Below are positions 1 through 64,000 of a stretch of DNA of 64,000 nucleotides, one piece after another; the stretch's first letter is position 1; each line of letters starts with the position of its first letter. This DNA is from an uncultured bacterium (GTDB lineage: Bacteria > Babelota > Babeliae > Babelales > RVW-14), in NCBI GenBank assembly GCA_963759805.1, contig CAVXAT010000002.1:5532-69531 (forward strand). Reading direction: 5' to 3'. Made by a program: the position numbers and the translations under genes. The notes below the pieces were generated by a model. It made no database searches. It was not told the origin of the DNA and saw only the letters and a list, made by a program, of their open reading frames with translations.

Positions 1-221
1 AAATCGCCATCAGTAGTCAAACGTGATTTTAGATTTTCCAAGAGGCGGTTTTTTTGCTCTTCATTCAGTGCACTTGTTGTTTGGACATTCCAACGAACCG
101 TTATCCGCGTATCTGTTTTATTAACATGTTGCCCGCCAGCACCACTAGATCTGCTGGCAACTAAGTCAATCTCATAACCCGGAATGGTGATACCGTTTTT
201 AATGTGTAAATCGTTCTTCAT
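1..221 (-). CDS. arfB: ArfB-type peptidyl-tRNA hydrolase (GGQ ribosome-rescue factor). N-terminal 73 codons only; the gene runs off the window start.
   Basis: Hand translation of the minus strand from ATG at 221 gives MKNDLHIKNGITIPGYEIDLVASRSSGAGGQHVNKTDTRITVRWNVQTTSALNEEQKNRLLENLKSRL... It carries the GGQ motif in an ArfB/ICT1-like context. It is absent from the ORF track because no stop lies in the window. Confidence 0.75.
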   Translation of the reverse strand, partial: MKNDLHIKNGITIPGYEIDLVASRSSGAGGQHVNKTDTRITVRWNVQTTSALNEEQKNRLLENLKSRLTTDGD

Positions 222-247
222 TTGCTACAAACCCCTTTCTATAAAAT

Positions 248-281
248 AAAAAAAGCACCTACTATAAAATAATAGATGCTT
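248..281 (-). terminator. Intrinsic terminator candidate after rplQ
   Basis: The minus-strand RNA forms stem GCAUCUA / UAGGUGC (one G-U pair) with an AT-rich loop, followed by a U-run (complement of the A-run at 248-254). It lies between the rplQ stop and the arfB start. Confidence 0.45.
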
Positions 282-314
282 TTTAGTTTTTTAAATAAAT
301 TTAATTAACTTAAA

Positions 315-671
315 TTAAACCCATTCAAGTCGTGCAACTTTTGCCGTGTCGCTTTCACGTTGGCCGAGGGGGATGACTCGTGTGTACCCACCAGGTCTGC
401 CAACATACCTAGGCGCAATTTCCTTGATCATTTTCATAACAGCTTTGTCACTGTATGGCAAAAGAGATTTAATTCTACGAATAGTATTAAAATCTGATCC
501 TTTAGCTGCAATTGTGACAATTTTTTCAGCGAGTTTTTGTACTTCTTTTACTTTAGTTTTTGTAGTTTGAAGCACACCATACTCAATAAAGTGAATCACT
601 TGATTGCGAAGCAACGCTTTTCTGTGCCCTGATTTTAGATTTAATTTTTTTCTACCAAACTGATGATTCAT
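315..671 (-). CDS. rplQ: 50S ribosomal protein L17
   Basis: 118-aa ORF with an L17-type N-terminus (GRKKLNLKSGHRKALLRNQ). It is the last gene after rpoA, as in the alpha operon. Confidence 0.95.
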   Translation of the reverse strand: MNHQFGRKKLNLKSGHRKALLRNQVIHFIEYGVLQTTKTKVKEVQKLAEKIVTIAAKGSDFNTIRRIKSLLPYSDKAVMKMIKEIAPRYVGRPGGYTRVIPLGQRESDTAKVARLEWV

Positions 672-673
672 GA

Positions 674-1717
674 TTATTCACCACTTTCTTGATCTTTAAG
701 AGCTTTTTTAAGATCCAATTCTTTAACATTCATTCCCAAGTGCAACCCAAATGCCAACAGAATTTCCTTAACCTCGCGCAAAGACTTGCGACCAAAATTC
801 TTTATCTTGAGCACATCGTCTTCTGTCAGATTAACTAAATCAATAACACGCTTAATTCCGGCTCCAACAAGACAGTTGTGTGCCCGAACCGAAAACTCTA
901 ATTCATCGATAGGTTTTAGGAACAAGTCTACTGGTAATCCTTTGGTTGGTCCTTCCAAATCAAATTTGCCTTCGGCCTTACCTTCTTGTCCGATTTCTTT
1001 TGAAATCTCATTGAATGGAATTTCCGTTGCCTGTAAGAAATGTTCAAGCTGTGTCCTCAAAACGGATGTTGCGTAATGAATAACATCTTGAGGCTTTGCA
1101 GCTCCGTTTGTCTGTAAACAGAAAATTAATTTGTCATAATCGATTCTTTGTCCCACACGAGTCTTTTCTATATTATACTCAACTCGTTTGACGGGCGAGA
1201 ACATTGCGTCCAAATAAATTCTATTGTCATCCTGAAGTGATTTTCCCGCAGGCCACTGTGCTGCAAGATACCCTCTACCAGTTTCAACAAAAAATTCTAT
1301 TTCAAGTTCCCCATCCGGAGCCAAATGTGCAATAACATGTTCTTTATTGATCAACTCAAGGTGTGCGTCAGCTGTGATATCAGCAACTTTGGCAACACCG
1401 GCACCCTTAACCGAAAGGTGCATCTTACCTGGTTCGCCTGTAGAATTTTTAATCGCAACCTGTTTTATATTCAACACCAACTGCAATGTATCTTCAATAA
1501 CACCTTTTACCGTTGAAAATTCATTATTAACACCTTTTATGATAACAGATGTTACAGCAGAACCTTCGACAGAAGAAAGCATAACCCTTCTCAATGCATT
1601 GCCAAGAGTAGTACCATACCCCGGTTCCAATGGCTGAGCAATCAACTCACCATATGTCTCAGAAGATACCTGTTTGTTCCAGCTCAACTTAGGCAGTATC
1701 AATGGCTTATAATTCAT
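674..1717 (-). CDS. rpoA: DNA-directed RNA polymerase alpha subunit
   Basis: Signature LEPGYGTTLGNALRRVMLSS plus a C-terminal HhH-like domain (ELEFSVRAHNCL...IKNFGRKSL). Start moved to the internal ATG at 1717 (MNYKPLILPKL) by comparison with typical RpoA N-termini. The track ORF extends to 1744. Confidence 0.93.
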   Translation of the reverse strand: MNYKPLILPKLSWNKQVSSETYGELIAQPLEPGYGTTLGNALRRVMLSSVEGSAVTSVIIKGVNNEFSTVKGVIEDTLQLVLNIKQVAIKNSTGEPGKMHLSVKGAGVAKVADITADAHLELINKEHVIAHLAPDGELEIEFFVETGRGYLAAQWPAGKSLQDDNRIYLDAMFSPVKRVEYNIEKTRVGQRIDYDKLIFCLQTNGAAKPQDVIHYATSVLRTQLEHFLQATEIPFNEISKEIGQEGKAEGKFDLEGPTKGLPVDLFLKPIDELEFSVRAHNCLVGAGIKRVIDLVNLTEDDVLKIKNFGRKSLREVKEILLAFGLHLGMNVKELDLKKALKDQESGE

Positions 1718-1769
1718 TTGGAGCAATCCCTTTTTAAAAACCAACTACAAACTCATAACCTCAAATTCT

Positions 1770-2405
1770 TTACTTAGAATACAACTCAACAATTAAGTGC
1801 TCTTGAATTGGAGCGGTAACATCGGAACGAATTGGCAACCTTGCAACTGTTCCCTGTCGGTCTTTCTTGTTAAGCTCCAACCACTCTGGAACCTTTACTC
1901 CCATGCCCATTCTCTTATCAATTACAGTTTCAATAAAATTTGAATTTTTTAAAGTTGAACCGGTAAGAGAGATAACATCACCCTCTTTAACCAAAAAGGA
2001 TGGCGATATCACACGCTTACCGTTAACATTTATATGTCCGTGGACAACCAACTGTCGAGATTGGACTCTTGAAATAGCCATCTTCAAACGATAAACAACA
2101 TTATCAATACGACGCTCTAAAAGACTCAAAAGGCTCTCGCCGGTAACGCCTGTAGAACGAACAGCGATATCGAAAAACCTCTTGAATTGAGCTTCTCTTA
2201 AACCATACATCAATCTAACTTTTTGTTTTTCTTGAAGCTGTTTTCCATATTCGGAAAGCTTCTTCGTGCCAACACGTTTTGCGTGTTGACCAGGTCCTGT
2301 GGGACGCTTCTCAAGCGTACACTTTGCAGTGCGACACTTTGCTCCCTTCAGATACAATTTTTCACCAGCTTGTCTGCAGCGGCTGCATTTTACAAATTCA
2401 GACAT
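1770..2405 (-). CDS. rpsD: 30S ribosomal protein S4
   Basis: N-terminal Cys cluster (CSRCRQAGEKLYLKGAKCRTAKC) and S4 RNA-binding domain (RRIDNVVYRL). Operon position fits. Confidence 0.95.
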   Translation of the reverse strand: MSEFVKCSRCRQAGEKLYLKGAKCRTAKCTLEKRPTGPGQHAKRVGTKKLSEYGKQLQEKQKVRLMYGLREAQFKRFFDIAVRSTGVTGESLLSLLERRIDNVVYRLKMAISRVQSRQLVVHGHINVNGKRVISPSFLVKEGDVISLTGSTLKNSNFIETVIDKRMGMGVKVPEWLELNKKDRQGTVARLPIRSDVTAPIQEHLIVELYSK

Positions 2406-2448
2406 GTTAACCTTTTTATATTATAAATCGCAAGTAATCAACATTAAA

Positions 2449-2832
2449 CTATACACGTCGTTTCTTAGGAGCTCGGCATCCATTGTGAGGAATTGGAGTA
2501 ACATCTCTTAACATAGAGATGTTCAACCCGGAAGACTGAAGCGCTCTTACAACGCAATCACGTCCAGACCCTGGTCCCTGAAGGTTGACCTCAACAATTC
2601 TTACACCCAGCCCAAGCAATTCTTTTGCTATCTTAGTTCCAATTTGAGTTGCTGCGTATGGAGTACCTTTTCTTGCGCCTTTAAATCCAAGCTGTCCAGA
2701 ACTACCACGAACAAGCACATCACCATCAACCGTTGTTACAGCAACCATGGTGTTGTTAAAACTTGATTTTACGTGTGCAACCACTGACTCGATATTCTTA
2801 TGTTGCTTTTTTTTACTCTTTTTATATGCCAT
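2449..2832 (-). CDS. rpsK: 30S ribosomal protein S11
   Basis: GSSGQLGFKGARKGTPYAA motif; position between S13 and S4. Confidence 0.95.
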   Translation of the reverse strand: MAYKKSKKKQHKNIESVVAHVKSSFNNTMVAVTTVDGDVLVRGSSGQLGFKGARKGTPYAATQIGTKIAKELLGLGVRIVEVNLQGPGSGRDCVVRALQSSGLNISMLRDVTPIPHNGCRAPKKRRV

Positions 2833-2854
2833 CTTTACCCTTGCCTTATATCAA

Positions 2855-3244
2855 TTATTTCTTAGCCAGAATCTTTTTGTTTGGCACGACATTTGCAGGT
2901 TTTCTTGGTCCCTTACGAGTACGAGCGTTTGTTTTTGTACGCTGTCCTCTGACGGGCAAGCTCTTCTTATGACGAAGCCCTCTGTAGGAACCAATCTCTT
3001 GAAGTCGCTTGATATTCATTGTAATCTCTTTTCTCAACTCGCCTTCAATCTTGAAAAATTGAGTTATATACTTCTGAATAGCTGCAACTTGTTCATGAGT
3101 CAAGTCCTTGATTCTTACATCCGGACTTACTTTTATATCTGCCAAAATTTGTCGTGCTCTAGGTAACCCTATACCAAACAGGTAGGTTAACCCTATTTCA
3201 ACACGTTTTTCGTTAGGTAAAACAACACCTTCTATTCGAGCCAT
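2855..3244 (-). CDS. rpsM: 30S ribosomal protein S13
   Basis: [27 protein letters not shown]-terminus and basic C-terminal tail. Confidence 0.95.
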
Positions 3245-3281
3245 TAAAATTTACCTCTCAGAATAAACCTAAATTAATTTT

Positions 3282-3395
3282 TTAACCTTGTCGCTGTTTG
3301 TGCTTTGCAATTTTGCAAATTATACGCACAACGCCATTACGTTTAATAACCTTACAATTCGAACAAATTTTCTTAACGGATGTTCTTACTTTCAT
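3282..3395 (-). CDS. rpmJ: 50S ribosomal protein L36 (Zn-binding C+ form)
   Basis: Below the ORF-track size cut-off. Hand translation gives [37 protein letters not shown] (37 aa, C-x2-C...C-x4-H). It sits between infA and rpsM, as expected. Confidence 0.9.
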
Positions 3396-3456
3396 TGCAT
3401 TTTCCCAAAACTTACTTTGAAACCTAAAAATTCACTCTATTCTTAATTACTTACAA

Positions 3457-3681
3457 TTACTTACAGCGGGAAACTATTCTACCCTTCATCAAATCGTAAG
3501 GAGACAATTCGACTACAACCCGATCACCAGGTAAAAGCTTAATGTAATGCATACGCATCTTTCCGGACACATGTGCAAGGACCATATGGTCCCCACCGCT
3601 TAATTTGACCTGGAACATCGCGTTAGGTAAGGCCTTTTCAACCACACCTTCCATTACAATAACATCTTCTTTCTTTGCCAT
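3457..3681 (-). CDS. infA: Translation initiation factor IF-1
   Basis: 74-aa S1-like protein: [21 protein letters not shown]...[22 protein letters not shown]. Confidence 0.95.
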
Positions 3682-3702
3682 ATGAATCCGTTTCCCAAAT
3701 CT

Positions 3703-4449
3703 TTAAATTCTTGTTAACACTTCTGAGCCATTCTTAACAACCAAAACAGTGTCTTCAACATGTGCTGATAGCCCACCATCTGCAGTTTTAGCCGTCCAAC
3801 CATCCTGTAAAATTCGAACTTCATGACTTCGCTCTGAAATCATCGGCTCAATCGCTAACGTCATTCCTTCTCTCAAAACTGTATCATCTACTGTTTTTCT
3901 GTAATTAGGAATCTCAGGCTCTTCATGCAAATCCTTTCCAATTCCATGCCCTGCAAAAGCTCTAATTACGGAAAAACCATCAGTTTCAACTTTATCTTGA
4001 ATACATGCTGAAATTTCAGAGATCTTAACACCCGGCGCAACCTTTGCAATTGCAGCGTCCAAAGCGATCTGAGCTGTTTGCGCCATCTTCCTTGCAGTTA
4101 CACAAACATTTCCCACAAAAAAGAACCTTGTAATATCAGCACAGTAACTTTTATAAGACCCTACAACGTCTATCTTAACAAAATCTCCAGATTTTAAAAT
4201 AAGATCTTTTGATGGAATCCCATGAACTATGACGTCATTAAGCGAAATACACGTCGCATGCTTATAACCGGCATATCCCTTGCAGAAAGGAACAAGCCCG
4301 GATTTACGCATTTTTTCTTCAATTATTCTGTCCAAATCCCAGGTACTAATTCCAGCCCTAACCTCAGGTTGTATATCATGTAAAATGGTTGCCAGTCGTT
4401 TACCGGCGATTCTCATCTTCTCAATTGCAATCTTATTTTTTATCAACAT
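3703..4449 (-). CDS. map: Methionine aminopeptidase, type I
   Basis: Metal-ligand blocks VIVHGIPS, DVVGSYKSYCADITRFF, FAGHGIGKDLHEEPEIPNY, LAIEPMI and AHVEDTV. Confidence 0.93.
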   Translation of the reverse strand: MLIKNKIAIEKMRIAGKRLATILHDIQPEVRAGISTWDLDRIIEEKMRKSGLVPFCKGYAGYKHATCISLNDVIVHGIPSKDLILKSGDFVKIDVVGSYKSYCADITRFFFVGNVCVTARKMAQTAQIALDAAIAKVAPGVKISEISACIQDKVETDGFSVIRAFAGHGIGKDLHEEPEIPNYRKTVDDTVLREGMTLAIEPMISERSHEVRILQDGWTAKTADGGLSAHVEDTVLVVKNGSEVLTRI

Positions 4450-4457
4450 GACCCTCT

Positions 4458-5777
4458 TTAACGTACATAGCGGCCCTTTAACCTGCCGGATGCAAGAAAG
4501 CCTTCATAGCGTCTCTCGATTAAATGGGATTCAATCTGAGCAGACGTATCAAGAGCCACACCTACAACAATCAGCATACTCACGCCACTAAAAAACACGG
4601 GAAAGTTAATAAAATGTCTAATTATGGTTGGCAAAATAGCCAAACCAGCTAAATACATCGCACCTGGAAAGCCTATTCTTGTCAAAAGATAATCGAAAAA
4701 CTCAGCCGTCTTTTTACCGGGGCGAATTCCGGGAATAAATCCACCTGATTTTCTAATATTTTCAGCTAATTCTACCGGATTGAAAATAATCGCAGTATAA
4801 AAATATGTAAAAAACACTATCAAACCGGCATTTAAAACGTTGTAAAGTACTGAATAAGGACTAAAATAATCCGACATTATGGATGAAATCGCAGGCCACC
4901 TGTATGCAAATAACCCGGCAATAGCCATCGGCATCGCCAAAATAGATTGGGAGAAAATCACAGGAACAACACCTGCTGGATTAATTTTCAAAGGAATATA
5001 AGAGCTTTGCCCACCATAAACCTTATGCCCAACAACTCTTTTTGCGTACTGTACAGGAATTTTGCGCTCACCTCTTTCAAGAAAGATGATGCACATAATC
5101 ACGCCGACCACAATGGCAAGAAGCAATGCAGCCAAAAAGAGTCCTATTTGCCCCATCTGATAATTTTCCCACAATTTGATTATTGCACCTGGTAAAGCAG
5201 TAACGATACCTGCAAATATTATCATCGAACTACCATTACCCAATCCGTGAGCATTAATTTGTTCACCAAGCCACATCACAAAGAGAGACCCAACGCTTAA
5301 AATAAGTACTGTCGTTAGCTTGAAACCCAATCCGGGAGCAAATACCAAACCAGTTTGATGCTCCATGTACGCAGCAATACCAACGGATTGCACTAATGCA
5401 ATGCCAAACGTCAAATATCTTGTATATTGATTAATAATACTTCTTCCATATTCACCCTCTTTTGACAATGCTTCCAATGAAGGAACCATAATCGTCAAAA
5501 GCTGCATCATAATCGATGCACTAATGTACGGTGAAACACCAAGCGAAAATATAGAAAAAAGTTTTAATGCTCCACCGGAAAAAAGATCCAAGTAGGAAAG
5601 CAAACTTCCTGCCAAACTTGAATCAAATCTTCCATACAGAGCAGCAACATCTATTCCGGGAACACTTATATGTGCCCCAAACCTGAATACTGCAAACATT
5701 CCAAAGGTGAATGCAAGCTTTTTTCTTAACTCCGAAACAAGAAATATGTTCTTGAAGTTATGCAGTTGTACCACCAC
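4458..5777 (-). CDS. secY: Preprotein translocase subunit SecY
   Basis: 439-aa polytopic protein with SecY blocks (FRFGAHISVPGID, LFSGGAL, SPYISASIMMQLL). It follows rplO. Confidence 0.95.
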   Translation of the reverse strand: MVVQLHNFKNIFLVSELRKKLAFTFGMFAVFRFGAHISVPGIDVAALYGRFDSSLAGSLLSYLDLFSGGALKLFSIFSLGVSPYISASIMMQLLTIMVPSLEALSKEGEYGRSIINQYTRYLTFGIALVQSVGIAAYMEHQTGLVFAPGLGFKLTTVLILSVGSLFVMWLGEQINAHGLGNGSSMIIFAGIVTALPGAIIKLWENYQMGQIGLFLAALLLAIVVGVIMCIIFLERGERKIPVQYAKRVVGHKVYGGQSSYIPLKINPAGVVPVIFSQSILAMPMAIAGLFAYRWPAISSIMSDYFSPYSVLYNVLNAGLIVFFTYFYTAIIFNPVELAENIRKSGGFIPGIRPGKKTAEFFDYLLTRIGFPGAMYLAGLAILPTIIRHFINFPVFFSGVSMLIVVGVALDTSAQIESHLIERRYEGFLASGRLKGRYVR

Positions 5778-6243
5778 TTCCAGACTCCTTCATCAATATT
5801 GCCTTACCACCAGCGTTTTCAATTGCCTTAATAGCCGATTGACTAAATGCATCTGCATTTACAGTCAGCTTTTTGGTCAATTTTCCATTACCAAGAATTT
5901 TTACAAAGAATCCCTTGTTCCCCTTCACCAATCGCAAATCTTTTAATGCTTGCAATGTAACTTCATCACCAGCATTAAACTTCTCTTCCAAAACTTCGAG
6001 ATTTAAAACAACATACTCTATTTTAAATTCTCTGTTGGTAAAACCACGTCTTGGAATACGACGATTCAAAGGCATTTGTCCGCCTTCAAATAAAGGGCCA
6101 ACCTTATGGGTTCCTCCGGTTCTTGCTCTCTGTCCCTTGTTACCTCTGCCGGAAGTACCCCCACGATCACCACCGCGACCTTTGCGTTTTGTTTTTTTGG
6201 TAATTTGCGTTAATTTTTCAAGCTGCAACATGTTTTTCCTCAA
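5758..6243 (-). CDS. rplO: 50S ribosomal protein L15
   Basis: MRKNMLQLEKL...KRKGRGGDRGGTSGRGNKGQ, the Gly/Arg-rich L15 N-terminus. It overlaps the rpsE 3' end, and no rpmD (L30) lies between them. Confidence 0.92.
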   Translation of the reverse strand: MRKNMLQLEKLTQITKKTKRKGRGGDRGGTSGRGNKGQRARTGGTHKVGPLFEGGQMPLNRRIPRRGFTNREFKIEYVVLNLEVLEEKFNAGDEVTLQALKDLRLVKGNKGFFVKILGNGKLTKKLTVNADAFSQSAIKAIENAGGKAILMKESGSGGTTA

Positions 6244-6769
6244 ACAAGTCTTTCATTGTTTTACCACGCAATCTAGCAATCTCTTTTGCGGTTCTCAATT
6301 TGCCCAACGCCTGCAACGTTGCCTTAACAACGTTTTGAGGATTAGACGATCCAATCGTTTTTGCTAAAATGTCTTTGATTCCGGCAACTTCCATAACTGC
6401 TCGAACGGCACCACCAGCTATGACACCGGTACCTTTTGATGCAGAACGAATAATTACTTTACTGCCACCCTGCTTTCCTTCTACGTTAAATGGAATTGTT
6501 GTCTTGTAGAATGGAATCGAAATCATATTTTTTCTTGCACGACGCAGTGCTTTGGCAATTGCAGAAGAAACCTCTCTGCTTTTTCCAAGAGCAACACCAA
6601 TGTTACCCTTTTTATCACCAACAACTACTAATGCTGAAAATGCAAAACGACGACCACCTTTAATAACTTTTGCAACTCTTCTAACATTTAGAACAGCTTC
6701 AGAATACTCTTCTGCCTGCGGAACCGATGCTTTTGCTAATAAGCTTCTTTTGTTTTTCTCTTCGGCCAT
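6218..6769 (-). CDS. rpsE: 30S ribosomal protein S5
   Basis: VVVGDKKGNIGVALGKSREV and GTGVIAGGAVRAVME blocks. Confidence 0.95.
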   Translation of the reverse strand: MAEEKNKRSLLAKASVPQAEEYSEAVLNVRRVAKVIKGGRRFAFSALVVVGDKKGNIGVALGKSREVSSAIAKALRRARKNMISIPFYKTTIPFNVEGKQGGSKVIIRSASKGTGVIAGGAVRAVMEVAGIKDILAKTIGSSNPQNVVKATLQALGKLRTAKEIARLRGKTMKDLFEEKHVAA

Positions 6770-6802
6770 AATCTCTTCCTACGTTCCTAAATTTTCACAA
6801 TA

Positions 6803-7159
6803 TTAAAAATTCAAGCCAGCTTCTCGTAACCCGTCAGCCAATGCTTTTACTCGACCATGATACTTATATCTGCCACGATCGAAGAAGACCTCTTTGATCG
6901 CTTTTTCTGCAGCTAACTTCCCAAGCTCCAAACCAACAAGTTTGGCAACTTCTTTCTTATCCCCTTTTGCTTTTTTTAAATTAAGAGAAGAAAAACTGAC
7001 TAAAGTTTTTTGGGTGCTATCATCTATGATCTGAGCATAAATGTTTGCAAGGCTTCTGAAAACAGCTATGCGTGGCTTTTCGCCTCGACTAACCTGGTTT
7101 CCTCTAACCCTAAAAACTCTTCTCTGTGTTTTCTGCGCTTTTTTTCTTATCAAACTCAC
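6803..7159 (-). CDS. rplR: 50S ribosomal protein L18
   Basis: PRIAVFRSLANIYAQIIDD block; operon position. Confidence 0.95.
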   Translation of the reverse strand: MSLIRKKAQKTQRRVFRVRGNQVSRGEKPRIAVFRSLANIYAQIIDDSTQKTLVSFSSLNLKKAKGDKKEVAKLVGLELGKLAAEKAIKEVFFDRGRYKYHGRVKALADGLREAGLNF

Positions 7160-7198
7160 GTGTATATCCTTTTCAACACAAAACTACCCAGACAAAAA

Positions 7199-7756
7199 TT
7201 ATGCTGCTGCTGAAGCTTTTGTTTTACCAGCCTTACGAGTAATAACTTCGTCAACTCTCATAACACCCGTACCCTTATAAGGTTCTGGCTCTCTGAAAGA
7301 CCTCACCATATCACAAACATTTCCAAGCACGAATTTATCGTGAGATTTGAATGTAAGAAGTTGTCCGGTCTTATCAACTTCAACGGTAACCCCTTCAGGA
7401 AGATTCAGATCAATTTTATGGGTATACCCCAAAGTAAATGTTAACTTTTTACCTGCAAGTTGCGCTTTAAATCCAAGCCCTACAATTTTCATTGCCTGTT
7501 CAAACCCCGCCTCCACACCCTTAATTTTATTTGCAAGCAATGCTCTATGCAAACCCCAATCCATCTTATTTTTTTTAGATTGTTTTTCACCTTTTGCTAA
7601 AGACAAAATAAGATTTTTGTCTTTCAATGTTGCTACCAAAGTATTTGGTATTTCATGAACAAATTTTGCCTTAGCCCCTGCAATAGTAACAGTGTTTCCA
7701 TTAACCTGTACCTTTGCACTCGAAAATGAAATTGCTTTTCTACCGATCTTTGACAT
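7199..7756 (-). CDS. rplF: 50S ribosomal protein L6
   Basis: Start set at the internal ATG (MSKIGRKAISF...), which matches typical L6 N-termini and lies 11 nt after the rpsH stop. The track ORF extends to 7783. Confidence 0.93.
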   Translation of the reverse strand: MSKIGRKAISFSSAKVQVNGNTVTIAGAKAKFVHEIPNTLVATLKDKNLILSLAKGEKQSKKNKMDWGLHRALLANKIKGVEAGFEQAMKIVGLGFKAQLAGKKLTFTLGYTHKIDLNLPEGVTVEVDKTGQLLTFKSHDKFVLGNVCDMVRSFREPEPYKGTGVMRVDEVITRKAGKTKASAAA

Positions 7757-7767
7757 ATTTCTGCCCT

Positions 7768-8160
7768 CTACCAAACGTGACAAATAACTTCTCCGCCAAC
7801 ACCGAGCTTTTTAGCCTGTCGATCGGTTATAACACCCGAGCTTGTCGTTAAAATTGAAATTCCAAGACCCCCGATAACAGGCGTAATGGATTTTGAACTC
7901 TCATATTGACGACGTCCCGGAGTACTAATACTTGTTATTTCATGGATAACAGACTCACCATCAACATATTTCAAAAATACTGTTAAAGTTTTTTTGCTGT
8001 CTTCTTCTGAGATTTTAAAATCTTTGATGTACCCCTCGTCTTTCAAGACTTTAGCAATCTCAACTTTTAAAACTGAGCTAGGAATAGCTACAGATCTTTT
8101 ATTAACTTTTAATCCGTTTCTAATAATTGTTAAAAAATCGCCTATCATATCTCTGGACAT
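7768..8160 (-). CDS. rpsH: 30S ribosomal protein S8
   Basis: MSRDMIGDFLTIIRNG...GGEVICHVW. The 37-codon upstream extension in the track ORF overlaps rpsN and is not S8-like. Confidence 0.93.
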   Translation of the reverse strand: MSRDMIGDFLTIIRNGLKVNKRSVAIPSSVLKVEIAKVLKDEGYIKDFKISEEDSKKTLTVFLKYVDGESVIHEITSISTPGRRQYESSKSITPVIGGLGISILTTSSGVITDRQAKKLGVGGEVICHVW

Positions 8161-8176
8161 AATCAAATTCCCACTT

Positions 8177-8362
8177 TTACCAACTAGCCTTTTTAATTCC
8201 AGGCAAAACACCCTGCAATGCATTTTTACGAAAACACATCCTGCACATCTCGAAAAAACGCATATACGCACGCGGTCTTCCGCAGAGCTTACAACGATTT
8301 CTTGCTCGAGTCGAAAATTTAGGAGTTTTATTACTTTTTTCTATCATCGCTTTTCTTGCCAT
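8177..8362 (-). CDS. rpsN: 30S ribosomal protein S14, type Z (zinc form, 61 aa)
   Basis: C-x2-C...C-x2-C (CKLCGRP...CRMCFR) and the short 61-aa length typical of S14 type Z. Confidence 0.95.
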
Positions 8363-8374
8363 ATCAATCCTCTA

Positions 8375-8923
8375 TTAACTCTTCTTTCGGAAAGGCATAT
8401 TAAATTTTTTTAGCAATGCAAGCGCATGCTCATCTGTTCGGGCTGTAGTATGAATTGTTATATTCAAACCACGGCTTCTATCGACTTTATCATAATCAAC
8501 TTCAGGAAAGTTAATCCAGTCCGATAACCCAAGATTATAATTACCCGTTCCGTCAAACTTAGTCGAAATTCCCTGAAAATCACGAACGGATGGTAATACA
8601 ATATTTATAAGCTTGTCCAAAAAATGATACATTCTCGATTTACGTAAAGTAACGCAAACTCCGATTGGCATTCCCTGACGTAACTTAAAACTTGCAATCG
8701 ATTTTTTTGCAAGTGTTTTAACTGAACACTGTCCTGCAATTTTATCAATCAAATCCTTTACCTGTGTTACAACTTTTGAGTCAGTAACACCCTCTTTTAC
8801 GGCAATGTTAATAACAATTTTGGAAATTGCAGGAACTTCCATAACATTCCCAACGCCTAACTCTTTTTCAAGTTCTGGGCGAATTTTTGTTTTATATAAA
8901 TCTTCAAGTCGTGATTTATTCAT
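8375..8923 (-). CDS. rplE: 50S ribosomal protein L5
   Basis: NVMEVPAISKIVINIAV and RGLNITIHTTA blocks. Confidence 0.95.
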   Translation of the reverse strand: MNKSRLEDLYKTKIRPELEKELGVGNVMEVPAISKIVINIAVKEGVTDSKVVTQVKDLIDKIAGQCSVKTLAKKSIASFKLRQGMPIGVCVTLRKSRMYHFLDKLINIVLPSVRDFQGISTKFDGTGNYNLGLSDWINFPEVDYDKVDRSRGLNITIHTTARTDEHALALLKKFNMPFRKKS

Positions 8924-8938
8924 AGACCTTACCTACCA

Positions 8939-9253
8939 TTAAAAAGATTCTTTGCATCTATGACAAATTCTTGCTTTGTCATTTTCTTCTAAAAATTTAA
9001 CCTGTACACGGCAAGGCTTTTTGCAAGAAGGACAAATTGGCATAACTTTATGCAAAGGAATTGGACGTTCTTCTTTTACAATTCCACTTTTTTGGCCAGC
9101 TTTTCTTGCTTTTACATGTCGGGTCACAATTTCCACATCTTTTACAACAACAGTACTATTATGATTATCGACATTAATTACTAAACCTTGCTTGCCTCTA
9201 TCTTTTCCGGAAAGAACAATAACTGAATCGTTCTTTTTCACTCTACTTAACAT
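8939..9253 (-). CDS. rplX: 50S ribosomal protein L24 (with Cys4 C-terminal ribbon)
   Basis: KOW motif KKNDSVIVLSGKDRGKQGLV. The C-terminus, ICPSCKKPCRV...ICHRCKESF, resembles the Thermus-type L24 recalled from memory. Confidence 0.93.
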   Translation of the reverse strand: MLSRVKKNDSVIVLSGKDRGKQGLVINVDNHNSTVVVKDVEIVTRHVKARKAGQKSGIVKEERPIPLHKVMPICPSCKKPCRVQVKFLEENDKARICHRCKESF

Positions 9254-9269
9254 ATTTTTACCTCAACAC

Positions 9270-9638
9270 TTACCAAACTTCAGGCGCAAGCGAGATAATC
9301 TTAGCATACCCAGCAGCCCTCAATTCTCTTGCAATAGGACCGAAAATACGCGTTCCAACTGGCTGTTTTTCTTTATCAATGATAACAGCCGCATTATCAT
9401 CGAAACGAATATAACTGCCATCAGAACGACGACATTCCTTACGAGTTCTAACAATAACAGCATCCAGCACTTCGCTTTTTTTAACAGTCCCACCAGGGAT
9501 TGCATTTTTCACTGTAACCTTAACAATATCACCCAAGTAGGCATAACGTTTTTTGCTACATCCTGTGATACGAATAACTTGCAACTTTTTAGCGCCAGAA
9601 TTATCAGCAACCTCAAGCATTGCACGTTCTTTAACCAT
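9270..9638 (-). CDS. rplN: 50S ribosomal protein L14
   Basis: [24 protein letters not shown], a canonical L14 N-terminus. Confidence 0.95.
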
Positions 9639-9663
9639 CGCTAGTATCCTTTTCTATGCATAT

Positions 9664-9939
9664 TTAACTTTTTGGCAAAATTCGAACCAAGGTTGCATGC
9701 TTTGTTTTGGATAATGGTCGACATTCTTTAATTTCAACAACATCCCCAATACTAGCCTTGTTTTCTTCATCGTGCGCTTTAAACTTTCTGTGTCTCTTGA
9801 CAACTTTTCCATACAATGGATGCTTTAACAATCTTGTAACTTTAACAACAATTGTCTTGTCCATTTTATCAGAGACAACCTCGCCGACAAACACTCGGCT
9901 CCCTGATTCTTGAATATTTTGTTTAGCCTTATCCGACAT
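9664..9939 (-). CDS. rpsQ: 30S ribosomal protein S17
   Basis: [19 protein letters not shown]...[13 protein letters not shown]. Confidence 0.95.
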
Positions 9940-9980
9940 TTCTTACCTAACCTCTAATCAATAAACTGCATTTTGACAAC

Positions 9981-10171
9981 TTACTGCTGCTTTTGATTCA
10001 AATATGTAAGAGCTCTTGCAATCTGAACTCTCAATTTCCTGAACTGAGATAAATCCTTTAACTGACCAGTTATCTTAGTTAATTTTAGATTAAAAAGCTC
10101 TTTTTTTAATGAAGCAACCTCTTGCTTAAGAGCTGCACATCTAAATTTTTCAATTCTTTTTTGTCCATCAT
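9981..10171 (-). CDS. rpmC: 50S ribosomal protein L29-homologous segment. The canonical start (ATGATG at 10171) is in a different frame from the rest, so a 1-nt correction near 10131-10138 is needed.
   Basis: AAGGGAG Shine-Dalgarno followed by ATG ATG GAC AAA AAA GAA TTG AAA AAT TTA (MMDKKELKNL, an L29-type N-terminus). That frame stops after 21 codons (10106-10108). The remainder of L29 continues in the rplP frame. Confidence 0.6.
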
Positions 10172-10625
10172 AAAATGCAACTCCCTTAAGCAGACTTATC
10201 TCAGCCGAAATCAAATCAGCCTTGGTAACAAAACGAGTTTTCAACGGAAGCTTATATGCAGCAAGTCGCAAAATCTCTTTTGCTTCTAATTCCGTAAGCC
10301 CTCCGCCCAACTCAACAATCACACGACCACGTTTAACAACAGACACCCAAAACTCAGGATTTCCCTTACCTTTACCCATTCGAGTTTCAGCAGGTTTTTT
10401 CGAAATAGGCTTATCAGGAAACATTCTTAAATACAACTGGCCAACTTTCTTAAGCTGCCGACTAATGGTTACACGAAGTGATTCAATCTGCTTTGATGTA
10501 ACCCAATGAGGTTCCATTGCAACTAAGCCAAAATCGCCAAAAGCCACAGTTCGGGCACCCTTAGAGAGGCCCTTCATACGCCCTCTCTGCGCTTTTCTAA
10601 ATTTAGTTTTCTTTGGCATTAACAT
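9981..10625 (-). CDS. rplP: 50S ribosomal protein L16, read through in frame into L29 sequence (a single 214-aa ORF as sequenced)
   Basis: Residues 1-137 are L16 (MLMPKKTKFRKAQRGR...KLPLKTRFVTKAD). The last ~55 residues are L29 (ALKQEVASLKKELFNLKLTKITGQLKDLSQFRKLRVQIARALTYLNQK). No stop separates them. Confidence 0.9.
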   Translation of the reverse strand: MLMPKKTKFRKAQRGRMKGLSKGARTVAFGDFGLVAMEPHWVTSKQIESLRVTISRQLKKVGQLYLRMFPDKPISKKPAETRMGKGKGNPEFWVSVVKRGRVIVELGGGLTELEAKEILRLAAYKLPLKTRFVTKADLISAEISLLKGVAFYDGQKRIEKFRCAALKQEVASLKKELFNLKLTKITGQLKDLSQFRKLRVQIARALTYLNQKQQ

Positions 10626-10648
10626 AGCTCATTCCTTCCAAGGCTGTA

Positions 10649-11269
10649 TTAATATTCGCCTTTGCAAATCCAGACTTTCACACCAATCACACCATAAGTT
10701 GTAACAGCTTCGGCAAGAGCATAATCAACATTACTTCTTAGCGTATGTAAAGGAATGGAACCCACTCTTAACCATTCAGTACGAGCTATTTCAGCTCCCC
10801 CAATACGTCCAGAAATACAAATTTTAACTCCGCGTGCACCATTTTTTATTGCAGTAAAACCTGCTCTTTTCATTAAACGTTTATAATTGGCGCGTTTTTC
10901 AAGCTGTTCAGCAATGCTTTTTGCCACAAGCGCTGAGTTCAAATCTCTGGTCCTAACTTCCTGAACCGAGAGCTCGACGTTTTTACCTATAAAACTGCCT
11001 AACTCCTGCTTGACCTTTTCAATCCCTAAACCCTTTTTTCCGATGATAACACCGGGACGAGAAGAGTGAATTGTAATTCTCACATTTCCAACCGCTTTAT
11101 CAATTACAATTTTGGCAACTTCAACGTCATTTAGTTTACTTTTAAGATATTTACGAATCTGAATGTCTTCAATAAGATCAGCACCATAACCCTTTTTAGC
11201 AAACCAATGAGCGTGCCAATCTTCGAAAACCCCTAACCTAAAACCTACTGGATGAACCTTTTGTCCCAC
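10649..11269 (-). CDS. rpsC: 30S ribosomal protein S3
   Basis: MGQKVHPVGFRLG N-terminus and KH-domain GVIIGKKG. Confidence 0.95.
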   Translation of the reverse strand: MGQKVHPVGFRLGVFEDWHAHWFAKKGYGADLIEDIQIRKYLKSKLNDVEVAKIVIDKAVGNVRITIHSSRPGVIIGKKGLGIEKVKQELGSFIGKNVELSVQEVRTRDLNSALVAKSIAEQLEKRANYKRLMKRAGFTAIKNGARGVKICISGRIGGAEIARTEWLRVGSIPLHTLRSNVDYALAEAVTTYGVIGVKVWICKGEY

Positions 11270-11307
11270 AGTAACACCTCTAATTTTCTTTTATTTTCAA
11301 CCAAATC

Positions 11308-11658
11308 TTAAAATTTCTTGTCAAGAACAATTTCCAAATGACTCAACCGTCTTCTCTGCATATTTGCACGCCCCATAGCCCCAGGCTTAAAATACTTTAT
11401 AACCGGACCATGATCAATGGTAATCTGTTTAATGTAAAGTTTATCCATCGAGTCAATTTCTGGATTCTTAAAGCGTACATTTGAATATGCGGAAAATAAT
11501 GTCTTCAATATTGGTTTTGCTTTTCTTACGCCAACAGTCTTCAGAAAGGCAAATGCCTTATCTACCGAATACCCGCGAATCACATCCACCATTGGGCGAA
11601 GTTTGTAAGGGGAAATTCGTATATATTTACATTTAGCACGTGAAAGCATTATTAACAA
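11308..11658 (-). CDS. rplV: 50S ribosomal protein L22
   Basis: L22-like sequence (YIRISPYKLRPMVDVIRG) between rpsS and rpsC. The start could be the ATG three codons downstream. Confidence 0.92.
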   Translation of the reverse strand: MLIMLSRAKCKYIRISPYKLRPMVDVIRGYSVDKAFAFLKTVGVRKAKPILKTLFSAYSNVRFKNPEIDSMDKLYIKQITIDHGPVIKYFKPGAMGRANMQRRRLSHLEIVLDKKF

Positions 11659-11694
11659 CCTTTATTATTGTAACAAAAAACTAACTATTTGTAC

Positions 11695-12099
11695 CTACTT
11701 CTTTTTTGCGGTACCTGCTGCAGGAGCAACTGGAGCTGCAGTAGCTGCAGGGGTTGCCGTTGCAGTGGCAGCTGGGGCGGCCGCACCTGGTACTGGAGCC
11801 AACGGAGTTGGAGCACCTTCCACACCTGCTTTTCGTTGTCCGCTGTGTACACGAAATGTTCTAGTAGGAACAAACTCACCTAACTTATGCCCCACCGCAT
11901 TTTCAGTAATAAAAACTGAAACAAATTTTCTTCCGTCATGAACGGCAATAGTCATTCCAACCATTTCAGGAAGAATCATACTGGCGCGTTTCCAAGTTTT
12001 TATTACTTCCCGCTTTCCAGATTCTTTAACTTTTTCAATTTTTCCCATCAAACATGGCGATATGTATGGGCCTTTGCTCAAAGATCTTGACATACTCAA
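11695..12099 (-). CDS. rpsS: 30S ribosomal protein S19 with a ~35-aa Ala/Pro/Thr-rich C-terminal extension
   Basis: S19 core ([31 protein letters not shown]), then [43 protein letters not shown]. The start may be the ATG at 12093. Confidence 0.93.
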
Positions 12100-12106
12100 T
12101 TATCCT

Positions 12107-12922
12107 TTATTTTCTTCTTTTCAGAATAGCTGTACTCTTACGTTTACGCGTTCTTACACCTTTACAGCTCTTACCCCATGGAGTCATTGGGTGAGATCCA
12201 GATTTTGAACGACCTTCACCACCACCATGTGGGTGATCGACCGGATTCATGGCCATACCACGAACCGTTGGTCTAATTCCCATACGACGGCTTCTTCCTG
12301 CTTTACCAATCACAACGTTTTTATAATCTGCATTAGAAAGAATTCCAACAGTAGCCCAGTTATCCAAACTTACTGTTCGCATTTCTCCGGAAGGCATTTT
12401 TAAAACGGCCAATTCGCCATCTTTTCCTACCAACTGAATAGCACTTCCTGCACTTCTTGCAAATTTTCCACCGCGACCTGCATAAAGTTCAACGTTGTGA
12501 ACAAAAAATCCGACAGGAATATTTTTTAATGGCAAAGCGTTGCCAACTTTTGCCTCTGCCTTATCGCTTGCCAAAATTTCATTTCCCAAACCCAAGCCTT
12601 CAGGTTTTAAAATATAGGATTTTGCTCCATTCTTAAAATAAATAAGAGCAATTGACACATTTCTATTTGGGTCATATTCAAACGCATGTACAACACCAGG
12701 AATGTCTCTAACAACTCTTTTAAAATCAACGATTCTGTAAAGCCTCTTTGCGCCACCACCTTGATGACGACTTGTAATGCGTCCATAGCAATTACGGCCA
12801 CCAGTTTTATGTAATGGTGTAACGAGCGACTTCTCCGGACGCTCCTTACTCAGATCAGTATATTTTATGTACTGCTGTGTACGCAAAGAAGGATTTCTTG
12901 GTTTTCTACTTACAATAGCCAT
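12107..12922 (-). CDS. rplB: 50S ribosomal protein L2
   Basis: GGGAKRLYR and MNPVDHPHGGGEGR blocks. Confidence 0.96.
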   Translation of the reverse strand: MAIVSRKPRNPSLRTQQYIKYTDLSKERPEKSLVTPLHKTGGRNCYGRITSRHQGGGAKRLYRIVDFKRVVRDIPGVVHAFEYDPNRNVSIALIYFKNGAKSYILKPEGLGLGNEILASDKAEAKVGNALPLKNIPVGFFVHNVELYAGRGGKFARSAGSAIQLVGKDGELAVLKMPSGEMRTVSLDNWATVGILSNADYKNVVIGKAGRSRRMGIRPTVRGMAMNPVDHPHGGGEGRSKSGSHPMTPWGKSCKGVRTRKRKSTAILKRRK

Positions 12923-12925
12923 TTT

Positions 12926-13285
12926 TTATTTTCCTTCAGCCTGTACATCCTTAACTTTCTGTGCACCAAAAGACTCAGCCGCGCCCATGGATTCAAACAT
13001 TCCAGGTATCTCAATCTTATAACCCTTTTTAAGAGTTATAATTGCTTTCTTTTTAGCTGAAGTCAAAAACTCTTTTCTACCAAAAGCCTTAAGCTTAGCC
13101 GGCACGGTTACCACACAAACATTTGCAACTTTTACATTCCAAATTTTTTGAATGGCATCCTTGATCATGCTTTTATTTGCTTCTTTGTGCACTTCAAACG
13201 TAAGCTTGCCCAACTTGCGATATAATTCAAAGCTCCTGCTCGTCATTATAGGCTGTTTGATAATATCATAAACTTTTAGTTCCAT
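12926..13285 (-). CDS. rplW: 50S ribosomal protein L23
   Basis: L23-like sequence in the conserved position between rplD and rplB. Confidence 0.9.
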   Translation of the reverse strand: MELKVYDIIKQPIMTSRSFELYRKLGKLTFEVHKEANKSMIKDAIQKIWNVKVANVCVVTVPAKLKAFGRKEFLTSAKKKAIITLKKGYKIEIPGMFESMGAAESFGAQKVKDVQAEGK

Positions 13286-13908
13286 CGTGAAATCATTTCT
13301 TTAAATAAATCCACATCCTTTTTAAAAAACACCCAACAACCACCGTTGATCAAATCAAACGCATTTGGTTGATCAAACGAAATGATATGAACATTGGGAA
13401 TATTTCTAAAAGATGCGATGCTTGTTATATCATCAAAAGGCAAAAACAACAACACCTTTTTATTGTCCAAAGCTGCGGCCTTCAACATTTTCTGTGCTAA
13501 TTTTGTAACAGGCTTTTCAGCTGAAACAGTAAAATCTAGACAGGAAATTGCTTTTTCGGCCAATTTGGAAGATAAAATATTGTTAAAAACCAAATCCATC
13601 TCTTTGCTGTTCATTGACAAAGTTCTTGTTCTTGGTTGCGGACCAAAAATCACACCACCTTTTCTCCAAAGTGGAGATCTTAATGATCCGGCTCTTGCTC
13701 TACCCGTACCCTTTTGCTTCCAAGGTTTACGATTAGAAAATGCAAGCTCTGCCCTGGTTTTGCACCCTACCGTACCCTGTCTCCAGTTTTGACGCAAAAC
13801 GCGAATTGCTCGTGCAAATGCCACAGGATTACTCTCTTTTGCTGTGATGTCAAAACTAACAGAACCTTGAACATTGCCGTCTAAATCATAAACTATTACT
13901 TCTGACAT
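13276..13908 (-). CDS. rplD: 50S ribosomal protein L4
   Basis: QKGTGRARAGSLRSPLWRKGGVIFGP block. Confidence 0.95.
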   Translation of the reverse strand: MSEVIVYDLDGNVQGSVSFDITAKESNPVAFARAIRVLRQNWRQGTVGCKTRAELAFSNRKPWKQKGTGRARAGSLRSPLWRKGGVIFGPQPRTRTLSMNSKEMDLVFNNILSSKLAEKAISCLDFTVSAEKPVTKLAQKMLKAAALDNKKVLLFLPFDDITSIASFRNIPNVHIISFDQPNAFDLINGGCWVFFKKDVDLFKEMISRWN

Positions 13909-13910
13909 GG

Positions 13911-14549
13911 CTATTTCCCTTGCTTTCTAATCAAAACCAGAGAATCTTTTTTACCAGGAACGGAGCCCTTAACTAAAACGAAGGATTTTTCTCGATCAAT
14001 TTTTACAACCTCTAAACCACGAATGGTAAATTGACGACACCCCATATGTCCTGGGAATCTCTTGCCTTTAATAACCTCACCTTGTGTTCTCATGTGACTA
14101 ATTGCACCGGGCCTACGATGAAATTTGGAACCGTGAGATTTTGGACCACCCGCAAAATTCCAACGCTTCACGACACCTTGAAATCCCAATCCTCGACTTG
14201 TACCGGTAACAGCAACTTTTTGACCTTCTTGCAAAGCAATATGATCAAAAGCAACACGCTGTCCCAAGCCAAAACTTCCGGCTCCATCTTCTAAGCGTAC
14301 CTCTTTAATGTTGGAAAAAAACTTATTTTTTGTTTTTAACCAATCATTAGAAAACTCTTTACCCCAGTATTTTTCTCTTAACATACCCAATTGTAATGCA
14401 ACATATCCATCTTTATCTGCAGATTTCAACTGTGTTACATACAAATTTCCGGTATCAATCACCGTAACGGGAACAACATTCCCTTCAGAGTCAAACACCT
14501 GAGTCATTCCAACTTTTTTACCTAACACACTATTCAACATAGCTGCCAT
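13911..14549 (-). CDS. rplC: 50S ribosomal protein L3
   Basis: [22 protein letters not shown] block. Confidence 0.95.
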
Positions 14550-14561
14550 ACCTCATCTTAT

Positions 14562-14867
14562 CTACTTAATTTCCACATCAACGCCAGCTGAAATGTTAAG
14601 TTTCATCAACGCATCCATTGTCTGTTCCGACGGAGATACAAGGTCCAAAATTCTCTTGTGTGTAATAATCTCAAACTGCTCACGAGACTTTTTATCAATA
14701 TGAGGAGACCTTAAAACAGTAAAGACCTTTTTATTGTTTGGAAATGGGACTGGGCCCAACACCTGAGAGCCAGTCCTTTTTGCCGTCAAAACTATCTGTC
14801 TTACAGCATTATCCAACAAGCGATAATCGTAAGACTTCAATGTTAAACGAATTTTCTGTTTTTTCAT
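14562..14867 (-). CDS. rpsJ: 30S ribosomal protein S10
   Basis: [15 protein letters not shown]...[13 protein letters not shown]. Confidence 0.95.
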
Positions 14868-14885
14868 CTTTATGCCGCTATCAAA

Positions 14886-16076
14886 TTATTCAAGGATTTC
14901 AGTAATAACACCAGCACCGACAGTTCTTCCACCTTCACGAACAGAAAATTTCAATTCGTTTACCATAGCAATCTTGCTGATCAAATCAACTACAACTTCT
15001 ACGTTGTCACCAGGCATAACCATTTCGCGACCGGCTGGAAGGGTTATTGTACCTGTTACGTCTGTTGTTCTGAAATAAAATTGAGGACGATAGCCATTGA
15101 AAAATGGACTATGACGACCACCTTCTTCTTTGGTTAACACAACCAACTGAGCTTTAAATTTCTTATGAGGAGTAATTGATCCGGGAGCGGCAACAACTTG
15201 TCCACGGATAACATCTTCTTTATTAATACCACGAAGTAACAAACCTACGTTATCACCGGCCTCAGCTTCTTTCATCTCTTTGTTGAACATCTCTATGCCA
15301 GTTACCGTTGATTTAGCTGTGTCGGTAAATCCAATAATTTCAACGTTTTCGCCAAGTTTAACTTTACCTTGATCAATTCGTCCTGTTACAACAGTACCAC
15401 GGCCTGAAATTGAGAAAACGTCTTCAATAGGCAACAACAATGGTTTTTCAATTTCGCGTTTTGGTAGAGGAATGTAGCTATCAACAGTGTCCATAAGTTT
15501 TAAAATTGATGGAACACCAATTTCACTTTGATCACCCTCTAGAGCCTTGAGTGCTGAACCGCGAATAACCGGAATACTCTTACCTGGGAAACCATATACT
15601 GTTAAAAGATCTCTTACTTCTTCTTCGACCAGATCAATCATATCTGGATCATCAACCATATCAACTTTATTCATGTAAACTACAATTGCAGGAACACCAA
15701 CTTGGCGAGCCAACAGAATGTGTTCTCTTGTTTGAGGCATTGGTCCGTCTGCAGCAGAGACAACTAATATAGTTCCATCCATCTGAGCAGCACCTGTTAT
15801 CATGTTTTTAACATAGTCAGCGTGCCCAGGGCAGTCTACGTGAGCATAGTGTCTGTTTGCAGTTTCATACTCAACGTGTGTTGCGTTAATTGTAATACCA
15901 CGAGCTTTTTCTTCCGGCGCCTTATCAATCTGATCATATGCTTTAAATTCAGCCAAACCCTTAGATGCAAGCACTTTTGTAATTGCAGCAGTCAATGTTG
16001 TTTTACCATGGTCAACGTGTCCAATGGTACCAATATTTAAGTGAGGTTTTTTACGCTCAAAAACACCCTTTGCCAT
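14886..16076 (-). CDS. tuf: Elongation factor Tu
   Basis: GTPase motifs [18 protein letters not shown] and NKVD; full-length 396 aa. Confidence 0.98.
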
Positions 16077-16110
16077 CGTTATATTCCTTCTATTCTTTTA
16101 AAATCAATAC

Positions 16111-18176
16111 CTACTTTTTAACTACCAGTTGATCTTGTACATGTTTAGGAACTTCTCGGTAAACTTCAAATTGCATGCTATAACTAGCTCTACCCTTTGA
16201 CAAAGATCTTAAGGTTGTTGAATAACCAAACATTTCTGCCAAAGGTACTTCTGCGGATACAACCTGAATTCCCTTCTTACTCTCCATTCCCAAAATTCTG
16301 CCTCTTCTGGAATTAAGGTCACCAATTACATCACCCATATTTTCATCCGGTGTAAAAACTTCAACCTTCATTATAGGTTCAAGAATTACAGGGGATGCTT
16401 TTGAACATCCATCTTTAAATGCCATAGATGCTGCAATTTGGAAGGCCATTTCCGAAGAGTCAACATCGTGGAATGAACCATCGAAGACGGAAGCTTTTAC
16501 GTCTACAACAGGATATCCAGCTAAGACACCAGAATTTGTGGAATCTCTAAATCCTTTTTCTATGCCGGGAATAAATTCTTTTGGAACTGAACCACCAGTG
16601 ATTTCATTCTCGAACTCAATACCAGCTCCACGCTCAAGTGGCTCAATCTTCAACCAAACGTGCCCGTATTGCCCACGTCCACCTGATTGACGAATATACT
16701 TTCCTTCAGATTCAACAGATCTTTGAATCGTTTCTTTGTAAGCAACCTGTGCTTTACCAACGTTTGTTTCAACTTTATGCTCTCTAAGCAAACGATCAAC
16801 AATAATTTCCAAATGCAACTCGCCCATTCCGGAAATAATTGTTTGATTTGTTTCTGGATTATATGTGAATCTAAAAGAAGGATCTTCTTGCATTAACTTA
16901 CGTAATGCGACACCCATTTTTTCATATTCCCCTTTACCCTTTGGCTCAATTGCCATATCAATAACAGGATCGGGAATGTAATATTTTCAAGTAAAATAGG
17001 CTTATCTTCCGCACAAAGTGTATCACCAGTCATAACGTCTTTTACACCAACTATTGCACAGATATCACCAGCTGAAACCTCTTTAATTTCTTCTCGTTTA
17101 TTTGCATGCATTTTGAGCAAACGACTTACTCGTTCAGTTTTACCCTTCGAAGCATTATAAACATATGAGCCAGACTCAAGATGCCCAGAATAAACTCGAG
17201 CAAATGTCAACGATCCAACAAATGGATCTATCATAATCTTAAATGCTAATGCACAAAACGGTTCTTTATCGCTAGTCTTTCGTTCTTCCTCTTTACCCGT
17301 ATTCGGATTAACTCCCTTAATAGAAGGAACATCTAACGGTGATGGAAGATAATCAACAACCGCATCAAGCATTAACTGCACGCCCTTATTTTTAAATGCA
17401 GAGCCACAAAACACAAGTGTAATCTCTTGAGCAATAACACCCTTATGCAACGCCGATTTAATTTCTTCAACTGAGTATGACTTGCCATCCAAATATTTTT
17501 CAGCTAGAACTTCATCAAAATCGCATGCACGTTCTACAATTTTAGTACGCATCTCCTGGATCTTGTTCTGAAATTCGGACGGTGCATCCTGCCAAGTAAT
17601 CACAGAACCTTTATCTTCTGCGCTAAATGTTGCCATCTTGCCGGTTAAAACATCAATTAGACCATAAAAATTTTCAGACTCTCCAACAGGAATCTGCATA
17701 GCAACCGGATTTCCATGCAACTTAGATCTAATTTCTCCAACAACTGAAAAATAATCTGCCCCAATTCGGTCCATCTTGTTAACAAAGGCAATTCTAGGAA
17801 CTCTGTGCTTATCTGCTTGTCGCCAAACTGTCTCAGACTGAGGCTCAACACCACCCACAGCACAAAAAACAGCAACAGCTCCATCAAGAACACGCAGCGA
17901 TCGTTCAACTTCAATTGTAAAATCTACGTGACCGGGAGTATCAATAATATTGATATGATGATCTTTCCAGAAACATGTCGTCGCAGCGGAGGTAATCGTT
18001 ATACCTCGTTCTCTTTCTTGCTCCATCCAGTCCATGGTGGCTTCGCCCTCATGAACCTCACCAATTTTGTAAGAAACACCAGTATAAAACAGTACCCGTT
18101 CTGTAACGGTAGTTTTACCGGCATCAATATGCGCCATAATTCCAATGTTTCTATACTTCGTTAAATCGTTACTCAT
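16111..18176 (-). pseudogene. fusA: Elongation factor G, interrupted by a 1-nt frameshift near 16969-16972 (fragments 16893-18176 and 16111-16956)
   Basis: N-terminal ORF: [22 protein letters not shown]. It ends ...[12 protein letters not shown]... out of frame. The second ORF resumes at [30 protein letters not shown]. On the coding strand, ACA TTC CCG ATC CTG TTA TTG ATA TGG becomes [13 protein letters not shown] if one base is added after CCG. Confidence 0.9.
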
Positions 18177-18194
18177 TTTAAATAAACCCCCACC

Positions 18195-18677
18195 TTACCA
18201 AGCATAATGAGAGAAGGCTCTGTTAGCCTCTGCCATCCTATGTACATCTGTCTTCTTTTTAAGAGCACCACCCTGACCTTGGACAGCATCCAACAATTCG
18301 TGCGCCAACCTCATTCCCATTGTTTTATCAGAACGGCTTGCCGCCGCTTCAATAAGCCAACGCAAAGCAAGTGCAAGCGCTCTTTCCGGACGAACTTCGG
18401 TAGGAATTTGATATACACCACCGCCAACACGTCTTGCTTTAACTTCAACATAAGGTTTGATCTGAGAAATTGCCTTTTCAAATATCGCATATCCCTTCAA
18501 ATCATCCCCATTATTTTTCGCTCTCAATTCATCGAACGCATCATAAACAATTCGACGAGCAGTATCTTTCTTCCCACGCTCCATGATTGTATTGATCAAT
18601 TTTTGAACCAAAAATGATTTAAAGCGCTCATCAACCCCAATGTCTCTTTGAGCTCTTACCGACTTACGTCTAGGCAT
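18195..18677 (-). CDS. rpsG: 30S ribosomal protein S7
   Basis: MPRRKSV...LINTIMERGKK..., ending in AFSHYAW. Confidence 0.96.
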   Translation of the reverse strand: MPRRKSVRAQRDIGVDERFKSFLVQKLINTIMERGKKDTARRIVYDAFDELRAKNNGDDLKGYAIFEKAISQIKPYVEVKARRVGGGVYQIPTEVRPERALALALRWLIEAAASRSDKTMGMRLAHELLDAVQGQGGALKKKTDVHRMAEANRAFSHYAW

Positions 18678-18679
18678 CT

Positions 18680-19057
18680 TTATGCACCCTTCTTACGTTT
18701 AGCACCATACAAAGAACGCGATTGCATACGTCCAGTAACACCAGCCGTATCAAGCGTACCTCTAATAATGTGATATCTTACACCGGGCAAGTCCTTTACT
18801 CTTCCACCGCGAACAAGCACAACTGAGTGCTCTTGAAGATTGTGGCCCTCACCAGGAATGTACGCTGTAATCTCTTTTCCGGTCGTCAATTTTACACGAG
18901 CAACTTTACGCAATGCTGAGTTTGGTTTTTTAGGAGTCTGCGTGTAAACACGAACACATACACCTCTTCTTTGAGGACACGAATCAAGCGCAGGAGCCTT
19001 GGTCTTTACCTTTGTACCTTTGCGGCTACTACGTACTAGCTGGTTTATCGTTGGCAT
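18680..19057 (-). CDS. rpsL: 30S ribosomal protein S12
   Basis: MPTINQLVR..., [14 protein letters not shown]. Confidence 0.97.
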
Positions 19058-19395
19058 ACTATCTATTCCTATAAAAAATAATCAAAACTAACAAACTTTT
19101 TTCACTCTCAATTTTCACACTCATGCCCAAAATAGCCCCTGTTAATAGCTTTCATTTATGACAAAAGCTACGTAAGAATAGCCACTTTAGCTCGCAATCA
19201 CAACAAAAAATGTGTATTATACAAGCGACACGTGATAGGCATAATTGTATAGTTTTCTACACTTTTTTCAAGTTTTTCCAACTAAAAAATATTTATTGCA
19301 CAAACTGTTAGAAATTTTGCCTCAAATTCTGTATTCTTAAGACTTAAGCACATTTGTATGTAGGCATATTAATTTTAAGTACAGGAAGGAACAGA

Positions 19396-20559
19396 ATGCA
19401 TTTAATAGGTTTTTCTGCAAATTTTATTTCAAAAATTCTCCCAATAGCACTTTCACTAGCCGGACTGGGACTGTTAATCACCGTTCATGAATTCGGCCAC
19501 TTTTTCTTCTGTAAACTATTCAAGGTCCACACCCCTACCTTTTCAATCGGATTTGGGCCAAAACTTTTTCAAAAGAAAATTGGAGATACAAATTTCAGGT
19601 TGGCGTTAATCCCTTTTGGGGGCTATGTCGAAATTGCAGGCCTTGCCGAAACCGGGCAAGGGGAGCAAGAACATGCCAAAGACACCAGCGACAGGTCCTT
19701 TGACAAAAAATGGTACTGGCAGAAATTTTTCATCCTCATCGGCGGTATACTTTTCAATTTGCTGTTTGCGTACACTGTCTTCTGCGCACTTATCTTCTTT
19801 ACGCCCAAATCAACGAATGGTGGTCTAAAAATCACACAACTCGTCAAAGACGCTCCGGCTGAAAAATACGGCGTACAAGTTAATGATATGGTCATTGGGA
19901 TAAACAAAATTAAGTTCGATCCACAAGACCCGGAAAATATCTTGGAAAACTATAAAAAATTGCTCACAGAGATAAGAAGCAATCCAGGGCAAAAGATTGA
20001 GATGTTCGTTAAAAGAGACGGTGAAATCAAGCAGTTAGACATTGTTTTGAATACGGTAAAAGAGGCCGGAAAAGAGATAGGCAAGATGGGAGCCTCATTT
20101 GAACCGCAAATGCCAAAAATGTCATTCTTCAAATCAATAAAAATGGGAATTAAGCGCACAAATGAGATTATTGTGGGATTAATAGTCGGAATACAAAAAA
20201 TGTTTACTTCTCGCAGCCTTGATGGCACAATGGGGCCCATTATGATTATCTCACAGGGGGCAGACTTTGCGAAAGCCGGAGTGCTAGCATTGTTAATGTT
20301 TTTAGCCCTGCTCAGCATAAGCCTTGCCGTTATGAACTTGCTACCAATCGGGGCATTAGACGGCGGCCAATTACTTTTCGTAACTATCGAAGCAGTCATT
20401 CGTCGCAAGATTCCAGATACCATCAAACTAGTAATCAATCTGGCCTCTTGGGTACTTATTCTAGGACTTGCTGTTTATCTATCGGTCCAAGAGTTACGAC
20501 AACTCTTTTGGCCAAGCATTAAACGCTTGGGATGCAAAGTTCTAGGATTCTTTAGGTAA
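19396..20559 (+). CDS. rseP: RseP-family site-2 (M50) zinc metalloprotease
   Basis: HEFGHF in the first TM helix, a central PDZ-like segment, and C-terminal NLLPIGALDGG. Start set at ATG 19396, preceded by AGGAAGGA. Confidence 0.88.
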   Translation: MHLIGFSANFISKILPIALSLAGLGLLITVHEFGHFFFCKLFKVHTPTFSIGFGPKLFQKKIGDTNFRLALIPFGGYVEIAGLAETGQGEQEHAKDTSDRSFDKKWYWQKFFILIGGILFNLLFAYTVFCALIFFTPKSTNGGLKITQLVKDAPAEKYGVQVNDMVIGINKIKFDPQDPENILENYKKLLTEIRSNPGQKIEMFVKRDGEIKQLDIVLNTVKEAGKEIGKMGASFEPQMPKMSFFKSIKMGIKRTNEIIVGLIVGIQKMFTSRSLDGTMGPIMIISQGADFAKAGVLALLMFLALLSISLAVMNLLPIGALDGGQLLFVTIEAVIRRKIPDTIKLVINLASWVLILGLAVYLSVQELRQLFWPSIKRLGCKVLGFFR

Positions 20560-20775
20560 GCACTTACAACTTATTACCAGCTTCTACCAGTACCTAAATT
20601 CACGCTTTGTATATTTATTGTAAAAGCTGTGATAAGTACAAATTATTTTGCTTGCATCAACTCCAGCCGCAATCTGAGCAAGAAAATAGTTTCACTGCGC
20701 AACTTTGTTTTTACCCATATTTTTTGCTTTGCATCTAGCACTGCACCAATTCCTGAAAGGATTCCACGATCGCTC

Positions 20776-20824
20776 CACTTATGAGCTAAAGGTAACATGA
20801 CATGTTACCTTTAGCTCATAAGTG
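20776..20824. repeat. Perfect 49-bp palindrome (24-bp arms, 1-nt centre)
   Basis: CACTTATGAGCTAAAGGTAACATG-A-CATGTTACCTTTAGCTCATAAGTG. Every arm position was checked base by base. It lies in the 460-bp non-coding gap after rseP. Confidence 0.95.
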
Positions 20825-21020
20825 ACACATTAGCCTGGCTTTTGCAATAGTTTTGCAAATATGTTGCGCCCCCGCTCACGATAGCTAAAATCTCGCGATT
20901 TAATTCATCAAAAAAAATTATTTTCAAAACTTGCTTTTACCCCCCCCCTTATTATTTATTACAATTAGAATAGAAAGTTATTTTATAATATTTTTAATAT
21001 CTTATTCAGGGGAGGAAGGT

Positions 21021-21182
21021 ATGAAGAATTTCAAGCAATTATTAGGTCTTTGCTTGGCCTATGCATGCATCAATGCAAACGTACAGGCAATGGAAATGGG
21101 TGAAGTTGAAGCCGATGCTAGAGAAGAGGCTGCCGCCAAAAAGCTAGCTGCCGAGGAGAAGGCCGCCGAATCGGCTGTCTGA
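21021..21182 (+). CDS. Small secreted Ala/Glu-rich protein (53 aa), function unknown
   Basis: GGGGAGGAAGGT precedes the ATG. Signal-peptide-like MKNFKQLLGLCLAYACINANVQA is followed by an acidic Ala-rich helix. The track ORF starts further upstream with no support. Confidence 0.5.
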   Translation: MKNFKQLLGLCLAYACINANVQAMEMGEVEADAREEAAAKKLAAEEKAAESAV

Positions 21183-21216
21183 AACCCTGCTGCCGGACAA
21201 CCAAGTGCTAAATAAG

Positions 21217-22146
21217 CTATACACGAAGATGAGGAGGCATAACCCGCCACTGATCGGGATTAGAAATATAGTGAACGACAACTTCGCGGTTAAAGCTGTG
21301 GCCAGTTTTAGCCGCGATTACTTTTCCGGCCAGAGATAAGCCCAACAGGCTTAAATCACCGATAAGATCAAGAACCTTATGCCTGACACACTCATCATCA
21401 AACCGTGTTTCGTTTAGAAAGCCTTCGTTACTTAGTACAACAGTGTTACCAAGCGATGTTCCCTTTGCAATCCCAAGCTTGCGCATCTGTGGAAGTTGCT
21501 CCAAAAACCCAAATGTTCTTGCCGGCGCAATATTTTGAGCAAAAAATTCTGGCGTTAATATGCATTCAAACTGGCTGCTGCCAACAAGTTTATGGGCAAA
21601 GTCCGCCGTATAAATTAAGTGAAGAGCTGGAGAATTATCTTGTGAGGTATAATTATCTTGCGTGGGATGATTGCCCTGTACGGGATGATTGTCCTGTGCA
21701 GGATAAATCTCAATAAAGCGTCCCGTTTTATCTTCAAATCTAAGTTTTTCTTTGGGGGTAATATACTTTTTTGCAACATTTTGAAATTGAAAGCCACAGT
21801 CTAAAATACCCTGAACAAATGGAGAGGCACTGCCATCCATGATTGGAATCTCGACACCATGTACCTCTATCAAAACATTATCAAGTCCGGTTGCAACAAT
21901 TGCCGCCAGCAGATGTTCTGTTGTACTCAACATCCAACCACTACTATTTTTCAAAACCGTTGCCTGCATTGCAACCTCAGGAATTACAGACCCAATTTTA
22001 AAAACATCATTGGGGAACGCCGGGTTTGTGAAAACAATGCCAGAATCTTGAGCTGCCGGCTTTAAGATAATCTTGGACAACTGTCCGGAATGAACCCCTA
22101 TTCCTTCAAAAATGACTTCGTTTTTCAGTGTGCTTTGTTGCTGCAT
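21217..22146 (-). CDS. lpxC: UDP-3-O-acyl-N-acetylglucosamine deacetylase
   Basis: TLKNEVIFEGIGVHSG, TTEHLLAA, EIPIMDGSA and HKVLDLIGDL blocks. Start set at MQQQSTLKNE. Contains a tandem hexapeptide-repeat insertion. Confidence 0.9.
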   Translation of the reverse strand: MQQQSTLKNEVIFEGIGVHSGQLSKIILKPAAQDSGIVFTNPAFPNDVFKIGSVIPEVAMQATVLKNSSGWMLSTTEHLLAAIVATGLDNVLIEVHGVEIPIMDGSASPFVQGILDCGFQFQNVAKKYITPKEKLRFEDKTGRFIEIYPAQDNHPVQGNHPTQDNYTSQDNSPALHLIYTADFAHKLVGSSQFECILTPEFFAQNIAPARTFGFLEQLPQMRKLGIAKGTSLGNTVVLSNEGFLNETRFDDECVRHKVLDLIGDLSLLGLSLAGKVIAAKTGHSFNREVVVHYISNPDQWRVMPPHLRV

Positions 22147-22274
22147 GTAATGCCTAATAATATAAACCCTAATCACGTAACCCATTTAAACAATTATAGC
22201 AGGTCTACAAATCTGTAAACCTGCTACAAAAACTTATTTATCTTGCTGACCTGGTTGATCTGGCCCAAAGCCAA

Positions 22275-22700
22275 CTAATCTTTTAGCTGCGCTTGGTGTG
22301 GATGCTCTGGCCCAACATAAATCTTAAGTTTCTTAAGAACTTGTCGATTCAGTTTATTTTTTGGAAGCATGCCTTTTACACCGTGCATAATCAGTCTGGA
22401 TGGATCTTTTGCAAAAACATCTTTGGCTGAAGGCTCTTTTAAACCGCCTCTCCAACCGGAGAAACGAGCATAAATTTTATCATCCCACTTATTTCCGGTT
22501 AAAACAATTTTCTCACAATTTACAACAACAACATAATCACCGCAATCAGTGTGAGGAGTGTATGTAGGCCTATCCTTCCCTCGAAGAATATCTGCAATCT
22601 GCGTGCACAAACGACCTAAAACTTTGCCTGAAGCATCAATCTTACGCCACTTTGGCTCGCGTTCTTCTGGTTTCAAAATATAACTTTTATTCATATCCAT
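22275..22700 (-). CDS. rplM: 50S ribosomal protein L13
   Basis: WRKIDASGKVLGRLCTQIADILRGK...; L13 family. Confidence 0.94.
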   Translation of the reverse strand: MDMNKSYILKPEEREPKWRKIDASGKVLGRLCTQIADILRGKDRPTYTPHTDCGDYVVVVNCEKIVLTGNKWDDKIYARFSGWRGGLKEPSAKDVFAKDPSRLIMHGVKGMLPKNKLNRQVLKKLKIYVGPEHPHQAQLKD

Positions 22701-22841
22701 GGCTGATAACCTTAAATCTACTATTTAGAAATCTACTTTTAAGCCTTAAAATTCAATAAAAATGACATTCTTCATTCTAGGGCAAAAAACGGCTATGGTC
22801 AAATATTTTCTAACCGCTCGGTTATTTTTTCTCTTATTCGG

Positions 22842-24500
22842 TTATTTTTTCTCGACAACCACCCTCATGAACTCCATAAACAGCGGATTTACCTTCAGGG
22901 GTGATGAGGTAAACTCCGGATGAGCCTGCGTTCCAAGCATAAACGGATGATCCTTTATCTCTGAGATTTCCACCAGATTTTTCTCAGGGTAGATCCCTGA
23001 AAATACCACGCCGGCTGCTTCAAATTGCTGCCTGTACGCATTATTGAACTCATAACGGTGACGATGTCGCTCCTCGACCAAATCTTTGCCATAAGCCTGA
23101 TATGCTTGAGATCCCTTCAATACTTTGCACGGATATGTGCCAAGACGCATTGTTGCACCCTTACGCTCAATTCCAAGCTGTTCTGCAAGCATTGATACAA
23201 CCGGATTGGCTGTTTTTTTATCAAATTCCGTGCTATTTGCGTCTTTAAGCCCAAGAACGTTTCTGGCAAACTCAATAAGCATTACCTGCATCCCAAGGCA
23301 TAATCCAAGATATGGAACCTTGTGCTCACGTGCCCACTGCGCTGCCAACATCTTACCCTCAACCCCCCTGTTATCAAAACCACCTGGCACAACAATCCCA
23401 TCAAGGCTTGCCATATCCTTCCAAACATCGGCACTTGAATCATCCTTTGCCCTTTCAAGTTGCTCAGCCTCAATTACTTCAAGTTGTACTTTAGCTTTAT
23501 TCCAGTATCCGGCGGATAATATCGCCTCAATAACGCTTATGTATGGATCGTTGCTCCCAACATACTTTGCCACAAGTCCAATTTTCACATCTTTTTTACT
23601 ATTATCGATCAGATCAATTAATTGCCGCCACTGAGATAAATCAGTTGGCTTGGCATTCTCAATTCCAAAATAATTTTGAATCTTTTCACACAGACCCTGT
23701 TTTTCCAGATCCAAAAACAACCTATAAATTGGTCTGTACGTCAAAGCCTGGAATATAAAATCCTTCTCAACACCACACATTACGGATAACTTTTCGCGCG
23801 GTTTTATTCCCACCGGCTTCTCCGCCCGCAATACCAAGCTGTTAGGAATTAGCCCAAGCCCCTTCAAAGTATACACACTGTGCTGGGTTGGCTTTGTCTT
23901 AATTTCATTGGCCCAATCCAAAAATGGCACATAACTGAGATGACAATGGAAAAGCCTGTGATAACCAAGTTCAAGCTGAATCTGACGTATCGCCTCCAAA
24001 AAGGTGTTCCCCTCCATATCCCCAACAGTGCCACCTATCTCTATGAGTACAAAATCTGTCTTTTTATCAATGGCAAAATCTAATAAACGATTTTTTATTG
24101 TATCGACCACATGAGGAACCAACTGAATGCAACGCCCTAAAAACTTACCCTCACGCTCGCCTTGAAGCACCTCTTCAAAAATCTGTCCTGACGAAACTGA
24201 TGATGTTCTGGTCAGATGCAGTTGCATTAATCTTTCATAATGGCCTAAATCAAGATCTGTTTCTGCTCCATCTGCTGTAACAAAAACTTCGCCGTGCTCC
24301 ATCGGCGACATTGTTCCAGGATCAACATTCAAATATGGATCCCATTTGACCACTGCAATTGAGTAACCCGCATTTTTAAGAAGTACGCCGATAGAGGAAA
24401 CCAAAACCCCTTTACCAATTGACGAACAAACCCCACCGGTAACGGTTATAAATTTTGTGCCATTATCAATAACAGTCTTTAATTTTTCACTGAAGCTCAC
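22842..24500 (-). CDS. pyrG: CTP synthase
   Basis: ITVTGGVCSSIGKG, GGTVGDMEG, the glutamine-amidotransferase motif GLCLGMQ, and HRHRYEFN. Confidence 0.96.
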   Translation of the reverse strand: MSFSEKLKTVIDNGTKFITVTGGVCSSIGKGVLVSSIGVLLKNAGYSIAVVKWDPYLNVDPGTMSPMEHGEVFVTADGAETDLDLGHYERLMQLHLTRTSSVSSGQIFEEVLQGEREGKFLGRCIQLVPHVVDTIKNRLLDFAIDKKTDFVLIEIGGTVGDMEGNTFLEAIRQIQLELGYHRLFHCHLSYVPFLDWANEIKTKPTQHSVYTLKGLGLIPNSLVLRAEKPVGIKPREKLSVMCGVEKDFIFQALTYRPIYRLFLDLEKQGLCEKIQNYFGIENAKPTDLSQWRQLIDLIDNSKKDVKIGLVAKYVGSNDPYISVIEAILSAGYWNKAKVQLEVIEAEQLERAKDDSSADVWKDMASLDGIVVPGGFDNRGVEGKMLAAQWAREHKVPYLGLCLGMQVMLIEFARNVLGLKDANSTEFDKKTANPVVSMLAEQLGIERKGATMRLGTYPCKVLKGSQAYQAYGKDLVEERHRHRYEFNNAYRQQFEAAGVVFSGIYPEKNLVEISEIKDHPFMLGTQAHPEFTSSPLKVNPLFMEFMRVVVEKK

Positions 24501-24556
24501 AGACTCTCCTTTAAAGAAATCGTTAAATACTAAAGTACTTTTTTTTCAAGAGTAAC

Positions 24557-24802
24557 GTGAGCTCGATAATTCTAAGATTGATATAATGACCCAAAGCAAC
24601 GCCGCATCGTAGCACTGTATCATCCTGAATTTACCTGCCTCGCCGTAGCCACAGCATGGCGTAGGCGGGTTTCAGGCCTGTCCGAAGTGTTAAATTGCCT
24701 CCCTTAGCGCCATTTTGTCATCCTGAACTCGTTTCAGGATCCATGGATTAATAACCTTCCTATTTTTGTTGTACTTAGGTTATCGAGTTCGCATTAAACA
24801 AA
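24557..24802. repeat. MITE-like non-coding element bounded by ~20-bp imperfect inverted repeats and packed with GC-rich palindromic repeat units
   Basis: Left GTGAGCTCGATAATTCTAAG versus the reverse complement of the right end, GCGAACTCGATAACCTAAG (16/20). The interior contains the 34-nt repeat at 24715-24748 and GTAGCCAC-type units related to other dispersed repeats in the window. Confidence 0.5.
24715..24748. repeat. Dispersed 34-nt palindromic repeat, copy 1 (TTGTCATCCTGAACTCGTTTCAGGATCCATGGAT)
   Basis: Identical 34-mer at 49015-49048. Contains the hairpin ATCCTGAA-ctcg(t)-TTCAGGAT. Confidence 0.9.
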
Positions 24803-24978
24803 ATATTTACAAATTATAGCCAAATTTTGGGTTAAATACATAAAATTTTTACATGTTTTTAAATGAAAAGGCTAATTATTAACTAAAACAAGCATAAATG
24901 TGCATTGCATAATAATTACTAATTACTTGAACCAGCACACCCATTTGCAAATCCAGCACACCCATTGTTCTAGTCCAG

Positions 24979-26105
24979 ATACATATGAGACTAAAAAGTT
25001 GAATTTTTGAATTTGCTTGAAATATAATAAAGACCTCCAGAAAACATAACAAACTTTTTAGGAGGCCTTTATTATGCAGACAAAACGTCTACACAAGAAA
25101 TACTATTATATTTCTAAAATAGATGAAAGAGATTATTCAAAAATAGTTTGGGAGCGCAAGCAAAAGCTCGAGCTATTCGATACATTAATGTGTGATGGAT
25201 GCTCGGAAGAAGTTGCCATCCAAGCAATTGGAATGTCTCGATCAAAATACTATCGATTAAAAGCTCGTTATCAAAGAGATGGCCTTGCAGGCCTTGAGAA
25301 TCAAAGTAGAAAACCACATCGCTTAAGACAACCTCAATGGCCCCCTGAAATTGAGGAAAAGGTATGTGGGATTCGAAATAAATTCCGTGTTTGGGGCAAG
25401 GATAAAATTGCTGTTATTCTTAAACGGGAATTCAATCTTAAGGTATCGATTAGCACGGTTGGACGCATATTATCAAAGCTTATAAAAAATGGAAAATGTA
25501 AAACTGTTTCGTTTTATACTGGAAAATACTCACCAAAGCCAAGAATATTTAATGATCATGCTCAGCGGTTACCAACTGGAGCCAAGAGCAAAAGACCTGG
25601 AGAACTCGTACAAATTGACCATATGACGGTTAAACTTGATTCAGGAAAAGAAGTTAAACACTTTGATGCAATGTGTCCAACGACGCACGTTGCCGTGGGT
25701 AAAGCATATCGCCAAGCAACGAGTTTAATCGCAACAGATTTTCTTGATTTTATGGTTCAGCAGCTGCCTTTCCCGCTTTTATCAGTTCAGGTCGATGGGG
25801 GCAGTGAGTTCAAAGGTGAATTCGAACAAGCCTGTAAAAGTCGCAATATTCCCCTTTTTGTTACCCCTCCGAGATCGCCTCAAATTAACGGTGCTGTTGA
25901 ACGGGGAAATGGAACCGTTAAGTATGAATTTTACAGCCTGTACGACAAAGGCGACAACCTTCAATTCATTAATGACTCACTGCAACAATTTATGAATATA
26001 TATAACAATTATCGACCCCATCGCAGTTTACAAGGACTTACGCCTATGGAATACTGTATAAAGATGGAGGTCTTTCAATCGAATTCTCAGTCTCATATGT
26101 ATTGA
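24979..26105 (+). mobile_element. IS481-like insertion sequence (single HTH + DDE transposase ORF)
   Basis: Perfect 14-bp terminal inverted repeats: ATACATATGAGACT at 24979-24992 and its complement at 26089-26102. The transposase stop sits at the right end. Confidence 0.75.
25074..26105 (+). CDS. IS481-family DDE transposase/integrase
   Basis: N-terminal HTH (MSRSKYYRLKARYQRDGLAGLENQSRKPH) and an rve core with D (VQIDHM), D (VQVDGGSEF), E (NGAVERGNG) and YNNYRPHRSL. Confidence 0.9.
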   Translation: MQTKRLHKKYYYISKIDERDYSKIVWERKQKLELFDTLMCDGCSEEVAIQAIGMSRSKYYRLKARYQRDGLAGLENQSRKPHRLRQPQWPPEIEEKVCGIRNKFRVWGKDKIAVILKREFNLKVSISTVGRILSKLIKNGKCKTVSFYTGKYSPKPRIFNDHAQRLPTGAKSKRPGELVQIDHMTVKLDSGKEVKHFDAMCPTTHVAVGKAYRQATSLIATDFLDFMVQQLPFPLLSVQVDGGSEFKGEFEQACKSRNIPLFVTPPRSPQINGAVERGNGTVKYEFYSLYDKGDNLQFINDSLQQFMNIYNNYRPHRSLQGLTPMEYCIKMEVFQSNSQSHMY

Positions 26106-26211
26106 ACGCAGTCACCCATTTGCAAATAAAGAATTTATAAATTAATCTTGTTAGTAATCTAAGTAGAATATTGTGAGGTTATATTTTAATATTTTTTTGG
26201 GAGGTTATTTC

Positions 26212-28020
26212 ATGAAAATGTTTAAGAAAATAATATTATCGATTCTGATAGCTGGCTGCACAAGTTTTGCAGCATTTGGAGCGAAAGATTCCGGTACAGC
26301 GCCAGCAACTGCGCCCAAAGCAGATTATATAAAAATACAACTCAAGAACGGAAGGGTCCTGCATCTTCCCAAACAAGTCGCAAATATTACAAAATATTTC
26401 AACAACCCTACGCAACAAGCTATGCGCACTGGCATTGAAACCGGTGTTAAATTTGAAAATTTTGATGATAACGTCGTTGAGCTAACCTGCAGCATGATTA
26501 AAGTAATTTACAACTTGCGCCAAGATCAAGAGTCCCAAGCATACAGTAATGATACCAAAAATAAAATGCTTCAAGATATACTTAATCACGCGCTTAATAA
26601 TAAACGCACATTGCTCAAGCAAACTGATTTTGATATCAACCAAGCATGGTGCTTTGCCGATTATCTCGATGGAATTCCAGAATTAGAACAAGCCATTATG
26701 GCTGTGTTGGCCAAAAACATTTGTACACCAGAATTTCTTGATACATTCCAAGGCAATGAATTTTTATCAGATGATCCAACCAATGATCTAACCAATCAAA
26801 AATTTAGGGAGCAATTAAAAGAAGCTTTAAATAAGTATATAAAAATACATCAGCCTGATGTTTATGCGCGCATAATGCCTTACAGCTGCTCTCAAACATT
26901 GAGGTTGCGGAACGACAGCGCCTGTAGCCTATGCGTTACACCAGATGGCAAGATAGTTTCTGGATCTTTTTTTGGATCCATAACCATATGGATCTGTAAT
27001 CCTGTAAATCATAAATATAGGCTGCTTCAAACACTTAATGCTTCAATTGGCGGTCTCCCCGATCCGTGGGTGCTGAGCGTATGCGTTACACCAGATGGCA
27101 AGATAGTTTCTGGGTCTGGTAACAATATCATCAAAATATGGTCATATAATCCTGAAACCCTTCAGTACGCCCTGTCTCAAACACTTGATTCTACGGTTGA
27201 CGGCCATACCGGTTGTGTCAATTGCGTATACATTACACCGGATGGCAAGATAGTTTCCGGATCGAATGACAATACCATCAAAATATGGACCTATAATCCT
27301 GAAATCCATCAATACACGCTGTCTCAAACACTTAATTTTCCATTTGATGGCCCTGCCGGCCATACCTATTGTGTCAATTGCGTATGCATTACACCGAATG
27401 GCAAATTGGTTTCTGGGCTTTATGACAACTCCATCAAAATATGGGCTTATAATGGAGAAACCCATCAATACACCACCCTCCCTCAAACACTTGATTCTAG
27501 AGTTGGCGGCCATACCAATAGTGTCAATAGCGTATGCGTTACGCCAGATGATAAGATACTTTCTGGGTCTTCTGACAGTACCATCAAAATATGGTCCTAC
27601 AGTCCTGAAACACATCAGTACGCCCTATCTCAAACACTTGTCGTCGGTCATGTGGGCAGTGTTGAAAATGTGTGTGTTACTCAAGATGGCAGGATCGTTT
27701 CAGCACTTGAGGTCCCCCCAGGTTGGGGCGACATTATGGACTCAGCCATAAAAATATGGTCCTATAATACTGAAACCAATCAGTACGCCCTATCCCAAAC
27801 ACTTGATTCTACAGTTGGCGGTCATACCAGTTTTGTCAGGACGGCATGCATTACATCAGATGGCAAAATAGTTTCCGGGGCTAATGACAACACCATCAAA
27901 ATATGGGCGGCGCCTAATTTAACGATTGAGCAGATTATTGCACGGTTAAAAAAAGAGCTCGTACCAGCAACTCAGGTACGACAGAAACACAAACATAGGA
28001 CGCAGTCTTCGTGGAAATAA
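26212..28020 (+). CDS. Predicted lipoprotein with an N-terminal Skp1/BTB-like domain and a 7-bladed WD40 beta-propeller
   Basis: GGGAGG Shine-Dalgarno before ATG 26212. The signal peptide has a lipobox (ILIAGC). Seven ~45-aa repeats follow: C(V/I)TPDGKIVSGS.DNTIKIW.YNPE..QY.LSQTL. The Skp1-like similarity is described in the findings. Confidence 0.85.
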   Translation: MKMFKKIILSILIAGCTSFAAFGAKDSGTAPATAPKADYIKIQLKNGRVLHLPKQVANITKYFNNPTQQAMRTGIETGVKFENFDDNVVELTCSMIKVIYNLRQDQESQAYSNDTKNKMLQDILNHALNNKRTLLKQTDFDINQAWCFADYLDGIPELEQAIMAVLAKNICTPEFLDTFQGNEFLSDDPTNDLTNQKFREQLKEALNKYIKIHQPDVYARIMPYSCSQTLRLRNDSACSLCVTPDGKIVSGSFFGSITIWICNPVNHKYRLLQTLNASIGGLPDPWVLSVCVTPDGKIVSGSGNNIIKIWSYNPETLQYALSQTLDSTVDGHTGCVNCVYITPDGKIVSGSNDNTIKIWTYNPEIHQYTLSQTLNFPFDGPAGHTYCVNCVCITPNGKLVSGLYDNSIKIWAYNGETHQYTTLPQTLDSRVGGHTNSVNSVCVTPDDKILSGSSDSTIKIWSYSPETHQYALSQTLVVGHVGSVENVCVTQDGRIVSALEVPPGWGDIMDSAIKIWSYNTETNQYALSQTLDSTVGGHTSFVRTACITSDGKIVSGANDNTIKIWAAPNLTIEQIIARLKKELVPATQVRQKHKHRTQSSWK

Positions 28021-28069
28021 CTGTTCAGTTATAAAAATAGTTTGTCAGCAACAAATAATTTGGTTTCAT

Positions 28070-28106
28070 AAGTGGGTCGATTAAAAACCGGCCCACTTAA
28101 TTTTTG
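28070..28106 (+). terminator. Intrinsic terminator after the WD40 gene
   Basis: Stem AAGTGGGTCG / CGGCCCACTT (one mismatch), loop ATTAAAAAC, then AATTTTT. Confidence 0.65.
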
Positions 28107-28378
28107 GGCGAATAATTAAATAAAATGAACGAACGTTTATGGCTCAATATACTCGATCTATTCTAAGCTTAACGTCTTTCATGGTCAAAATAGACGCATA
28201 CTTTTGGCATTCCATGGTTAAAATAGACGGTTGCTTATGCCAAGGCCCAGCCCAAGCGGACAACGCCATCATCTGCCATAGCATAGAGTACAAAAGTATG
28301 CTAAACATTGACTTATGGTATTACTGCATGGTACCATAATAACAATGTTGTAAATTGGGTATAAAAAATTGGACCCAA

Positions 28379-28633
28379 ATGAATAAAAAACAAAGCGAAA
28401 CATTGCAGGCGATTTTTAAAGAGCCAACAAAATCAAATGTAAAATGGACAGACATTGAGTCGCTATTTAAGCATCTTGGGGCTGAAGTAAGTCAAGGCAA
28501 CGGATCTCGTATAAGAGTTGCACTTAATGGGGTAAGAGCGGTTTTTCATAGGCCACATCCAAGAAAAGAGACCGACAAGGGTGCTTTGGTTTCGGTACGT
28601 AGATTTTTAGAAAATGCAGGGATAAAGCAATGA
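28379..28633 (+). CDS. hicA: HicA-family type II toxin (mRNA interferase)
   Basis: MNKKQSETLQAIFKEPTKSNVKWTDIESLFKHLGAEV..GNGSRIRV....AVFHRPHPRKETDKGALVSVRRFLENAGI. HicA-like architecture, with a 4-nt overlap onto hicB. Confidence 0.75.
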   Translation: MNKKQSETLQAIFKEPTKSNVKWTDIESLFKHLGAEVSQGNGSRIRVALNGVRAVFHRPHPRKETDKGALVSVRRFLENAGIKQ

Positions 28634-28950
28634 TGAAATATAAAGGCTATTTGGGCGAAGTTTCTTATGATGCAAATGCAAAAATCTTTCATGGAGAAGT
28701 TCTAGGGCTAAAAGATGTTATTACGTTTCAAGGAACAACGGTCGTTGAACTTGAAAAGGCATTTAGAGATTCAGTTGATGATTATGTAGCTTGGTGTAAA
28801 GAGCGTGGCGAAGAGCCTGAGAAAGCATTCTCTGGAAACATTCATATAAGAATCTCGCCTAACCTTCATGCAAAACTTGCACAAACCGCTATAGTGCAAG
28901 GCGTAAGTTTAAATTCTTTGATTATTGATAAATTACAAAAAAATAAATAG
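28630..28950 (+). CDS. hicB: HicB-family antitoxin with a C-terminal ribbon-helix-helix
   Basis: YKGYLGEVSYDANAKIFHGEVLGLKDVITFQGTTVVELEKAFRDSVDDYVAWCKERGEEP, then an RHH-like IRISPNLHAKLAQTAIVQGVSLNSLI. Confidence 0.8.
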   Translation: MMKYKGYLGEVSYDANAKIFHGEVLGLKDVITFQGTTVVELEKAFRDSVDDYVAWCKERGEEPEKAFSGNIHIRISPNLHAKLAQTAIVQGVSLNSLIIDKLQKNK

Positions 28951-28988
28951 ACGATATGGCGTAACACTCTTTATTTAATCGATTTCTA

Positions 28989-30293
28989 CTAACCCATCAT
29001 ATTTTCAATGTCATCAGCAGATTTGGGCAAGGCCCCACTCAGACAAACGACACCGTCATCAGCCATTGCGTAATCGTCTTCAATTCTAATCCCAATGTTC
29101 TCTGCTTGGATATAAATTCCTGGCTCGATGGTGAAGACATCGCCCGGTTGAAGCGGAATTTCGCCATTGCCAACGTCATGAACATCAAGGCCAAGAAAAT
29201 GCCCTATGCCATGCACAAAGTATTTTGAATAGCCTAACTTTTCTAAAAATTTAACGGCCTGATGGTGCAGTGATTTCTCAGGCAAATTTGGATTATTCAG
29301 ATACATTCCGGGCACGGCCAGAGATTCAATATATTTCTGTGTTTGCAACACAACATCATAAATCTCTTTCTGTCGCACGGAAAATTTTCCACCAACCGGA
29401 AAAGTCCTAGTTAAATCTGATGAGTAGTTCCCATACTCAGCACCGATATCCATAACGACCAAATCGCCGACAGCAAGCTTGTCAGTGTTGTTACAAGAGT
29501 GTAAAGTTGTTGTATTTTTACCCGTCGCAACAATGCTGGGAAATGCCGGAACTGCGCCGGCAGCCTCTTGAAAAATATACTCTATAATTGCCTGAATCTG
29601 ATACTCATACTTACCCGGCTCAATACTTTTTGCAGCAGATTGAATGGCAAGTGACGTAATTTGTGCCGCTTTATAAATCAAGTTTATTTCATGATCTTCT
29701 TTAATGCGCCTGGATTTATGAACAATGCCTGAAACATCAGCAATTGTAATTTTATAATCAGACAGCCAGGCCTGAAAGCACGAAACTAGCTGCATTTGAG
29801 TAAAATATCTTGAGTTTGTGATTGAATCCATCAATGTATAAAGAACCCCGCCAATGCCAATATTTTTCTTTATATCGGCAATAATCTCGCTGTAACGCTC
29901 AGGTGTAAAAAATGGGGCACTCGAGTAACCCTTGATTTGCGCTCCAAGATATTTAATCTGATCGACAGACAAATTTGCTTTATCGCTTTTTATGGTCAAA
30001 CCCGTTTGTACCCACTGTTCACGACTTTGACTATAAAAAGGTAGATACAAAAGATCAGTACCATTAACATCAATACCATCAAAATAGCAGCACATAACAA
30101 CTGCCGGCTCTGTTATTCCGGTTAAATAGTAAAATGATGATTCCTGTTTAAACACATGACGTGCTGATTCAAAATCTGCTATCAGCAACAACGCTCCAGC
30201 CCCACCCTTGGGGTTCAATAATTTGATCTGCTCTATAATTTTTGTTCGTCGATTTTTGAAACGATTTAATTTCTTTTCAGGCATATAAAACAT
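28989..30293 (-). CDS. pepP: Xaa-Pro aminopeptidase (M24B family)
   Basis: HGIGHFLGLDVHD, EPGIY and IRIEDD metal-ligand blocks. Start set at ATG 30293, preceded by GGGAG. The track ORF continues upstream through a GC-rich repeat to a GTG at 30413. Confidence 0.85.
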   Translation of the reverse strand: MFYMPEKKLNRFKNRRTKIIEQIKLLNPKGGAGALLLIADFESARHVFKQESSFYYLTGITEPAVVMCCYFDGIDVNGTDLLYLPFYSQSREQWVQTGLTIKSDKANLSVDQIKYLGAQIKGYSSAPFFTPERYSEIIADIKKNIGIGGVLYTLMDSITNSRYFTQMQLVSCFQAWLSDYKITIADVSGIVHKSRRIKEDHEINLIYKAAQITSLAIQSAAKSIEPGKYEYQIQAIIEYIFQEAAGAVPAFPSIVATGKNTTTLHSCNNTDKLAVGDLVVMDIGAEYGNYSSDLTRTFPVGGKFSVRQKEIYDVVLQTQKYIESLAVPGMYLNNPNLPEKSLHHQAVKFLEKLGYSKYFVHGIGHFLGLDVHDVGNGEIPLQPGDVFTIEPGIYIQAENIGIRIEDDYAMADDGVVCLSGALPKSADDIENMMG

Positions 30294-30335
30294 CTCTTCT
30301 CCCGTTTCGACTAATATCTTCTGAAACTCGCATCC

Positions 30336-30416
30336 TTCGACAGGCTCCCAGACTTCGCCCTTCCCACTCCGCTCAGGTAGCTCCGAGGGACAGGTCGTGG
30401 CTACGCCGGGCACGGC
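30336..30416 (-). repeat. 81-bp GC-rich dispersed repeat, copy A (5' of pepP)
   Basis: The reverse complement matches 41411-41491 with about 5 mismatches: GCCGTGCCCGGCGTAGCCACGACCTGTCCCTCGGAGCTACCTGAGCGGAGTGGGAAGG.CGAAG.CTGG..GCCTGTCGAA. Confidence 0.9.
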
Positions 30417-30435
30417 AGGACGAGCGCCATGAAGT

Positions 30436-30471
30436 AGGCGCGCTCGTGGTGAGCTCGTCGAACCATCACCC
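30436..30471. repeat. GC-rich dispersed repeat (GCGCTCGTGGTGAGCT.GTCGAACCATC.CCC), copy 1
   Basis: Near-identical cores at 36141-36176 and 48262-48296. Confidence 0.85.
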
Positions 30472-30488
30472 TGTGACGCGCCGGGCCT

Positions 30489-32882
30489 CTACTGCTCCCT
30501 GCGCATTATAGGCTGACGTCTAAATTTTTTAGCAAATGTACCTAGCGAATCTAACTTTAAAGCAAAAACAAATGTATGCTCTGTCGTATTATTACCATAC
30601 TCACGATATTTTTTAACCTCAATTCCAAAATATAAACCCCAACAGTGTCCGTTTATTTCCATTCTTACTCTATGAATCAAAGGGTTTAAGCCTTGTAAAT
30701 CTGCAAAATGGCAACCCTTTTCATCATAAAACTGGCCATCATAACAAAGTACTACCTCTTTGCTAATTGGAATTGCAATATTCACAAAAATAAAATGCGG
30801 AACATTTGATAAAAGCTCACGGATCCGTTGTAATAATGGGTACTGATAAAAATAACCGGCGGAGATGTTTAGCTTATCTTTAAAAATACCTAACCCTATC
30901 TGAGACTGAAGTAAACGAGCCCGACCAAACTCAACTTCTTGAGCTAAAGAAAGTTTTAAAATACTGTATCCAATACTAAAATCATAACTAAGCGGTAAAA
31001 GATGCCGTTGTCCTACTCCGCGACGCAGGTAAAAAATATCGGATTGACTATAAAAATCATACCCCTGCTCAATATTCAGATCGATATTCCAGTTTTTCCA
31101 ATTCAAATTATTGGAAATATTTCCGGACAGTTCGTTTATTGGATATGCTCGATCCCACAAATCCATGTAATACCAATTTTTTTGATAAAATTTAGGCAAG
31201 AATGTCCACTTAATTGTCGGCTGCATAAAATTAGAGCAACTAAAATCATCACTATAACTGGTGACCTCAGGCAGAGCCCATTCAGCACCATATTTTGAGT
31301 AAATTCTATAAGCTCCATTCCCCAACAGATGATCCTCGATAACATTTTTTTTATGAATATCTTTTGAGAAAGTGTTACTTCTAAACTGAACTTGCGGTTC
31401 AGCAAAAAGCCTAATGTTGCTATTTTTTAAATTAATGCGCGAATGAAGATTCCCCTTATATCCAGCCCTGAATACATCATGCTTTTTAGGAGGAATCAAC
31501 AACGATTCATTAATCATTCTTGAATTTACAAAGATACGCCCTATCTTAATTTGGCTACAAGAGATCTCATCAAAAAACAGGTCATGCCGATAAAATAATG
31601 TATTATATAGGCTCCAGTTGGAAGCATTCCACTCAAAATGAGGTAGCTTTACCGTGTTAAACCTATCTTCAATCTCTTTTTTTGTAACAAAATCATCATT
31701 AAACTCAATAACTTTTTCTTTATGATCATTAGCGAATTTTTTAGCAAAAACAATCTCCTCCCGAGTAAGATTTAAAAATTGCTTACGACTTGTACGCTCT
31801 TGATCCCATTTTAATTCAACCAAATGCTTACTGGATAACCCCCTAAAAATAACCGAATTAAAGAATGTGTCATCAACCTCTTCAATGTTATTATAAAAGT
31901 AGTATCCAATCTGTTTATCCGTACCAAAATCTGCACGGATAAGACTTCTAAAATCAAAATTTCCAAGATGCGTCAGATATGTAAAATCCTTACCCTGAAT
32001 CCAATACCTATGCTCTGTTTTTGGAACAATATTGTCATTTTCTAAGGCATACGAATCGTTGACTACGGCGTACTGCCCATAGGCAGTTGTAAATGAATCG
32101 GGAGACCGCGCCCATCTAAATTCATCTGAAAATACACAGCCTCTTCGCGTTTTAAAATCTAAGCCAAACGTAGTATCACAATGTCGATTGATATATTTGT
32201 AATACTCTACTTTCACGCCAAAACCAAGACTATAATCAAATGAAAATTTTGGAATTAAAAAACCTGACTTTGAACGGCCCTGAATTGGCAAAGCCATCCT
32301 TGGCACATAAAAAACCGGAATTCCACCTGTTTTGAAAAGAATATTCGACGCATCTATGAAATAACTTCCGTGTATAACAGCCTTTGTCGCACTAAAATAC
32401 CAGTGTAAATCCTCTTGATCACAAGCCGAAAACAGAATATCTTCCATTCGCCAGTTAAAATCATTAAGTTTTTGTGCCCTCTTCGCAGAAATATACCCTT
32501 CATCCATATGAATTTTTATATTCTCGGCATAACCTGTTTTATTTTCAAGATTCAAAAGAATATAATCAGTTAAAATTACAAAATCATTATTTTCAATTTT
32601 TACCGGACCACATTCAGACATCTTTGCAATCAGTGTCTGCTCCTTACGATCTATCTCTACCCTGTCAGCAGACAAACGAAATTTTTGATCTATGATCGCA
32701 TCGACGGCGCCTTCAAAAATGATTCTGTTCTCATCAATAACCGTCTGTTTTAAACTGTTTACGCGCAAAAATTTACCGGACGTTGAGGATTTTATAGCGG
32801 CATTTAAATTAAAAGAAAAAAATGTAAGAATAAGCAGCAAACCCGCTTGTCGCAAATAACTTTTAAGCATATTCAAAATCAA
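30489..32882 (-). CDS. lptD: LPS-assembly outer-membrane protein LptD/OstA-like
   Basis: Signal peptide, an OstA-like N-terminal beta-jellyroll region (LSADRVEIDRKEQTLIA...GYISAKRAQ) and a ~600-aa aromatic-rich beta-barrel-like remainder. Family assignment rests on overall pattern only. Confidence 0.65.
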   Translation of the reverse strand: MILNMLKSYLRQAGLLLILTFFSFNLNAAIKSSTSGKFLRVNSLKQTVIDENRIIFEGAVDAIIDQKFRLSADRVEIDRKEQTLIAKMSECGPVKIENNDFVILTDYILLNLENKTGYAENIKIHMDEGYISAKRAQKLNDFNWRMEDILFSACDQEDLHWYFSATKAVIHGSYFIDASNILFKTGGIPVFYVPRMALPIQGRSKSGFLIPKFSFDYSLGFGVKVEYYKYINRHCDTTFGLDFKTRRGCVFSDEFRWARSPDSFTTAYGQYAVVNDSYALENDNIVPKTEHRYWIQGKDFTYLTHLGNFDFRSLIRADFGTDKQIGYYFYNNIEEVDDTFFNSVIFRGLSSKHLVELKWDQERTSRKQFLNLTREEIVFAKKFANDHKEKVIEFNDDFVTKKEIEDRFNTVKLPHFEWNASNWSLYNTLFYRHDLFFDEISCSQIKIGRIFVNSRMINESLLIPPKKHDVFRAGYKGNLHSRINLKNSNIRLFAEPQVQFRSNTFSKDIHKKNVIEDHLLGNGAYRIYSKYGAEWALPEVTSYSDDFSCSNFMQPTIKWTFLPKFYQKNWYYMDLWDRAYPINELSGNISNNLNWKNWNIDLNIEQGYDFYSQSDIFYLRRGVGQRHLLPLSYDFSIGYSILKLSLAQEVEFGRARLLQSQIGLGIFKDKLNISAGYFYQYPLLQRIRELLSNVPHFIFVNIAIPISKEVVLCYDGQFYDEKGCHFADLQGLNPLIHRVRMEINGHCWGLYFGIEVKKYREYGNNTTEHTFVFALKLDSLGTFAKKFRRQPIMRREQ

Positions 32883-33493
32883 AATGGTCTTCTGCCTGTT
32901 AAAGCCTTGGAAATCGTAACGCGATCCATATATTCAAGATTTGATCCAATCGGCACACCACTTGCCAACCGAGAGACAGGAAGCGATAAATCTTTTATCT
33001 TTGAAAAAATGTAGCTTGCTGTCGCCTCCCCTTCAGGGGTTGGATTAGTTGCAAAAATCAGCTCGTTAACCGTTTTTGTTCTTAATCGCTTAACCAATGA
33101 ATCAATCGTTAGATTATCCGGCCCAATACCCTCAAGAGGACAAAGCGCCCCACCCAAAACATGATACACTCCATTAAATCCACCGCTATTTTCGATAGCG
33201 AAGAGATCATGCAGCGTTTCAACAACGCAAACAGTTTGTTTATCGCGCTTTGCTGAAGAGCAAATCGAACAAAGCGCATCACTATCTTCTGCCTTTTCTG
33301 TCAAATTAAAACAATCTTTGCAAAATTTAACCGAAGCCTTTACGTCAATTAATGTCTGACAAAATTGCTCAATACTTTTTTTGTCATTCATCAAAAAGTA
33401 GACAGCCACCCTGTAAACGTTTTTTGAAGCCAAGAATGGCACTCTTTGTAACTGACGGATAAGCCTTTGAAATGTCGGTAAATCTGCAAACAT
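32879..33493 (-). CDS. recR: Recombination protein RecR
   Basis: HhH N-terminus, Cys4 zinc finger (CKDC...CSIC), and Toprim (VCVVE...D, GVYHVLGG, EGEATA). Confidence 0.93.
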   Translation of the reverse strand: MFADLPTFQRLIRQLQRVPFLASKNVYRVAVYFLMNDKKSIEQFCQTLIDVKASVKFCKDCFNLTEKAEDSDALCSICSSAKRDKQTVCVVETLHDLFAIENSGGFNGVYHVLGGALCPLEGIGPDNLTIDSLVKRLRTKTVNELIFATNPTPEGEATASYIFSKIKDLSLPVSRLASGVPIGSNLEYMDRVTISKALTGRRPF

Positions 33494-33521
33494 GCAAAGC
33501 CTATTTTAATATCTTGATAAT

Positions 33522-35270
33522 TTAATGGCTCAATACATATTTTCTGAAATAATCTTCCACTAACGTCAGAATATTATTCATGGTCCAGTATAAAACCAGC
33601 CCAACCGGAAAATTTGCAAAAAGAGCTGTCATAACAATAGAAACGAAGTACATCATTATCTTCTGTTTTTCATCGCTTGATGGAGTCATAGCCTGTTGCC
33701 AAATCATTGTAATTCCCATTAACACAGGAATAACGTAATATGGATCCTTGGCTGAAAGGTCCATAATCCATCCAAAAAATGGTGCCTGATAAAGATCAAG
33801 ATAGTTTCCCAAAACACGATACAATGCAAATAAGATAGGCATCTGTATCAATAAAGGTAAGCAGCCAAGCAGCGGAGTCGCTGTCGATAAATTATGATCT
33901 GCATGGAACTTCATCAACTCCTGATTCTGCATCTTCAAATCCTGTTTATACTTTTGACGAATGCGCTGAATTGTTGGTTGAAAGCGTTGGTACTCTTCCA
34001 TCTTTCTTCTACTAAAAATTGAAAGCGGAACAAATGGGAGACGAAGTAAAATGGTCATGACAACAATTGCCCAACCATAATTTCCAATCAGCCCAAATAA
34101 CCAATAAAGCAGTTTAAGAAGCAGCTTGCACAACCAAGAAAGCCACCCGAAAGCTAATAAATCAACCAAGCGACTATCAACAACCGACATGGATTCCAAA
34201 ACCTTTGGACCAATATAAAAAGATACATTAAAACTCTTTGCCTCTGTCAACTCCGGGCCTTCAAATATCGTTATAACCTTCTTGGTATCAGTCCGTTTGA
34301 CATAGGCACGTTGAACAAACTTTGCAGGATCATTGACCATGCCATGAGCAAAATATTTATCTTCAGATCCAAACATAACTTTTGGGGTAACCCAATGCCA
34401 TGCCAAATCTTGGGTTGCCTTCAGATCAATCTTCTCAACCGACTCTTTTGATTCATTAAACACAAAAACATTTATTGTATCATTTTCAATTTCACTGACA
34501 CATGGCGAACTAACTAAAATTCTTGCACGGATGGGGAGCAATTCATCTGTCTTGCGTGGTTCAAAATTAACGGTCAAATCAATTTTGTAACTATCTTGAT
34601 AAAGTGAATAAATCTTGCGAATAGTCCAAAATTCGGTTTCAATTTGATATGCCACTTCCACAACATCGTGCTGATCAATTTTTTTATCCTGTTTATGCAA
34701 AAATTGATATTTAAATGGCGTATTCTCTTCAAGAGCTAATAAGAAACAACCGTTCTCACGATTATCTTTTCCAGCGGCTGACTTTTCACCAGCGACTTTT
34801 TCACCAGAAGCCTTTTCACCAACGGCGCCACCATCTTTACCAACGCTCTTGCCCGCATCTTTACCCTCACATTTATTGCCATCTTTATCAGCATCTCTTG
34901 AAATAGTTTTTAATGGCGAGCCGTTTTTGCCTTTATGATCGTTCAGTTCAAATTCCGCCAAAACTGCACCATAATTTGAAAAAACTGCTTTGTACTTTGG
35001 CATCTGCACATCAGTTAAAACTTCTGCCTCTTCATCCCGAGATCCATCTCGTACAGATCCATCTCGTTTTTCTTCAAACTTAACCTGCATATTCAACGGA
35101 CGGTAAAGCTCCTGAACTGCCGCGACCTTTATTGGCTGACCTGCGACGGGAGCTTGAACCGTTTCAACAGATGAAGGTTTTTGAGCAACTTTTCCACTGA
35201 AAAAATACTGCAAGCCCAAAACTGTTAATAATGAAAGCGATAATGCTATAAAAAACTTTTTGTCTATCAT
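33522..35270 (-). CDS. yidC: Membrane protein insertase YidC
   Basis: N-terminal TM segment, a large periplasmic domain, and the conserved C-terminal core (NYGWAIVVMTILLRLPF, PLLGCLPLLIQMPILFALY). Contains Gly/Lys/Glu-rich repeat insertions. Confidence 0.92.
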   Translation of the reverse strand: MIDKKFFIALSLSLLTVLGLQYFFSGKVAQKPSSVETVQAPVAGQPIKVAAVQELYRPLNMQVKFEEKRDGSVRDGSRDEEAEVLTDVQMPKYKAVFSNYGAVLAEFELNDHKGKNGSPLKTISRDADKDGNKCEGKDAGKSVGKDGGAVGEKASGEKVAGEKSAAGKDNRENGCFLLALEENTPFKYQFLHKQDKKIDQHDVVEVAYQIETEFWTIRKIYSLYQDSYKIDLTVNFEPRKTDELLPIRARILVSSPCVSEIENDTINVFVFNESKESVEKIDLKATQDLAWHWVTPKVMFGSEDKYFAHGMVNDPAKFVQRAYVKRTDTKKVITIFEGPELTEAKSFNVSFYIGPKVLESMSVVDSRLVDLLAFGWLSWLCKLLLKLLYWLFGLIGNYGWAIVVMTILLRLPFVPLSIFSRRKMEEYQRFQPTIQRIRQKYKQDLKMQNQELMKFHADHNLSTATPLLGCLPLLIQMPILFALYRVLGNYLDLYQAPFFGWIMDLSAKDPYYVIPVLMGITMIWQQAMTPSSDEKQKIMMYFVSIVMTALFANFPVGLVLYWTMNNILTLVEDYFRKYVLSH

Positions 35271-35425
35271 GACTTGTCCTTACCTTAATTTTTAACAAGA
35301 CCTTAAATTATAAGCACACTAATTTTAACGAGAAAACTAAATTTTAACAGAGAATAGCCCATCAAGCTAGCCCTGATTTCAAACCATTCGGTTTTCAAGT
35401 CTTCGACTTTATACCATTAGACTTT

Positions 35426-36277
35426 TCAAACCAACCCACCCAATCCCCGAACAATAGCCTCCAAAACGACGTGCCAGTCATCATCCTGGTTAACTCCAAC
35501 CTCAATCAAAAGGGCTGGGGCAACAATTCCACACAACGGTTTGAGCGGAATGCCGTAAAAACCCCCAAAATCAAATATTTTCTGGTTGTCTGCCCCTGAA
35601 AGTGCATTTGACAACTGTTGACCAATATTTTTTGTTCTGAAAATACTAACTTGATGCGCCTGCAAAACCGATATCATTTTAAGAGATGGGAATGTCCTGT
35701 CAACAAAATCGCCAACAGGGTCTGCCACATGCTGGTAAACATAGACCTTTGGCCTAACTGACTCTAATTTAAAAAGATGGACACTTATGAATAGATCTAC
35801 GTTTAAACGGTTGGCAAACGAGGCATTCTGAAAATCGACTATCTTTTCCCCGGGTACACGGGTCAAAACAACCCTGAAATCATACGCTCGTTCAAAAGCA
35901 CTTTGAAGCTCTTGGGCAAACCTAAACGTCGCGGCACGCTCAAAACCACTCAAGCTACGCCCCGGATCCCCCGCATGTCCGGCGGGATTGATCATAATGA
36001 CCTTCTTTGCACCCTTGAGAGAAGGATCAAGAAAGGGGGCATTAGCGTAAGCCATAAAATTAGTTGCGAAAGTAGACAACCCCGCCATCAAAGTTAATGT
36101 GATTAAAAATAGTCTTCTTGCACAACTTGGAATTTTAAAAAGGCGCGCTCGTGGTGAGCTTGTCGAACCATCGCCCGGCTTGTCCGTCGTAGCTCGAAGA
36201 GCGAAGTCGGAAGGGCGACGGGCCTGGTCATGCAAGAGATCTATTAGTCTGATTAAAGCTGATTTAAATATCTTCAT
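35426..36277 (-). CDS. N-acetylmuramoyl-L-alanine amidase-like protein (Amidase_3-like)
   Basis: VIMINPAGHAGDPGRS...RFAQELQ...VVLTRVPGE...FANRLNVDLFISVHLF follows the Amidase_3 pattern. The start is uncertain: the N-terminal 45 codons include a GC-rich repeat in frame, and the alternative start is ATG 36088. Confidence 0.6.
   Translation of the reverse strand: MKIFKSALIRLIDLLHDQARRPSDFALRATTDKPGDGSTSSPRARLFKIPSCARRLFLITLTLMAGLSTFATNFMAYANAPFLDPSLKGAKKVIMINPAGHAGDPGRSLSGFERAATFRFAQELQSAFERAYDFRVVLTRVPGEKIVDFQNASFANRLNVDLFISVHLFKLESVRPKVYVYQHVADPVGDFVDRTFPSLKMISVLQAHQVSIFRTKNIGQQLSNALSGADNQKIFDFGGFYGIPLKPLCGIVAPALLIEVGVNQDDDWHVVLEAIVRGLGGLV
36141..36237. repeat. Composite GC-rich repeat: copy 2 of the GCGCTCGTGGTGAGCTTGTCGAACCATCGCCC unit, with a degenerate copy of the 81-bp repeat nested in its TCGCCC...GGGCGA hairpin loop
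   Basis: 36141-36176 matches 30436-30471 and 48262-48296. 36177-36222 (GGCTTGTCCGTCGTAGCTCGAAGAGCGAAGTCGGAAGG) resembles CCTGTCCCTCGGAGCTACCTGAGCGGAGTGGGAAGG from 41431-41468. Confidence 0.75.
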
Positions 36278-36365
36278 GCTGTCATTCTAGCCTAAAACAA
36301 GTATCTTTACAAATTTGGCAAAAGAAAAACCCCCGGTTTTTCAACTAGGGGCTTAAATTCTGTTC

Positions 36366-37049
36366 TTATTTTGGACAACAATTCGGATGTGTTCCACGTG
36401 GACCGCATACTCGATCTTTAAAATCATATTTATTACGATCATAACCAAAGCCGAGACAACCGTCTGTCTGTCCAGGTTTTGCAAGTGGAGAATGATGCAT
36501 AACGTCAGGTACCCAACTTAATATATACTTCACTAATACAAAAGGCGCATATAAAATGTCAGTCCGTCCGTAAAACCATAATACTACCAAGCTAACTCCT
36601 CCTACCATAATAGCCGTACTTACAAGAGCAACTGGTCCGTGAGCAAGATATTTTATCGCTTTCCAAAAATTATTGGGACCTTCTTTTAAATCACCTATTA
36701 AAGAATTTTCTTCTTTCTTTTCTGGCTTTTCTGTTAATTTTTTTAATAACTCAATTTGAGCTTTACCAAGCTCAATTTCATTTTTGAGTCTAACAACTTT
36801 TGCAATATCATCTGCAGACAAATTAGGATTCGAAGAAGCAGAGCGGAAAAACTCAGTTGCTTCCATTATTTTTTTATTTTCACCATCACTTAAAACCACG
36901 ACCGGAATAGGGTCATTGATAGATGCTTGAACCTCATCTTTTTTAACCATCGCAAAAAGATATATGGAATCTGTTAATGCATAACTCATTGCAAGACAAG
37001 CAAAACTCAAAATTAAAACTTTACCCTTAAAAGTATATATGTTAATCAT
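36366..37049 (-). CDS. Hypothetical membrane protein, family 'A' (paralogue of 38608-39444)
   Basis: Start at ATG 37049, preceded by GGGGGGA. It has an N-terminal TM segment, the motif PVVVLSDGENKKIMEATEFF (compare PVVMMSDGKESKVVPMEEFL in the paralogue), a second TM segment and a Cys-rich C-terminus. Confidence 0.6.
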   Translation of the reverse strand: MINIYTFKGKVLILSFACLAMSYALTDSIYLFAMVKKDEVQASINDPIPVVVLSDGENKKIMEATEFFRSASSNPNLSADDIAKVVRLKNEIELGKAQIELLKKLTEKPEKKEENSLIGDLKEGPNNFWKAIKYLAHGPVALVSTAIMVGGVSLVVLWFYGRTDILYAPFVLVKYILSWVPDVMHHSPLAKPGQTDGCLGFGYDRNKYDFKDRVCGPRGTHPNCCPK

Positions 37050-37231
37050 AAAAATCCCCCCGAAAATTAACCCTAAATCTCTCAAATATGCGATATCTAA
37101 AGCTACCTTACTCACCCACTTGTACTCTATTTTCATCTTACAAGAAAGGCGTAATTTTGCAACAGGCACGCAAAACCAAACAATAATCAAAACAAGCAAA
37201 ATCCCATTATTAATTTCAAATATAAAAAACC

Positions 37232-37298
37232 AAAATTGATTCTAGGCCTAGAGGCCACGACTTGGACGTCATCAGCCCCCAGCGCTAGAATCAATTTT
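37232..37298 (-). terminator. Long hairpin abutting the stop of 37299-38420: 14-bp perfect stem with a GC-rich 39-nt loop
   Basis: AAAATTGATTCTAG (37232-37245) pairs with CTAGAATCAATTTT (37285-37298). The loop GCCTAGAGGCCACGACTTGGACGTCATCAGCCCCCAGCG is GC-rich and contains GCCACGAC, as in the 81-bp repeat. A U-rich tract follows on the minus strand. Confidence 0.5.
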
Positions 37299-38420
37299 TT
37301 ATTTTTCTAATAGCCTTGTTACAAATTTGTGAATTAAAACATAGCACAAAGGAATAAAAAATGGTGTCATTTCAAAACTTCCATATCTGGCTATGTGCTG
37401 ATCAAACGCACAAATCCTATCTAACGTATAATTATTATATCGAGCAACGCTACAGTTTGCTTCTGTGTCCTTTCCATACTCCGTATGAATCAAAAGAAAC
37501 ATCGTCAAAGATGCCATAAAAAAAGCCCCCAAAATAGCAAATGGCGCTTCTATAGTAAATCTAGACACATTTAATGCAATGCCACCTAATGAAGTCGTTG
37601 ATCCACTAACGACTTCTAATCTTCTTAAATACTCAGGGCTTATTGCATTTAGCGCAGACAATATTGTGGTTGCCATTTTTTGATCAACTGACGATAATAC
37701 ACGTTCTAGTTGTGCAGCTGCAGCTTCTGGTTTTATCTGTAATCTTGCTACTGCTGCCGCTGATCGACTTTGCATAGGTATAGCTTGTCCTTCTTGCAAC
37801 GGTATTTCAGATTCTTTGTCTGAGATTATTCCGAACACATCTACTGTTTTCGGTAATGCTTTTAGAGATTCGCAAAAGGACCCATACCATGTCTCACCCA
37901 ATGCACGCCTTGCTACTTTTCTTGCCGCTTTTGCTCGTAACATTGCTGCTGCGTGCGCTGCTGGGTCTTGTGTTTGTGTTGCTTTATATTCTGCTATGGC
38001 TGACGCAATAATTGCTGCTAGAGCATTGGCTACTTGTGCTGGGGTTACTTGTACCAGCGCGTCAGACAAATCACCTTCTAAAATAGCTGCTATTACTTCT
38101 GCGTTTTTTGTATGCGGTGAGATCAAACGTATTAAACTAGATTGACCTGCCACTTCTCGTACTACTGGTACTACTGGGGCTGTTGTTGTTGATGTTGATG
38201 CTACTGGTTGTGGGGCTGGGGCTGTTGTTGATGTTGATGCTACTGGTGGTATTGTTAATGAACTCAAGCTCGAAGATCTCGAAACTCTTGTTGATGTTCC
38301 TGGCTTACGCTGTTGCTGCCCTTTTCCGGAACCACCCTTACCAGGGTTGCCAGTCATGGCAGATAGACTTGTAGAAATCAATAATCCCATCGAAACGATA
38401 AAAGCTAAATGCTTTTTCAT
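37299..38420 (-). CDS. Hypothetical secreted/membrane protein, family 'B' (signal peptide, ASTST-type low-complexity region, C-terminal hydrophobic segments)
   Basis: AGGAGGTTATATC precedes the ATG. MKKHLAFIVSMGLLISTSLSA signal peptide. VASTSTTAPAPQPVASTSTTTAP repeats, an Ala-rich helical middle, and hydrophobic APFAILGAFFMASLTMFLLI. Confidence 0.6.
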   Translation of the reverse strand: MKKHLAFIVSMGLLISTSLSAMTGNPGKGGSGKGQQQRKPGTSTRVSRSSSLSSLTIPPVASTSTTAPAPQPVASTSTTTAPVVPVVREVAGQSSLIRLISPHTKNAEVIAAILEGDLSDALVQVTPAQVANALAAIIASAIAEYKATQTQDPAAHAAAMLRAKAARKVARRALGETWYGSFCESLKALPKTVDVFGIISDKESEIPLQEGQAIPMQSRSAAAVARLQIKPEAAAAQLERVLSSVDQKMATTILSALNAISPEYLRRLEVVSGSTTSLGGIALNVSRFTIEAPFAILGAFFMASLTMFLLIHTEYGKDTEANCSVARYNNYTLDRICAFDQHIARYGSFEMTPFFIPLCYVLIHKFVTRLLEK

Positions 38421-38607
38421 GATATAACCTCCTAAAAAAATAAATAATATAACCTCACATTTTTAAAGACTACTATTCTTTGTAATCTCTTCTATTTTCT
38501 CAAATAATTGCATAACAGTCAAACGCATGCAATGTATCAAAAAACTGTAAAAATCAACAAAAAATGACTTTGAATGTTTCTATGTGAAAAGATACAGAAG
38601 TTGCCGT

Positions 38608-39444
38608 TTAGCAGCCACGTAGGTTTTTATCAATCGCGCACAATGATGGATCGCACAGGGTACCATCAATCTCGCAATAGCCGGCAAAGCTCCCATCCGG
38701 CAAAACAACGGCCGGAACGCTGTTTGAAATCAGTTTCGCTGCCTGCTTTAATTGGGCTTCTTGGGCCGAAATTTTGTTTAACTGAGCATTACAAATCCCA
38801 TTCTTCCCTGAACCCCAACGCTCTGAAATTCCAGGTATCCAATCTGCAATCAAAGGCCCCGGCCCATTGCAGTAGGCAGGAATAATCAAAAGTTGCCACA
38901 CAATTGCTCCACCTATCAATAAAACAACCCCCATTGTTGCACCAACTGCAACACCTTTGATAACAGATTTCGAAAGCGATTTTAACGACTGCCCTACCCC
39001 TTGCAAAGATTCTTTTAAAGTATCAACAACAAAAGAGTCTTTAAAGGCAGACCTAATCCAGTTCCCTACTGAGCCTGTTGATGGTAAACCATTGGCACTA
39101 CGTTGGTCGCTTAACTCTGCTAATCCATCTGGTCTGGATGGTAAAACTCCTCGATCCAAACTTCGCTTAAGATTAAGTACGTTTTGAAATTCCTCTTTAT
39201 TTTTCATTTTTCCGGCATCTTCTAAGGCAACTTTCAAAAATTCCTCCATCGGAACAACTTTGGATTCTTTGCCGTCACTCATCATAACAACTGGATGCAA
39301 AGCAGCATCTTGTGCCGGAGTTGGCATAGCGGAGAATAATTCAGTTACGTAACTAGTCACACAAATAAATGAAATCAGAGTAGCAAAAAGAACTTTGCTA
39401 CCCCAAAATTTACACACAGTCTTAAATTCATCAAATTTAAACAT
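38608..39444 (-). CDS. Hypothetical membrane protein, family 'A' (paralogue of 36366-37049)
   Basis: Same length class and layout as 36366-37049: N-terminal TM, P-V-V-M-M-S-D-G motif, central TM (GVAVGATMGVVLLIGGAIVWQLLII), Cys-rich C-terminus. Confidence 0.6.
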   Translation of the reverse strand: MFKFDEFKTVCKFWGSKVLFATLISFICVTSYVTELFSAMPTPAQDAALHPVVMMSDGKESKVVPMEEFLKVALEDAGKMKNKEEFQNVLNLKRSLDRGVLPSRPDGLAELSDQRSANGLPSTGSVGNWIRSAFKDSFVVDTLKESLQGVGQSLKSLSKSVIKGVAVGATMGVVLLIGGAIVWQLLIIPAYCNGPGPLIADWIPGISERWGSGKNGICNAQLNKISAQEAQLKQAAKLISNSVPAVVLPDGSFAGYCEIDGTLCDPSLCAIDKNLRGC

Positions 39445-39538
39445 TTTTTATCTTTCTAAAATTATACGCTTAAATGAAAGCCTACAAAAGCTTACAGATA
39501 AAAATACTTTTATCAAGTAAGATTATTTAATAGAAAAA

Positions 39539-39576
39539 CCAAAAAAGACGGTAGATTTTTAAAATTCTACCGTCTT
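39539..39576 (-). terminator. Intrinsic terminator after 39631-40476
   Basis: Perfect 10-bp stem AGACGGTAGA / TCTACCGTCT with a 10-nt loop. On the minus strand it is followed by a run of six T. Confidence 0.75.
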
Positions 39577-39630
39577 AAAACTTCTTACTTACAAACTTCT
39601 TAATCTTTTCAGATTAAAGATCAATTCGGA

Positions 39631-40476
39631 TTAGTCGTCAAGGCCAAATGGATGGTATCCCCATCTTCTTAGTTCTGGGCGTCCAAAGAAAAAACTTACA
39701 GGCAGCTTAATAAATAAATCATAAGCACAACGCAATCCAATTATAACCCCAAAAAGCCATCCACCAAAACGTAAGCCACTCAATCCAAGAAATGTTCCCA
39801 GATACTGTAATCCCGAAATTGCAGTCCATAATCTTGAGACCGTATAGTGAAAGGAGATTCGAGAAAATACATCCTCCAATGCAAAACCGGCCAATCTCAA
39901 TCTCTTATTCGCGGCATCTCCAAGAGCATCGCTTGATGTGAGATATAACATTATTCCGCATAATAAACCCTCTAAAACACATCTAATTAAAACTTTTGTT
40001 GTTGGCTCAGCATTAGCTGTAGAATTAGTAATCCAAGAGGTTATTGATGACCCTAACTCCCAAGGAGCAGCAAGTAATTTCTTAAGAGCACTGACTGCTG
40101 CCTGGCGATTAGCAGGCACTGCTGCTGCAGAGGTACTCGCACCAGGAGTAAGAACATTGCCTAATGCCCTGCGATTAGCAGGTACTTCCGCTGTAGGTGT
40201 ACTCGCAACAAGAGTAAAAGCTTTGCCTCCTGCCCTACGATTAGCAGGTACTTCCGCTGTAGACGTACTCGCAACAGGAAGCCTTTTGACTTCCTCAACA
40301 GAAGAAGTTTGCGTTGCATACGTAACAGCGCTGCTGTGATAATCCTTCTGTTTCTTCTGGGAAGAATCCTTCTGGGAAGCATTCTCATCTTTTTTCATGG
40401 CATTTAAGTCAGAACTCAAAAGGCCCATACTCAACCCTGCACCCACCAATAAAAACACAAATATATTCTTTTTCAC
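39631..40476 (-). CDS. Hypothetical secreted/membrane protein, family 'B' (paralogue-like of 37299-38420)
   Basis: GTG start preceded by GGAGGTTATC. Signal peptide KKNIFVFLLVGAGLSMGLLSS. Three repeats of ASTS(T/A)AEVPANRR, and C-terminal hydrophobic segments. Confidence 0.6.
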   Translation of the reverse strand: MKKNIFVFLLVGAGLSMGLLSSDLNAMKKDENASQKDSSQKKQKDYHSSAVTYATQTSSVEEVKRLPVASTSTAEVPANRRAGGKAFTLVASTPTAEVPANRRALGNVLTPGASTSAAAVPANRQAAVSALKKLLAAPWELGSSITSWITNSTANAEPTTKVLIRCVLEGLLCGIMLYLTSSDALGDAANKRLRLAGFALEDVFSRISFHYTVSRLWTAISGLQYLGTFLGLSGLRFGGWLFGVIIGLRCAYDLFIKLPVSFFFGRPELRRWGYHPFGLDD

Positions 40477-40705
40477 GATAACCTCCATATTTAATAAAAC
40501 TAAAAAAACCACCATCTTTTTAAACTAAAATTTATCACTTGTAATATTATACTAGCAGACAAAAATACTAAAATCAAAGGCCCCCACCCCATTGCAAACT
40601 TGAAAAACAAAAAATATACTCTATCATCACATAAGATTTTAAATAAATTATTAAATAAACTATCCAATTGTGTGTTAGGAATTAGATGTGTGTGTTAGGA
40701 ATTAG

Positions 40706-42778
40706 ATGTCTGAATCATTGACAGAAAGTAGCTTGAAGTTTTGGGAAAAGCAGGCTCAAAAATTACCTTGGTTTAAAAAATGGAATCATGTTCTAGCATG
40801 GAATGAACCATTTGCACACTGGTTTGTTGGCGGTCAAATAAATGCCTCATACGCATGTCTAGATATTCACATTAAAAACGGATTGCAGGACAAAACAGCA
40901 ATCATCTGGGAAAGTGAGAATGGTAGCTCACAAACTCTCACATACGGCCAACTTTATGATCAAGTAAATAAATTTGCCAGTTTTTTACAAACACAGGGTG
41001 TTAAAAAGGGCGACATCATCGTCATTTATCTTCCAATGATTCCTGAAGCAATTGTGGCCATGCTGGCAGTGGCACGGCTTGGGGCAACGCATTCAGTAGT
41101 GTTCTCAGGCTTTAATACAACGGCATTAAAAGATAGAATTGTCGACACTCAAGCCAAATTCGTAATTACAACTGATGCGGCATTTTATAGAAACAAAAAT
41201 ATTGTCCCGAAATATGTTGTATCAGACGCAATCAGACAGATTAGCCAGACTGCGCATGACAATGCAGCGCAAGCAAATTTTGTTAAAAAAGTTATTGTAA
41301 TTAAGCGAACAGAAAATTCAATAACTATAAATCCCGATCTTGATGTTATTTACGACCCAAACACCTCAACGGGTCCGATGGAACCTAGCCATGCGGAATT
41401 TGTTCCCGCCGCCGTGCCCGGCGTAGCCACGACCTGTCCCTCGGAGCTACCTGAGCGGAGTGGGAAGGACGAAGCCTGGATGCCTGTCGAATCCAATCAC
41501 CCTCTTTTTATTTTATATACATCCGGAACTACAGGAAAACCCAAGGGCATCGTCCACTCAACCGGCGGATATTTAACTTATGTTTATTCAACAATTAAAT
41601 GGGCTTTTAATATCAGCAAAGATTCAATTTACTGGTGCACGGCAGACATTGGGTGGATTACGGGGCATTCGTACGTAGTCTACGGCCCCCTCATGCACGG
41701 GGCAACAATTTACATCCGCGAGGGCGCACCTGACTGGCCAACTCAGGATGTCTGGTGGAAGGCAATTGAAAAGCATAAAATTTCAATTTTTTACACATCC
41801 CCAACGGCATTACGTATGTTCATGAAAATGGGTAACGAGAATATTTTAAAACACGATTTATCCAGTTTAAAAACGCTTGGTTCGGTTGGCGAACCGATAA
41901 ACCCTGAAGTCTGGCGATGGTTCAATGATGTTATCGGACAAAAAAGGTGTCCGATAATTGATACGTGGTGGCAGACGGAAACAGGTGGTTTTATGATCTC
42001 TCCAACCGCAGGACTTAATCCTACCACAGAGCTTAATCCAATTGCAGAAATAAAACTTAAACCCGGGTCCGCAACCTTTGCATTACCGGAAATTGATGCT
42101 GACATTGTTGATTCAGGCGGACAATCCGTACCACCCGAAACCAAAGGGTTTCTTGTAATCAAAAAGCCTTGGCCGGGAATGGCAATTGGAATTCATAACA
42201 ATCCACAAGCATTTCGTGAGATTTATTGGTCAAAGTTCCCAAGCATGTATTATTCAGGCGATTATGCAATAAAAGATTCCGAAGGGTATTTCTGGTTACT
42301 TGGCCGAGCAGATGAAGTATTAAAAATCTCCGGCCATAGAATTGGAACATCAGAAATTGAAAGCATAACACTTGAACATGAAGCAATTGCTGAAACTGCA
42401 GTTATCGGAATTCCTGATGAGATAAGAGGAGAAGCAATAATTATATTCTCGATTCTCAAAACAAGTTTCACCGTGAGCATTAGCACTGAACACGAAGTAT
42501 TAAAACACGACGTATTAAAACACGACGTGTTGGAACACGAAGTGTTCAAGCAAGAAATCTTGCAAAAAATCAGAACTCAGATTGGTGCATTTGCAACTCC
42601 AAAAGAGATTCACTTTGTTGAAAGTTTACCAAAAACCCGTTCGGGGAAAATAATGCGTAGACTGCTTAAAGCAGTTGTGCAGGGTCAAGCAATCGGAGAC
42701 CTGTCCACATTGGAAGATGGAACGTCGATTGAAGAAATTCAAGCAATTTATAATATGATTAAGAAACAGTTGGGATAA
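40706..42778 (+). CDS. acs: Acetyl-CoA synthetase (AMP-forming), carrying two in-frame repeat insertions
   Basis: YTSGTTGKPKG, WWQTETGG and SLPKTRSGKIMRR. Insertions lie at 41411-41491 (dispersed 81-bp repeat) and 42488-42547 (4 x 15-bp tandem repeat). Confidence 0.95.
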   Translation: MSESLTESSLKFWEKQAQKLPWFKKWNHVLAWNEPFAHWFVGGQINASYACLDIHIKNGLQDKTAIIWESENGSSQTLTYGQLYDQVNKFASFLQTQGVKKGDIIVIYLPMIPEAIVAMLAVARLGATHSVVFSGFNTTALKDRIVDTQAKFVITTDAAFYRNKNIVPKYVVSDAIRQISQTAHDNAAQANFVKKVIVIKRTENSITINPDLDVIYDPNTSTGPMEPSHAEFVPAAVPGVATTCPSELPERSGKDEAWMPVESNHPLFILYTSGTTGKPKGIVHSTGGYLTYVYSTIKWAFNISKDSIYWCTADIGWITGHSYVVYGPLMHGATIYIREGAPDWPTQDVWWKAIEKHKISIFYTSPTALRMFMKMGNENILKHDLSSLKTLGSVGEPINPEVWRWFNDVIGQKRCPIIDTWWQTETGGFMISPTAGLNPTTELNPIAEIKLKPGSATFALPEIDADIVDSGGQSVPPETKGFLVIKKPWPGMAIGIHNNPQAFREIYWSKFPSMYYSGDYAIKDSEGYFWLLGRADEVLKISGHRIGTSEIESITLEHEAIAETAVIGIPDEIRGEAIIIFSILKTSFTVSISTEHEVLKHDVLKHDVLEHEVFKQEILQKIRTQIGAFATPKEIHFVESLPKTRSGKIMRRLLKAVVQGQAIGDLSTLEDGTSIEEIQAIYNMIKKQLG
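41411..41491 (+). repeat. 81-bp GC-rich dispersed repeat, copy B, in frame inside acs (encodes AVPGVATTCPSELPERSGKDEAWMPVE)
   Basis: Matches the reverse complement of 30336-30416. 81 bp is 27 codons with no stop. It lies just upstream of the conserved PLFILYTSGTTGKPKG block. Confidence 0.9.
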
Positions 42779-42802
42779 ATTCCACAAAATTAAGAATATA
42801 AA

Positions 42803-43387
42803 TTAAGAACGTGCAAATGTAACTAGTTTTGAATAATCTCCTTGATCTGCTAACTTCAATGCATCAATATACTGTTTTCGAATTGGTGTAGCCTTATATA
42901 AATCCTGATTTATTCCCCAACTAAAACGGGGATGTCCCAATTGCATTATAAGCAAATCAGCCATCAAGCGCGCATGTCGCCCATTCCCGTTAGGAAAGGC
43001 ATGAATCCACACTAAACGATGGTGTAATCTTACCGCAATTTCGTCATCAGAAAAAGATTTGTTCTCCAGTTGATAATTAACATCATCACAAAGTTTTTTC
43101 AACTCGACTGGAATAATAGGCCAGTCAACACCTATATTTTTCCCATAATGACGAAAGATCCCTGCCCACTTCCATGTTTCATTAAACATCTGTTTATGTA
43201 GCTGCTGAATAAAATGAACCGAAATAATATCCTTTTTTTCACGCCCCCATTTTTCGGCAGCAATAATATTTTTTTGTTCCCAAGCATTCAGTTGTTCATG
43301 AGTGGTAATATGTGTTGGGATTAAATCGGCAATTTCCTCCGGCTCGATGGGCGTAGCGCCCTCCGGATAATTAAATTTCATCATCAC
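42803..43387 (-). CDS. Fic-domain protein ('mobile mystery protein B' type)
   Basis: Fic motif HAFPNGNGRHAR (HxFx[D/E/N]GNGRxxR). It overlaps the upstream HTH gene. Confidence 0.85.
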   Translation of the reverse strand: MMMKFNYPEGATPIEPEEIADLIPTHITTHEQLNAWEQKNIIAAEKWGREKKDIISVHFIQQLHKQMFNETWKWAGIFRHYGKNIGVDWPIIPVELKKLCDDVNYQLENKSFSDDEIAVRLHHRLVWIHAFPNGNGRHARLMADLLIMQLGHPRFSWGINQDLYKATPIRKQYIDALKLADQGDYSKLVTFARS

Positions 43388-43844
43388 TCCAAAGATTTCT
43401 TGGACTCCCTTGAAGCAATTCCTCTATCAGATCATCCTCCTGTTGACGCCTCTGCTCAGAAGAAAGCCCCTGTTGTTCCAATTTCATTGAATGCTCCACA
43501 ACGCTAAGGCGTTTTCTTGCAACCAATTGCGCTCTTTCTTTTAGTATCTGATCAAAGGGCTTGTTTGGAATGAAAAAATATACGCAACGACAATTCATCG
43601 CCCTTGCAACCTGATCAAGAGCCTCTAAGGAGATAGTTCGCTCCTTTTCACGACGTTCAAATGCCATCACATTCGACTGAGTACACCCCAACCGCTTGGC
43701 AAGTTGCTGTCCTGATAACCCCAGAACTTTACGAATAACCTGAATCCATCCATTCTTGGGAACATGTTTTTGAGCTAAAATGTTAAGGTCAGTTAAGCTC
43801 GCCTGTACTTGATCACGCATCATTTTCTGAAAATTTTTTCTCAT
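43371..43844 (-). CDS. XRE-type HTH protein ('mobile mystery protein A' type), partner of the Fic gene
   Basis: HTH LSGQQLAKRLGCTQSNVMAFERRE. Start at ATG 43844, preceded by GGTGA. 17-nt overlap with the Fic gene. Confidence 0.75.
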   Translation of the reverse strand: MRKNFQKMMRDQVQASLTDLNILAQKHVPKNGWIQVIRKVLGLSGQQLAKRLGCTQSNVMAFERREKERTISLEALDQVARAMNCRCVYFFIPNKPFDQILKERAQLVARKRLSVVEHSMKLEQQGLSSEQRRQQEDDLIEELLQGSPRNLWSDDEI

Positions 43845-43967
43845 AATAATCACCTATAAGTATTAATTTAATTAAAAATTATAATCTATAAGTGATTATA
43901 TTGGAAAAATTAATATAATTAAAAGGGTTTGCTAATTTTATATATTTCTACTATTTAACAAACGAAT

Positions 43968-44828
43968 TTAAGCCGTAACTGGAGAGTGTTGTTGCACTGC
44001 AGGGATTTCTTTCGCATTATCTCGATTTGCCAAAGACTCTGCCAGCATTAAAGATCTTTCATCAAGATTATATGCCCTTACTTTGACATCGGTATGTCCA
44101 TAGCGAATACCTACAAAATTCATCCCCAACTCTTGGGCGGCAACTTTTACAGATTCCACGTTTTTTAGCTTATCATCAACAAAAACAATCTTTTTTACTT
44201 TCAATTCCGGTTTACCCAACAAAAAGGCCTTAAGCGCCGGCCCTTTGTAATACCCATCACAAAACAAAATGCCATTACAATACTTGGACCCTAGAGTGGT
44301 AAGTGTTGCATTAATTCCATTTTCAGAAATGGCTCCCTGTTCAACATCAATTCCAACTGATTTTAGCTGGTTAAAAACGCTCTCTATCAGACAGAGAGAC
44401 CTAACAGTTAAAATCATCACGCTATGGCCATTGTTTTTCAAGTCTTTGATCAAATCTTTTGTACAAGATTCAACAGCCTGAACCGCCGCAGAACGCTGAA
44501 TTTCTACGTAAACTGGAAGCAGTTTAGACTTCGCATCTGCATTTGATAACCCATTATCTTCAAGTTTGTTCATCATTGCACAAAACCAAGCATCAAAGCC
44601 ATAATCCACTTTACCTTCAACAAGTACATTATCGTAATCAAAGATAAATAAAGTTTCAGGCTCAATAAATCTTTTGACATCTTCAATAGCATTACTTTCT
44701 ATGATCTGAACGGATGTATCCGCAGGTACACCAATGGGAAGCTTACGCGAGCCCTGAAATTTATAAAAAGCAATTGCAACAGCCAACGAACATAATGTTA
44801 ACACAAATAATTTTGTAATTTTTTTCAT
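43968..44828 (-). CDS. Secreted HAD-superfamily-like hydrolase (putative)
   Basis: N-terminal signal/anchor. HAD motif I-like IFDYDNVLV (DxD) and motif IV-like VFVDDKLKN. The assignment rests on motifs only. Confidence 0.45.
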   Translation of the reverse strand: MKKITKLFVLTLCSLAVAIAFYKFQGSRKLPIGVPADTSVQIIESNAIEDVKRFIEPETLFIFDYDNVLVEGKVDYGFDAWFCAMMNKLEDNGLSNADAKSKLLPVYVEIQRSAAVQAVESCTKDLIKDLKNNGHSVMILTVRSLCLIESVFNQLKSVGIDVEQGAISENGINATLTTLGSKYCNGILFCDGYYKGPALKAFLLGKPELKVKKIVFVDDKLKNVESVKVAAQELGMNFVGIRYGHTDVKVRAYNLDERSLMLAESLANRDNAKEIPAVQQHSPVTA

Positions 44829-45562
44829 GATACTCTCTTAAATATTGCTAGAAACTCTTTGTTACCAGACTTATCGCCTTTGATTGGCGATTCCATTAAA
44901 TCCATCATTTCAAAACCAAACTCCAGCATCCCATTTTTTATTTTTTCGACAACTTTTTTGTGCACGTCATCGTCTTTAACTATTCCGCCACGCCTAACAT
45001 CTTCTCGCTCTGCCTCGAATTGAGGCTTGATCAATGTAATAATTCTTGCATCGGGCTTTAATAACTTACAAACCGCGGGCATAACTTTAAGCAAAGAGAT
45101 AAAAGACAGATCAAGAGTTGCCAAATCTACCAACTCCGGCAAAGAGTCAAGATAACGTAAATTTGTTTTTTCGTACAAGATAACTCGAGGATCTTTGCGA
45201 AGTTTTTCATGAACAATTCCAAAACCGACATCCACGCCGTAAACACGTTTTGCACCTCGCTGCAGCAAGCAGTCAGTAAAACCACCTGTTGAAATTCCTG
45301 CATCAAGAACCACCAAGCCTGTAACATCAATCTTGAAATTATCCAAAGCACCTTCAAGTTTAAATCCTGCACGGCTTACAAATTTTGGCGTTTCATTTTC
45401 AAGCTCAATTTTTGCATCAGGAATAACCTGTGTGCCGGCCTTATCTACAATCTGGTCATTAACCTTGACCTTGCGCTGCAGAATAAAACTTTGTATCTGA
45501 TTTCTTGATAAATTCGGGAATCGCTCCTGAATAACCAAATCTAACCTCTTTTTCTCAGCCAT
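44825..45562 (-). CDS. tlyA: TlyA-family rRNA 2'-O-methyltransferase (S4 domain + FtsJ-like methyltransferase)
   Basis: RLDLVIQERFPNLSRNQIQSFI (S4-like), FVSRAGFKLEGAL, and VLDAGISTGGFTDCLLQRGAKRVYGVDVG. Confidence 0.9.
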   Translation of the reverse strand: MAEKKRLDLVIQERFPNLSRNQIQSFILQRKVKVNDQIVDKAGTQVIPDAKIELENETPKFVSRAGFKLEGALDNFKIDVTGLVVLDAGISTGGFTDCLLQRGAKRVYGVDVGFGIVHEKLRKDPRVILYEKTNLRYLDSLPELVDLATLDLSFISLLKVMPAVCKLLKPDARIITLIKPQFEAEREDVRRGGIVKDDDVHKKVVEKIKNGMLEFGFEMMDLMESPIKGDKSGNKEFLAIFKRVS

Positions 45563-45570
45563 AATTTATT

Positions 45571-45621
45571 CAAGCATAACTTTTATGCAAGCATAAGTTT
45601 TATGCAAGCATAAGTTTTATG
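45571..45621. repeat. 3 x 17-bp tandem repeat (CAAGCATAA[C/G]TTTTATG) spanning the htrA stop and the htrA-tlyA spacer
   Basis: Units at 45571-45587, 45588-45604 and 45605-45621. Each contains the mini-palindrome CATAA-n3-TTATG. Confidence 0.9.
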
Positions 45622-47233
45622 CTAGCCCCTCCAATAATTTAGATTTTTTATAGAAGAAGCGATCTGAAAGCATCTCTTCATCCTTCAAAAGCTTCTCAAT
45701 TGAAAGTACCGCACATAATTTATCATCCGTCGTAATAGTTATATAACCACTCTGCTTGCCCTTAAGCACAGCAGCTCTAAATTCAGCCAACGTCTTAATC
45801 TCTTCCCCATTGATTTCTGTAATTATATCACCCGGACGTAAAATTCTGGTTTTACGCGCCTGAGAATTTGGCAAAACATGCGAAATAATAACTGCAGGAT
45901 CGTACTGAATATCAACACGCATGTATTTGACTAAATTCGAAGCGCTGTTAATCAATTTTTGTACGTGATTCAATGTCAACTGCATAACAACCATTCCACC
46001 TATAACTTCGTAATCAGTCATATCCGGTTCAAATTCAGGATAAACGGCACGAACCTCAGGAATATATTTGTGTTCAAGCGGAAATGTAAAAACTCTCGCA
46101 GCCCCCTTGCGATACATCAGTAATCTTAGATTGTCCCCCACCTTCATTCTATTCAAAAGTTCAAATAACGAAACTTTATCTTCACTCCATGGCACATTCA
46201 TCTCACCATACATATCAACCTTATATCCGTTGATCTCATAAAGCATGTCACCGTCTTTTACGCCAACACCACTGAGCAGAGTATTCTCAAAAACTTTAGC
46301 AACATACCAGCCACCCTCTTCCGGATTTCCAAGATAATCAACAAGTTCAGGTGTTGAAGCGGTAAACAGACATCCAAGCGTTGGACGACGAAGCAATTTA
46401 ACTTTATATAAATCCTTCAGTGCAGTTTTAACCTCATTAATTGGAACAATATATCCAACATTTTGAGCATCTGCAATTATGCAGGTGTTAATACCAATGA
46501 CTTCACCCTCAACATTAAGAGAAGGCCCACCGGAATTTCCAGGATTGAGCGGAGCGGTTATCTGAATATATCCAAAGTTTCCATGACGCTCACGACCACT
46601 AACAATTCCCAACGTACTTTTTAATCTGAATTGAGCCAGAGGATATCCCAGCGCAAGAACCTCTTGTGAGCGTAAAATTTGATCAGAATCACCAAGAGCC
46701 AGATAAGAAATTGTTTTCAATTTTGTCTGTATCTTTTTCTTGGACTCATCTGTTAGCTTTAACAAAGCAATATCACGCTCAGGGCTGACACCAACAATTT
46801 GAGCATCAAAACGCTCCATTCCAAAAGATGGAATTTGAATTTGAACACTTATGGCCTGAGCAATAACATGGTAATTTGTAATCAAATCTCCCTCGGCGTT
46901 AATGAAAAAACCACTACCGGCGCCTTCATTCTGGCTGGGAGTTTTGTAGGGCTCCGTCCAGTTAAACTCAGATGTTTGTGAAAATACCTGTACGACGGTA
47001 TCCTTCACCTGCTTCTGCACATCAAGCCAAGTTTTTCCCGTCTTTTGCGAAACTACCCTTGAAGGAGTAATCTTTGTCTCTTTATTTGCATCTGCTGTTT
47101 TTTCTATGTCTACGGCCTGTCGATATTTTCTGAATGCAAGTCTATTCATAAAACTTGTATATAATACATAAACCGCAATTACGGCGACAAGTGTCAACAG
47201 AATGGACAGCCCACTCTTTTTAAAACTTTGCAT
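45617..47233 (-). CDS. htrA: HtrA/DegP-family periplasmic serine protease with two PDZ domains
   Basis: Catalytic blocks TNYHV, DIALLKL and GNSGGPSLN. There are two PDZ-like regions and an N-terminal anchor. Confidence 0.92.
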   Translation of the reverse strand: MQSFKKSGLSILLTLVAVIAVYVLYTSFMNRLAFRKYRQAVDIEKTADANKETKITPSRVVSQKTGKTWLDVQKQVKDTVVQVFSQTSEFNWTEPYKTPSQNEGAGSGFFINAEGDLITNYHVIAQAISVQIQIPSFGMERFDAQIVGVSPERDIALLKLTDESKKKIQTKLKTISYLALGDSDQILRSQEVLALGYPLAQFRLKSTLGIVSGRERHGNFGYIQITAPLNPGNSGGPSLNVEGEVIGINTCIIADAQNVGYIVPINEVKTALKDLYKVKLLRRPTLGCLFTASTPELVDYLGNPEEGGWYVAKVFENTLLSGVGVKDGDMLYEINGYKVDMYGEMNVPWSEDKVSLFELLNRMKVGDNLRLLMYRKGAARVFTFPLEHKYIPEVRAVYPEFEPDMTDYEVIGGMVVMQLTLNHVQKLINSASNLVKYMRVDIQYDPAVIISHVLPNSQARKTRILRPGDIITEINGEEIKTLAEFRAAVLKGKQSGYITITTDDKLCAVLSIEKLLKDEEMLSDRFFYKKSKLLEGLA

Positions 47234-47331
47234 TAAAAAAGCCTTTCAATTCTGGAACTAATTCAGCGATATTTAATTTATAATTCTAACAAAATGAAAG
47301 AAAAACACCACGCTTTGTGGATAAATTTAAG

Positions 47332-48198
47332 TTACTTGTGAAAAATCGATTCCTGTAGGGCATCATGAACTTCACACGAACAAGATTCGTGATCCTGAGC
47401 TTCATGTCTCTGAAATCTAAATTTTAGATATAGAAAAATTTGGGATATTTTAATAAAAATAGCTTTGCACAATGCAAAGGCAATGTAAGCAGCATAAATA
47501 AAGAATAAAACCTTTATACATCCAAACACCATTGCAAACGCTACAAAAATAATTCCGGCCAAGGCATAAAAGCCTTTTCTAATGTGTTTAAATGTTGGAA
47601 TTCTTACCGAACATATCATCAATCCGGACAGAACAATCATGGCAAAGGCCAAAGCAAACAAAGAAAAAAGCGATTTAAACGACACTTGATGCATATTCAG
47701 AATAAGTGAGGCGAGAAAACAGGCTGCAAATGGGGTTGGAACTCCGATGAAAGACTTTGACTGCTCGTTATGCGTTATATTAAATTTTGCAAGGCGTAAC
47801 AGGCCGCATGCTAGGAAAAGACCACAAATTCCCATACCGATTACACCAAATTTTTTAAGCTGCCAACAGTAGACCAAAAATGCCGGAGCAAGGCAAAAAG
47901 TTATGGCATCGGACAATGAATCAAGTTGTAGGCCAAACTCGCTTGATGAACGAACCCAACGAGCAACCTGACCATCAAGCGCGTCCATTAAAGCACCAAG
48001 AAAAATACAAAATGCCGCTGCAACCCAGGCCTCACGCGCTGCAAAAATTATAGAACAAAAACCAAAAAACGAGTTGCCTAACGTGAAAATGTTTGGGATA
48101 ACACGCAAACCCCTACGAAATGGAATTGGGCGAAAATTGAACCCTTTTCTACCTCTTCCAAATCGATGGGTACATTTTGATTTAAAATTTAAAGCCAT
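47332..48198 (-). CDS. pssA: CDP-diacylglycerol--serine O-phosphatidyltransferase
   Basis: CDP-alcohol phosphatidyltransferase motif DALDGQVARWVRSSSEFGLQLDSLSD. Start at ATG 48198, preceded by AAGGGGG. Confidence 0.85.
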   Translation of the reverse strand: MALNFKSKCTHRFGRGRKGFNFRPIPFRRGLRVIPNIFTLGNSFFGFCSIIFAAREAWVAAAFCIFLGALMDALDGQVARWVRSSSEFGLQLDSLSDAITFCLAPAFLVYCWQLKKFGVIGMGICGLFLACGLLRLAKFNITHNEQSKSFIGVPTPFAACFLASLILNMHQVSFKSLFSLFALAFAMIVLSGLMICSVRIPTFKHIRKGFYALAGIIFVAFAMVFGCIKVLFFIYAAYIAFALCKAIFIKISQIFLYLKFRFQRHEAQDHESCSCEVHDALQESIFHK

Positions 48199-48261
48199 AA
48201 AACCCCCTTGGTTTTTGTTATCAACTAGAACTCTTCTGTAACTATGCACTTTTTACTAGCC

Positions 48262-48306
48262 CGCTCGTGGTGAGCTTGTCGAACCATCGCCCTATGGGCG
48301 ACGGGC
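48262..48306. repeat. GC-rich dispersed repeat, copy 3 (with intact TCGCCC-tat-GGGCGA hairpin)
   Basis: CGCTCGTGGTGAGCTTGTCGAACCATCGCCCTATGGGCGACGGG, intergenic between grpE and pssA. Confidence 0.85.
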
Positions 48307-48328
48307 AAAGTTAGGAAAAAAGTCTCTT

Positions 48329-48967
48329 TCATTTCGCAACAACCACTTGAGCGTACTTAATAACTTTATCTTTGAATCGATAACCCTTACTCATCACCTC
48401 AATGATCTGCCCTGATTTATGCCCAACTGAATCAATTTGTGCAACAGCTTCGTGAAGTTCCGGGTTAAAAACTCCAGAAGCAGAGATCTCTTCAACGCCC
48501 AACTCTTGCAAAGCTTTTTTAAAATTCTTCTGCACGACAGATAACCCATCAATCCATTGTACAACAGCAGGCTGGTCACTCACAATTGATGAACTTAGGG
48601 CTCTATCCAAATCTTCAATAACAGGAACTAATTTCAAAATTATAGACTCTTGTGCAACGGCAGTCCACTCTGCCCTTTGTTTCTCAACCCTTCGCTGGTA
48701 ATTCTGCAAATCGGCAGAGACACGTAAAAATAGATCTTTGTAATTAGGCTGCTCGGCTTTAGATTCGACTTTTGGCTCAGTTTTTTGTTCAGTCTTTTCT
48801 TGCAATTCAACTTTTTCTTGTTGCACAGCTTGCTCTAGCTGTTCACCCTTTTCTGGTTGCACAACTTGTTCATGTTTCGAGGCCGCAACAACTGCTGGCT
48901 CTGTGTTCACAGATTCAGTTTTCTCAGAATTTGAGTCATTATGCCCGTTTTTACCGCTGTTATCCAT
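48329..48967 (-). CDS. grpE: Nucleotide exchange factor GrpE
   Basis: An acidic N-terminal region followed by LRVSADLQNYQRR...GYRFKDKVIKYAQVVV. Confidence 0.92.
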   Translation of the reverse strand: MDNSGKNGHNDSNSEKTESVNTEPAVVAASKHEQVVQPEKGEQLEQAVQQEKVELQEKTEQKTEPKVESKAEQPNYKDLFLRVSADLQNYQRRVEKQRAEWTAVAQESIILKLVPVIEDLDRALSSSIVSDQPAVVQWIDGLSVVQKNFKKALQELGVEEISASGVFNPELHEAVAQIDSVGHKSGQIIEVMSKGYRFKDKVIKYAQVVVAK

Positions 48968-49014
48968 TTTAACCTGCCCTTTTCAACCTGAAAATCGTAT
49001 TTTATTATTCCGAA

Positions 49015-49048
49015 TTGTCATCCTGAACTCGTTTCAGGATCCATGGAT
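49015..49048. repeat. Dispersed 34-nt palindromic repeat, copy 2
   Basis: Identical to 24715-24748. Confidence 0.9.
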
Positions 49049-49303
49049 CCTATGTTTTCCACATATTCTATCAATATTAACAGCTTTATTATAAATAAAA
49101 ACCGCTCAAAAATAAAGAAACCCCCACTTTAAACCAAAAATCAGGTGCACAGTATAATTGTTATAATTTTTTTTATAATTTTTTTAAAATCGTTTTTTGA
49201 TAGAAAACTGCAGCTTTTCGCATTTTTTGTTTCAACTATTCCTGATGCAACCATAAAAACTTCAAAACTTATTACAGCGTGAAAACTTTCTCCCACATGG
49301 CCT

Positions 49304-49332
49304 TTGACGAGCACGTTTTAATGCGCTAAATT
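49304..49332 (+). promoter_or_regulatory. Candidate sigma70-type promoter for the 49391-58372 gene string
   Basis: TTGACG (49304-49309), a 17-nt spacer, then TAAATT (49327-49332), about 60 nt upstream of the ATG. Called by eye only. Confidence 0.3.
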
Positions 49333-49390
49333 ACAAATAGATGTAAATTGTTTTTTTACAAAAACGGTTATTTATTAATAGGAGGTTATC

Positions 49391-52300
49391 ATGAAAAAGA
49401 TTTTTCATGTTTTTTCGATGTTACTGTTGTTAGGTTCGTTACAAGTTGATCTTTGCGCAATGCAGGAACCAGATGATGCAACGACTCCCGTTGAAATACC
49501 AGTAGATCATCCAAATTCCGGCCTGATAAACGGCCAGAGCATCTGTTATCTAAACGCTGTAATTCAATGTCTTTCAAATCTTAAAACTTTCAGAGAAAAA
49601 TTGTTAGCCCACGAAGACACTTATCAGAACAATCCTCTTGTTTTAAATTTAATCAGATTATTCAAAGACTTAAGAACAACCACAGAACCTGCAATACAAA
49701 ATGACACCTTGATTGGCCATGTAAAAACGTTAATCACAAATCAATCAGGAAATGCACGAGAACACTTTCAAGATGCGGATGAAATTCTAACTCTGTTGTT
49801 AGGACAAATTAACAAACCAAACAAAATTTCTTTAGAGTTACAACTTGATCAGAAAGTTAAATGCCTTGGAGCTCATGGTGCAGCCGGTTGTCAGCACGAA
49901 TCCCCAAAACATGAGACGCATGAAACAATTGCATTACCACTTGATGAAATTGCCACTCAAAATACACTTCAAGCATTGCTTGAAAGCTTTTTTACATCAT
50001 CATTCGCACATGATTATGTTTGTGATGGTTGTGGTAAAAAAAATACATCTTTTAAAACTTCTAGAATTTCAAAAAACCAAGATGAATTAATTATCACGTT
50101 AAAAAGATTCAATTCAGATGGGACCAAGATAGATACATCTATTTCATTTCCAATGGAACTCGATTTAAAGCCTTATTCAACAGATGGGCTAAAACAACAA
50201 GCCGGCGTAGATCTTTCATATGAATTAGTTGGTTTTGTTTGTCATGGCGGTAACCATTATATTTCATTTGTAAGAGATTTTGGAAATGGGGAATGGTACA
50301 TGTATAACGATTCGGCAGTCAGCGATGAAATAAATTTGCAACTTATACAAGGGATTACCACGACAGGTAGTTTTTCACTAAATTCTCAAATTTTCACACC
50401 ATACATTTTGTTTTATCAAAAAAATGGAATCGGGGGGCAAACGCTTGCTCATCCAACAGCACAACAATCTGTAGATCAAGATGAAGGCGAAGATTGGGAT
50501 TCATCAGATGGCGAGGATGAACTTCAGCCGCCAACAACTAAAGGCTTTTTTAGCTGGTTTCTTGGATGGGCTACCGGTAACAACCAAAGAGAAGACGAGC
50601 GAAGAAAACAAGAAGAGGTTAAATTGCAAGAAGAGGCGATAAAGAAACGTCAAGAGGAGAAACTAAGGATGCGAAGGGAAACTAGACTACAAGAAGAAGT
50701 GATAGAAAAACGCCAAAACCTAGGACTCATGAAAGTCGAAGCACTCCCATATTTAAATTCAGTCGTACAGTGTCTTTCGAATCTTAAAAAATTTAAGACT
50801 AAACTATTTGCAAGTGAAAATGATTATAAAGATGATTTTTTAATTCTTAGCCTTATTAATCTTATCAAAAGACTGAAGAATTCTAGCGAATCATTAGGAA
50901 ATCAAGATTTTGTAGAGCAAGCAAAGATTTTGGTGCAACAAAGTAAAAATAATGAAGTTGCACTTCAGGTGGCAGATGAATTTTTAAATTTGTTATTTGA
51001 TCGTCTGCATACCCAAGACATGGAACCTCTTAATCTCCTAATTAATATAATTACCCAGTGCATAAAAAACAAAGATATATCAGGTTGCGAATATTCTTTA
51101 GATGAAGATGGAGTTGTGCAACCCAAGACAAGCCTATGTTTTAAAGAATTAAAAAGTGTCCAAGAAATTTTGGCAAAGCAATTTTCACCTTCTTTTGATA
51201 AAGGGTACACCTGCAAATGTTGTCATAAAGCTGGAACTTCTGTTATTACACAGAAATTTTTACGCTGCCCTTCCGAATTAATAATTTCTTTACAACGATT
51301 TGATTCATCTGGAAATAAAGATTTATCGCCAGTTATTTTACCATTGATACTTGATTTGACCCCTTATCTTAGCCATGAATTACTACAACAAATCGATCAG
51401 GCTCCGTATGAATTAGTGGGCATTGTTTGTTGCAATCGAAACTCTCAATATTATTCTTACATGAAAAATATTGCATCAGATAAATGGTTCCGGTACAACG
51501 ATGAGTCCGTTGTAGAGGTCAGCAATCAAGAAATTAAAACGCTGGCAGATTCCGGAATAGATTCGCAAAATTTTGTGCCATACATTTTATTTTATGAATT
51601 AAAGGAGTCCGAATGCCATACAAGTGCATCTCAAGCGCAACAAAGTTCAACTGCAACGAAAGATCAAAGATCAAACGCTAAAAACACACAAGAAATAATG
51701 GCTCAAATGACGAAACTTTGGAATATAAAGAAGCAACAAGAACGGGACCTTAAACGTGCTCAGGGCGTTGCAAAATCGGCTGATAAAAATCTAGTTAATG
51801 CGCAGTTGGATGGAGCCGATTTAACCGATTTGGATTTGAATGGGGCAGATTTAACGGGTGCGTCTTTAATCGGTGCAACATTGGTTAGAACAAAATTGAA
51901 TGGCACAATTTTGGCCAATGCAAAGTTAAATAATGCAATTATTTCGGATGTTCAATTATGCAATGCGACACTAAAAAACACAGATTTGAATAATTCAACA
52001 ATAACGAATATAACCGCTCATAACATAACTATCTCAGATGGTACAAAATTTGAGAATGCAACAATAAGCTCGCTAAATCTAAAAAATATCAAACTACAAA
52101 ATGTGTCTTTTGCAAATGCAACATTAAAAAATATCACATTTTCAACCTCATTAATTGATCATGTAAATATGGCACACATACAAGCTGAGGAGTTATATTT
52201 AAATGAATCTTCGCTGACAAACATAGATTTCAGCAGGGCTTGCATTGTAGGTCTTGATATAAGCAATGCAAACATCATAGGAGATTGGTTAAATTTCAGA

Positions 52301-52981
52301 TATGCAACGATAAAAACGGGGTGCATTAGGGGAACAACCACATCTAGAAGACCTAGCCCTGGCGAACGCTCAGATGGCATCACAGAAAAAGAAAATACAG
52401 GACTAATAATGGATACAGTAGGCGTTTCAACACTTGTGACATCTACAGCTTTTGGTACTGTTACTATTCCTATTCCGATTGTTGGATCTGCCGCTGGATT
52501 TTTCTATGGATTGTTTTTGGTTGGAGTTGAGCTTATCATTCACGATGAATACCTCGACTCAAAAAAAGATTTTGGCGCTTCAAATATTAACAGCATTTTG
52601 CTCAATTCCGATTTTTATGGAGCATCATTACAAGACGTGATTGTGCAACATGTAAAGCTTGGTAATTGTATGAATATTGGAAGAATTAGAAAAGCAGTTG
52701 GAACCAATTTTGATAACATTGTAAGTAGCAATCCAAAGGATTTGGACGATTTAAGACACAAGGGCGCTTGTGTAAATGAAATTCCATCAGACGAATTTAA
52801 AGTACTATGGCCTACAAAAGGAAACGATCAGAAAGTTTTTTGGGTCAAGCTACTTGCTGGTGCTGCGCATGGAACCCTCTCAGGCACCATATCAAAAGTT
52901 GAGACAAATTTACGGGACAAACAACAAGAGGCAAAGTATAAGTCTTTTATATCTGAAGAAATACAAAAAACAAGAAAATAA
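49391..52981 (+). CDS. Signal-peptide protein with tandem USP/UCH (peptidase C19) deubiquitinase-like domains, pentapeptide repeats and a bilobed hydrophobic segment
   Basis: Domain 1 has the Cys box GLINGQSICYLNAVIQCL, zinc-ribbon CxxC pairs, the His box YELVGFVCHGGNHYISFV and WYMYNDSAV. Domain 2 has EALPYLNSVVQCL (Cys replaced by Pro) and YELVGIVCCNRNSQYYSY (His lost). Residues ~800-960 are A(D/N)LxX-type pentapeptide repeats. The hydrophobic hairpin is VGVSTLVTSTAFGTVTIPIPIVGSAAGFFYGLFLVGVELII. Confidence 0.85.
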   Translation: MKKIFHVFSMLLLLGSLQVDLCAMQEPDDATTPVEIPVDHPNSGLINGQSICYLNAVIQCLSNLKTFREKLLAHEDTYQNNPLVLNLIRLFKDLRTTTEPAIQNDTLIGHVKTLITNQSGNAREHFQDADEILTLLLGQINKPNKISLELQLDQKVKCLGAHGAAGCQHESPKHETHETIALPLDEIATQNTLQALLESFFTSSFAHDYVCDGCGKKNTSFKTSRISKNQDELIITLKRFNSDGTKIDTSISFPMELDLKPYSTDGLKQQAGVDLSYELVGFVCHGGNHYISFVRDFGNGEWYMYNDSAVSDEINLQLIQGITTTGSFSLNSQIFTPYILFYQKNGIGGQTLAHPTAQQSVDQDEGEDWDSSDGEDELQPPTTKGFFSWFLGWATGNNQREDERRKQEEVKLQEEAIKKRQEEKLRMRRETRLQEEVIEKRQNLGLMKVEALPYLNSVVQCLSNLKKFKTKLFASENDYKDDFLILSLINLIKRLKNSSESLGNQDFVEQAKILVQQSKNNEVALQVADEFLNLLFDRLHTQDMEPLNLLINIITQCIKNKDISGCEYSLDEDGVVQPKTSLCFKELKSVQEILAKQFSPSFDKGYTCKCCHKAGTSVITQKFLRCPSELIISLQRFDSSGNKDLSPVILPLILDLTPYLSHELLQQIDQAPYELVGIVCCNRNSQYYSYMKNIASDKWFRYNDESVVEVSNQEIKTLADSGIDSQNFVPYILFYELKESECHTSASQAQQSSTATKDQRSNAKNTQEIMAQMTKLWNIKKQQERDLKRAQGVAKSADKNLVNAQLDGADLTDLDLNGADLTGASLIGATLVRTKLNGTILANAKLNNAIISDVQLCNATLKNTDLNNSTITNITAHNITISDGTKFENATISSLNLKNIKLQNVSFANATLKNITFSTSLIDHVNMAHIQAEELYLNESSLTNIDFSRACIVGLDISNANIIGDWLNFRYATIKTGCIRGTTTSRRPSPGERSDGITEKENTGLIMDTVGVSTLVTSTAFGTVTIPIPIVGSAAGFFYGLFLVGVELIIHDEYLDSKKDFGASNINSILLNSDFYGASLQDVIVQHVKLGNCMNIGRIRKAVGTNFDNIVSSNPKDLDDLRHKGACVNEIPSDEFKVLWPTKGNDQKVFWVKLLAGAAHGTLSGTISKVETNLRDKQQEAKYKSFISEEIQKTRK

Positions 52982-53006
52982 AGAATAATAAAGTTAGGAG
53001 GTTATC

Positions 53007-53993
53007 ATGAAATTCAAAAATGTTTTTTCACTCATTTTAATTTTAAACGCTGCAAACTTATTTGCATATGACCAACAAACATATAAAGAACTGCTTGCTG
53101 GTGGCAAAAGGTTTGCAAATGCAGACTTGTCAAAAGCAAAAATCGAAAATATGGATTTATCAGATGTTACTTTTGTGAATGTAAATTTAACTGATGCATG
53201 CTTTCATAATTCGATGCTTACAAATGTCACATTTGATTCATGTAATTTATCGGGTTCTATATTTTATGATATGGTATTTAATAATTCCAAAATTTTAAAC
53301 AAATCTAATTTGGCACATTCTATTTTTGAAAAGGTAATTTTTGATAGCTCAGAAATAAATAATTCATCAATGGCTCATGTCAAATTGTCAGAAACTGATC
53401 TTGTGGCAGCTAGAATTTACAATGTTGACATGTACAACACCAAGCTTGAGTCTGTAAATTTTTCTGCGTGTACCCTGGAGCATATAAATTTCAGGGCAGC
53501 CAAACTCGAATTGGTAAGAATCTACGAAACAACTCAGATTGGTACTGATCTGATCTTTGATCAAGCAACTCTTTCACAGTGCTGTTTCCTAGGCCAAAAG
53601 GAACGCAGTTCAGTTATAGGGGGCGACTTTTTTGGCACGACTATTATGCATAGCTACTTTGTAAATCTAAATTTTGATAACTGTACACGCTTAGATCAAG
53701 TTGGCGATGCAACAAAAAGTTTATTCGACAATATTTCCTCTATTAGTCCAAATGACCTAAGAATATTTGCTGAAAGGCTGAAATTTAAAGAGGCAAAAGT
53801 CAATGGCGAATGGACTAAAGACAAAGACTATTGGAGTAAATTTGAATCTCATTATTGCAAGCAATTTTTTGCGGCATTGTGGCCATCAGTAGCTTATTTA
53901 GGTACTTTCGCCTTTGTTGGATTGGTTTGTCCAGCTGCTGCACCTATAGCAGCATCTGCAGTATCTGGAGGAGTATCTGCAGTAGTTAACTAA
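53007..53993 (+). CDS. Signal-peptide pentapeptide-repeat protein with a C-terminal hydrophobic tail (paralogue of the C-terminal part of 49391-52981)
   Basis: FANADLSKAKIENMDLSDVTFVNVNLTDACFHNSMLTNVTFDSCNLSGSIF... Shares FDNI(S/V)S..P.DL with the USP protein. The tail is FFAALWPSVAYLGTFAFVGLVCPAAAPIAASAVSGGVSAVVN. Confidence 0.8.
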   Translation: MKFKNVFSLILILNAANLFAYDQQTYKELLAGGKRFANADLSKAKIENMDLSDVTFVNVNLTDACFHNSMLTNVTFDSCNLSGSIFYDMVFNNSKILNKSNLAHSIFEKVIFDSSEINNSSMAHVKLSETDLVAARIYNVDMYNTKLESVNFSACTLEHINFRAAKLELVRIYETTQIGTDLIFDQATLSQCCFLGQKERSSVIGGDFFGTTIMHSYFVNLNFDNCTRLDQVGDATKSLFDNISSISPNDLRIFAERLKFKEAKVNGEWTKDKDYWSKFESHYCKQFFAALWPSVAYLGTFAFVGLVCPAAAPIAASAVSGGVSAVVN

Positions 53994-54033
53994 CTATATT
54001 AAATTTAGAATACTGAAAAATTTGGAGGTTATC

Positions 54034-57000
54034 ATGAAATTTAAAAATATTTTGATTTATCTTTTTGCTGTAGGGCAGGTTGGTTTTGCATGGGGAATGG
54101 GAAGAACACAATTTGCTAGTTCGTGTACAGAGCTCTGGTTTCAGGGAAGCAGTATACAGGACCAGGCACGTCCCACAACCTCTAGTGAATGGGGTATCAG
54201 AGTTAATTTACCTTCACGCAGCAGGTACACGAGCGAATCCTCATATTCACGGTCTAGCGGTCCTTTGAGAAAATGTTTTGCTAATTCACCAACGAAGGCT
54301 GTATTTAATTTACCTAATCTTGTGAGTTCTCATCAGTATAAAACTCTTGATAAGGCATTTAGTGCACTACTAAATTCAGACGCTACTGTGAAAGCTGTAC
54401 AAAATGACCCGAATGTTCTTGTACAATTGTATTCCGCATTGGCACAACTTCATGAGCAAATGGCTTTTCAGGATAAAAAGAACACTTTGGTTACAGATGG
54501 TACACACTGGTTTTTACAAAAACCAAATGGAAAACGGCTCGATTTAACATCAAAAGTGTCCAATGCCTCTTATGCAATAAACCAATTTGTCTATGAAATT
54601 AAAGATGAATTAGAAAGCAAAGGAATCCCTTTTGATCTTGTTTTGCGCAGCCATCGCGAATGTGTTGGTTTTTCTAAAGATGGCAAAAAAGTAATTCATC
54701 GATACTCTGGTCTCCCCGGATCCGGGCAGGAATATGTTCTTGATTTGATTGTATCCACGGAAGATGATGGATCCAAAAAGATTACTCACAAGATTAAGAA
54801 TAAAAATAAAGTAAATGATAAAAATTTACGAAAACCAAAAGATGTACAACCGCCAGCTCCCACAATTCCACATGCTCCAACTCCCACTCCAGATATCCTA
54901 TACAAGGGCGTAATTTTATCCCAACAGCCTCTCTTGATTGATACAAGTGTTGATGCACGTTGTAAAGGCACAATAAAAACTTACATGGACTCTCCTAAAT
55001 TTGCCGAAAAGGCATATTCTCTTTTTAATTCCAAAGATGCATTTAGGGGAATCCGTTTTACAGAAAATGATTTTAATTTAACAGAGAGGAGTCCTGATGG
55101 AACACTTGTCTATATTGCAGGAGCTTTAGTGGAACACGAAGATGGCACGAAAGAAGCTGGCGCTATTAGAATTGTTGTAAAACCTAATCCAGAAATGCCT
55201 GAAATAAGAGAGATACATTCTTATGTTGGAGAATTAAATAAAGATGTATCCAATGGGTTGGATGTTAATCCGCTCACTCAGGACCGACCCGGCAAAAAGG
55301 ACGATGGCGTTTCTTCTGATCCTAAAATCTCTCCCACACCTAAACACATCTTTGATATGTCAAAGCTTTTAGATTCTGATCTTAAGCAGATTGACCTACA
55401 CCATTATATGTTGAATCAATCGACAAAACAATTTGTCAGATTTAACTCTCACATTGACAGCTTACAACAGGGTAGAGGAACACAAGCCGCAGATGGTTCT
55501 ACTACAAAACCCCAGCAAGGTCCTAATACTGGTGCAGCTGGTGATAGAAAAGACAAAATAGCTCCCGAAAACGAATATACAGAAGCAGGTCAAACGCATA
55601 AAAACCTTGCGGGTCAGCATCAACTTGAAACTCAAGATCAAGATGATGAATTGCCCAAACAAGAATCCTCTCAGGCAGGGGCAGCTAATGTTGACGCCAA
55701 AGCTGCCGAAGAGGCAGCTGCAGCTAAAGCCCAAGCTGAAGCCGAAGAAACAGCCGCCAAAGCAGCTAAAGAAGAAGCCGACGCTATGGCAAAAAAAGCA
55801 GTCGATAAAAAAATAGCATCTGAAGCCTCAGCAAAGAAAACCAGAAGATCTAAAGCCATCCTAGCTCAACAAAACAAAGATATAACCCAAAAATCTCTAC
55901 ACCAAGCTGAACAAATTGAAGCATTGGTAAATAAGGGGTTCACTAAAGATCTCGCAAAAATGAAAGTATGCGCACCCAGAGAATACAGTGCATTTGTTAA
56001 ATTGAGCGATAAACAGATTTTGCAACGTGAAGAGCTATCCACAGCTAAAACAGATGTAGGGGGCACAGCTAAGCCATCCCAGCCAGTTGAAATGTCACAA
56101 CCAATCAGACTCACACTTGCAGATCGTTTTCAACAAGCAACTTCTGTTGATTCAGGAACTCAAGGAAAACAACCAGCGCTTAATTTTTCGATAGAAGATC
56201 GAAACCGTGGATTCAAAGAGCGCATAGCACGCATGCAACAACACTCAACAAGCAGATTATCAGAACAACCAAAAGCACCTGTAATACCAGAAGTACCGGT
56301 AAAACCAGTTGAAACGCCAACTCAGGCACCACAACCGCAACAACCAACATTTATAGAAAGAATTAGAGAGCGTGCTGCTGAAGTTATTGAAATGGCCAAA
56401 ATACCAGCCCTGGAAACACTCAAAACCGTTGTGACATCTGCCACAGATAATCTTTTAAAATACTTTTTTACTTCCCCTCCCACCATGGACGGAAAACATT
56501 TCTTTGGTGAAGGCCCAGAAGAGACAAGATATACTCCATATTTGGATAGGCCACTACTAAATTTGCAAAGTAAATTGCATCCAGACATGGAAATGCAAGA
56601 CTCATCACAAAATCTAGCAACTGCAGCTGCTTCTTCTGGCGAACAGGAATATCCGATTATGTTCGATCCCACAGCTCGCCCAGTAAAAATAACGCACACT
56701 GGATATTCTTCATCTAATCCTACGGAAGTAGAAAAACCCTTTGTAATGCCTCACGATGTCGGCATTGAAGGACCAACTGCAACAACACAAACTGGTCACT
56801 TAAACCTGGAACAATTTAAACGCCACACAGACTACACGGCAAAGAAAAGTGCAGAATTGGCAGAGATTACTCGTGATAACCCAACGCTGCAAAATACCTG
56901 CAAATTTGTGGATGCTCTGAATAGATTTGCTAACTTATATGCAGAGGCTGATGATGGGGTTGGAGCAACCGCTTTGGGCAAAGCCGCACAAAACACATTG

Positions 57001-58032
57001 CGCAATGCACAAAGGGCTGCGACAGCATTGGGTAGAGGTGCAATTCGAGGTGCTGAGAAATTTGATCCCAAGGTTATGTTTGTTGCCAATGCAAAACTTG
57101 CAATGTTTGCAATTGGGGAAATTAGCAGGCAAGAAACTGTCGACCAGGCCTTTTTATCTTTCAATCCTGAACAAGCTGAGCAGGCGGCTTCGGCACATGC
57201 TCAACATTGCACAGAACAGTATCAAGCATTTTCAACGGCTGCCAAACAAACTCTTGAGCGGTTAAGGAGCATGCCATGGGAAGAAGTGCTTGAAAATGGT
57301 TCTGAGCTTGGTGTTGATCTTGTTATGCAAGGTGTGTTTATTAACGGACTGGGCAAACTTGGTGGAACAGCATTGCAGCGTTTTGCTGCATTAACATCGG
57401 ATTTAAATGAAATTGTCAAAGCTGAAAAAATAGCCGCTGCCACTGGAAAGGCTTCCGCTCAAATTACAGAGCTTGGGCAACAGGTTGCTGTTGTAGGTAA
57501 ACTTACTGAACAAGAGGGATCTGAAGTAGCAGGAAGAGTTGTTGGAATTATTAAAGATAATCCCGAGCTTATCCAGAGCGAATTTGGTTTTGTACAAACT
57601 GTAAGAGCTGTATCAAAAATTGAGCAAAAGCCACATTGGGAATCGCTTGCGCTTGACCCTGCCCATGGAAATAAAATAAGTATCAAAAGTATTGAGGAAG
57701 CTTTGGCTGGAATTGCTGCTGAAGAAAAAGGATTTTTACCAGGACCTATTAGGCGCGATCCGAGCGCAGCCGCAGAATTTATTGATACATTAGGAAGAGC
57801 TTGGGATGTTAAAACTCCACTATCACTTGCTCCCAATGGGCAACATGTTTTCAAAATCGACCAGGTATTTAGTAGTATCAAACGAGAACTAGGACTTGGC
57901 GAAAATGTCATCTTGAGTATGATTAAACTTAATAAAGAGGATGCGTTGTCTTTGATTGCAAAATTAAAAACAGAATTGTCAGCAGCTGAGATCGAAAAAA
58001 TTATTACTGTTTTTAGAGAGGACTTATTTTAA
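54034..58032 (+). CDS. Large secreted polymorphic-toxin-like protein (1332 aa) with a variable C-terminal toxin region
   Basis: GGAGGTTATC precedes the ATG. Signal peptide MKFKNILIYLFAVGQVGFAWG. About 900 aa have no family I recognise. The junction segment is duplicated at 58455-58691. The C-terminal ~130 aa carry a D-x7-DVK pattern. Confidence 0.7.
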   Translation: MKFKNILIYLFAVGQVGFAWGMGRTQFASSCTELWFQGSSIQDQARPTTSSEWGIRVNLPSRSRYTSESSYSRSSGPLRKCFANSPTKAVFNLPNLVSSHQYKTLDKAFSALLNSDATVKAVQNDPNVLVQLYSALAQLHEQMAFQDKKNTLVTDGTHWFLQKPNGKRLDLTSKVSNASYAINQFVYEIKDELESKGIPFDLVLRSHRECVGFSKDGKKVIHRYSGLPGSGQEYVLDLIVSTEDDGSKKITHKIKNKNKVNDKNLRKPKDVQPPAPTIPHAPTPTPDILYKGVILSQQPLLIDTSVDARCKGTIKTYMDSPKFAEKAYSLFNSKDAFRGIRFTENDFNLTERSPDGTLVYIAGALVEHEDGTKEAGAIRIVVKPNPEMPEIREIHSYVGELNKDVSNGLDVNPLTQDRPGKKDDGVSSDPKISPTPKHIFDMSKLLDSDLKQIDLHHYMLNQSTKQFVRFNSHIDSLQQGRGTQAADGSTTKPQQGPNTGAAGDRKDKIAPENEYTEAGQTHKNLAGQHQLETQDQDDELPKQESSQAGAANVDAKAAEEAAAAKAQAEAEETAAKAAKEEADAMAKKAVDKKIASEASAKKTRRSKAILAQQNKDITQKSLHQAEQIEALVNKGFTKDLAKMKVCAPREYSAFVKLSDKQILQREELSTAKTDVGGTAKPSQPVEMSQPIRLTLADRFQQATSVDSGTQGKQPALNFSIEDRNRGFKERIARMQQHSTSRLSEQPKAPVIPEVPVKPVETPTQAPQPQQPTFIERIRERAAEVIEMAKIPALETLKTVVTSATDNLLKYFFTSPPTMDGKHFFGEGPEETRYTPYLDRPLLNLQSKLHPDMEMQDSSQNLATAAASSGEQEYPIMFDPTARPVKITHTGYSSSNPTEVEKPFVMPHDVGIEGPTATTQTGHLNLEQFKRHTDYTAKKSAELAEITRDNPTLQNTCKFVDALNRFANLYAEADDGVGATALGKAAQNTLRNAQRAATALGRGAIRGAEKFDPKVMFVANAKLAMFAIGEISRQETVDQAFLSFNPEQAEQAASAHAQHCTEQYQAFSTAAKQTLERLRSMPWEEVLENGSELGVDLVMQGVFINGLGKLGGTALQRFAALTSDLNEIVKAEKIAAATGKASAQITELGQQVAVVGKLTEQEGSEVAGRVVGIIKDNPELIQSEFGFVQTVRAVSKIEQKPHWESLALDPAHGNKISIKSIEEALAGIAAEEKGFLPGPIRRDPSAAAEFIDTLGRAWDVKTPLSLAPNGQHVFKIDQVFSSIKRELGLGENVILSMIKLNKEDALSLIAKLKTELSAAEIEKIITVFREDLF

Positions 58033-58033
58033 T

Positions 58034-58372
58034 ATGGCAAACCTGATACTGAAAAATGACAAAGTTATATGGAAGTGTTCCAACTCCATGCTGGCTCTTA
58101 TTTATGAAACAATTATGGGAATTATGAATGATAAAAAAATGAATAAAGAGTCCGCAGTTTGCAAATTTGTGGAAAAATTAAATCAGGATATCTATGGAGA
58201 TGGATGTATTTCTATTGATCTGGATGATTATCTAAAAAACAATGACGATATACTTGTTTTTGCAAAGTTATTTAAGGAATCAATAGAACAGCTTAAGAAA
58301 AAATTTGAATGGCAAGAAGAACTATATAGCCACACATTAAAATTATATCAACAGCTGACATGCCCTGATTAA
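58034..58372 (+). CDS. Candidate immunity protein for the 54034-58032 toxin (112 aa)
   Basis: It starts 2 nt after the toxin stop, is small and cytoplasmic-looking, and is followed by a terminator. The assignment is positional only. Confidence 0.5.
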   Translation: MANLILKNDKVIWKCSNSMLALIYETIMGIMNDKKMNKESAVCKFVEKLNQDIYGDGCISIDLDDYLKNNDDILVFAKLFKESIEQLKKKFEWQEELYSHTLKLYQQLTCPD

Positions 58373-58406
58373 TTATCATAGAGCATAATGTTTTTGTCAT
58401 TTTCAT

Positions 58407-58441
58407 GCCTCGGCATGTATAAAAGTGCTGGGGCTTTTTTG
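58407..58441 (+). terminator. Intrinsic terminator after the toxin-immunity pair
   Basis: GCCUCGGCA pairs with UGCUGGGGC (9 bp including 2 G-U pairs), with a 10-nt loop, then TTTTTT. Confidence 0.65.
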
Positions 58442-58461
58442 CTGCACTCGCTACCGTTGGC

Positions 58462-59688
58462 ATGGAAGGACCAACTGCAACAACGCAGACTGGTCGCTTA
58501 AACCTGGAACAATTTAAACTCCACACAGACTACACGGCAAAGAAAAGTGCAGAATTGGCAGAAATTACTCGTGATAACCCAACGCTGCAAAATGCCTGCA
58601 AATTTGTGGATGCTCTCAACAGATTTGCTAACTTGTACGCAGAGGCTGATGATGGGGTTGGAGCAAACGCTTTGGGCAAAGCCGCACGACAAACAGTGCA
58701 TTATGCCGAAAATATAACAAAAATATTTGGCGGTCACATTCAAGAAGCTCTTCTTGGCGTTTCAGATTCAGGCCTGGATCACCTTGACTTTGGAACAGAA
58801 GCTGCGTCTCATCCACAAGAAACTTTAGTAAATATGGCTAATGGCCTCAAAGAGCTTACAATTTTTACTGCAAAAATTATGGCAATAGGAGAGATGTCTC
58901 TAGATAATTCAGAATTAGCACTTGATGCATTTAATAGAGAAATTAGGCCAACGGTGCAACCATTGTACGATAGACTCGAAGCTATGACGGGACCGGAAAG
59001 AACCAGATTTATAACACGTACATTCTGTAATCTTTTTTTGGGGAAATATCTATCGATTGGCTTGCAAGCGGCATCCCTTGGTATATCTGTACCAAACATT
59101 CAGCAATTTAGGTTAGCAACTGCGGCAGCAAAAGAGTTTTATGGATCTTTGATTAATGAAGCAGAAATAGTAAGTAGAATTCCAAATTTTGCGAATTTGC
59201 CACAAAATATGCAAACTCTTTTATCTCCTCTTATATCGATGACTGAGAATCCTGGTAAGTTGGTTGAATTAGGAATCAACAAAGGCCAAGAATTTGCGAG
59301 AAGGATTGCAATAGCACTTGGGCAAAATCCAGAGTTAGTCGTTACAGAAGGCTCATTTGATGGTGCTGTGGCAAGACTTGTGGGTGATTTCGAAAAAGAA
59401 GGTGCGGCGGCAGCTGCAGCCGATGATTTGGCAAGTTTTAGAAAAAGTGAGCGTGGAGCCTCTTCAGGTACTGCTGTTCAAGCTGAGCAGAGTTATGCTA
59501 AAATGTTTGAGCAGAGAATTAGCAAGATGCCAGTGGGTGAAAGAGTTGCAGCGGTGACAGAAGAGGCTCAAAGAATAGCTGCGGCTAGAGGATGGGAAAA
59601 AATGGGTCAAATATCTAGAAGAAATGGGGAAAGAATTGTTTACAAAGATAAAAATGCATCGAAACTTTATTCTGTGGATATATACTGA
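58462..59688 (+). pseudogene. Orphan toxin cassette (5' part): no signal peptide or delivery region, begins inside the conserved junction, and is truncated by an IS insertion at 59680/59681
   Basis: The first 76 aa are nearly identical to residues ~911-986 of the main toxin. No Shine-Dalgarno is visible. The reading frame runs into the IS left end after ...NASKLYSVD. Confidence 0.8.
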
Positions 59689-59770
59689 CCCCATAAAACT
59701 AGACAGTGCAACTTGAGAAAATAAGTACTTTAAAAATATTAGTTATAACAATGAGCCCGGGGGGCATTAA

Positions 59771-60046
59771 ATGAGTAACAAAGTAAGCAGAACCCACAGC
59801 AACAAATTTAAACTAAAAGTTGCATTGGCAGCTATAAAGGCTGATAGGCCAATAGCTGAATTATGCCAAGAATTTGCATTAGCGACAAGTCAAATTTATG
59901 CATGGAAAAAACGGCTTGAAGATCGAGGCATTGAAGTTTTTTCGAGTGAAAAAATGGCTGCAAAAAAAAGTTTAGATGTTGAAAAGTTTCATGTGATTAT
60001 AGGCAAGCTTATTGTAGAACGTGAGTCATTATTGCGGGCGCTTTAA
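59771..60046 (+). CDS. IS3-family OrfA-like HTH protein (extra or remnant copy)
   Basis: KFKLKVALAAIKADRPIAELCQEFALATSQIYAWKKRLE, a transposase_8-type HTH. It is a diverged paralogue of the next ORF, and no OrfB follows it. Confidence 0.7.
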   Translation: MSNKVSRTHSNKFKLKVALAAIKADRPIAELCQEFALATSQIYAWKKRLEDRGIEVFSSEKMAAKKSLDVEKFHVIIGKLIVERESLLRAL

Positions 60047-60147
60047 TGCAATAAACGCAAATGGATAAACTGTGTACAACGACAATAATAATGAATTAGC
60101 ATGAGAATGTTAAATCTAAAAATTTGCTTTACAAGAAAGGCATTCTC

Positions 60148-60426
60148 ATGAGTGATGACACGAAAAAAAGTCATGATGACAAGCTTAAACTTAAGGTGGC
60201 TTTAGCTATGATAAAGGCCGACAAATCAGTTGATACCATCTGTAGAGAATTTAATATTTCAACATGCCAAGCATATGCATGGAAGCAACACCTAGAAGAG
60301 CATGGCAACGAACTTTTTGCAGACAAAAGAAAAGTTAAAAAAGAAGAAACATATGACAAGATTTTGGCAGACCTTGAACAAGTAAAGGAAGAGCGCAATT
60401 TTTTAGTACAAGTGCTCAGTCGCTAG
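60148..60426 (+). CDS. IS3-family transposase OrfA
   Basis: MSDDTKKSHDDKLKLKVALAMIKADKSVDTICREFNISTCQAYAWKQHLE, then a leucine-zipper-like tail. Start set at the ATG; the track starts at an upstream TTG. Confidence 0.8.
   Translation: MSDDTKKSHDDKLKLKVALAMIKADKSVDTICREFNISTCQAYAWKQHLEEHGNELFADKRKVKKEETYDKILADLEQVKEERNFLVQVLSR
60399..60405 (+). promoter_or_regulatory. Candidate -1 programmed ribosomal frameshift heptamer (T TTT TTA) joining OrfA to OrfB
   Basis: In the OrfA frame the codons are AAT TTT TTA. The -1 frame is open from 60378 and runs into OrfB (…FFSTSAQSLDIQVRKQWIEHN…). An OrfAB fusion is the usual IS3 arrangement. Confidence 0.6.
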
Positions 60427-60434
60427 ATATCCAA

Positions 60435-61355
60435 GTGCGCAAGCAATGGATTGAGCACAACAACAAATTGAACTTGTCCAGAAAATGCGATCTGCTCGGT
60501 ATAAATCGAAGTAGCCTTTATTACAAGCCAAAGAAGGCCAACAACCAAGACGAGGTGATTATGGATGAGATACGCAACGAATATGAGAGACATCCATTTT
60601 ATGGATATCGAAAAATACACGAAGTTCTTATCGAAAAAAGCTTTAACCACAACATTAAAAGAACACAGCGGCTAATGACGTTGACAGGTCTTTGTGCAGT
60701 TGCCCCTTATAAAAAAACTAGCATTCCAAACAAGGAACACAAGGTGTACAAATATCTTTTAAGAGGATTACGAGTTTGCCGCCCAAACCAAGTCTGGAAA
60801 ACAGATATCACATACGTAAAAATAAGAGGTGGGTTTGTTTATTTGGTTTGTCTTATCGATGTTTTTAGTCGCAAGATTATGGGATGGGCATTGTCACCAT
60901 ATCTCGATACAGACGTTTGTCTTGAAGCATTGGAAATGGCTCTCGTACTCGGTAAGCCTGAGATTTTAAATAGTGATCAAGGGTGCCAGTTTACAAGTGA
61001 AAGATGGGTTGCTCGTTTAGAAAAAGAAGGTATCAAAATTAGTATGGATGGAATAGGTCGATGGGCAGACAACATCATTATTGAACGATTCTGGCGAACT
61101 ATTAAATATGAAGCACTGTGTTTTTATGTTCTTGAAAACATTGCTGAGACGCGATTAATTATAAAAAACTATATCAACTTTTATAATAGAGAACGCTTTC
61201 ACCAATCACTCGAATATAAAAAACCAGATGAAGTTTACTATGGAGCTATCATTGCAGTAGACCAATCTGATTTTACTTTCGAATCATTGGCTTTTGTATG
61301 TAATAGCAAAATCATCGTTCAACAAAATAAATCAATGGGGATACAAATGGCCTGA
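60435..61355 (+). CDS. IS3-family transposase OrfB (DDE/rve catalytic domain)
   Basis: WKTDITYV (D), LNSDQGCQFTS (D), NIIIERFWRTIKYE (E) and YNRERFHQSL. Confidence 0.9.
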   Translation: MRKQWIEHNNKLNLSRKCDLLGINRSSLYYKPKKANNQDEVIMDEIRNEYERHPFYGYRKIHEVLIEKSFNHNIKRTQRLMTLTGLCAVAPYKKTSIPNKEHKVYKYLLRGLRVCRPNQVWKTDITYVKIRGGFVYLVCLIDVFSRKIMGWALSPYLDTDVCLEALEMALVLGKPEILNSDQGCQFTSERWVARLEKEGIKISMDGIGRWADNIIIERFWRTIKYEALCFYVLENIAETRLIIKNYINFYNRERFHQSLEYKKPDEVYYGAIIAVDQSDFTFESLAFVCNSKIIVQQNKSMGIQMA

Positions 61356-61409
61356 TAAAAATTCTGAAATATAAGTTAAAAATTTGTCTTGACAATGGGG
61401 GTCACTATA

Positions 61410-61534
61410 ATACACAGCATGGACGATTTGAAATATTAAATGAAGAAGGAAAACATTTGGGAGAAGTTGATTTTGATTTCAATTTTACAAAAGAACGTGA
61501 TGCATCAGGTAGCCACGATTTAAATACGCGATAA
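61410..61534 (+). pseudogene. Orphan toxin cassette (3' part): C-terminal half of a colicin-E3-like cytotoxic rRNase domain
   Basis: In-frame continuation TQHGRFEILNEEGKHLGEVDFDFNFTKERDASGSHDLNTR*. Compare colicin E3, recalled from memory: WDSQHGELEGYRASDGQHLGSFDPKTG. Confidence 0.75.
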
Positions 61535-61549
61535 GAAAGGTTTAAAATA

Positions 61550-62095
61550 ATGGTAGACATTGTTTCTAAAACAATCGATTATTTTTACAAACAAAAAAAT
61601 TATAATGCCTTTAAGGAATGTTGTAAAAATCCATTGAATTTGTTTCTGGAGTTACAGCAATATATAGATAGAAACGGATTAAATTCGTCTGGAGGACCCG
61701 ATAATAAGTACTACCCGGCCAGAGATTGGCACATACATTTTAATGATTATAAGAAAGGTGAATTTGAAATTTCTTATACAACAGTTCTTAATATTTCAAA
61801 ACTTGCACCATTATATTATGTTCAACATGAATTTTCAGTTAAAGATAAAGATGATGATAGAATGACTCCTGTCCTAGATGGTTTTAGTAATCACCCATAT
61901 ACAAAGAAACAGTTTGTTTTGCATGATAAAATTTCATCTGTTTTAAATAAAAAAGGGTATCATGAACTCGAGTATGTTGACATAAGTGAGGCGGTAGAAG
62001 GTTTTAAAATGCCAGAGGGGGTAACTATCTTTGGGCCTAATGTTACAGTTGAAGATTTATTGTTTGCAGATTTATTTGATGTACGTAATAAGTAG
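61550..62095 (+). CDS. Candidate immunity protein for the orphan E3-like toxin (181 aa)
   Basis: It starts 15 nt after the reconstructed toxin stop, has no signal peptide, and is followed by a terminator. The assignment is positional only. Confidence 0.45.
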   Translation: MVDIVSKTIDYFYKQKNYNAFKECCKNPLNLFLELQQYIDRNGLNSSGGPDNKYYPARDWHIHFNDYKKGEFEISYTTVLNISKLAPLYYVQHEFSVKDKDDDRMTPVLDGFSNHPYTKKQFVLHDKISSVLNKKGYHELEYVDISEAVEGFKMPEGVTIFGPNVTVEDLLFADLFDVRNK

Positions 62096-62130
62096 GCGTT
62101 TTCAATAAATAAGCTTTATTAACACTTTAT

Positions 62131-62163
62131 GCCCTGGCCGGTAAAACGGCTGGGCTTTTTTTG
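62131..62163 (+). terminator. Intrinsic terminator after 61550-62095
   Basis: CCCUGGCCG-guaaaa-CGGCUGGG stem (with G-U pairs), then CTTTTTTT. Confidence 0.6.
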
Positions 62164-62222
62164 TAGCATAGAAACGTTAGTATCCTAAATTTAAAAAACG
62201 ACGGGATACAAATTTATGAGCC

Positions 62223-63602
62223 TTAGTTTCTAGCGTTTTCTCGAGATAGTCTTAATGCCTCATCTCGTGCATTCGCAAACTCTGTTCTTGCTTCTGCTAA
62301 TTTATGAGATATATCAAGCCTATTTGCCTGTAGGATTGTGGCTTGTTCTTTGAATTTGTTCTCCTCCATTCTTCTATCAAATTCGCGACTAACAATTTGC
62401 TGAATTCTTTGTGCTTCTTTTTCAGCATAAAATTGCCTTCCCAGCCATGAATCTCGTGGAGGGTGCATCCTTTCATCAAGAGGTATCCATGACTCATTTG
62501 CGTGAATGTTTTGCCTAAAAGATACAGCACGTTCTTCCAAGGCTGTGGTTTGTATAGCCGCTTTTATTTGGACCAATTTTCCGTCTAGAACGGAAATCTC
62601 TGATTGTTTTCGATCAGCTTCTTCCCATGCCAACCTGCTGGGATCATTTGCTGGTCTACCTAGTGCTTTTTCTCGCAACTGTGTTTCTTCTGCACGCCTG
62701 TATTCTACCTCTGCCCATTCACAAGCAGCTTCTTCATCTCTAATTTTTTGTAGTCGTGCTTCTTCTGCTTGCCTGCTGGCTTGCTCTTCTTCTAGAATTT
62801 TTCGCTTACGAGCTTCCTCCGCTTCTCTACGAACATGCTCTTCATCTCGGATTTTTTGTAATCGTGCTTCTTCTACTTGCTTGCGCACTCGTTCTTCTTC
62901 TAAGGCCTTTCTTTGAAGAGCTCCCTCAGCCTGCCTATGAGCAGTCTCTTCTTTAAAAAATGCTTCTTTTATTTTGTTAGTCCCATAAAGATCTTTTATC
63001 GACATAATAATGCTTAGCCCCAAAGCAACTCCGTACAATATCTGTTCTGGACTCTTATCTTTACTGATAATTATATTATCAAATAACCGAAATGCGGAAT
63101 TCAATGACTTACACTTTAATCTAAAATCTGCATCTTCAATTGTAGCCCTATCTTTAAGTGAAGCAAATAATGCAGTTAGGCCTTCGATAAATGGAATTAA
63201 TCCCGTGTGAAAAGTTTTAAGAAATCCTTCTAATTTTTTTATATCTTCCGAATTTTGAGTTATATCTTCAGGTTTGTTAAATAAATCAACTAAATGTGTA
63301 ACGAAACGTACTCCATCATAGGCTGCCCAAATATAATCGTACTTATGAAATTCCAATTCTCCATTCTTATTAATTATAGAAAGTACTTCACTTGACAATC
63401 GAAGAACATCTACTGATAAATTCAAAATATGATGGTACTTTTTACTAGATTCGGGGCTTAACTTATTTTTAATTGCAAGCGTCGGAATTCTTAAAAGTGC
63501 AACAATTGATTCAACATTGTTTAGATCTATTTCAGAAAATAAATTGCTTGAATATGTGCTTGTGCTGAAAAAAAGAATAAGCATAACTATTTTTTTAAGC
63601 AT
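62223..63602 (-). CDS. Secreted coiled-coil protein with internal Glu/Arg-rich repeats, function unknown
   Basis: Signal peptide MLKKIVMLILFFSTSTYSS. The repeated segment is EEARLQKIRDEEHVRREAEEARKRKILEEEQASRQAEEARLQKIRDEE. Confidence 0.6.
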   Translation of the reverse strand: MLKKIVMLILFFSTSTYSSNLFSEIDLNNVESIVALLRIPTLAIKNKLSPESSKKYHHILNLSVDVLRLSSEVLSIINKNGELEFHKYDYIWAAYDGVRFVTHLVDLFNKPEDITQNSEDIKKLEGFLKTFHTGLIPFIEGLTALFASLKDRATIEDADFRLKCKSLNSAFRLFDNIIISKDKSPEQILYGVALGLSIIMSIKDLYGTNKIKEAFFKEETAHRQAEGALQRKALEEERVRKQVEEARLQKIRDEEHVRREAEEARKRKILEEEQASRQAEEARLQKIRDEEAACEWAEVEYRRAEETQLREKALGRPANDPSRLAWEEADRKQSEISVLDGKLVQIKAAIQTTALEERAVSFRQNIHANESWIPLDERMHPPRDSWLGRQFYAEKEAQRIQQIVSREFDRRMEENKFKEQATILQANRLDISHKLAEARTEFANARDEALRLSRENARN

Positions 63603-63658
63603 AAAAATCCTTTTGAACTAAATAAAATTACCTTGATGGAGGCTTCAGGTTGTTAAAT

Positions 63659-63958
63659 TTACGCCGGCTTTGCTATTTCATTTGAAGTGGCTTCTTTTAC
63701 TGTTTTCAAGATAAATTCTTTCAATATATCTTTGAGCGTAGGGTGTGTTTTATTGTTGTAATGCTCTAAAATTGAAAATAATTTATCTGTGGAAATAGGC
63801 GAAATTTTATCTTCCATTTCAAATAACACGTTTAAAGATTTATCATAGAATTTAAACAAGCCATAATTTCCCAGGGAAATTAGAAAGGATGAAATTTGAT
63901 CAACATCCTTCCATTCGATACTTTTGCCATTCCAAAATTTAATTTCATGATAATTCAT
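63659..63958 (-). CDS. Hypothetical small cytoplasmic protein (99 aa)
   Basis: The ORF has AT-rich codon usage like its neighbours. No recognisable motif. Confidence 0.4.
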   Translation of the reverse strand: MNYHEIKFWNGKSIEWKDVDQISSFLISLGNYGLFKFYDKSLNVLFEMEDKISPISTDKLFSILEHYNNKTHPTLKDILKEFILKTVKEATSNEIAKPA

Positions 63959-64000
63959 TATGAGAAACGGAACCTTGCTAAGATCATAATGTAAATTTTT

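Follow-up and report, generated by a model that had tools for sequence, protein, structure and literature searches.

A probable Sec-exported polymorphic toxin/immunity locus with a displaced older module in a Dependentiae bacterium

The locus beginning at position 54034 of the window (the whole stretch of 64,000 nucleotides that was analysed) is very probably a Sec-exported polymorphic toxin/immunity system of a Dependentiae bacterium, with a displaced older module lying downstream. The organism belongs probably to the order Babeliales, and is likely to infect protists. The closest relative found is a Candidatus Babeliales MAG (JBAZAX010000006.1, referred to below as L001): the flanks of the locus are 74-83% identical to it at the DNA level, and the order of genes is syntenic, consisting of UCH, pentapeptide, pentapeptide, toxin, 181-aa ORF, a few more genes and a coiled-coil gene (the UCH gene is fragmented in L001). 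This relationship and the UCH, WD40 and pentapeptide genes close to the toxin locus fit the guess, made earlier from the sequence alone, that the DNA derives from an intracellular bacterium. The same sequence-only reading had recognized in the locus the gene grammar of the CDI, Rhs and MafB systems; each element of that grammar was tested and found, which supports the polymorphic-toxin interpretation.

Anatomy of the main toxin gene

The main toxin gene, which like all the features described here is on the forward strand, spans positions 54034..58032 and encodes a protein of 1332 aa; a GGAGG SD is present 5 nt 5' of the ATG. The gene directly 5' of it encodes a secreted pentapeptide-repeat protein. 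Residues 1-21, MKFKNILIYLFAVGQVGFAWG (54034..54096), display by inspection the n, h and c regions of a Sec-type signal peptide, as had been anticipated, and the start of the protein is 71% identical (17/24 residues) to the start of the syntenic toxin of L001. As a whole, the 1332-aa protein has zero matches in sequence searches of Pfam, NCBIfam, PADLOC and PDB, and constitutes a single-member cluster among 5.8 billion proteins. The N-terminal region, from residue 22 to 728 (54097..56217), contains the Pro-rich and Ala/Glu/Lys linkers that had already been pointed out, which are of low complexity. Its relatives are nearly undetectable: HMMER, run exhaustively against 1.84 billion representatives, returned one low-complexity match but no other homologue, and in the L001 orthologue ~140 aa alone show a weak similarity (27%). 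We presume that this fast-evolving region handles surface attachment or receptor binding. The next segment, residues 729-899 (56218..56730), which includes GPEETRYTPYLDRPLLNL, is common only to the main protein and to the syntenic Babeliales toxin (P0002/L001, 44-49% identity). An all-helical pre-toxin domain of ~300 aa follows (residues ~900-1200, 56731..57633), recognized by HMMER, a jackhmmer profile and alignment A2; the protein would thus be laid out as signal peptide, N-terminal region, pre-toxin domain and a C-terminal toxin of ~130 aa.

The C-terminal toxin domain (residues 1201-1332, 57634..58032) has homologues in P0045 (77% identity) and P0046 (47%), both of which keep E1222, D1251 and D1258-x-K1260. 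Its AF2 model (pLDDT 75) is of the alpha/beta type. On the basis of the retained residues the domain is possibly a PD-(D/E)xK-like nuclease; this fold assignment is a hint only, because the Foldseek result was not significant, and the activity is a motif-based guess, since neither sequence nor fold searches with residues 1201-1332 gave a significant match. The 112-aa ORF that had been expected right after the toxin starts 1 nt past its TAA stop (58034..58372) and encodes a cytoplasmic protein with no signal peptide, a candidate for the cognate immunity protein: in a second contig, L002, a toxin of this type is followed by an ORF with 50% identity to it (E 1e-32). The active operon ends, as foreseen, with an intrinsic-terminator-like hairpin and T-run at 58407..58441 (a 10-pair stem with 6 GC pairs, and TTTTTT).

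A conserved pre-toxin domain with variable tails

With a threshold of E<=1e-3 the HMMER family search of the same database yielded 43 proteins, two of which are the query and the orphan of the window itself. All of them, except the one low-complexity match, cover residues ~880-1200, and only in P0002 does the match extend upstream, to residue 729. The ~300-aa pre-toxin domain is common to ~40 protein clusters; no Pfam family matches it in any of the family members. The comparison of structural models with the PDB, of the kind recommended in the sequence-only reading, found no fold match for the AF2 model of this domain, which is helical (pLDDT 72), beside the non-significant Foldseek outcome for the C-terminal domain. 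The tails that come after the pre-toxin domain are ~100-150 aa long and mutually unrelated. Pfam recognizes among them RNAse_A_bac (n = 3), DUF4258 (n = 2), EndoU, Cytotoxic and Ntox35 (n = 1 each), and overall the family carries at least 5 different known toxin domains in addition to several unassigned tails; a trafficking domain was detected by Pfam in 0 of the 41 members scanned. Tails are swapped throughout the family: P0032 and P0044 have near-identical scaffolds and an abrupt change of tail, whereas P0044 and P0029 have unrelated scaffolds and the same tail.

These results modify the earlier picture of the protein in three respects. The delivery region had been described as unrecognised, and indeed it gives no hit in Pfam, NCBIfam, PADLOC or PDB, but its last ~300 aa belong to a conserved family. 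Residues ~900-1200 had been assigned to the variable part, and are instead the conserved pre-toxin domain. Homologues had been predicted to switch their C-termini after the ALGKAA motif: abrupt changes of tail do occur, but the switch point is ~200 aa further 3'. The pre-toxin domain is conserved and family-specific, and it may have a role in translocation; what is uncatalogued is the carrier, while the overall swappable-toxin design is well known.

The displaced orphan module

The 5' end of the pre-toxin domain contains the first copy (56758..57013) of a direct repeat whose second copy (58456..58711) marks the start of an orphan module. The two copies, whose near identity had been noticed before, are 256 nt long and 91% identical (92% over 76 aa at the protein level), and represent the sole long repeat of its kind within the window. 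Neither an SD-like sequence, in agreement with the earlier observation, nor a promoter-like site is found directly upstream of the orphan start at 58462. The orphan had been thought to pass straight into a new C-terminal domain after ALGKAA. What continues there is a diverged copy of the ~300-aa domain: the 5' piece (58462..59680) comprises a full pre-toxin domain (jackhmmer profile match to model positions 12-293, E 1.5e-39) and the first half of a colicin-E3-type rRNase domain. The apparent ORF 58462-59688 is not the complete orphan, as it is split by an IS3-family element (59681..61409) with inverted repeats TATACTGACCCC and GGGGTCACTATA, a 3-bp duplication (ATA), HTH orfA-like ORFs and an rve integrase ORF. 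The 3' piece of the orphan, TQHGRFEILNEEGKHLGEVDFDF...NTR* (61413..61534), is collinear by blastn with positions 9792-10443 of L001. Removal of the IS joins the two pieces in an ORF of 446 aa with its true end at 61534, which matches Pfam PF09000 (Cytotoxic) with 23.5 bits (cut-off 22) and carries the motif V-D-T-Q-H-G-R-F-E. The insertion falls between D406 and H409 of the D-x-x-H-x-x-x-E motif, and because the catalytic motif of the rRNase is split the orphan toxin is dead.

The small ORF that had been attributed to the orphan is present and intact (61550..62095, 181 aa, 15 nt after the orphan end), although the IS3-family element ahead of it had been missed. It is a candidate immunity gene for the E3-type toxin: the ORF next to the toxin of this type in L001 shares 59% identity with it (E 2e-77) and lies directly 3' of that toxin, whereas no Pfam immunity family matches the 181-aa ORF. 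Both small ORFs of the locus thus travel with the same toxin types elsewhere. A promoter-like site at the right end of the IS (61384-61411) reads into the 181-aa ORF, and a terminator-like hairpin (62133..62162) ends the ancestral operon.

In L001 the E3-type toxin and the 181-aa gene are the sole, active C-terminus. The rejoined orphan is collinear with the C-terminal 446 aa of the toxin of L001 and 51% identical to it over its whole length, which identifies the orphan as the ancestral module, while over the initial 76 aa it shares 92% identity with the main gene and only 49% with L001. This history of displacement rests on one comparison, as L005 is the same strain as L001 and a single close relative genome was found. 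The ancestral state, which L001 retains, was pre-toxin domain, colicin-E3-type 16S rRNase and 181-aa immunity gene. An incoming module, comprising the remainder of the pre-toxin domain, a new toxin, a new immunity gene and a terminator, recombined across the ~250 nt at the 5' end of the pre-toxin domain, duplicating this tract and shifting the old module 3' as a promoterless orphan; in a later step the IS3-family element broke the rRNase motif. The intact 181-aa gene is probably still expressed, and would guard against relatives carrying the E3-type toxin. Orphan cassettes are found outside the window too, in L002, where there are five, each preceded by a 300-nt repeat; one of them has the toxin type of the window and a homologue of the 112-aa ORF.

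Targets, alternative explanations and known systems

We favour as target related bacteria in the same host cell or vacuole: the C-terminal domains would be toxic, the small ORFs would neutralise them, and the protein would be exported past the outer membrane. An interbacterial target is made less compelling by the obligate intracellular lifestyle, which gives few obvious bacterial competitors. In C. destructans, a member of the Dependentiae, 44% of the CDS have signal peptides, and Sec is named as the export route (PMC6561590).

It is improbable, but worth considering, that the toxins are effectors acting in the protist host or on bacterial-type organelles, for example on mitochondrial ribosomes; the small ORFs would then shield the producer only before export, and the variation of the C-termini would reflect an arms race in which hosts, and not other bacteria, are the opponents. 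Members of the likely lineage are obligately intracellular and parasitise protists; one of them, C. destructans, replicates while enclosed by the mitochondrion of its host and secretes numerous nucleases (PMC6561590). Eukaryote-type effectors (UCH deubiquitinase, WD40 and pentapeptide proteins) adjoin the locus, and intracellular bacteria have redeployed polymorphic-toxin domains against hosts (PMC3482391). In the same published survey, however, host-aimed versions typically come without adjoining immunity genes (PMC3482391), while here each toxin type is accompanied by a small ORF of its own that travels with it. Moreover, an intact ORF behind a dead orphan toxin makes sense chiefly as a defence against the toxin of relatives, and orphan arrays are a signature of within-species conflict.

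Much less credible is that cassette and repeat are leftovers of a duplication in an IS-rich, pseudogenising region, with no ongoing exchange of cassettes, and that the main protein is perhaps a surface protein with a non-toxin C-terminus. The destruction of the orphan toxin by the IS, the lack of a recognisable toxin fold in the main C-terminal domain and the neighbourhood decay signalled by the fragmented UCH gene of L001 are in line with such a scenario; against it, the main gene has an SD and an uninterrupted reading frame of 4 kb, its C-terminal domain and small ORF are kept as a pair at 77% and 50% in an unrelated locus, family members have bona fide toxin domains at the equivalent position, and the repeat is 92% similar within the genome versus 49% between orthologues. 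An assembly or binning artefact, with the junction between main gene and orphan as a chimera of two strains' alleles, can practically be dismissed: the contig appears metagenome-derived and polymorphic loci are easily mis-assembled when strain variants are present, but the independent Logan assembly L004 is 100% identical to 56835-58550, a stretch that runs through the junction from the 3' end of the main gene, by way of the 112-aa ORF and the terminator, to the start of the orphan. In addition, 9% of positions differ between the two copies of the repeat, both of which run on into unique sequence, and the arrangement agrees with the standard orphan architecture in L002.

Polymorphic toxins that have a signal peptide only, together with constant domains specific to a lineage, form an established class (PMC3482391, Table 1). 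Its Sec/T2SS-dependent examples include Neisseria MafB/MafI (MAFB-N/DUF1020), Microscilla-N and Amoebophilus APD1/APD2 (PMC3482391, Table 1; PMC4287609). The present locus shares with them a signal peptide with no other recognisable export signal, a constant region that is restricted to the lineage and followed by polymorphic C-terminal toxins, an immunity gene directly 3' of the toxin, and promoterless orphan cassettes carrying part of the constant region. It differs in its lineage, Dependentiae, in that the DUF1020, APD and Microscilla-N domains are undetected, and in that what is conserved is a helical domain of ~300 aa adjacent to the toxin, whereas theirs is N-terminal and the N-terminus here is hypervariable; furthermore, no MafA-like gene was recognised at the locus. 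With CdiA/CdiI and Rhs the similarities are the succession of constant region, junction, variable CT, immunity gene and displaced orphans, and the use of short homologous tracts as recombination substrates (PMC9086364, PMC4927057). No TPS domain, FHA repeats, VENN motif, CdiB neighbour, YD repeats or PAAR were found here, and the duplicated tract does not coincide with a short peptide motif but lies where a domain of 300 aa begins. The entry domain of CdiA-CT is a variable sub-domain between the constant part and the nuclease, a placement similar to that seen here. Colicin E3 and cloacin DF13 are likewise multi-domain soluble proteins with a C-terminal nuclease and an immunity gene 3'; the orphan and the L001 toxin end in a PF09000 Cytotoxic domain, and their D-x-x-H-x-x-x-E motif aligns to that of colicin E3. 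The translocation and receptor domains of these bacteriocins are absent here, and colicins, unlike our main protein, are not known to have a signal peptide. The immunity protein of colicin E3 is about half the size of the 181-aa candidate.

Architecture of the locus and exchange of tails in its family

The main gene of the locus (54034-58032) carries a GGAGG box 5 nt before its ATG and encodes a protein of 1332 aa, whose N-terminus, MKFKNILIYLFAVGQVGFAWG, has by eye the shape of a signal peptide and is kept in the orthologue at L001, the syntenic locus of a Candidatus Babeliales MAG. The 112-aa ORF that follows (58034-58372) starts 1 base past the TAA stop of the main gene, and on its 3' side lies a terminator-like feature extending to 58441, in which a 10-pair hairpin (58407-58434) is followed by a T-run. 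A direct repeat of 256 nt, with 91% identity, connects a segment inside the main gene (56758-57013) to 58456-58711, and the 76 residues that it encodes are 92% identical between the copies; no second repeat of this kind occurs in the window. These elements (the two ORFs, the terminator, the internal repeat, and the signal peptide) had all been called in an earlier, sequence-only reading of the window, and all are present. A separate Logan assembly (L004) matches positions 56835-58550 at 100%, and thus main gene, small ORF, terminator and orphan cassette are joined in this way in more than one assembly; a 1.7-kb Logan contig was also the sole return of a search for contigs encoding the 112-aa ORF. 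Whole-protein searches with the main protein gave no match in Pfam, NCBIfam, PADLOC or the PDB sequences, and no transmembrane segment (Kyte-Doolittle mean above 1.6) was found in it.

The delivery region, which the sequence-only reading could not assign to any family, is in fact of two kinds. An exhaustive HMMER search with residues 1-1200 against 1.84 billion representative proteins (E≤1e-3) returned 43 proteins, the query and the window's own orphan included. Apart from one low-complexity match, these map to residues ~880-1200 of the main protein, and only P0002 reaches upstream to residue 729: residues 1-728 are therefore almost without detectable relatives, whereas residues ~900-1200 form a conserved family domain (the pre-toxin domain), clearly defined by an iterated profile. 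A word-indexed homology search with the full main protein matched only the protein itself, and the same search with the alignment of the pre-toxin domain gave 3 proteins (8000 candidates scored), the filter probably being swamped by low-complexity words. No Pfam trafficking or pre-toxin domain was found in any of the 41 family members scanned. An AlphaFold2 model of the domain from a 25-sequence alignment (mean pLDDT 72) has a short beta-hairpin and, after it, about a dozen helices; Foldseek found no relative for it in the PDB (best E 0.35). Generic helical matches, among them ClyA, YaxB and SmhB, had E>1, and for this reason a pore-former reading was rejected. Upstream of the pre-toxin domain, several homologues (P0008, P0009, P0013, P0018-P0020, P0023, P0024) appear by eye to have in common a second conserved N-terminal domain, with the motif ...F.AY..F..YA..LP.Y.DFI..L..KI..DK.FRK...V.GF.Y...; this has no Pfam match at E≤1e-3 and is absent from the window protein.

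About 40 homologues have residues ~900-1200 in common. Their N-termini extend from 0 to 1250 aa before the domain, several visibly starting like signal peptides, and the tails that follow it (~100-150 aa) are mutually unrelated: Pfam recognizes RNAse_A_bac in three, DUF4258 in two, and EndoU_bacteria, Cytotoxic and Ntox35 in one each, with the others unassigned. Across the domain P0032 and P0044 have about 95% identity, past LLEEAAPA[LI]K no similarity at all, while the tail of P0044 recurs on P0029, whose scaffold is otherwise only distantly related. These cases place the switch point of the family at the 3' end of the domain, near K.NPEL: abrupt switches among homologues, as anticipated by the sequence-only reading, do occur, but not at the ALGKAA junction where it had put them. 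Its view that the orphan enters a new C-terminal domain straight after ALGKAA also fails, because the orphan matches the pre-toxin profile over model positions 12-293 (E 1.5e-39), and the apparent divergence is that of a second, distant copy of the domain. The commonest tail in the family, FEDFLV..L.G.GSFKV..REFDG..GN.WYEAKSG, is found twice (5554-5934, 6591-7121) on L002, a contig with an orphan array, and in P0005, P0009, P0012, P0015, P0030 and P0041; it looks like an E...D...E-x-K nuclease and has no match to a Pfam model at E≤1e-3.

Several of the features by which Zhang et al. (2012) recognize polymorphic toxins are found here: a multi-domain protein that is predicted to be secreted from a trafficking signal at its N-terminus (seen by inspection only), a constant region with C-termini that differ among homologues, an adjoining downstream putative immunity gene that co-varies with toxin type (the 112-aa and 181-aa ORFs), and orphan cassettes with a tract of the constant region (one in the window, five on L002). 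As judged from their sequences, the proteins with the pre-toxin domain are a polymorphic toxin family.

The orphan as the displaced ancestral module

The apparent orphan ORF (58462-59688) comprises 408 aa and stops where it does because an insertion sequence (59681-61409), missed by the sequence-only reading, interrupts the cassette; the cassette itself, with its repeat and its own small ORF, had been correctly noticed. The element is bounded by an imperfect pair of inverted repeats (TATACTGACCCC / GGGGTCACTATA), has a 3-bp duplication (ATA) on its flanks, and matches HTH_Tnp_1 / HTH_28, rve and HTH_21; its HTH orfA-like ORFs and rve integrase ORF make it IS3-like, and the combination of HTH orfA, DDE (rve) orfB, inverted repeats and 3-bp target duplication identifies it as a member of the IS3 family. 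Two diverged orfA-like HTH ORFs stand in tandem (59771-60046, 60124-60426) before the rve ORF (60435-61355); despite the matching ends and the clean duplication, the element may be composite or internally duplicated.

Removal in silico of the insertion sequence and one ATA restores a frame of 446 aa that runs to ...KLYSVDTQHGRFEILNEEGKHLGEVDFDF...NTR and a stop at 61532-61534. The repaired orphan matches the Pfam model PF09000 "Cytotoxic", the colicin E3 rRNase domain, with 23.5 bits (E 6.9e-5; gathering cut-off 22 bits), and the motif VDTQHGRFE can be read directly in it. The L001 toxin (P0002) also matches the Cytotoxic model. A direct PDB sequence match to colicin E3 is weak (E 0.28). The insertion separates the Asp of the D-x-x-H-x-x-x-E motif from its His; the motif is catalytic in colicin E3. 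With a profile score above threshold and the D/H/E motif, the orphan is predicted to carry a colicin E3-type rRNase domain. The 181-aa ORF (61550-62095) begins 15 nt past the restored stop and has its own terminator (62133-62154); like the 112-aa ORF it has no signal peptide when its sequence is read, as expected of cytoplasmic immunity proteins. At the right end of the insertion sequence a promoter-like site (61384-61411; TTGTCT, 16-nt spacer, TATAAT; 10/12 matches) is directed out of the element, towards the orphan toxin tail and the 181-aa ORF, and, since it faces the latter, may drive the orphan immunity gene.

The history of the locus can be read by comparison with L001 (contig JBAZAX010000006.1), the sole close relative recovered in genome and metagenome scans; a further locus from the metagenome scan (L005) is of the same strain, and no other independent close relative was returned by these scans. 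The order in L001 is UCH gene, pentapeptide gene, 328-aa pentapeptide gene, toxin, 181-aa ORF, a few genes, and coiled-coil gene, with flanks 74-83% identical in DNA to those of the window. The signal peptides of the two toxins are almost identical. The L001 toxin ends in an E3-type domain, and there is no second module in L001. The window's orphan is collinear with, and 51% identical to, the last 446 aa of the L001 toxin, the 181-aa ORF is 59% identical to the ORF downstream of that toxin, and in blastn the 3' half of the L001 gene aligns with the orphan, not with the 3' half of the main gene. We read the orphan from these alignments as the ancestral module of the locus. Over its first 76 aa, the orphan shares 92% identity with the main gene and only 49% with L001, the pattern of a tract putatively duplicated or homogenised within the window's lineage. 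In the simplest history, a cassette of ~1.4 kb, consisting of the rest of a pre-toxin domain, the new toxin, the 112-aa gene and the terminator, would have come in by recombination across the domain's first ~250 nt, and would have pushed the ancestral module downstream. Base composition gives no clear sign of foreign origin for the new cassette. The ancestral and the derived state are both available, which makes the locus a clean natural case of module displacement.

The new module has relatives of its own. Its C-terminal toxin domain (~135 aa) has homologues in P0045 (77%) and P0046 (47%), the former being the third of five promoterless cassettes that sit on L002 behind a 1001-aa toxin with a signal peptide and, again, the pre-toxin domain. 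Every one of these cassettes opens with a repeat of ~300 nt of the 3' end of the pre-toxin domain, and a small co-oriented ORF follows each of the first four but not the fifth (EndoU type). The window's 112-aa ORF has 50% identity (E 1e-32) with the ORF that follows P0045, and the new module appears from this to be itself a mobile toxin/immunity pair. Residues E1222, D1251 and D1258-V-K1260 of the toxin domain are invariant in the three homologues. The PD-(D/E)xK fold is defined by an alpha-beta-beta-beta-alpha-beta core with E ... D ... (D/E)-x-K on helix 1 and strands 2 and 3; in the AlphaFold2 model of the toxin domain (pLDDT 75, pTM 0.67), which has an alpha/beta core of compatible topology, E1222, D1251, D1258 and K1260 lie on one helix and two adjacent strands, as in PD-(D/E)xK nucleases. 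Foldseek, proposed as a way to identify the domain, gave nothing significant with this model (best E 0.09, two restriction enzymes at E 0.16-0.23), sequence searches were empty, and a 3-sequence profile had no match in the PDB. The model thus offers a hint only of a nuclease.

Known systems, export and target

The gene grammar of the locus matches that of CDI, Rhs and Maf systems, and this claim of the sequence-only reading is correct in outline, with a constant part, variable tails, paired ORFs and orphans. In the main protein and 41 family members, however, there is no Pfam or NCBIfam match to TPS, FHA repeats or VENN, and the neighbours scanned include no CdiB-like gene; RHS, PAAR and DUF1020 (MAFB-N) are likewise without a match in the main protein or family members. 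These absences place the main protein outside the CDI, Rhs and MafB families. In Neisseria mafA adjoins mafB, while in the window it is a pentapeptide-repeat protein gene that lies upstream. The toxin also differs from the bacteriocin colicin E3 in that it has no Pfam match to colicin translocation or receptor-binding domains, and the 181-aa ORF has none to an E3/cloacin-type immunity protein. The best fit is to the "T2SS/Sec-dependent" class of Zhang et al. (PMC3482391, Table 1), in which a signal peptide is joined to lineage-specific constant domains (MAFB-N, Microscilla-N, APD1/2); the kind is therefore already known, and full toxin/immunity systems were noted by the same authors in the amoeba endosymbiont Odyssella (PMC3482391). 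The principle has precedents, and so does Sec-only delivery in intracellular bacteria; novelty lies in the carrier domain, in the phylum, and in how unusually clearly the states before and after displacement are recorded. A literature search found no paper tying Dependentiae or Babeliales to polymorphic toxins. The Dependentiae (TM6), parasites of protists, are widespread and almost without cultured members, and their huge secretomes are mostly unannotated. The window locus and its ~40 relatives point to a classical toxin/immunity arms race in this phylum, in which cassettes are displaced and orphans gather in arrays, the carrier domain is one that current domain databases lack, and a dedicated secretion system cannot be recognised. 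With an HMM built on the pre-toxin domain, toxin and immunity genes would be picked out in Dependentiae MAGs.

While architecture, tail swapping and the pairing of toxins with small ORFs are established at the level of sequence, export of the main toxin by Sec is inferred from its N-terminus. Signal peptides occur on 44% of the CDS of C. destructans, an isolate of the Dependentiae, for which Sec is the export route that is named (PMC6561590). After Sec the toxin would have to cross the outer membrane; the helical pre-toxin domain could have a role in translocation or entry, and the hypervariable N-terminus could bind the target.

We favour related bacteria as the target, because dedicated immunity genes travel with each toxin type, because an intact orphan immunity gene persists behind a dead toxin with the promoter-like site of the IS end facing it, and because orphan arrays are a hallmark of intraspecific conflict, host-directed versions being usually without immunity genes (PMC3482391). 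A target in the host or its organelles, against which these same observations weigh, is less likely. A bolder reading, which we consider improbable, is that the helical domain of ~300 aa is a new self-sufficient entry module, by which a Sec-exported protein takes nucleases across the envelope of neighbouring bacteria and perhaps, since E3-type rRNases act on bacterial-type ribosomes, even into the mitochondria that surround the parasites in the host cell; if true, Dependentiae would own a route of toxin delivery independent of secretion systems. The locus raises the question whether the opponents of obligate intracellular parasites are co-infecting relatives or host organelles.

A signal-peptide pentapeptide-repeat protein is encoded directly upstream of the toxin gene in three out of three loci (window 53007-53993; L001 5382-6368; L002 554-1732), L002 included, where the N-terminus of the toxin looks by inspection unrelated. 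These proteins are only 26% identical, an identity driven by the repeats; in the window, the 27 nt around the start codon of the pentapeptide gene (RBS plus MKFKN) and of the toxin gene agree at 93%. By analogy the protein could be an accessory or export partner, as MafA for MafB, or belong to an expanded effector family. Further upstream, a 1196-aa signal-peptide protein (49391-52981) has two stretches matching the UCH/USP deubiquitinase domain, and pentapeptide repeats; the orthologous region of L001 (1891-5371) contains two separate ORFs of 704 and 430 aa instead, pointing to a frameshift or pseudogenisation at that locus.

Several repeats are also found elsewhere in the window. An element of ~40 nt, GCGCGCTCGTGGTGAGCT[C/T]GTCGAACCATC[A/G]CCC, which looks REP/MITE-like, occurs in three copies (30432-30471, 36137-36176, 48253-48292). 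An inverted repeat of 81 nt, 95% complementary, has its arms 11 kb apart (30336-30416 / 41411-41491), one of them inside an AMP-binding (acetyl-CoA synthetase-like) gene (40706-42778). The DNA encoding a 615-aa WD40 beta-propeller protein (26173-28020) is internally repeated, and a 3 x 66-nt tandem repeat (40083-40280) lies inside an ORF on the minus strand (39631-40515).

Follow-up and report, generated by a model that had tools for sequence, protein, structure and literature searches.

A near-identical direct repeat in a Babeliales (Dependentiae) bacterium as the probable homology block of a polymorphic-toxin locus

Polymorphic toxins that are accompanied by orphan cassettes are textbook knowledge in Proteobacteria and Firmicutes. 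In the CdiA-CT/CdiI system, a short conserved VENN motif reportedly precedes the variable tip, and the orphan modules are said to keep the conserved stretch upstream of it. In Salmonella Typhimurium LT2, a 522-bp stretch with 95% identity is common to the main rhs gene and its orphan, which have been shown to recombine (Koskiniemi et al. 2014, PMC3967940). The MafB/MafI toxins of pathogenic Neisseria are polymorphic toxins that come with mafB-CT orphan cassettes (Jamet et al. 2015, PMC4287609). No literature that links Dependentiae/Babeliales with polymorphic toxins was found. The locus described here was identified in the window, which is the whole stretch of 64,000 nucleotides that was analysed from an uncultured bacterium under Babeliales. 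All of its features are located on the forward (+) strand.

The layout of the locus is similar to that of the main and orphan rhs-CT genes, where a full-length toxin gene and its immunity gene are followed by a promoterless C-terminal fragment with an immunity gene of its own. Both systems also exhibit a block of near-identical DNA between main gene and orphan (522 bp at 95% identity in Rhs, 232 to 256 bp at 94 to 91% identity here) that fuses the delivery part to the orphan tip upon recombination, and in both systems a simple deletion loses the main immunity gene. Unlike Rhs, the main toxin of the window does not exhibit YD/Rhs repeats, PAAR, or a T6SS context (no Pfam match) and carries only a Sec-type signal peptide. 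The orphan is broken by an insertion sequence here, and recombination is known for Rhs whereas it is only predicted for this locus. The locus shares with MafB the signal peptide, the lineage-specific N-terminus, the variable C-terminal toxin, the immunity gene directly downstream, and the arrays of CT/immunity orphans with upstream homology. It differs from MafB in that the defining N-terminal DUF1020 is absent (no Pfam match), no MafA partner was found, and the phylum and lifestyle are those of host-dependent Babeliales and not those of pathogenic Neisseria. Similar to CdiA, a motif is located before the tip (VENN there, NP(E/G/K)x(I/V) here, with a literal ...TVENNPGLV... in the relative G050) and the orphan modules retain upstream conserved sequence. 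The TPS domain, the FHA repeats, the PT-VENN Pfam match, and the CdiB partner of CdiA are all absent. The recombination layout itself is not new.

The main polymorphic-toxin gene spans positions 54034 to 58032, as delimited from its open reading frame, its translation, and an alignment with full-length relatives, and encodes a protein of 1332 aa. Its start consists of a GGAGG ribosome-binding site and an ATG, which were seen within repeat family D4. A Sec-type signal peptide (MKFKNILIYLFAVGQVGFAWG) opens the protein and is followed by a long delivery region; next come the junction block and the 'type A' middle module, and an NPELIQ motif precedes the C-terminal warhead. The main toxin, searched against Pfam as a protein of 1336 aa, has no match there (threshold E<=0.01) or in NCBIfam.

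The warhead (57550 to 58029) exhibits the motifs DPAHG...AAEFID...WDVK and belongs to a widespread family of C-terminal toxin tips for which there is neither a Pfam model nor an assigned fold. This family comprises 581 cluster representatives at E<=1e-3, where the domain ends a median of 7 aa before the C-terminus of proteins of 100-1381 aa and is found together with eCIS_core, PAAR, T7SS_signal, PT-HINT, and PrsW domains. It is from these domain partners that the warhead is taken to be a probable toxin. The AF2 model of the warhead has a pLDDT of 95.3 with an alignment and of 39 from the single sequence. Foldseek comparison of this model to the PDB gave nothing significant (best E 0.23) and a profile search of PDB sequences gave no match, so the assignment of AEFID...WDVK to PD-(D/E)xK stays a motif-level guess. 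The putative immunity gene of the main toxin (58034 to 58372; 112 aa) begins 1 nt past the toxin stop codon. Warhead and immunity gene have homologues in G003 (68% and 80% identity, respectively) and in G004 (52% and 50% identity), where they form one orphan of a six-module array, and in both relatives the immunity homologue directly follows the warhead. As judged from these comparisons, the main-type warhead and its immunity gene move as a unit.

A repeat search of the window identified one two-copy family that consists of positions 56758 to 57013 and 58456 to 58711, with a length of 256 nt, an identity of 91%, and a spacing of 1698. The first copy (core 56758-56989) encodes the junction block of the main gene (VGIEGPTATTQTG...ALGKAA), and the second copy (core 58456-58687) forms the start of the orphan. 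In the ungapped register, the core exhibits 13 mismatches over 232 nt (94.4% identity) and perfect runs of 42, 30, 28, 23, 22, 20, and 20 nt. The right end of the repeat is a 24-nt edge of decaying identity (56990-57013). Outside the repeat, left of 56750 and right of about 57020, only 4-10 of every 30 nt are identical, which is the random level. These values are consistent with the earlier note on this DNA, where a near-identical direct repeat of about 230 bp with sharp boundaries and about a dozen differences had been described, and the peptides quoted there are found in both translations. The concern raised in that note that identity might be no higher than in the surrounding gene does not apply, given a core of 94.4% between random flanks. 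Only these two copies were found in the 1.5-Mb assembly by blastn and tblastn.

The differences in the core comprise eight synonymous and five non-synonymous changes (pS 0.149, pN 0.028, ratio 0.19). The binomial probability of at least 8 synonymous changes among 13 is 0.0035 under neutrality. This excess indicates that selection at the protein level acted on both copies during most of their divergence, as is expected from two functional genes.

It is hardly credible that the repeat is an assembly artefact, or that it is unrelated to recombination and consists of two copies of a conserved domain that selection has kept similar. The genome is indeed a draft of 21 contigs, and the conserved motif (V/I/L)G(M/I)EGPxATT marks the junction block in several full-length relatives. 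However, the 13 fixed differences and the unique flanks within a 226-kb contig argue against a duplicated or collapsed assembly, which the earlier note had also considered, and the same layout of repeat and orphan recurs in independent assemblies. With a sister orthologue of only about 45% protein identity, selection on the protein is insufficient to explain a DNA identity of 94% and as few as 8 synonymous changes over about 54 synonymous sites. This reading was rejected as largely refuted by the sequence comparisons.

The right boundary of the repeat is located at about codon 990, where the orphan continues to match the toxin of the relative G002 (ARQTVHYAENITKIFG vs ARYMVKYGQNTAKIFG) and the main gene switches to the type of G008 and G050. 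Downstream of the repeat, BLASTP between the main toxin and the orphan identified only the NPEL stretch (E 0.004), and a profile-profile comparison aligned 37 columns around NPEL (E 4.5e-4, probability 33%). No relatedness was detected by either method over the remainder of the middle parts of about 190 aa, and the alignment of relatives assigns the two middle modules to different types, A in the main toxin and B in the orphan. The graded downstream homology that had been proposed previously thus holds for the NPEL stretch and is undetectable over the rest of the middle parts. Similarly, the proposal of a shared translocation or entry module is retained for only about 37 residues around NPEL, since the two modules differ in type. 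A shared 'entry module' that spans the whole middle region was rejected because detectable similarity is limited to those columns.

The main immunity gene and the orphan are separated by a terminator-like hairpin with a T-run (58407 to 58444). Promoter-like sites between the two genes are not enriched (3 vs 3.4 expected from shuffles), and no Shine-Dalgarno sequence is visible before the ATG of the orphan. The orphan is probably silent behind the terminator-like hairpin. Its 5' part (58462 to 59680) encodes the junction block, a 'type B' middle module, an NPELVV motif, and the start of a colicin-E3-type rRNase domain (...KLYSVD). [quoted passage not shown] The open reading frame as called extends to 59688 because its stop codon comes from an insertion sequence.

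The insertion sequence (59681 to 61409; 1729 bp) belongs to the IS3 family, as it exhibits an HTH OrfA, a DDE (rve) OrfB, imperfect terminal inverted repeats, and a 3-bp target duplication (ATA at 59678-59680 and 61410-61412). Five copies were found in the genome, on contigs C1, C2, C5, C11, and C15, which are 100% identical over positions 1-1729 of the element; one of them is cut by a contig end. The 3' part of the orphan (61410 to 61534) resumes behind the element, where it encodes ...TQHGRFEILNEEGKHLGEVDFDF...NTR, with the remainder of the domain at 61410-61531 and the stop codon at 61532-61534, and the reading frame of the 5' part continues into it across the empty site. The element splits the catalytic motif of the rRNase, and the orphan therefore has no intact toxin open reading frame and ends in ...SVDIY. 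The view of the orphan as a ready toxin, which had been held previously, cannot be kept.

The pieces of the orphan were searched apart against Pfam. The 3' piece matched PF09000 ('Cytotoxic') with 16.7 bits (E 0.0098), which is under the cut-off of 22 bits because the piece is a fragment, and the 5' piece alone gave no match. The intact toxin of G002 scores 31 bits on PF09000, and its tail is 64% identical to the 3' part of the orphan. Similar to the rRNases of colicin E3 and cloacin DF13 (PF09000), the orphan tip and its intact orthologue carry ...YSVD(T/S)QHGRFE...GKHLGEVDF..., and the orphan tip is accordingly annotated, from its sequence, as a colicin-E3-type rRNase. The domain differs from colicin E3 in that it tips a chromosomal toxin with a Sec signal and not a plasmid colicin, and in the window it is interrupted by the IS. 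The putative immunity gene of the orphan toxin (61550 to 62095) encodes 181 aa, with 58.6% identity over 181 aa to the open reading frame directly after the E3-type toxin of G002. This cognate immunity gene had been missed in the earlier note.

The relatives that were available for comparison are distant species, at 38-70% protein identity. G002 is a Candidatus Babeliales MAG of the sister species, and its syntenic locus has the UCH and pentapeptide genes upstream and two of the neighbours downstream. It has a single toxin of 1180 aa, in which an in-frame fusion at precisely this junction joins the delivery region to the orphan-type C-terminus with an intact PF09000 domain; the homologue of the orphan immunity gene follows. 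An alternative C-terminal domain fused at the junction, which the earlier note had suggested looking for among strains, was thus found in a species-level relative. The full-length proteins of the window genome, G002, G004, G008, and G050 align over a common N-terminal/pre-toxin region and have unrelated tips. The tips among the relatives comprise PF09000, EndoU_bacteria (63.5 bits in one orphan of G004), a weak DUF4258, and others that have no assigned family. The small gene downstream co-varies with the tip, where the 58034-58372 type is found in G003 and G004 and the 61550-62095 type in G002. Orphan arrays with 300-nt repeats at 71-100% identity were identified in G004 (6 copies) and G050 (4 copies), and G003 exhibits a main-orphan homology block of 67 nt at 93% identity. 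The fusion in G002, the main-type tip in G003 and G004, and the orphan arrays in relatives indicate that tips have been exchanged at this locus in evolution. The same layout in relatives also agrees with the earlier proposal of a locus of main toxin, immunity gene, and orphan with the repeat as homology block.

Neither the protein collection nor the metagenome contigs yielded a strain-level relative. Homologue searches of the protein collection with residues 620-1010 of the main toxin returned only the query and one weak, unrelated protein of 2051 aa, and those with the orphan returned nothing besides the query and a near-copy of the G002 protein. An exact 39-mer of the repeat had no match in the metagenome contigs. 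A peptide-pattern scan of the same contigs returned only those equivalent to G002 and G008, where contig L031 is 99.99% identical to G002.

We consider it probable that the repeat constitutes the homology block within a polymorphic-toxin locus of Babeliales (Dependentiae), where the present tip was gained by recombination and the older tip was orphaned and later broken by the IS. The resident gene would first have ended in the 'type B' middle module and the colicin-E3-type rRNase tip, followed by its immunity gene, which is the state still seen in G002. A 1698-bp unit would then have recombined into the resident junction block. It would have consisted of a junction block and the 'type A' middle module, followed by a new warhead with its immunity gene and by a terminator. 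The incoming tip would have become the expressed end of the toxin, and the old tip, with a copy of the junction block and its immunity gene, would have been left behind the terminator as a silent orphan. Later, an IS3 element active in this genome would have landed in the catalytic motif of the orphan. The direction of these events is suggested by parsimony and by the youth of the repeat, which gene conversion between old copies could mimic.

The age of the repeat also bears on the reverse order of events, where the ancestor of the genus held both cassettes and G002 arose by the predicted deletion, such that the repeat already acted as a switch in the sister lineage. The G002 gene is collinear with the N-terminus of the main gene and the C-terminus of the orphan, joined in the junction block, and the main-type tip with its immunity gene in G003, which is of the same genus, could be old in that genus. 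However, each repeat copy of the window genome exhibits only about 45-50% protein identity to G002 whereas the copies are 94% identical to each other in DNA, so the duplication is much younger than the species split. Copies that predate the split should be far more diverged than this (pS 0.15, against orthologues of 38-70% protein identity) unless they have been repeatedly homogenised by gene conversion. The orphan of G003 also differs and its repeat is located at another position. This order of events is unlikely, though of the alternatives it deserves the most weight.

A more speculative reading, of which we are doubtful, is that the 1698-bp unit is a self-contained exchangeable cassette that would leave as a circle by RecA and enter toxin genes with a junction block by a single Campbell-type crossover. 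It is suggested by the direct repeat, whose copies enclose precisely one complete cassette with a distal terminator, as would be left by such an insertion. If this is true, the (V/I/L)G(M/I)EGPxATT block would be an integrase-free attachment site for the sharing of tips among Babeliales that co-infect one protist.

The two junction copies would remain a RecA-dependent substrate, where a crossover would give an in-frame deletion of the 1698 bp or, by unequal exchange, its duplication. The genome has an intact recA (431.8 bits). With this gene and perfect runs that reach 42 nt, recombination would be possible, and the core of 232 nt with 94% identity is a modest substrate for it. The copies may still recombine at present. 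A crossover preserves the reading frame because the spacing of 1698 equals 3 x 566, and the deletion predicted previously, with loss of the toxin and immunity gene, is possible as described. Its fusion product is not an intact toxin: the predicted protein of 1318 aa ends in ...SVDIY and does not have the His/Glu part of the rRNase motif. The deletion would thus yield a truncated and presumably dead toxin, since the IS3 element splits the catalytic motif of the orphan, and it would cost the cell its only intact toxin and the immunity gene of that toxin. The switch is structurally present but disarmed, as the IS truncates the orphan and the working pair would be lost.

The same considerations make it very unlikely that the switch is in current and frequent use, with a subpopulation in which the deletion or an amplification is already present, similar to the evolved Salmonella rhs lines (PMC3967940). 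The layout, the in-frame spacing, recA, and the perfect runs of 20-42 nt would permit such use, and the Salmonella lines are a precedent. However, recombinants would gain no toxin from the IS-split orphan warhead, and they would become sensitive to their siblings by the loss of the immunity gene at 58034-58372.

The findings in this work describe a mechanism that is already known, in a phylum and a protein family that are new to it; the delivery protein matches no described family. The window would document the life cycle of a toxin cassette, probably in the order of acquisition, displacement to orphan status, and decay by an IS hit. Dependentiae/Babeliales are host-dependent parasites of protists with reduced genomes. 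The locus suggests that the turnover of toxin tips has been kept in Babeliales and that even such bacteria face conflict with kin or competitors, for example during co-infection of one host cell.

A repeat search of 50000-64000 recovered one long two-copy direct repeat at 56758-57013 (copy 1) and 58456-58711 (copy 2), where the earlier note had placed a repeat of about 230 bp that could drive toxin-domain switching. The repeat is 256 nt long with 91% identity and a start-to-start spacing of 1698 nt, and the same block with unrelated flanks was also seen when both regions and their 150-nt flanks were aligned with MAFFT. In the ungapped register, the core of the repeat (56758-56989) exhibits 13 mismatches in 232 nt (94.4% identity), in line with the roughly a dozen differences counted by eye, and the 24 nt past 56989 form a decaying edge. 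The 30-nt windows outside the repeat agree at only 4-10 of 30 positions, as expected by chance, so the boundaries are as sharp as claimed and the identity is well above that of the surroundings. The perfect-match runs between the copies are 42, 30, 28, 23, 22, 20, and 20 nt long. The spacing is divisible by three and the reading frame is the same in both copies, and translations and BLASTP returned the peptides quoted for the repeat. Searches of all 21 contigs of the 1.5-Mb assembly (blastn and tblastn) found no third copy.

The main gene (54034-58032) encodes a putative polymorphic toxin of 1332 aa with a GGAGG ribosome-binding site and a Sec-type signal peptide, and no match was found for its protein in Pfam and NCBIfam searches. 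One base past it is a candidate immunity gene (58034-58372, 112-aa ORF), followed by a terminator-like hairpin and T-run (58407-58444). Promoter-like sites are not enriched in 57900-58600 (three found and 3.4 expected from shuffles), and the ATG of the orphan is not preceded by a visible Shine-Dalgarno sequence. The main gene also has in common with the pentapeptide-repeat gene (53007-53993) a 37-nt stretch of 89% identity (52990-53026 and 54017-54053) that runs from the ribosome-binding site through the ATG into the first codons (MKFKN...). A 2051-aa protein on one metagenome contig, P0154, has in common with residues 571-747 of the delivery region only ...LNFSIEDRNRGFKER(I/V)AR(M/I)QQ... and adjoining low-complexity sequence, which may represent a conserved motif in a delivery domain that cannot otherwise be recognised.

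The C-terminal domain of the main toxin, its warhead (57550-58029), belongs to a family of 581 proteins (phmmer, E<=1e-3, 1.84 billion representatives). In nearly all of them the domain sits at the very C-terminus (median 7 residues from the end, in proteins of 100-1381 aa). The N-terminal partners among 49 long members include eCIS_core, PAAR/prePAAR, T7SS_signal, PT-HINT, and PrsW, domains that typically carry the tips of polymorphic toxins. The warhead has no Pfam model and no PDB sequence match. The AF2 model from 38 sequences is confident (pLDDT 95.3) but has no significant neighbour among PDB structures (best E 0.23, TM <= 0.38), and as modelled the warhead appears to be an uncharacterised toxin-tip fold. 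The conserved pattern of the family is DPAHG...E...R...AEFID...WDVK, and these motifs would be compatible with a PD-(D/E)xK nuclease.

The orphan ORF (58462-59688, 408 aa) starts exactly with the repeat, and its stop codon is not its own since the bases from 59681 on belong to an IS3-family element (59681-61409). The element is 1729 bp long, with HTH and rve domains and imperfect terminal inverted repeats, and its target duplication is 3 bp (ATA). Its five copies in the 1.5-Mb genome, one of them cut by a contig end, are 100% identical, so the element was active there very recently; the copies outside the window are on contigs C1, C5, C11, and C15. An extra OrfA-like HTH ORF (59771-60046) was observed ahead of the usual OrfA/OrfB pair. 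Directly past the element the orphan frame resumes as ...TQHGRFEILNEEGKHLGEVDFDF...NTR and stops at 61532-61534. Searched alone against Pfam, the 5' piece of the orphan gave no match, and the 43-residue 3' piece matched PF09000 'Cytotoxic', the colicin-E3 rRNase domain, with E 0.0098, which is below the cut-off as expected for a fragment of this size. The next ORF (61550-62095, 181 aa) is the candidate immunity gene of the orphan.

The main protein as query gave matches in 12 of 41 related genomes. The locus of G002, a sister species in the same genus, is syntenic, with a UCH-pentapeptide gene and a pentapeptide gene upstream (52-70% identity) and two neighbours downstream (48% and 56%). The minus-strand gene 62223-63602, inside which tandem 54-nt repeats of 61-71% identity were observed at 62705-62920, also has a homologue (56%) near the toxin locus of G002. 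G002 has one toxin of 1180 aa. Its N-terminal part matches the main gene to residue ~1007. The last ~450 aa align with the full length of the orphan (48.5% over 410 aa) and, beyond it, with the tail past the IS (64% over 42 aa). Behind the toxin comes a homologue of 61550-62095 (58.6% over 181 aa), and with 31 bits the intact tip of the toxin clears the PF09000 cut-off of 22. The toxin architecture, the downstream homologue, and the PF09000 score confirm that the orphan was a once-complete E3-type C-terminus, that 61550-62095 is its partner gene, and that the junction block encoded by the repeat is a place where differing C-termini join one delivery region. G002 provides an alternative C-terminus at the junction, which the earlier note had proposed to look for in strains. 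No strain-level relatives were found in the collections searched (proteins and metagenome contigs).

The two genes part ways at the right-hand end of the repeat: from there the orphan resembles G002 (type B middle module), and the main gene resembles the relatives G008 and G050 (type A, which carries the motif M(P/S)W(E/Q)E). Of the graded downstream homology that had been described between both proteins, only the NPEL stretch was recovered. Apart from the repeat (81% over 90 aa), BLASTP of the two C-terminal regions aligned only a segment around NPEL (E 0.004), and profile-profile alignment of type A (main, G008, G050) and type B (orphan, G002) covered 37 columns ending in NPEL(I/V)..EG (E 4.5e-4, probability 33%). 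The pairing of KLAMFAIGEIS with KIMAIGEMS was made by MAFFT without statistical support. A whole shared module was therefore rejected, and only a short pre-warhead motif region is common.

The core differences are eight synonymous and five non-synonymous (pS 0.149, pN 0.028, ratio 0.19), and at least eight synonymous among 13 changes has p = 0.0035 under neutrality. This excess indicates that most of the divergence arose with both copies in translated, selected genes and not from the drift of one copy as a silent orphan. The copies are 94% identical in DNA and each is ~45-50% identical in protein to G002, therefore either they came together well after the two species had separated, or they have been homogenised in the meantime. 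In the simplest history, the resident gene would have been G002-like, and a 1698-bp unit (junction block, type A module, warhead, immunity gene, and terminator) would have recombined into its junction block. The C-terminus of the resident gene would have turned into the orphan, into which the IS then inserted. A possible loss of the main-type cassette from G002 by the predicted deletion would also leave G002 with the orphan-type C-terminus, but it is a poorer fit to the youth of the repeat.

The main-type tip and its small ORF travel together: in G003 (68% and 80% identical) they are located at the start of a contig, ahead of a different orphan, and in G004 they are 52% and 50% identical and form one orphan within an array. 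That array (L015, G004:C23, 3900-12700, minus strand) consists of a 1004-aa toxin and six orphan/immunity modules 1.0-1.2 kb apart that have 300-nt repeats in common (60-100% identity); a stretch of 125 nt is 100% identical to the main gene there. The tips of the array include EndoU and the expressed warhead and immunity pair of the window. G003 has a 67-nt repeat of 93% identity, and G050 has a four-module orphan array (L025, G050:C19, 800-10600, minus strand). Orphans in G050 appear to decay too, by a route other than an IS hit, because two modules appear frameshifted into short overlapping ORFs (e.g. 3224-3713 and 1802-2219). Among the tips of these arrays are EndoU_bacteria (63.5 bits) and one with a weak match to DUF4258. 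Two motifs of the toxin family were seen across loci L013, L015, L024, and L025 of the relatives. The motif (V/I/L)G(M/I)EGPxATT starts the junction block (window 56758-56790). Since full-length genes (G002, G004, and G008) also carry its Met, the ATG of the orphan is the ancestral codon and not a new start. Each warhead is immediately preceded by the motif NP(E/G/K)x(I/V) (window 57583-57600). Orphan start positions vary from genome to genome, therefore there is no single fixed recombination site.

The locus matches Rhs, CdiA, and MafB loci in function and in its main/orphan layout, which is itself already known from those loci. YD repeats and PAAR (Rhs), TPS/FHA/PT-VENN (CdiA), and DUF1020 (MafB) were not detected by Pfam in the main toxin, which is a member of none of these families. 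Its delivery logic is closest to the Sec-signal MafB class, and the pre-warhead motif of G050 (...TVENNPGLV...) recalls the VENN motif of CdiA. No paper linking Dependentiae or Babeliales with polymorphic toxins was found in a literature search.

An intact recA (431.8 bits, 369-aa open frame), the 20-42-nt perfect runs, and the in-frame spacing permit recombination between the copies. A direct experimental precedent comes from Salmonella LT2, in which rhs-main and the orphan have 522 bp of 95% identity in common and recombine under selection (PMC3967940). The predicted crossover would remove the toxin domain and immunity gene as the earlier note stated, but the orphan toxin it would fuse is truncated at the IS: the product would be a 1318-aa protein that stops at an IS-borne TGA after ...KLYSVDIY, with one half of the rRNase motif, QHGxFE...GKHLG, missing. 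Recombinants would no longer have the intact toxin or its immunity gene and would be exposed to their siblings; the same cost was noted for simple deletions in the Salmonella work, where prior duplication was invoked (PMC3967940). Because the product would be truncated and the working toxin/immunity pair lost, the repeat is not read as a working switch in this genome. It is read as a real recombination substrate and as a real scar of past tip replacement.

Follow-up and report, generated by a model that had tools for sequence, protein, structure and literature searches.

An IS3-family insertion within the catalytic motif of a colicin E3-like toxin gene in an orphan polymorphic-toxin cassette of an uncultured bacterium

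In a 64,000-nt stretch of DNA from an uncultured bacterium (GCA_963759805.1 CAVXAT010000002.1:5532-69531; hereafter the window), an insertion sequence (IS) interrupts an ORF that lies downstream of a large toxin gene. The question raised by this locus is what the interrupted ORF encoded before the insertion and what was lost with it. Overall, the first-pass annotation, which described a colicin E3-like toxin gene split in its active site by an IS3-family element, was supported with minor corrections.

Reconstruction of the split ORF

58462..59680, + strand: 5' fragment of the orphan toxin gene, codons 1-406 and the first base of codon 407
59678..59680, no strand: target-site duplication ATA, left copy
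59681..61409, + strand: IS3-family insertion sequence, from its ends, the independent copies L006-L009 and the transposase profile score
61410..61412, no strand: target-site duplication ATA, right copy
61413..61534, + strand: 3' fragment of the orphan toxin gene, …(T)QHGRFEILNEEGKHLGEVDFDFNFTKERDASGSHDLNTR*, with the catalytic His and Glu

The ORF as present in the genome extended from 58462 to 59688 and ended in ...KLYSVD-IY*, as had been read for the left flank at the IS end, giving a truncated product of 408 aa. The last full codon of the 5' fragment was that of the catalytic Asp. The element (59681-61409; 1,729 bp) lay inside the ORF, and the ATA reported on both sides of it was seen at 59678-59680 and 61410-61412, the insertion target spanning codons 406/407. 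Deletion of the IS and one ATA copy, by joining 58462-59680 to 61413-61534, gave GTG GAT ACA CAG CAT GGA in an open ORF of 446 aa which reads ...KLYSVD|TQHGRFEILNEEGKHLGEVDFDF..., in agreement with the in-frame rebuild proposed earlier. The IS and the duplication together measured 1,732 bp (3n+1) and therefore the 3' fragment is out of frame with the 5' fragment in the genome as present; the earlier statement that the same frame continues to the right of the IS holds after excision but not in the sequence as it stands. A 29-mer of the empty site had no match in the metagenome contigs, where no uninterrupted allele was found, and a protein search returned nothing above 50% identity except the truncated ORF itself. 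Since no uninterrupted allele of the exact gene was found, the pre-insertion state is a reconstruction.

Ends, genes and copies of the insertion element

59771..60046, + strand: IS orfA1, 91 aa, additional helix-turn-helix gene (Pfam HTH_28, HTH_Tnp_1)
60148..60426, + strand: IS orfA2, 92 aa, helix-turn-helix gene that precedes and pairs with the transposase frame
60399..60405, + strand: T TTT TTA slippery heptamer, candidate -1 frameshift site in the orfA2/orfB overlap
60435..61355, + strand: IS orfB, DDE (rve) transposase domain (Pfam rve, NCBIfam IS3 transposase)
61384..61411, + strand: promoter-like TTGTCT-16-TATAAT, facing outward across the right end of the IS into its flank (consensus scan)

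The ends of the element were of the inverted TATA(C/G)TGACCCC type (TATACTGACCCC on the left and TATAGTGACCCC on the reverse strand) and formed inverted repeats of 12 bp with one mismatch. The motif had two matches in the whole window (0.2 expected), which were the two IS ends at the span given earlier. Independent copies of the element (L006-L009) had identical ends, and the boundaries held when compared with L006 (97.6% identical), L007 and L008 (both 100%), whose alignments covered the exact element span and stopped before the 60-nt flanks. L006 and L007 also carried their own 3-bp duplications (CTG/CTG and AAG/AAG), which with ATA makes three independent sites, and comparison of the flanks showed that the other IS copies were at unrelated sites. 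The anatomy of the locus, the element boundaries and the exact reconstruction were confirmed.

The transposase scored 261.4 bits against NCBIfam NF033516 (cut-off 160), bearing out the assignment to the IS3 family, with further Pfam matches to rve (E 7.9e-21), rve_3 and HTH_21. The orfB frame is -1 and open from 60378, overlapping orfA2 at 60378-60426, and the T TTT TTA heptamer is in X XXY YYZ phase with a predicted frameshift fusion of 402 aa. As in the IS3 family (IS911, IS150 type), the DDE transposase of the element passed the NCBIfam IS3 cut-off, orfA and orfB stood in 0/-1 frames with a slippery heptamer where the two overlap, and the ends were inverted repeats next to target duplications of 3 bp (family range 3-5 bp). 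In addition, the tips had promoter-like hexamers, TTGACA (-35-like) close to the right one and TATACT (-10-like) at the left one, an arrangement known from the junction promoters of IS circles. It differed from the family in having a second, paralogous orfA upstream (orfA1, 41% identical to orfA2), present in every other copy, and in the placement of TG and CA, canonically at the tips, 5 nt inward (TATAC-TG...CA-CTATA). A nested or composite IS, as the two orfA genes could suggest, was rejected because all independent copies had the same three genes and 1,729-bp span and there was no internal inverted-repeat match. The plasmid collection contained no close DNA relative of the IS (best 9% coverage at 74% identity), and the exact 27-mer of the left end had no match in species-representative genome contigs. 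Finally, the promoter-like site at the right end, which is directed towards the 3' toxin fragment and the immunity gene, was a consensus match only (10 of 12 positions), of a kind common in AT-rich DNA (21 found vs 13.7 expected).

The rebuilt toxin domain

The profile check that had been proposed for the joined sequence gave a match above the curated gathering cut-off (22 bits) of PF09000 (Pfam 'Cytotoxic', colicin E3 rRNase): the rebuilt 104-aa C-terminus scored 27.1 bits (E 5.5e-6) and the whole rebuilt 446-aa protein 23.5 bits. Taken singly, the 3' fragment remained sub-threshold (16.4 bits) and the 5' fragment had no match. All ten aligned family members matched PF09000, while a search of the domain against NCBIfam returned no family. 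Pfam and PDB matches were limited to the beta-sheet core, from position 26 to 64 in the 80-position profile; the N-terminal helical half of the domain had no counterpart in E3 and is subfamily-specific. Homologs formed 357 clusters at 50% identity, and in all matches listed the domain was C-terminal, on carrier proteins of 54 to 2,662 aa.

The rebuilt D406-T-Q-H409-G-R-F-E413 aligned with D510/H513/E517 of colicin E3, residues described as essential in PMC4905994. This triad was invariant in the 10-sequence alignment, the nine homologs all having an unbroken YS[VLI]D[TS]QHGR[FL]E, and the window copy retained every residue invariant in the alignment. Alignment of the triad also bore out that the catalytic Asp lies on one side of the insertion and the His and Glu on the other. 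The colicin E3 match had been described as free of gaps, which is correct through D..H...E, but one residue is skipped before GxHLG. For the auxiliary residues of E3 (R495, R497, E515 and R545, as named in PMC4905994), R495 corresponded to an invariant Arg, R497 to Val and E515 to Arg, with R545 outside the aligned stretch.

A single-sequence phmmer search of PDB ranked colicin E3 (E 0.45) below chance matches to FlgN and a nanobody; with the 10-sequence profile the top five PDB sequences were colicin E3, the best at E 0.012. The AF2 model of the domain (pLDDT 89.8) had colicin E3 RNase entries as all of its top five Foldseek matches in PDB, with probability 0.99-1.00, and TM-scores of 0.39-0.46; four of these hits had an rmsd of 1.9-2.1 A over 48-50 columns, and the top one superposed at 3.8 A over 68. 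Sequence and predicted fold together place the domain in the colicin E3/cloacin rRNase family (PF09000), and its activity would be the cleavage of 16S rRNA at the A site, between A1493 and G1494.

Like colicin E3, cloacin DF13 and pyocin S6, the domain had a profile match above the curated cut-off and a D-x2-H-x3-E motif followed by the GxHLG stretch; as in the colicin E3 group, the predicted beta-sheet core superposed on 1e44, 1jch, 2b5u and 4v5k and the C-terminal toxin domain was followed by an immunity gene. It differed from colicin E3 in that about half of the domain aligned (identity ~31-33% over 48 columns), in the lack of conservation at R497 and E515, and in the absence of the colicin translocation/receptor domains, plasmid and lysis gene, the setting in the window being chromosomal with GrpE and HtrA-like genes present. 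A 16S rRNase with an E3-like fold was reportedly found by Beck and colleagues in 2014 in the Enterobacter cloacae CdiA-CT, which is likewise an E3-like rRNase used as polymorphic-toxin tip with an immunity protein unrelated to Im3. This CdiA-CT was absent from the Foldseek and sequence hits of the window domain, which, going by those hits, would therefore be closer to the colicin E3 branch.

The toxin locus and the orphan cassette

54022..58032, + strand: gene of the full-length polymorphic toxin, 1,336 aa, N-terminus signal-peptide-like (ORF)
56758..57013, + strand: homology handle copy 1, inside the full-length toxin gene (direct repeat)
58034..58372, + strand: candidate immunity gene of the full-length toxin, 112 aa (position only)
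58407..58434, + strand: terminator-like hairpin and T run, just upstream of the orphan
58456..58711, + strand: homology handle copy 2, start of the orphan module (direct repeat)
61550..62095, + strand: candidate cognate immunity gene of the orphan toxin, 181 aa, intact
62133..62154, + strand: terminator-like hairpin closing the module

The full-length toxin had no Pfam or NCBIfam match, and its C-terminal domain, of unassigned family, differed from that of the orphan. Its residues 915-1004 were 81% identical to orphan residues 1-90, with divergence thereafter. At the DNA level this homology handle was a 256-nt direct repeat (56758-57013 vs 58456-58711; 91% identical) which begins 22 nt beyond the terminator-like hairpin, and the orphan ATG (58462) corresponded to an internal ATT (Ile) codon of the full-length gene. 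The 112-aa candidate immunity gene starts 2 nt past the full-length toxin stop codon and its product had no Pfam or NCBIfam family. The orphan cassette comprised the handle of ~250 nt, a variable region of ~350 codons, the C-terminal domain of ~100 residues and the 181-aa immunity gene. It had no N-terminal delivery region and starts instead with the stretch homologous to the full-length gene.

The relative in L005 had the E3-like module on its full-length gene; aligned from end to end, the orphan was 50% identical to the C-terminal 446 aa of this intact toxin. The Babeliales (Dependentiae) MAG JBAZAX010000006.1 had the same module uninterrupted, on a full-length toxin in the syntenic locus; the N-terminus MEVIMKFKNILIYLF was common to this toxin and the full-length toxin of the window. 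The same toxin domain was also present on Rhs, PT-HINT and WXG100/T7SS-context proteins (54-58% identity) with adjacent immunity genes. Neighbouring ORFs of the window locus encoded UCH, pentapeptide repeats, GrpE, CDP-alcohol phosphatidyltransferase and an HtrA-like protease. No secretion or delivery domain (T5SS, T6SS, T7SS etc.) was found in the toxin or the seven neighbouring ORFs (45617-53993, 62223-63958), and the whole window had no tRNA genes or Rfam families.

Judged from sequence and homologous loci, the arrangement is that of a polymorphic-toxin system with an orphan module, in which a conserved N-terminal/central region is combined with alternative C-terminal domains. Orphan cdiA-CT/cdiI and rhs-CT/rhsI modules (Poole 2011, Koskiniemi 2014) are covered in the reviews PMC9086364 and PMC4436062. 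The window module resembled them in its toxin tip and immunity pair downstream of a full-length gene, in the missing N-terminal delivery part and in the initial homologous stretch (here 91% over 256 nt), through which recombination could take place. Loci of this type are also known to be complicated by transposable elements. Unlike in the cdiA/rhs systems, the N-terminal and central regions of the window toxin had no match to CdiA, Rhs, MafB or any further Pfam family, and the neighbouring genes encoded a UCH deubiquitinase and pentapeptide-repeat proteins instead of CdiB, VgrG or T7SS components.

The candidate immunity gene

The downstream immunity candidate had been described as kept, and it proved to be an intact and conserved partner of the toxin domain. 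Homologs of the 181-aa protein (34-59% identical) came directly after this toxin domain in five more distinct loci (L005, L010/L011, L012, L003 and L004) with gaps of ~5-50 nt. The protein had no Pfam or NCBIfam family above threshold (Pfam Tubby_C_like scored 18.6 bits, below its 24.4 cut-off), and the fold search with its model gave no match, Im3 included (best Crl, TM <0.3, rmsd 7 A). In this it differs from the colicin E3 system, as the 181-aa protein resembles Im3 neither in sequence nor in fold. Other marks of a colicin operon, namely an Im3/cloacin-type immunity protein (PF03513), colicin T/R domains and a plasmid site, were likewise absent from the locus. The linkage of toxin and immunity gene is thus a repeated one, and the 181-aa protein would have a protective role; more widely, it hints at an uncharacterised immunity family for E3-like rRNases.

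Discussion

The locus very probably holds a decayed orphan cassette, consisting of a displaced E3-type tip and its immunity gene and later split by an IS3-family insertion. The source genome is probably a Dependentiae/Babeliales bacterium, an assignment based on one syntenic MAG and the source names of homologs. The cassette would most likely be the former toxin tip of the locus, displaced by the arrival of a new tip and immunity pair, and a related MAG keeps this tip on its full-length gene. As it stands the orphan would be silent because it has no N-terminal delivery region, and it was probably silent before the insertion, although its ATG makes independent translation possible; in principle, it could have been re-armed by recombining at the handle. 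The multi-copy IS3-family element would then have entered ATA at codons 406/407 and duplicated 3 bp, splitting Asp from His/Glu, stopping the ORF after two foreign codons and putting the 3' fragment out of frame, and the reserve toxin allele would therefore be dead with the immunity gene intact. The toxin had been described as cleanly inactivated; as the module was probably silent already, inactivation here means the loss of a reserve allele and not of an active weapon. Gene decay of this sort is ordinary, and the toxin system belongs to a known kind.

An assembly artefact, in which a repeat-induced misjoin placed an IS copy in the gene, hardly deserves credence. The IS is present in several copies, some of them 100% identical, and assemblers err at such repeats, but a misjoin would not yield a 3-bp duplication whose removal exactly restores a conserved motif, and both flanks are the same gene in correct order and orientation. 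It is also improbable that the insertion was selected, either for removing a leaky self-harming fragment or for supplying the immunity gene with a promoter from the IS right end. The site exactly within the catalytic motif, the promoter-like TTGTCT-16-TATAAT facing a fully intact immunity ORF and the position of the orphan behind a terminator-like hairpin would suit such selection. However, a single event is insufficient to show it, the domain takes up ~8% of a 1.3-kb module, the target trinucleotide is AT-rich and otherwise plain, the other IS copies are at unrelated sites, and the promoter is a 10/12 match at the frequency noted above for AT-rich DNA. The location in the active site was more plausibly coincidental.

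The substrate could also be a different one, the E3-like fold and triad serving e.g. against the decoding centre of host 18S rRNA or another RNA after delivery by an intracellular parasite into a protist, with the immunity protein merely shielding the ribosomes of the producer before export. Dependentiae, the probable lineage, are eukaryote parasites (PMC4776705), the locus adjoins a eukaryote-type UCH deubiquitinase (an ankyrin/RING gene is nearby in L001), and conservation is confined to the core of the E3 domain and does not extend to R497 and E515. Against this, the domain is found at 54-58% identity on Rhs, PT-HINT and WXG100/T7SS toxins with immunity genes, which is an interbacterial signature, and an orphan cassette with a handle is typical of interbacterial polymorphic toxins (PMC4436062). 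A different substrate is thus unlikely, and the displaced bacterial 16S rRNase tip is the preferred reading.

Current understanding of E3-type and polymorphic toxin systems is unchanged by this case. The truncated ORF had no domain match and would therefore be annotated as hypothetical, while in silico removal of the IS exposes an E3-type rRNase toxin; IS-split toxin genes can be recovered exactly in this way. The locus would document how a toxin tip was displaced and, as a reserve allele, then decayed while its immunity gene was kept, the pattern expected if immunity remains useful after toxin loss. The literature searched contained no paper on polymorphic toxins together with Dependentiae. 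A wider and rather doubtful suggestion is that the locus represents an undescribed polymorphic-toxin family of Dependentiae (TM6), obligate protist parasites, with its own scaffold, partners and immunity family. If true, the scaffold of such a family would bear a signal peptide, its partner genes would encode pentapeptide repeats and its immunity proteins would form a new family specific to E3-type rRNases; Dependentiae might fight bacteria inside or between host cells or direct the rRNase against host ribosomes. On this view the IS-split orphan would be a relic of the turnover of toxin tips in a Dependentiae system.

Reconstruction of the interrupted toxin gene

The toxin gene, split by an insertion sequence (IS), and the gene downstream of it had the following coordinates:

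58462-59688, 5' fragment of the toxin ORF
61413-61534, 3' fragment of the toxin ORF
61550-62095, immunity candidate of 181 aa, intact, starting 15 nt past the toxin stop codon

The 5' fragment ended in ...RIVYKDKNASKLYSVD and then read IY* into the IS, as the first-pass annotation had described, and the sequence starting at 59681 was TATACTGACCCC... The right end of the IS (61398-61409) was the reverse complement of TATAGTGACCCC, and TATASTGACCCC with at most one mismatch had only two matches in the 64-kb window, both at the IS ends (0.2 expected). ATA was present twice, at 59678-59680 and 61410-61412. Removal of the IS with one ATA, which joins 58462-59680 to 61413-61534, restored GTG GAT ACA CAG CAT GGA within a single open frame of 446 codons with the C-terminus ...KLYSVDTQHGRFEILNEEGKHLGEVDFDFNFTKERDASGSHDLNTR*. 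Moving the junction by one base to either side lost the frame, which showed that the coordinates proposed in the first-pass annotation were exact.

The IS and the duplication together measured 1,732 bp (3n+1), so the 3' fragment is out of frame with the 5' fragment in the present genome; the same-frame continuation to the right of the IS that had been proposed holds only after excision. Within the duplicated ATA, the first two bases completed codon 406 (GAT, Asp406) and the third opened codon 407 (ACA, Thr407). Asp406, the equivalent of colicin E3 D510, was retained on the 5' fragment, which terminated two IS-encoded codons past the junction, while His409 and Glu413 were carried by the 3' fragment, in a different frame and at a distance of 1.7 kb. 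The claimed separation of the catalytic Asp from the His and Glu was thus borne out. The insertion at the active site is regarded as a coincidence.

E3-type rRNase domain

The C-terminal 104 residues of the rebuilt protein matched PF09000 "Cytotoxic", the family of the colicin E3 rRNase domain, with 27.1 bits (cut-off 22, E value 5.5e-6), in agreement with the family assignment of the first-pass annotation, and the whole rebuilt protein scored 23.5 bits. No PF09000 match was found in the truncated ORF or its C-terminal piece, and the 3' fragment alone scored 16.4 bits, under the threshold; the domain is therefore recognisable only after reconstruction.

Besides the truncated ORF, a search of 5.8 billion proteins returned a single full-length relative (P0002, 50% identity across the entire query) and ten more with a partial match, which shared only the last ~100 residues (54-60% identity). 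The motif YS[VLI]D[TS]QHGR[FL]E was uninterrupted in 9 of 9 aligned homologs, and the sequence of one of the homologous proteins (P0006), LYSVDTQHGRFEILN, was identical to the rebuilt junction. The alignment of 10 sequences showed 33 invariant columns, among them D64, H67 and E71 of the domain. All 33 were matched by the copy in the window, which indicates no decay besides the insertion.

The top five PDB sequences matched by the alignment profile were colicin E3 (best E value 0.012). D-TQ-H-GRF-E was aligned with D510-SQ-H513-GEL-E517, which supported the catalytic correspondence proposed earlier; the gap-free alignment claimed with it stood through the catalytic Glu, after which a one-residue gap was needed. 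Colicin E3 depends on D510, H513 and E517 for its activity, according to PMC4905994, which cites Walker et al. 2004. The AlphaFold2 model of the rebuilt domain had a mean pLDDT of 89.8, and its best five Foldseek matches in the PDB were all colicin E3 RNase entries (probability 0.99-1.00), four of them with an rmsd of 1.9-2.1 A and 31-33% identity over 48-50 columns; the match that followed had a probability of 0.04. The structural match was confined to the beta-sheet core (TM 0.39-0.46), and the N-terminal helical half, which has no counterpart in colicin E3, is specific to the subfamily of the window toxin. In an exhaustive HMMER search this subfamily comprised 357 clusters at 50% identity, of which 188 fell below 1e-10. 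The domain was C-terminal in all matches listed, in host proteins of 54 to 2,662 aa, and occurred on other scaffolds, namely proteins with Rhs-type sequences, PT-HINT proteins and one protein in a WXG100/T7SS context.

Boundaries, genes and probable recent activity of the insertion sequence

Several other public contigs also encoded a protein identical to the product of the first IS gene. The window element with 60-nt flanks was aligned to four contigs, with an identity of 97.6% for L006 and 100% for L007, L008 and L009. The alignments of L006, L007 and L008 covered the exact IS span, one base short at the contig end in L008, and none extended into the flanks except for one chance base in L007; the L009 match ended after 1,085 nt at the contig end. 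The other copies were flanked by their own repeats (CTG/IS/CTG in L006 and AAG/IS/AAG in L007). Together, these results showed that the element is a discrete 1,729-bp unit making 3-bp target duplications, with the span and inverted ends of the first-pass annotation, and that the ATA pair is one of these. Misassembly would not give rise to a repeat that, once removed, brings back a conserved motif, and is very unlikely as the source. The identical copies elsewhere suggest recent activity of the element, and no close relative was found in the plasmid collection. The genes of the IS were:

59771-60046, extra HTH gene (second orfA), 41% identical to the HTH gene at 60148-60426
60148-60426, HTH gene upstream of the transposase, overlapping its frame at 60378-60426
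60435-61355, transposase ORF (NCBIfam IS3-family model 261 bits, cut-off 160; Pfam rve, rve_3 and HTH_21)

The transposase frame was -1 relative to the HTH gene at 60148-60426, and their overlap included T TTT TTA in the correct phase for -1 slippage, a candidate frameshift that would produce a 402-aa fusion. Both paralogous orfA genes were kept in all other copies (L006-L009), so they are a fixed feature and a nested insertion was rejected as their origin. In addition, a perfect TTGACA was observed at 61389-61394, 15 nt from the right tip, and the left tip opened with TATACT (59681-59686). Joined with a 3-bp spacer, the ends would form TTGACA-N18-TATACT, an arrangement similar to junction promoters in circularised IS3-family elements.

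Orphan cassette and full-length toxin

The split gene forms the orphan cassette in a polymorphic-toxin locus whose other features were:

54022-58032, full-length toxin, 1,336-aa ORF with a signal-peptide-like N-terminus
58034-58372, 112-aa ORF beginning 2 nt past the full-length toxin
56758-57013 (full-length gene) and 58456-58711 (orphan start), handle, a 256-nt direct repeat, 91% identical
58407-58434, terminator-like hairpin, 22 nt before the abrupt start of homology

Neither the 1,336-aa toxin nor the 112-aa gene matched a Pfam or NCBIfam family. The orphan and the large protein shared 81% identity between residues 1-90 of the former and 915-1004 of the latter, with no similarity beyond, and the orphan ATG aligned with an ATT codon in the interior of the large gene. 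The same anatomy, with a missing delivery region, a stretch for homologous recombination and a dedicated immunity gene, has been described for orphan cdiA-CT and rhs-CT modules (PMC4436062, PMC9086364).

Among 185,579 species-representative genomes, a relative of the full-length scaffold was found only in JBAZAX010000006.1 (L005), a Babeliales (Dependentiae) MAG contig that matched the metagenome contig L001 at 99.9-100% identity. Its gene order mirrored the window, with a UCH deubiquitinase, a pair of pentapeptide-repeat proteins, a toxin of 1,175 aa that shares its N-terminus with the full-length toxin of the window, and a 181-aa gene; the C-terminus of the next gene resembled the window ORF 63659-63958, as judged by eye. 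The rebuilt orphan aligned over its whole length with the last 446 residues of the L005 toxin, at 50% identity. The E3-type module is the working tip in L005, while in the window the full-length toxin carries another tip and the module lies downstream. In the simplest history, an incoming tip and immunity pair would have displaced the E3-type tip, with the IS insertion occurring later.

The UCH and pentapeptide-repeat parts lay directly upstream of the toxin locus. In the window, a 1,196-aa ORF (49391-52981) fused a eukaryote-type UCH domain to pentapeptide repeats, and in L005 these were separate adjacent genes of 704 aa (3765-5879) and 430 aa (5953-7245).

Immunity candidate

The downstream immunity candidate was retained, as previously noted, and its homologs were located directly behind the same toxin domain in five other distinct loci:

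L005 (Babeliales MAG), 59% identical
L012 (TM6 genome of Yeoh et al.), 57% identical
L010/L011, 53-54% identical, two tandem copies
L003, 39% identical, toxin with Rhs-type sequences
L004, 34-35% identical, PT-HINT toxin

At L010/L011 (6720-9107), the two tandem 181-aa paralogues came after a toxin of 421 aa that also bears the E3-like tip. The L002 relative (T7SS context) had a different 106-aa partner in place of the 181-aa protein. The family had no Pfam or NCBIfam model and its members were "hypothetical" in the source annotations, and a confident model of the protein (pLDDT 82.5) had no match in the PDB, including Im3, the colicin E3 immunity protein. From its linkage to the toxin domain, we infer a protective role. 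A promoter-like TTGTCT-16-TATAAT (61384-61411) across the right end of the IS faced the immunity gene; as a consensus match in AT-rich DNA it is given little weight.

Other repeats in the window

A GC-rich repeat with the core GGCGCGCTCGTGGTGAGCTYGTCGAACCATCRCCC was present in several copies (30402-30471, 36107-36176 and 48223-48292) in the 39% GC window, and was neither a tRNA nor a match to any Rfam family. One 81-nt pair of this repeat (30336-30416 and 41411-41491) was inverted and 95% complementary. Diverged tandem repeats of ~150 nt were found at 26901-27935 within ORF 26173-28020, and three 66-nt repeats at 40083-40280 inside the region of ORF 39631-40515.

Proposed role of the cassette and its context in Dependentiae

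Before the insertion, the cassette would have been a silent reserve. Recombination between the handles could restore the E3-type tip to the full-length toxin, deleting the present tip; the restored tip would enter the target cell and, by analogy with colicin E3, cleave the decoding centre of 16S rRNA, while the 181-aa protein would shield the producing cell and its kin. The IS insertion would have abolished this re-arming option, and the retained immunity gene may still protect against relatives with a live toxin.

All components are of known kind, namely E3-type rRNase tips, orphan cassettes, IS3 elements and IS-disrupted toxin genes, and the finding proved accurate and lends itself to neat reconstruction, yet is not surprising. 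The host lineage is probably Dependentiae, for which none of the literature searched mentioned polymorphic toxins. In the TM6 genome contig LDIV01000003.1 (L012, 860-7681), PT-HINT-type toxins and fragments formed an array with differing tips (Ntox17, E3-like and others), a small gene after each and a transposase-like ORF between them, which indicates that polymorphic-toxin arrays recur in Dependentiae. Less familiar are Dependentiae as the probable host of polymorphic toxins, the unannotated toxin scaffold with its pentapeptide-repeat neighbours, the new 181-aa immunity family and the IS with two orfA genes.
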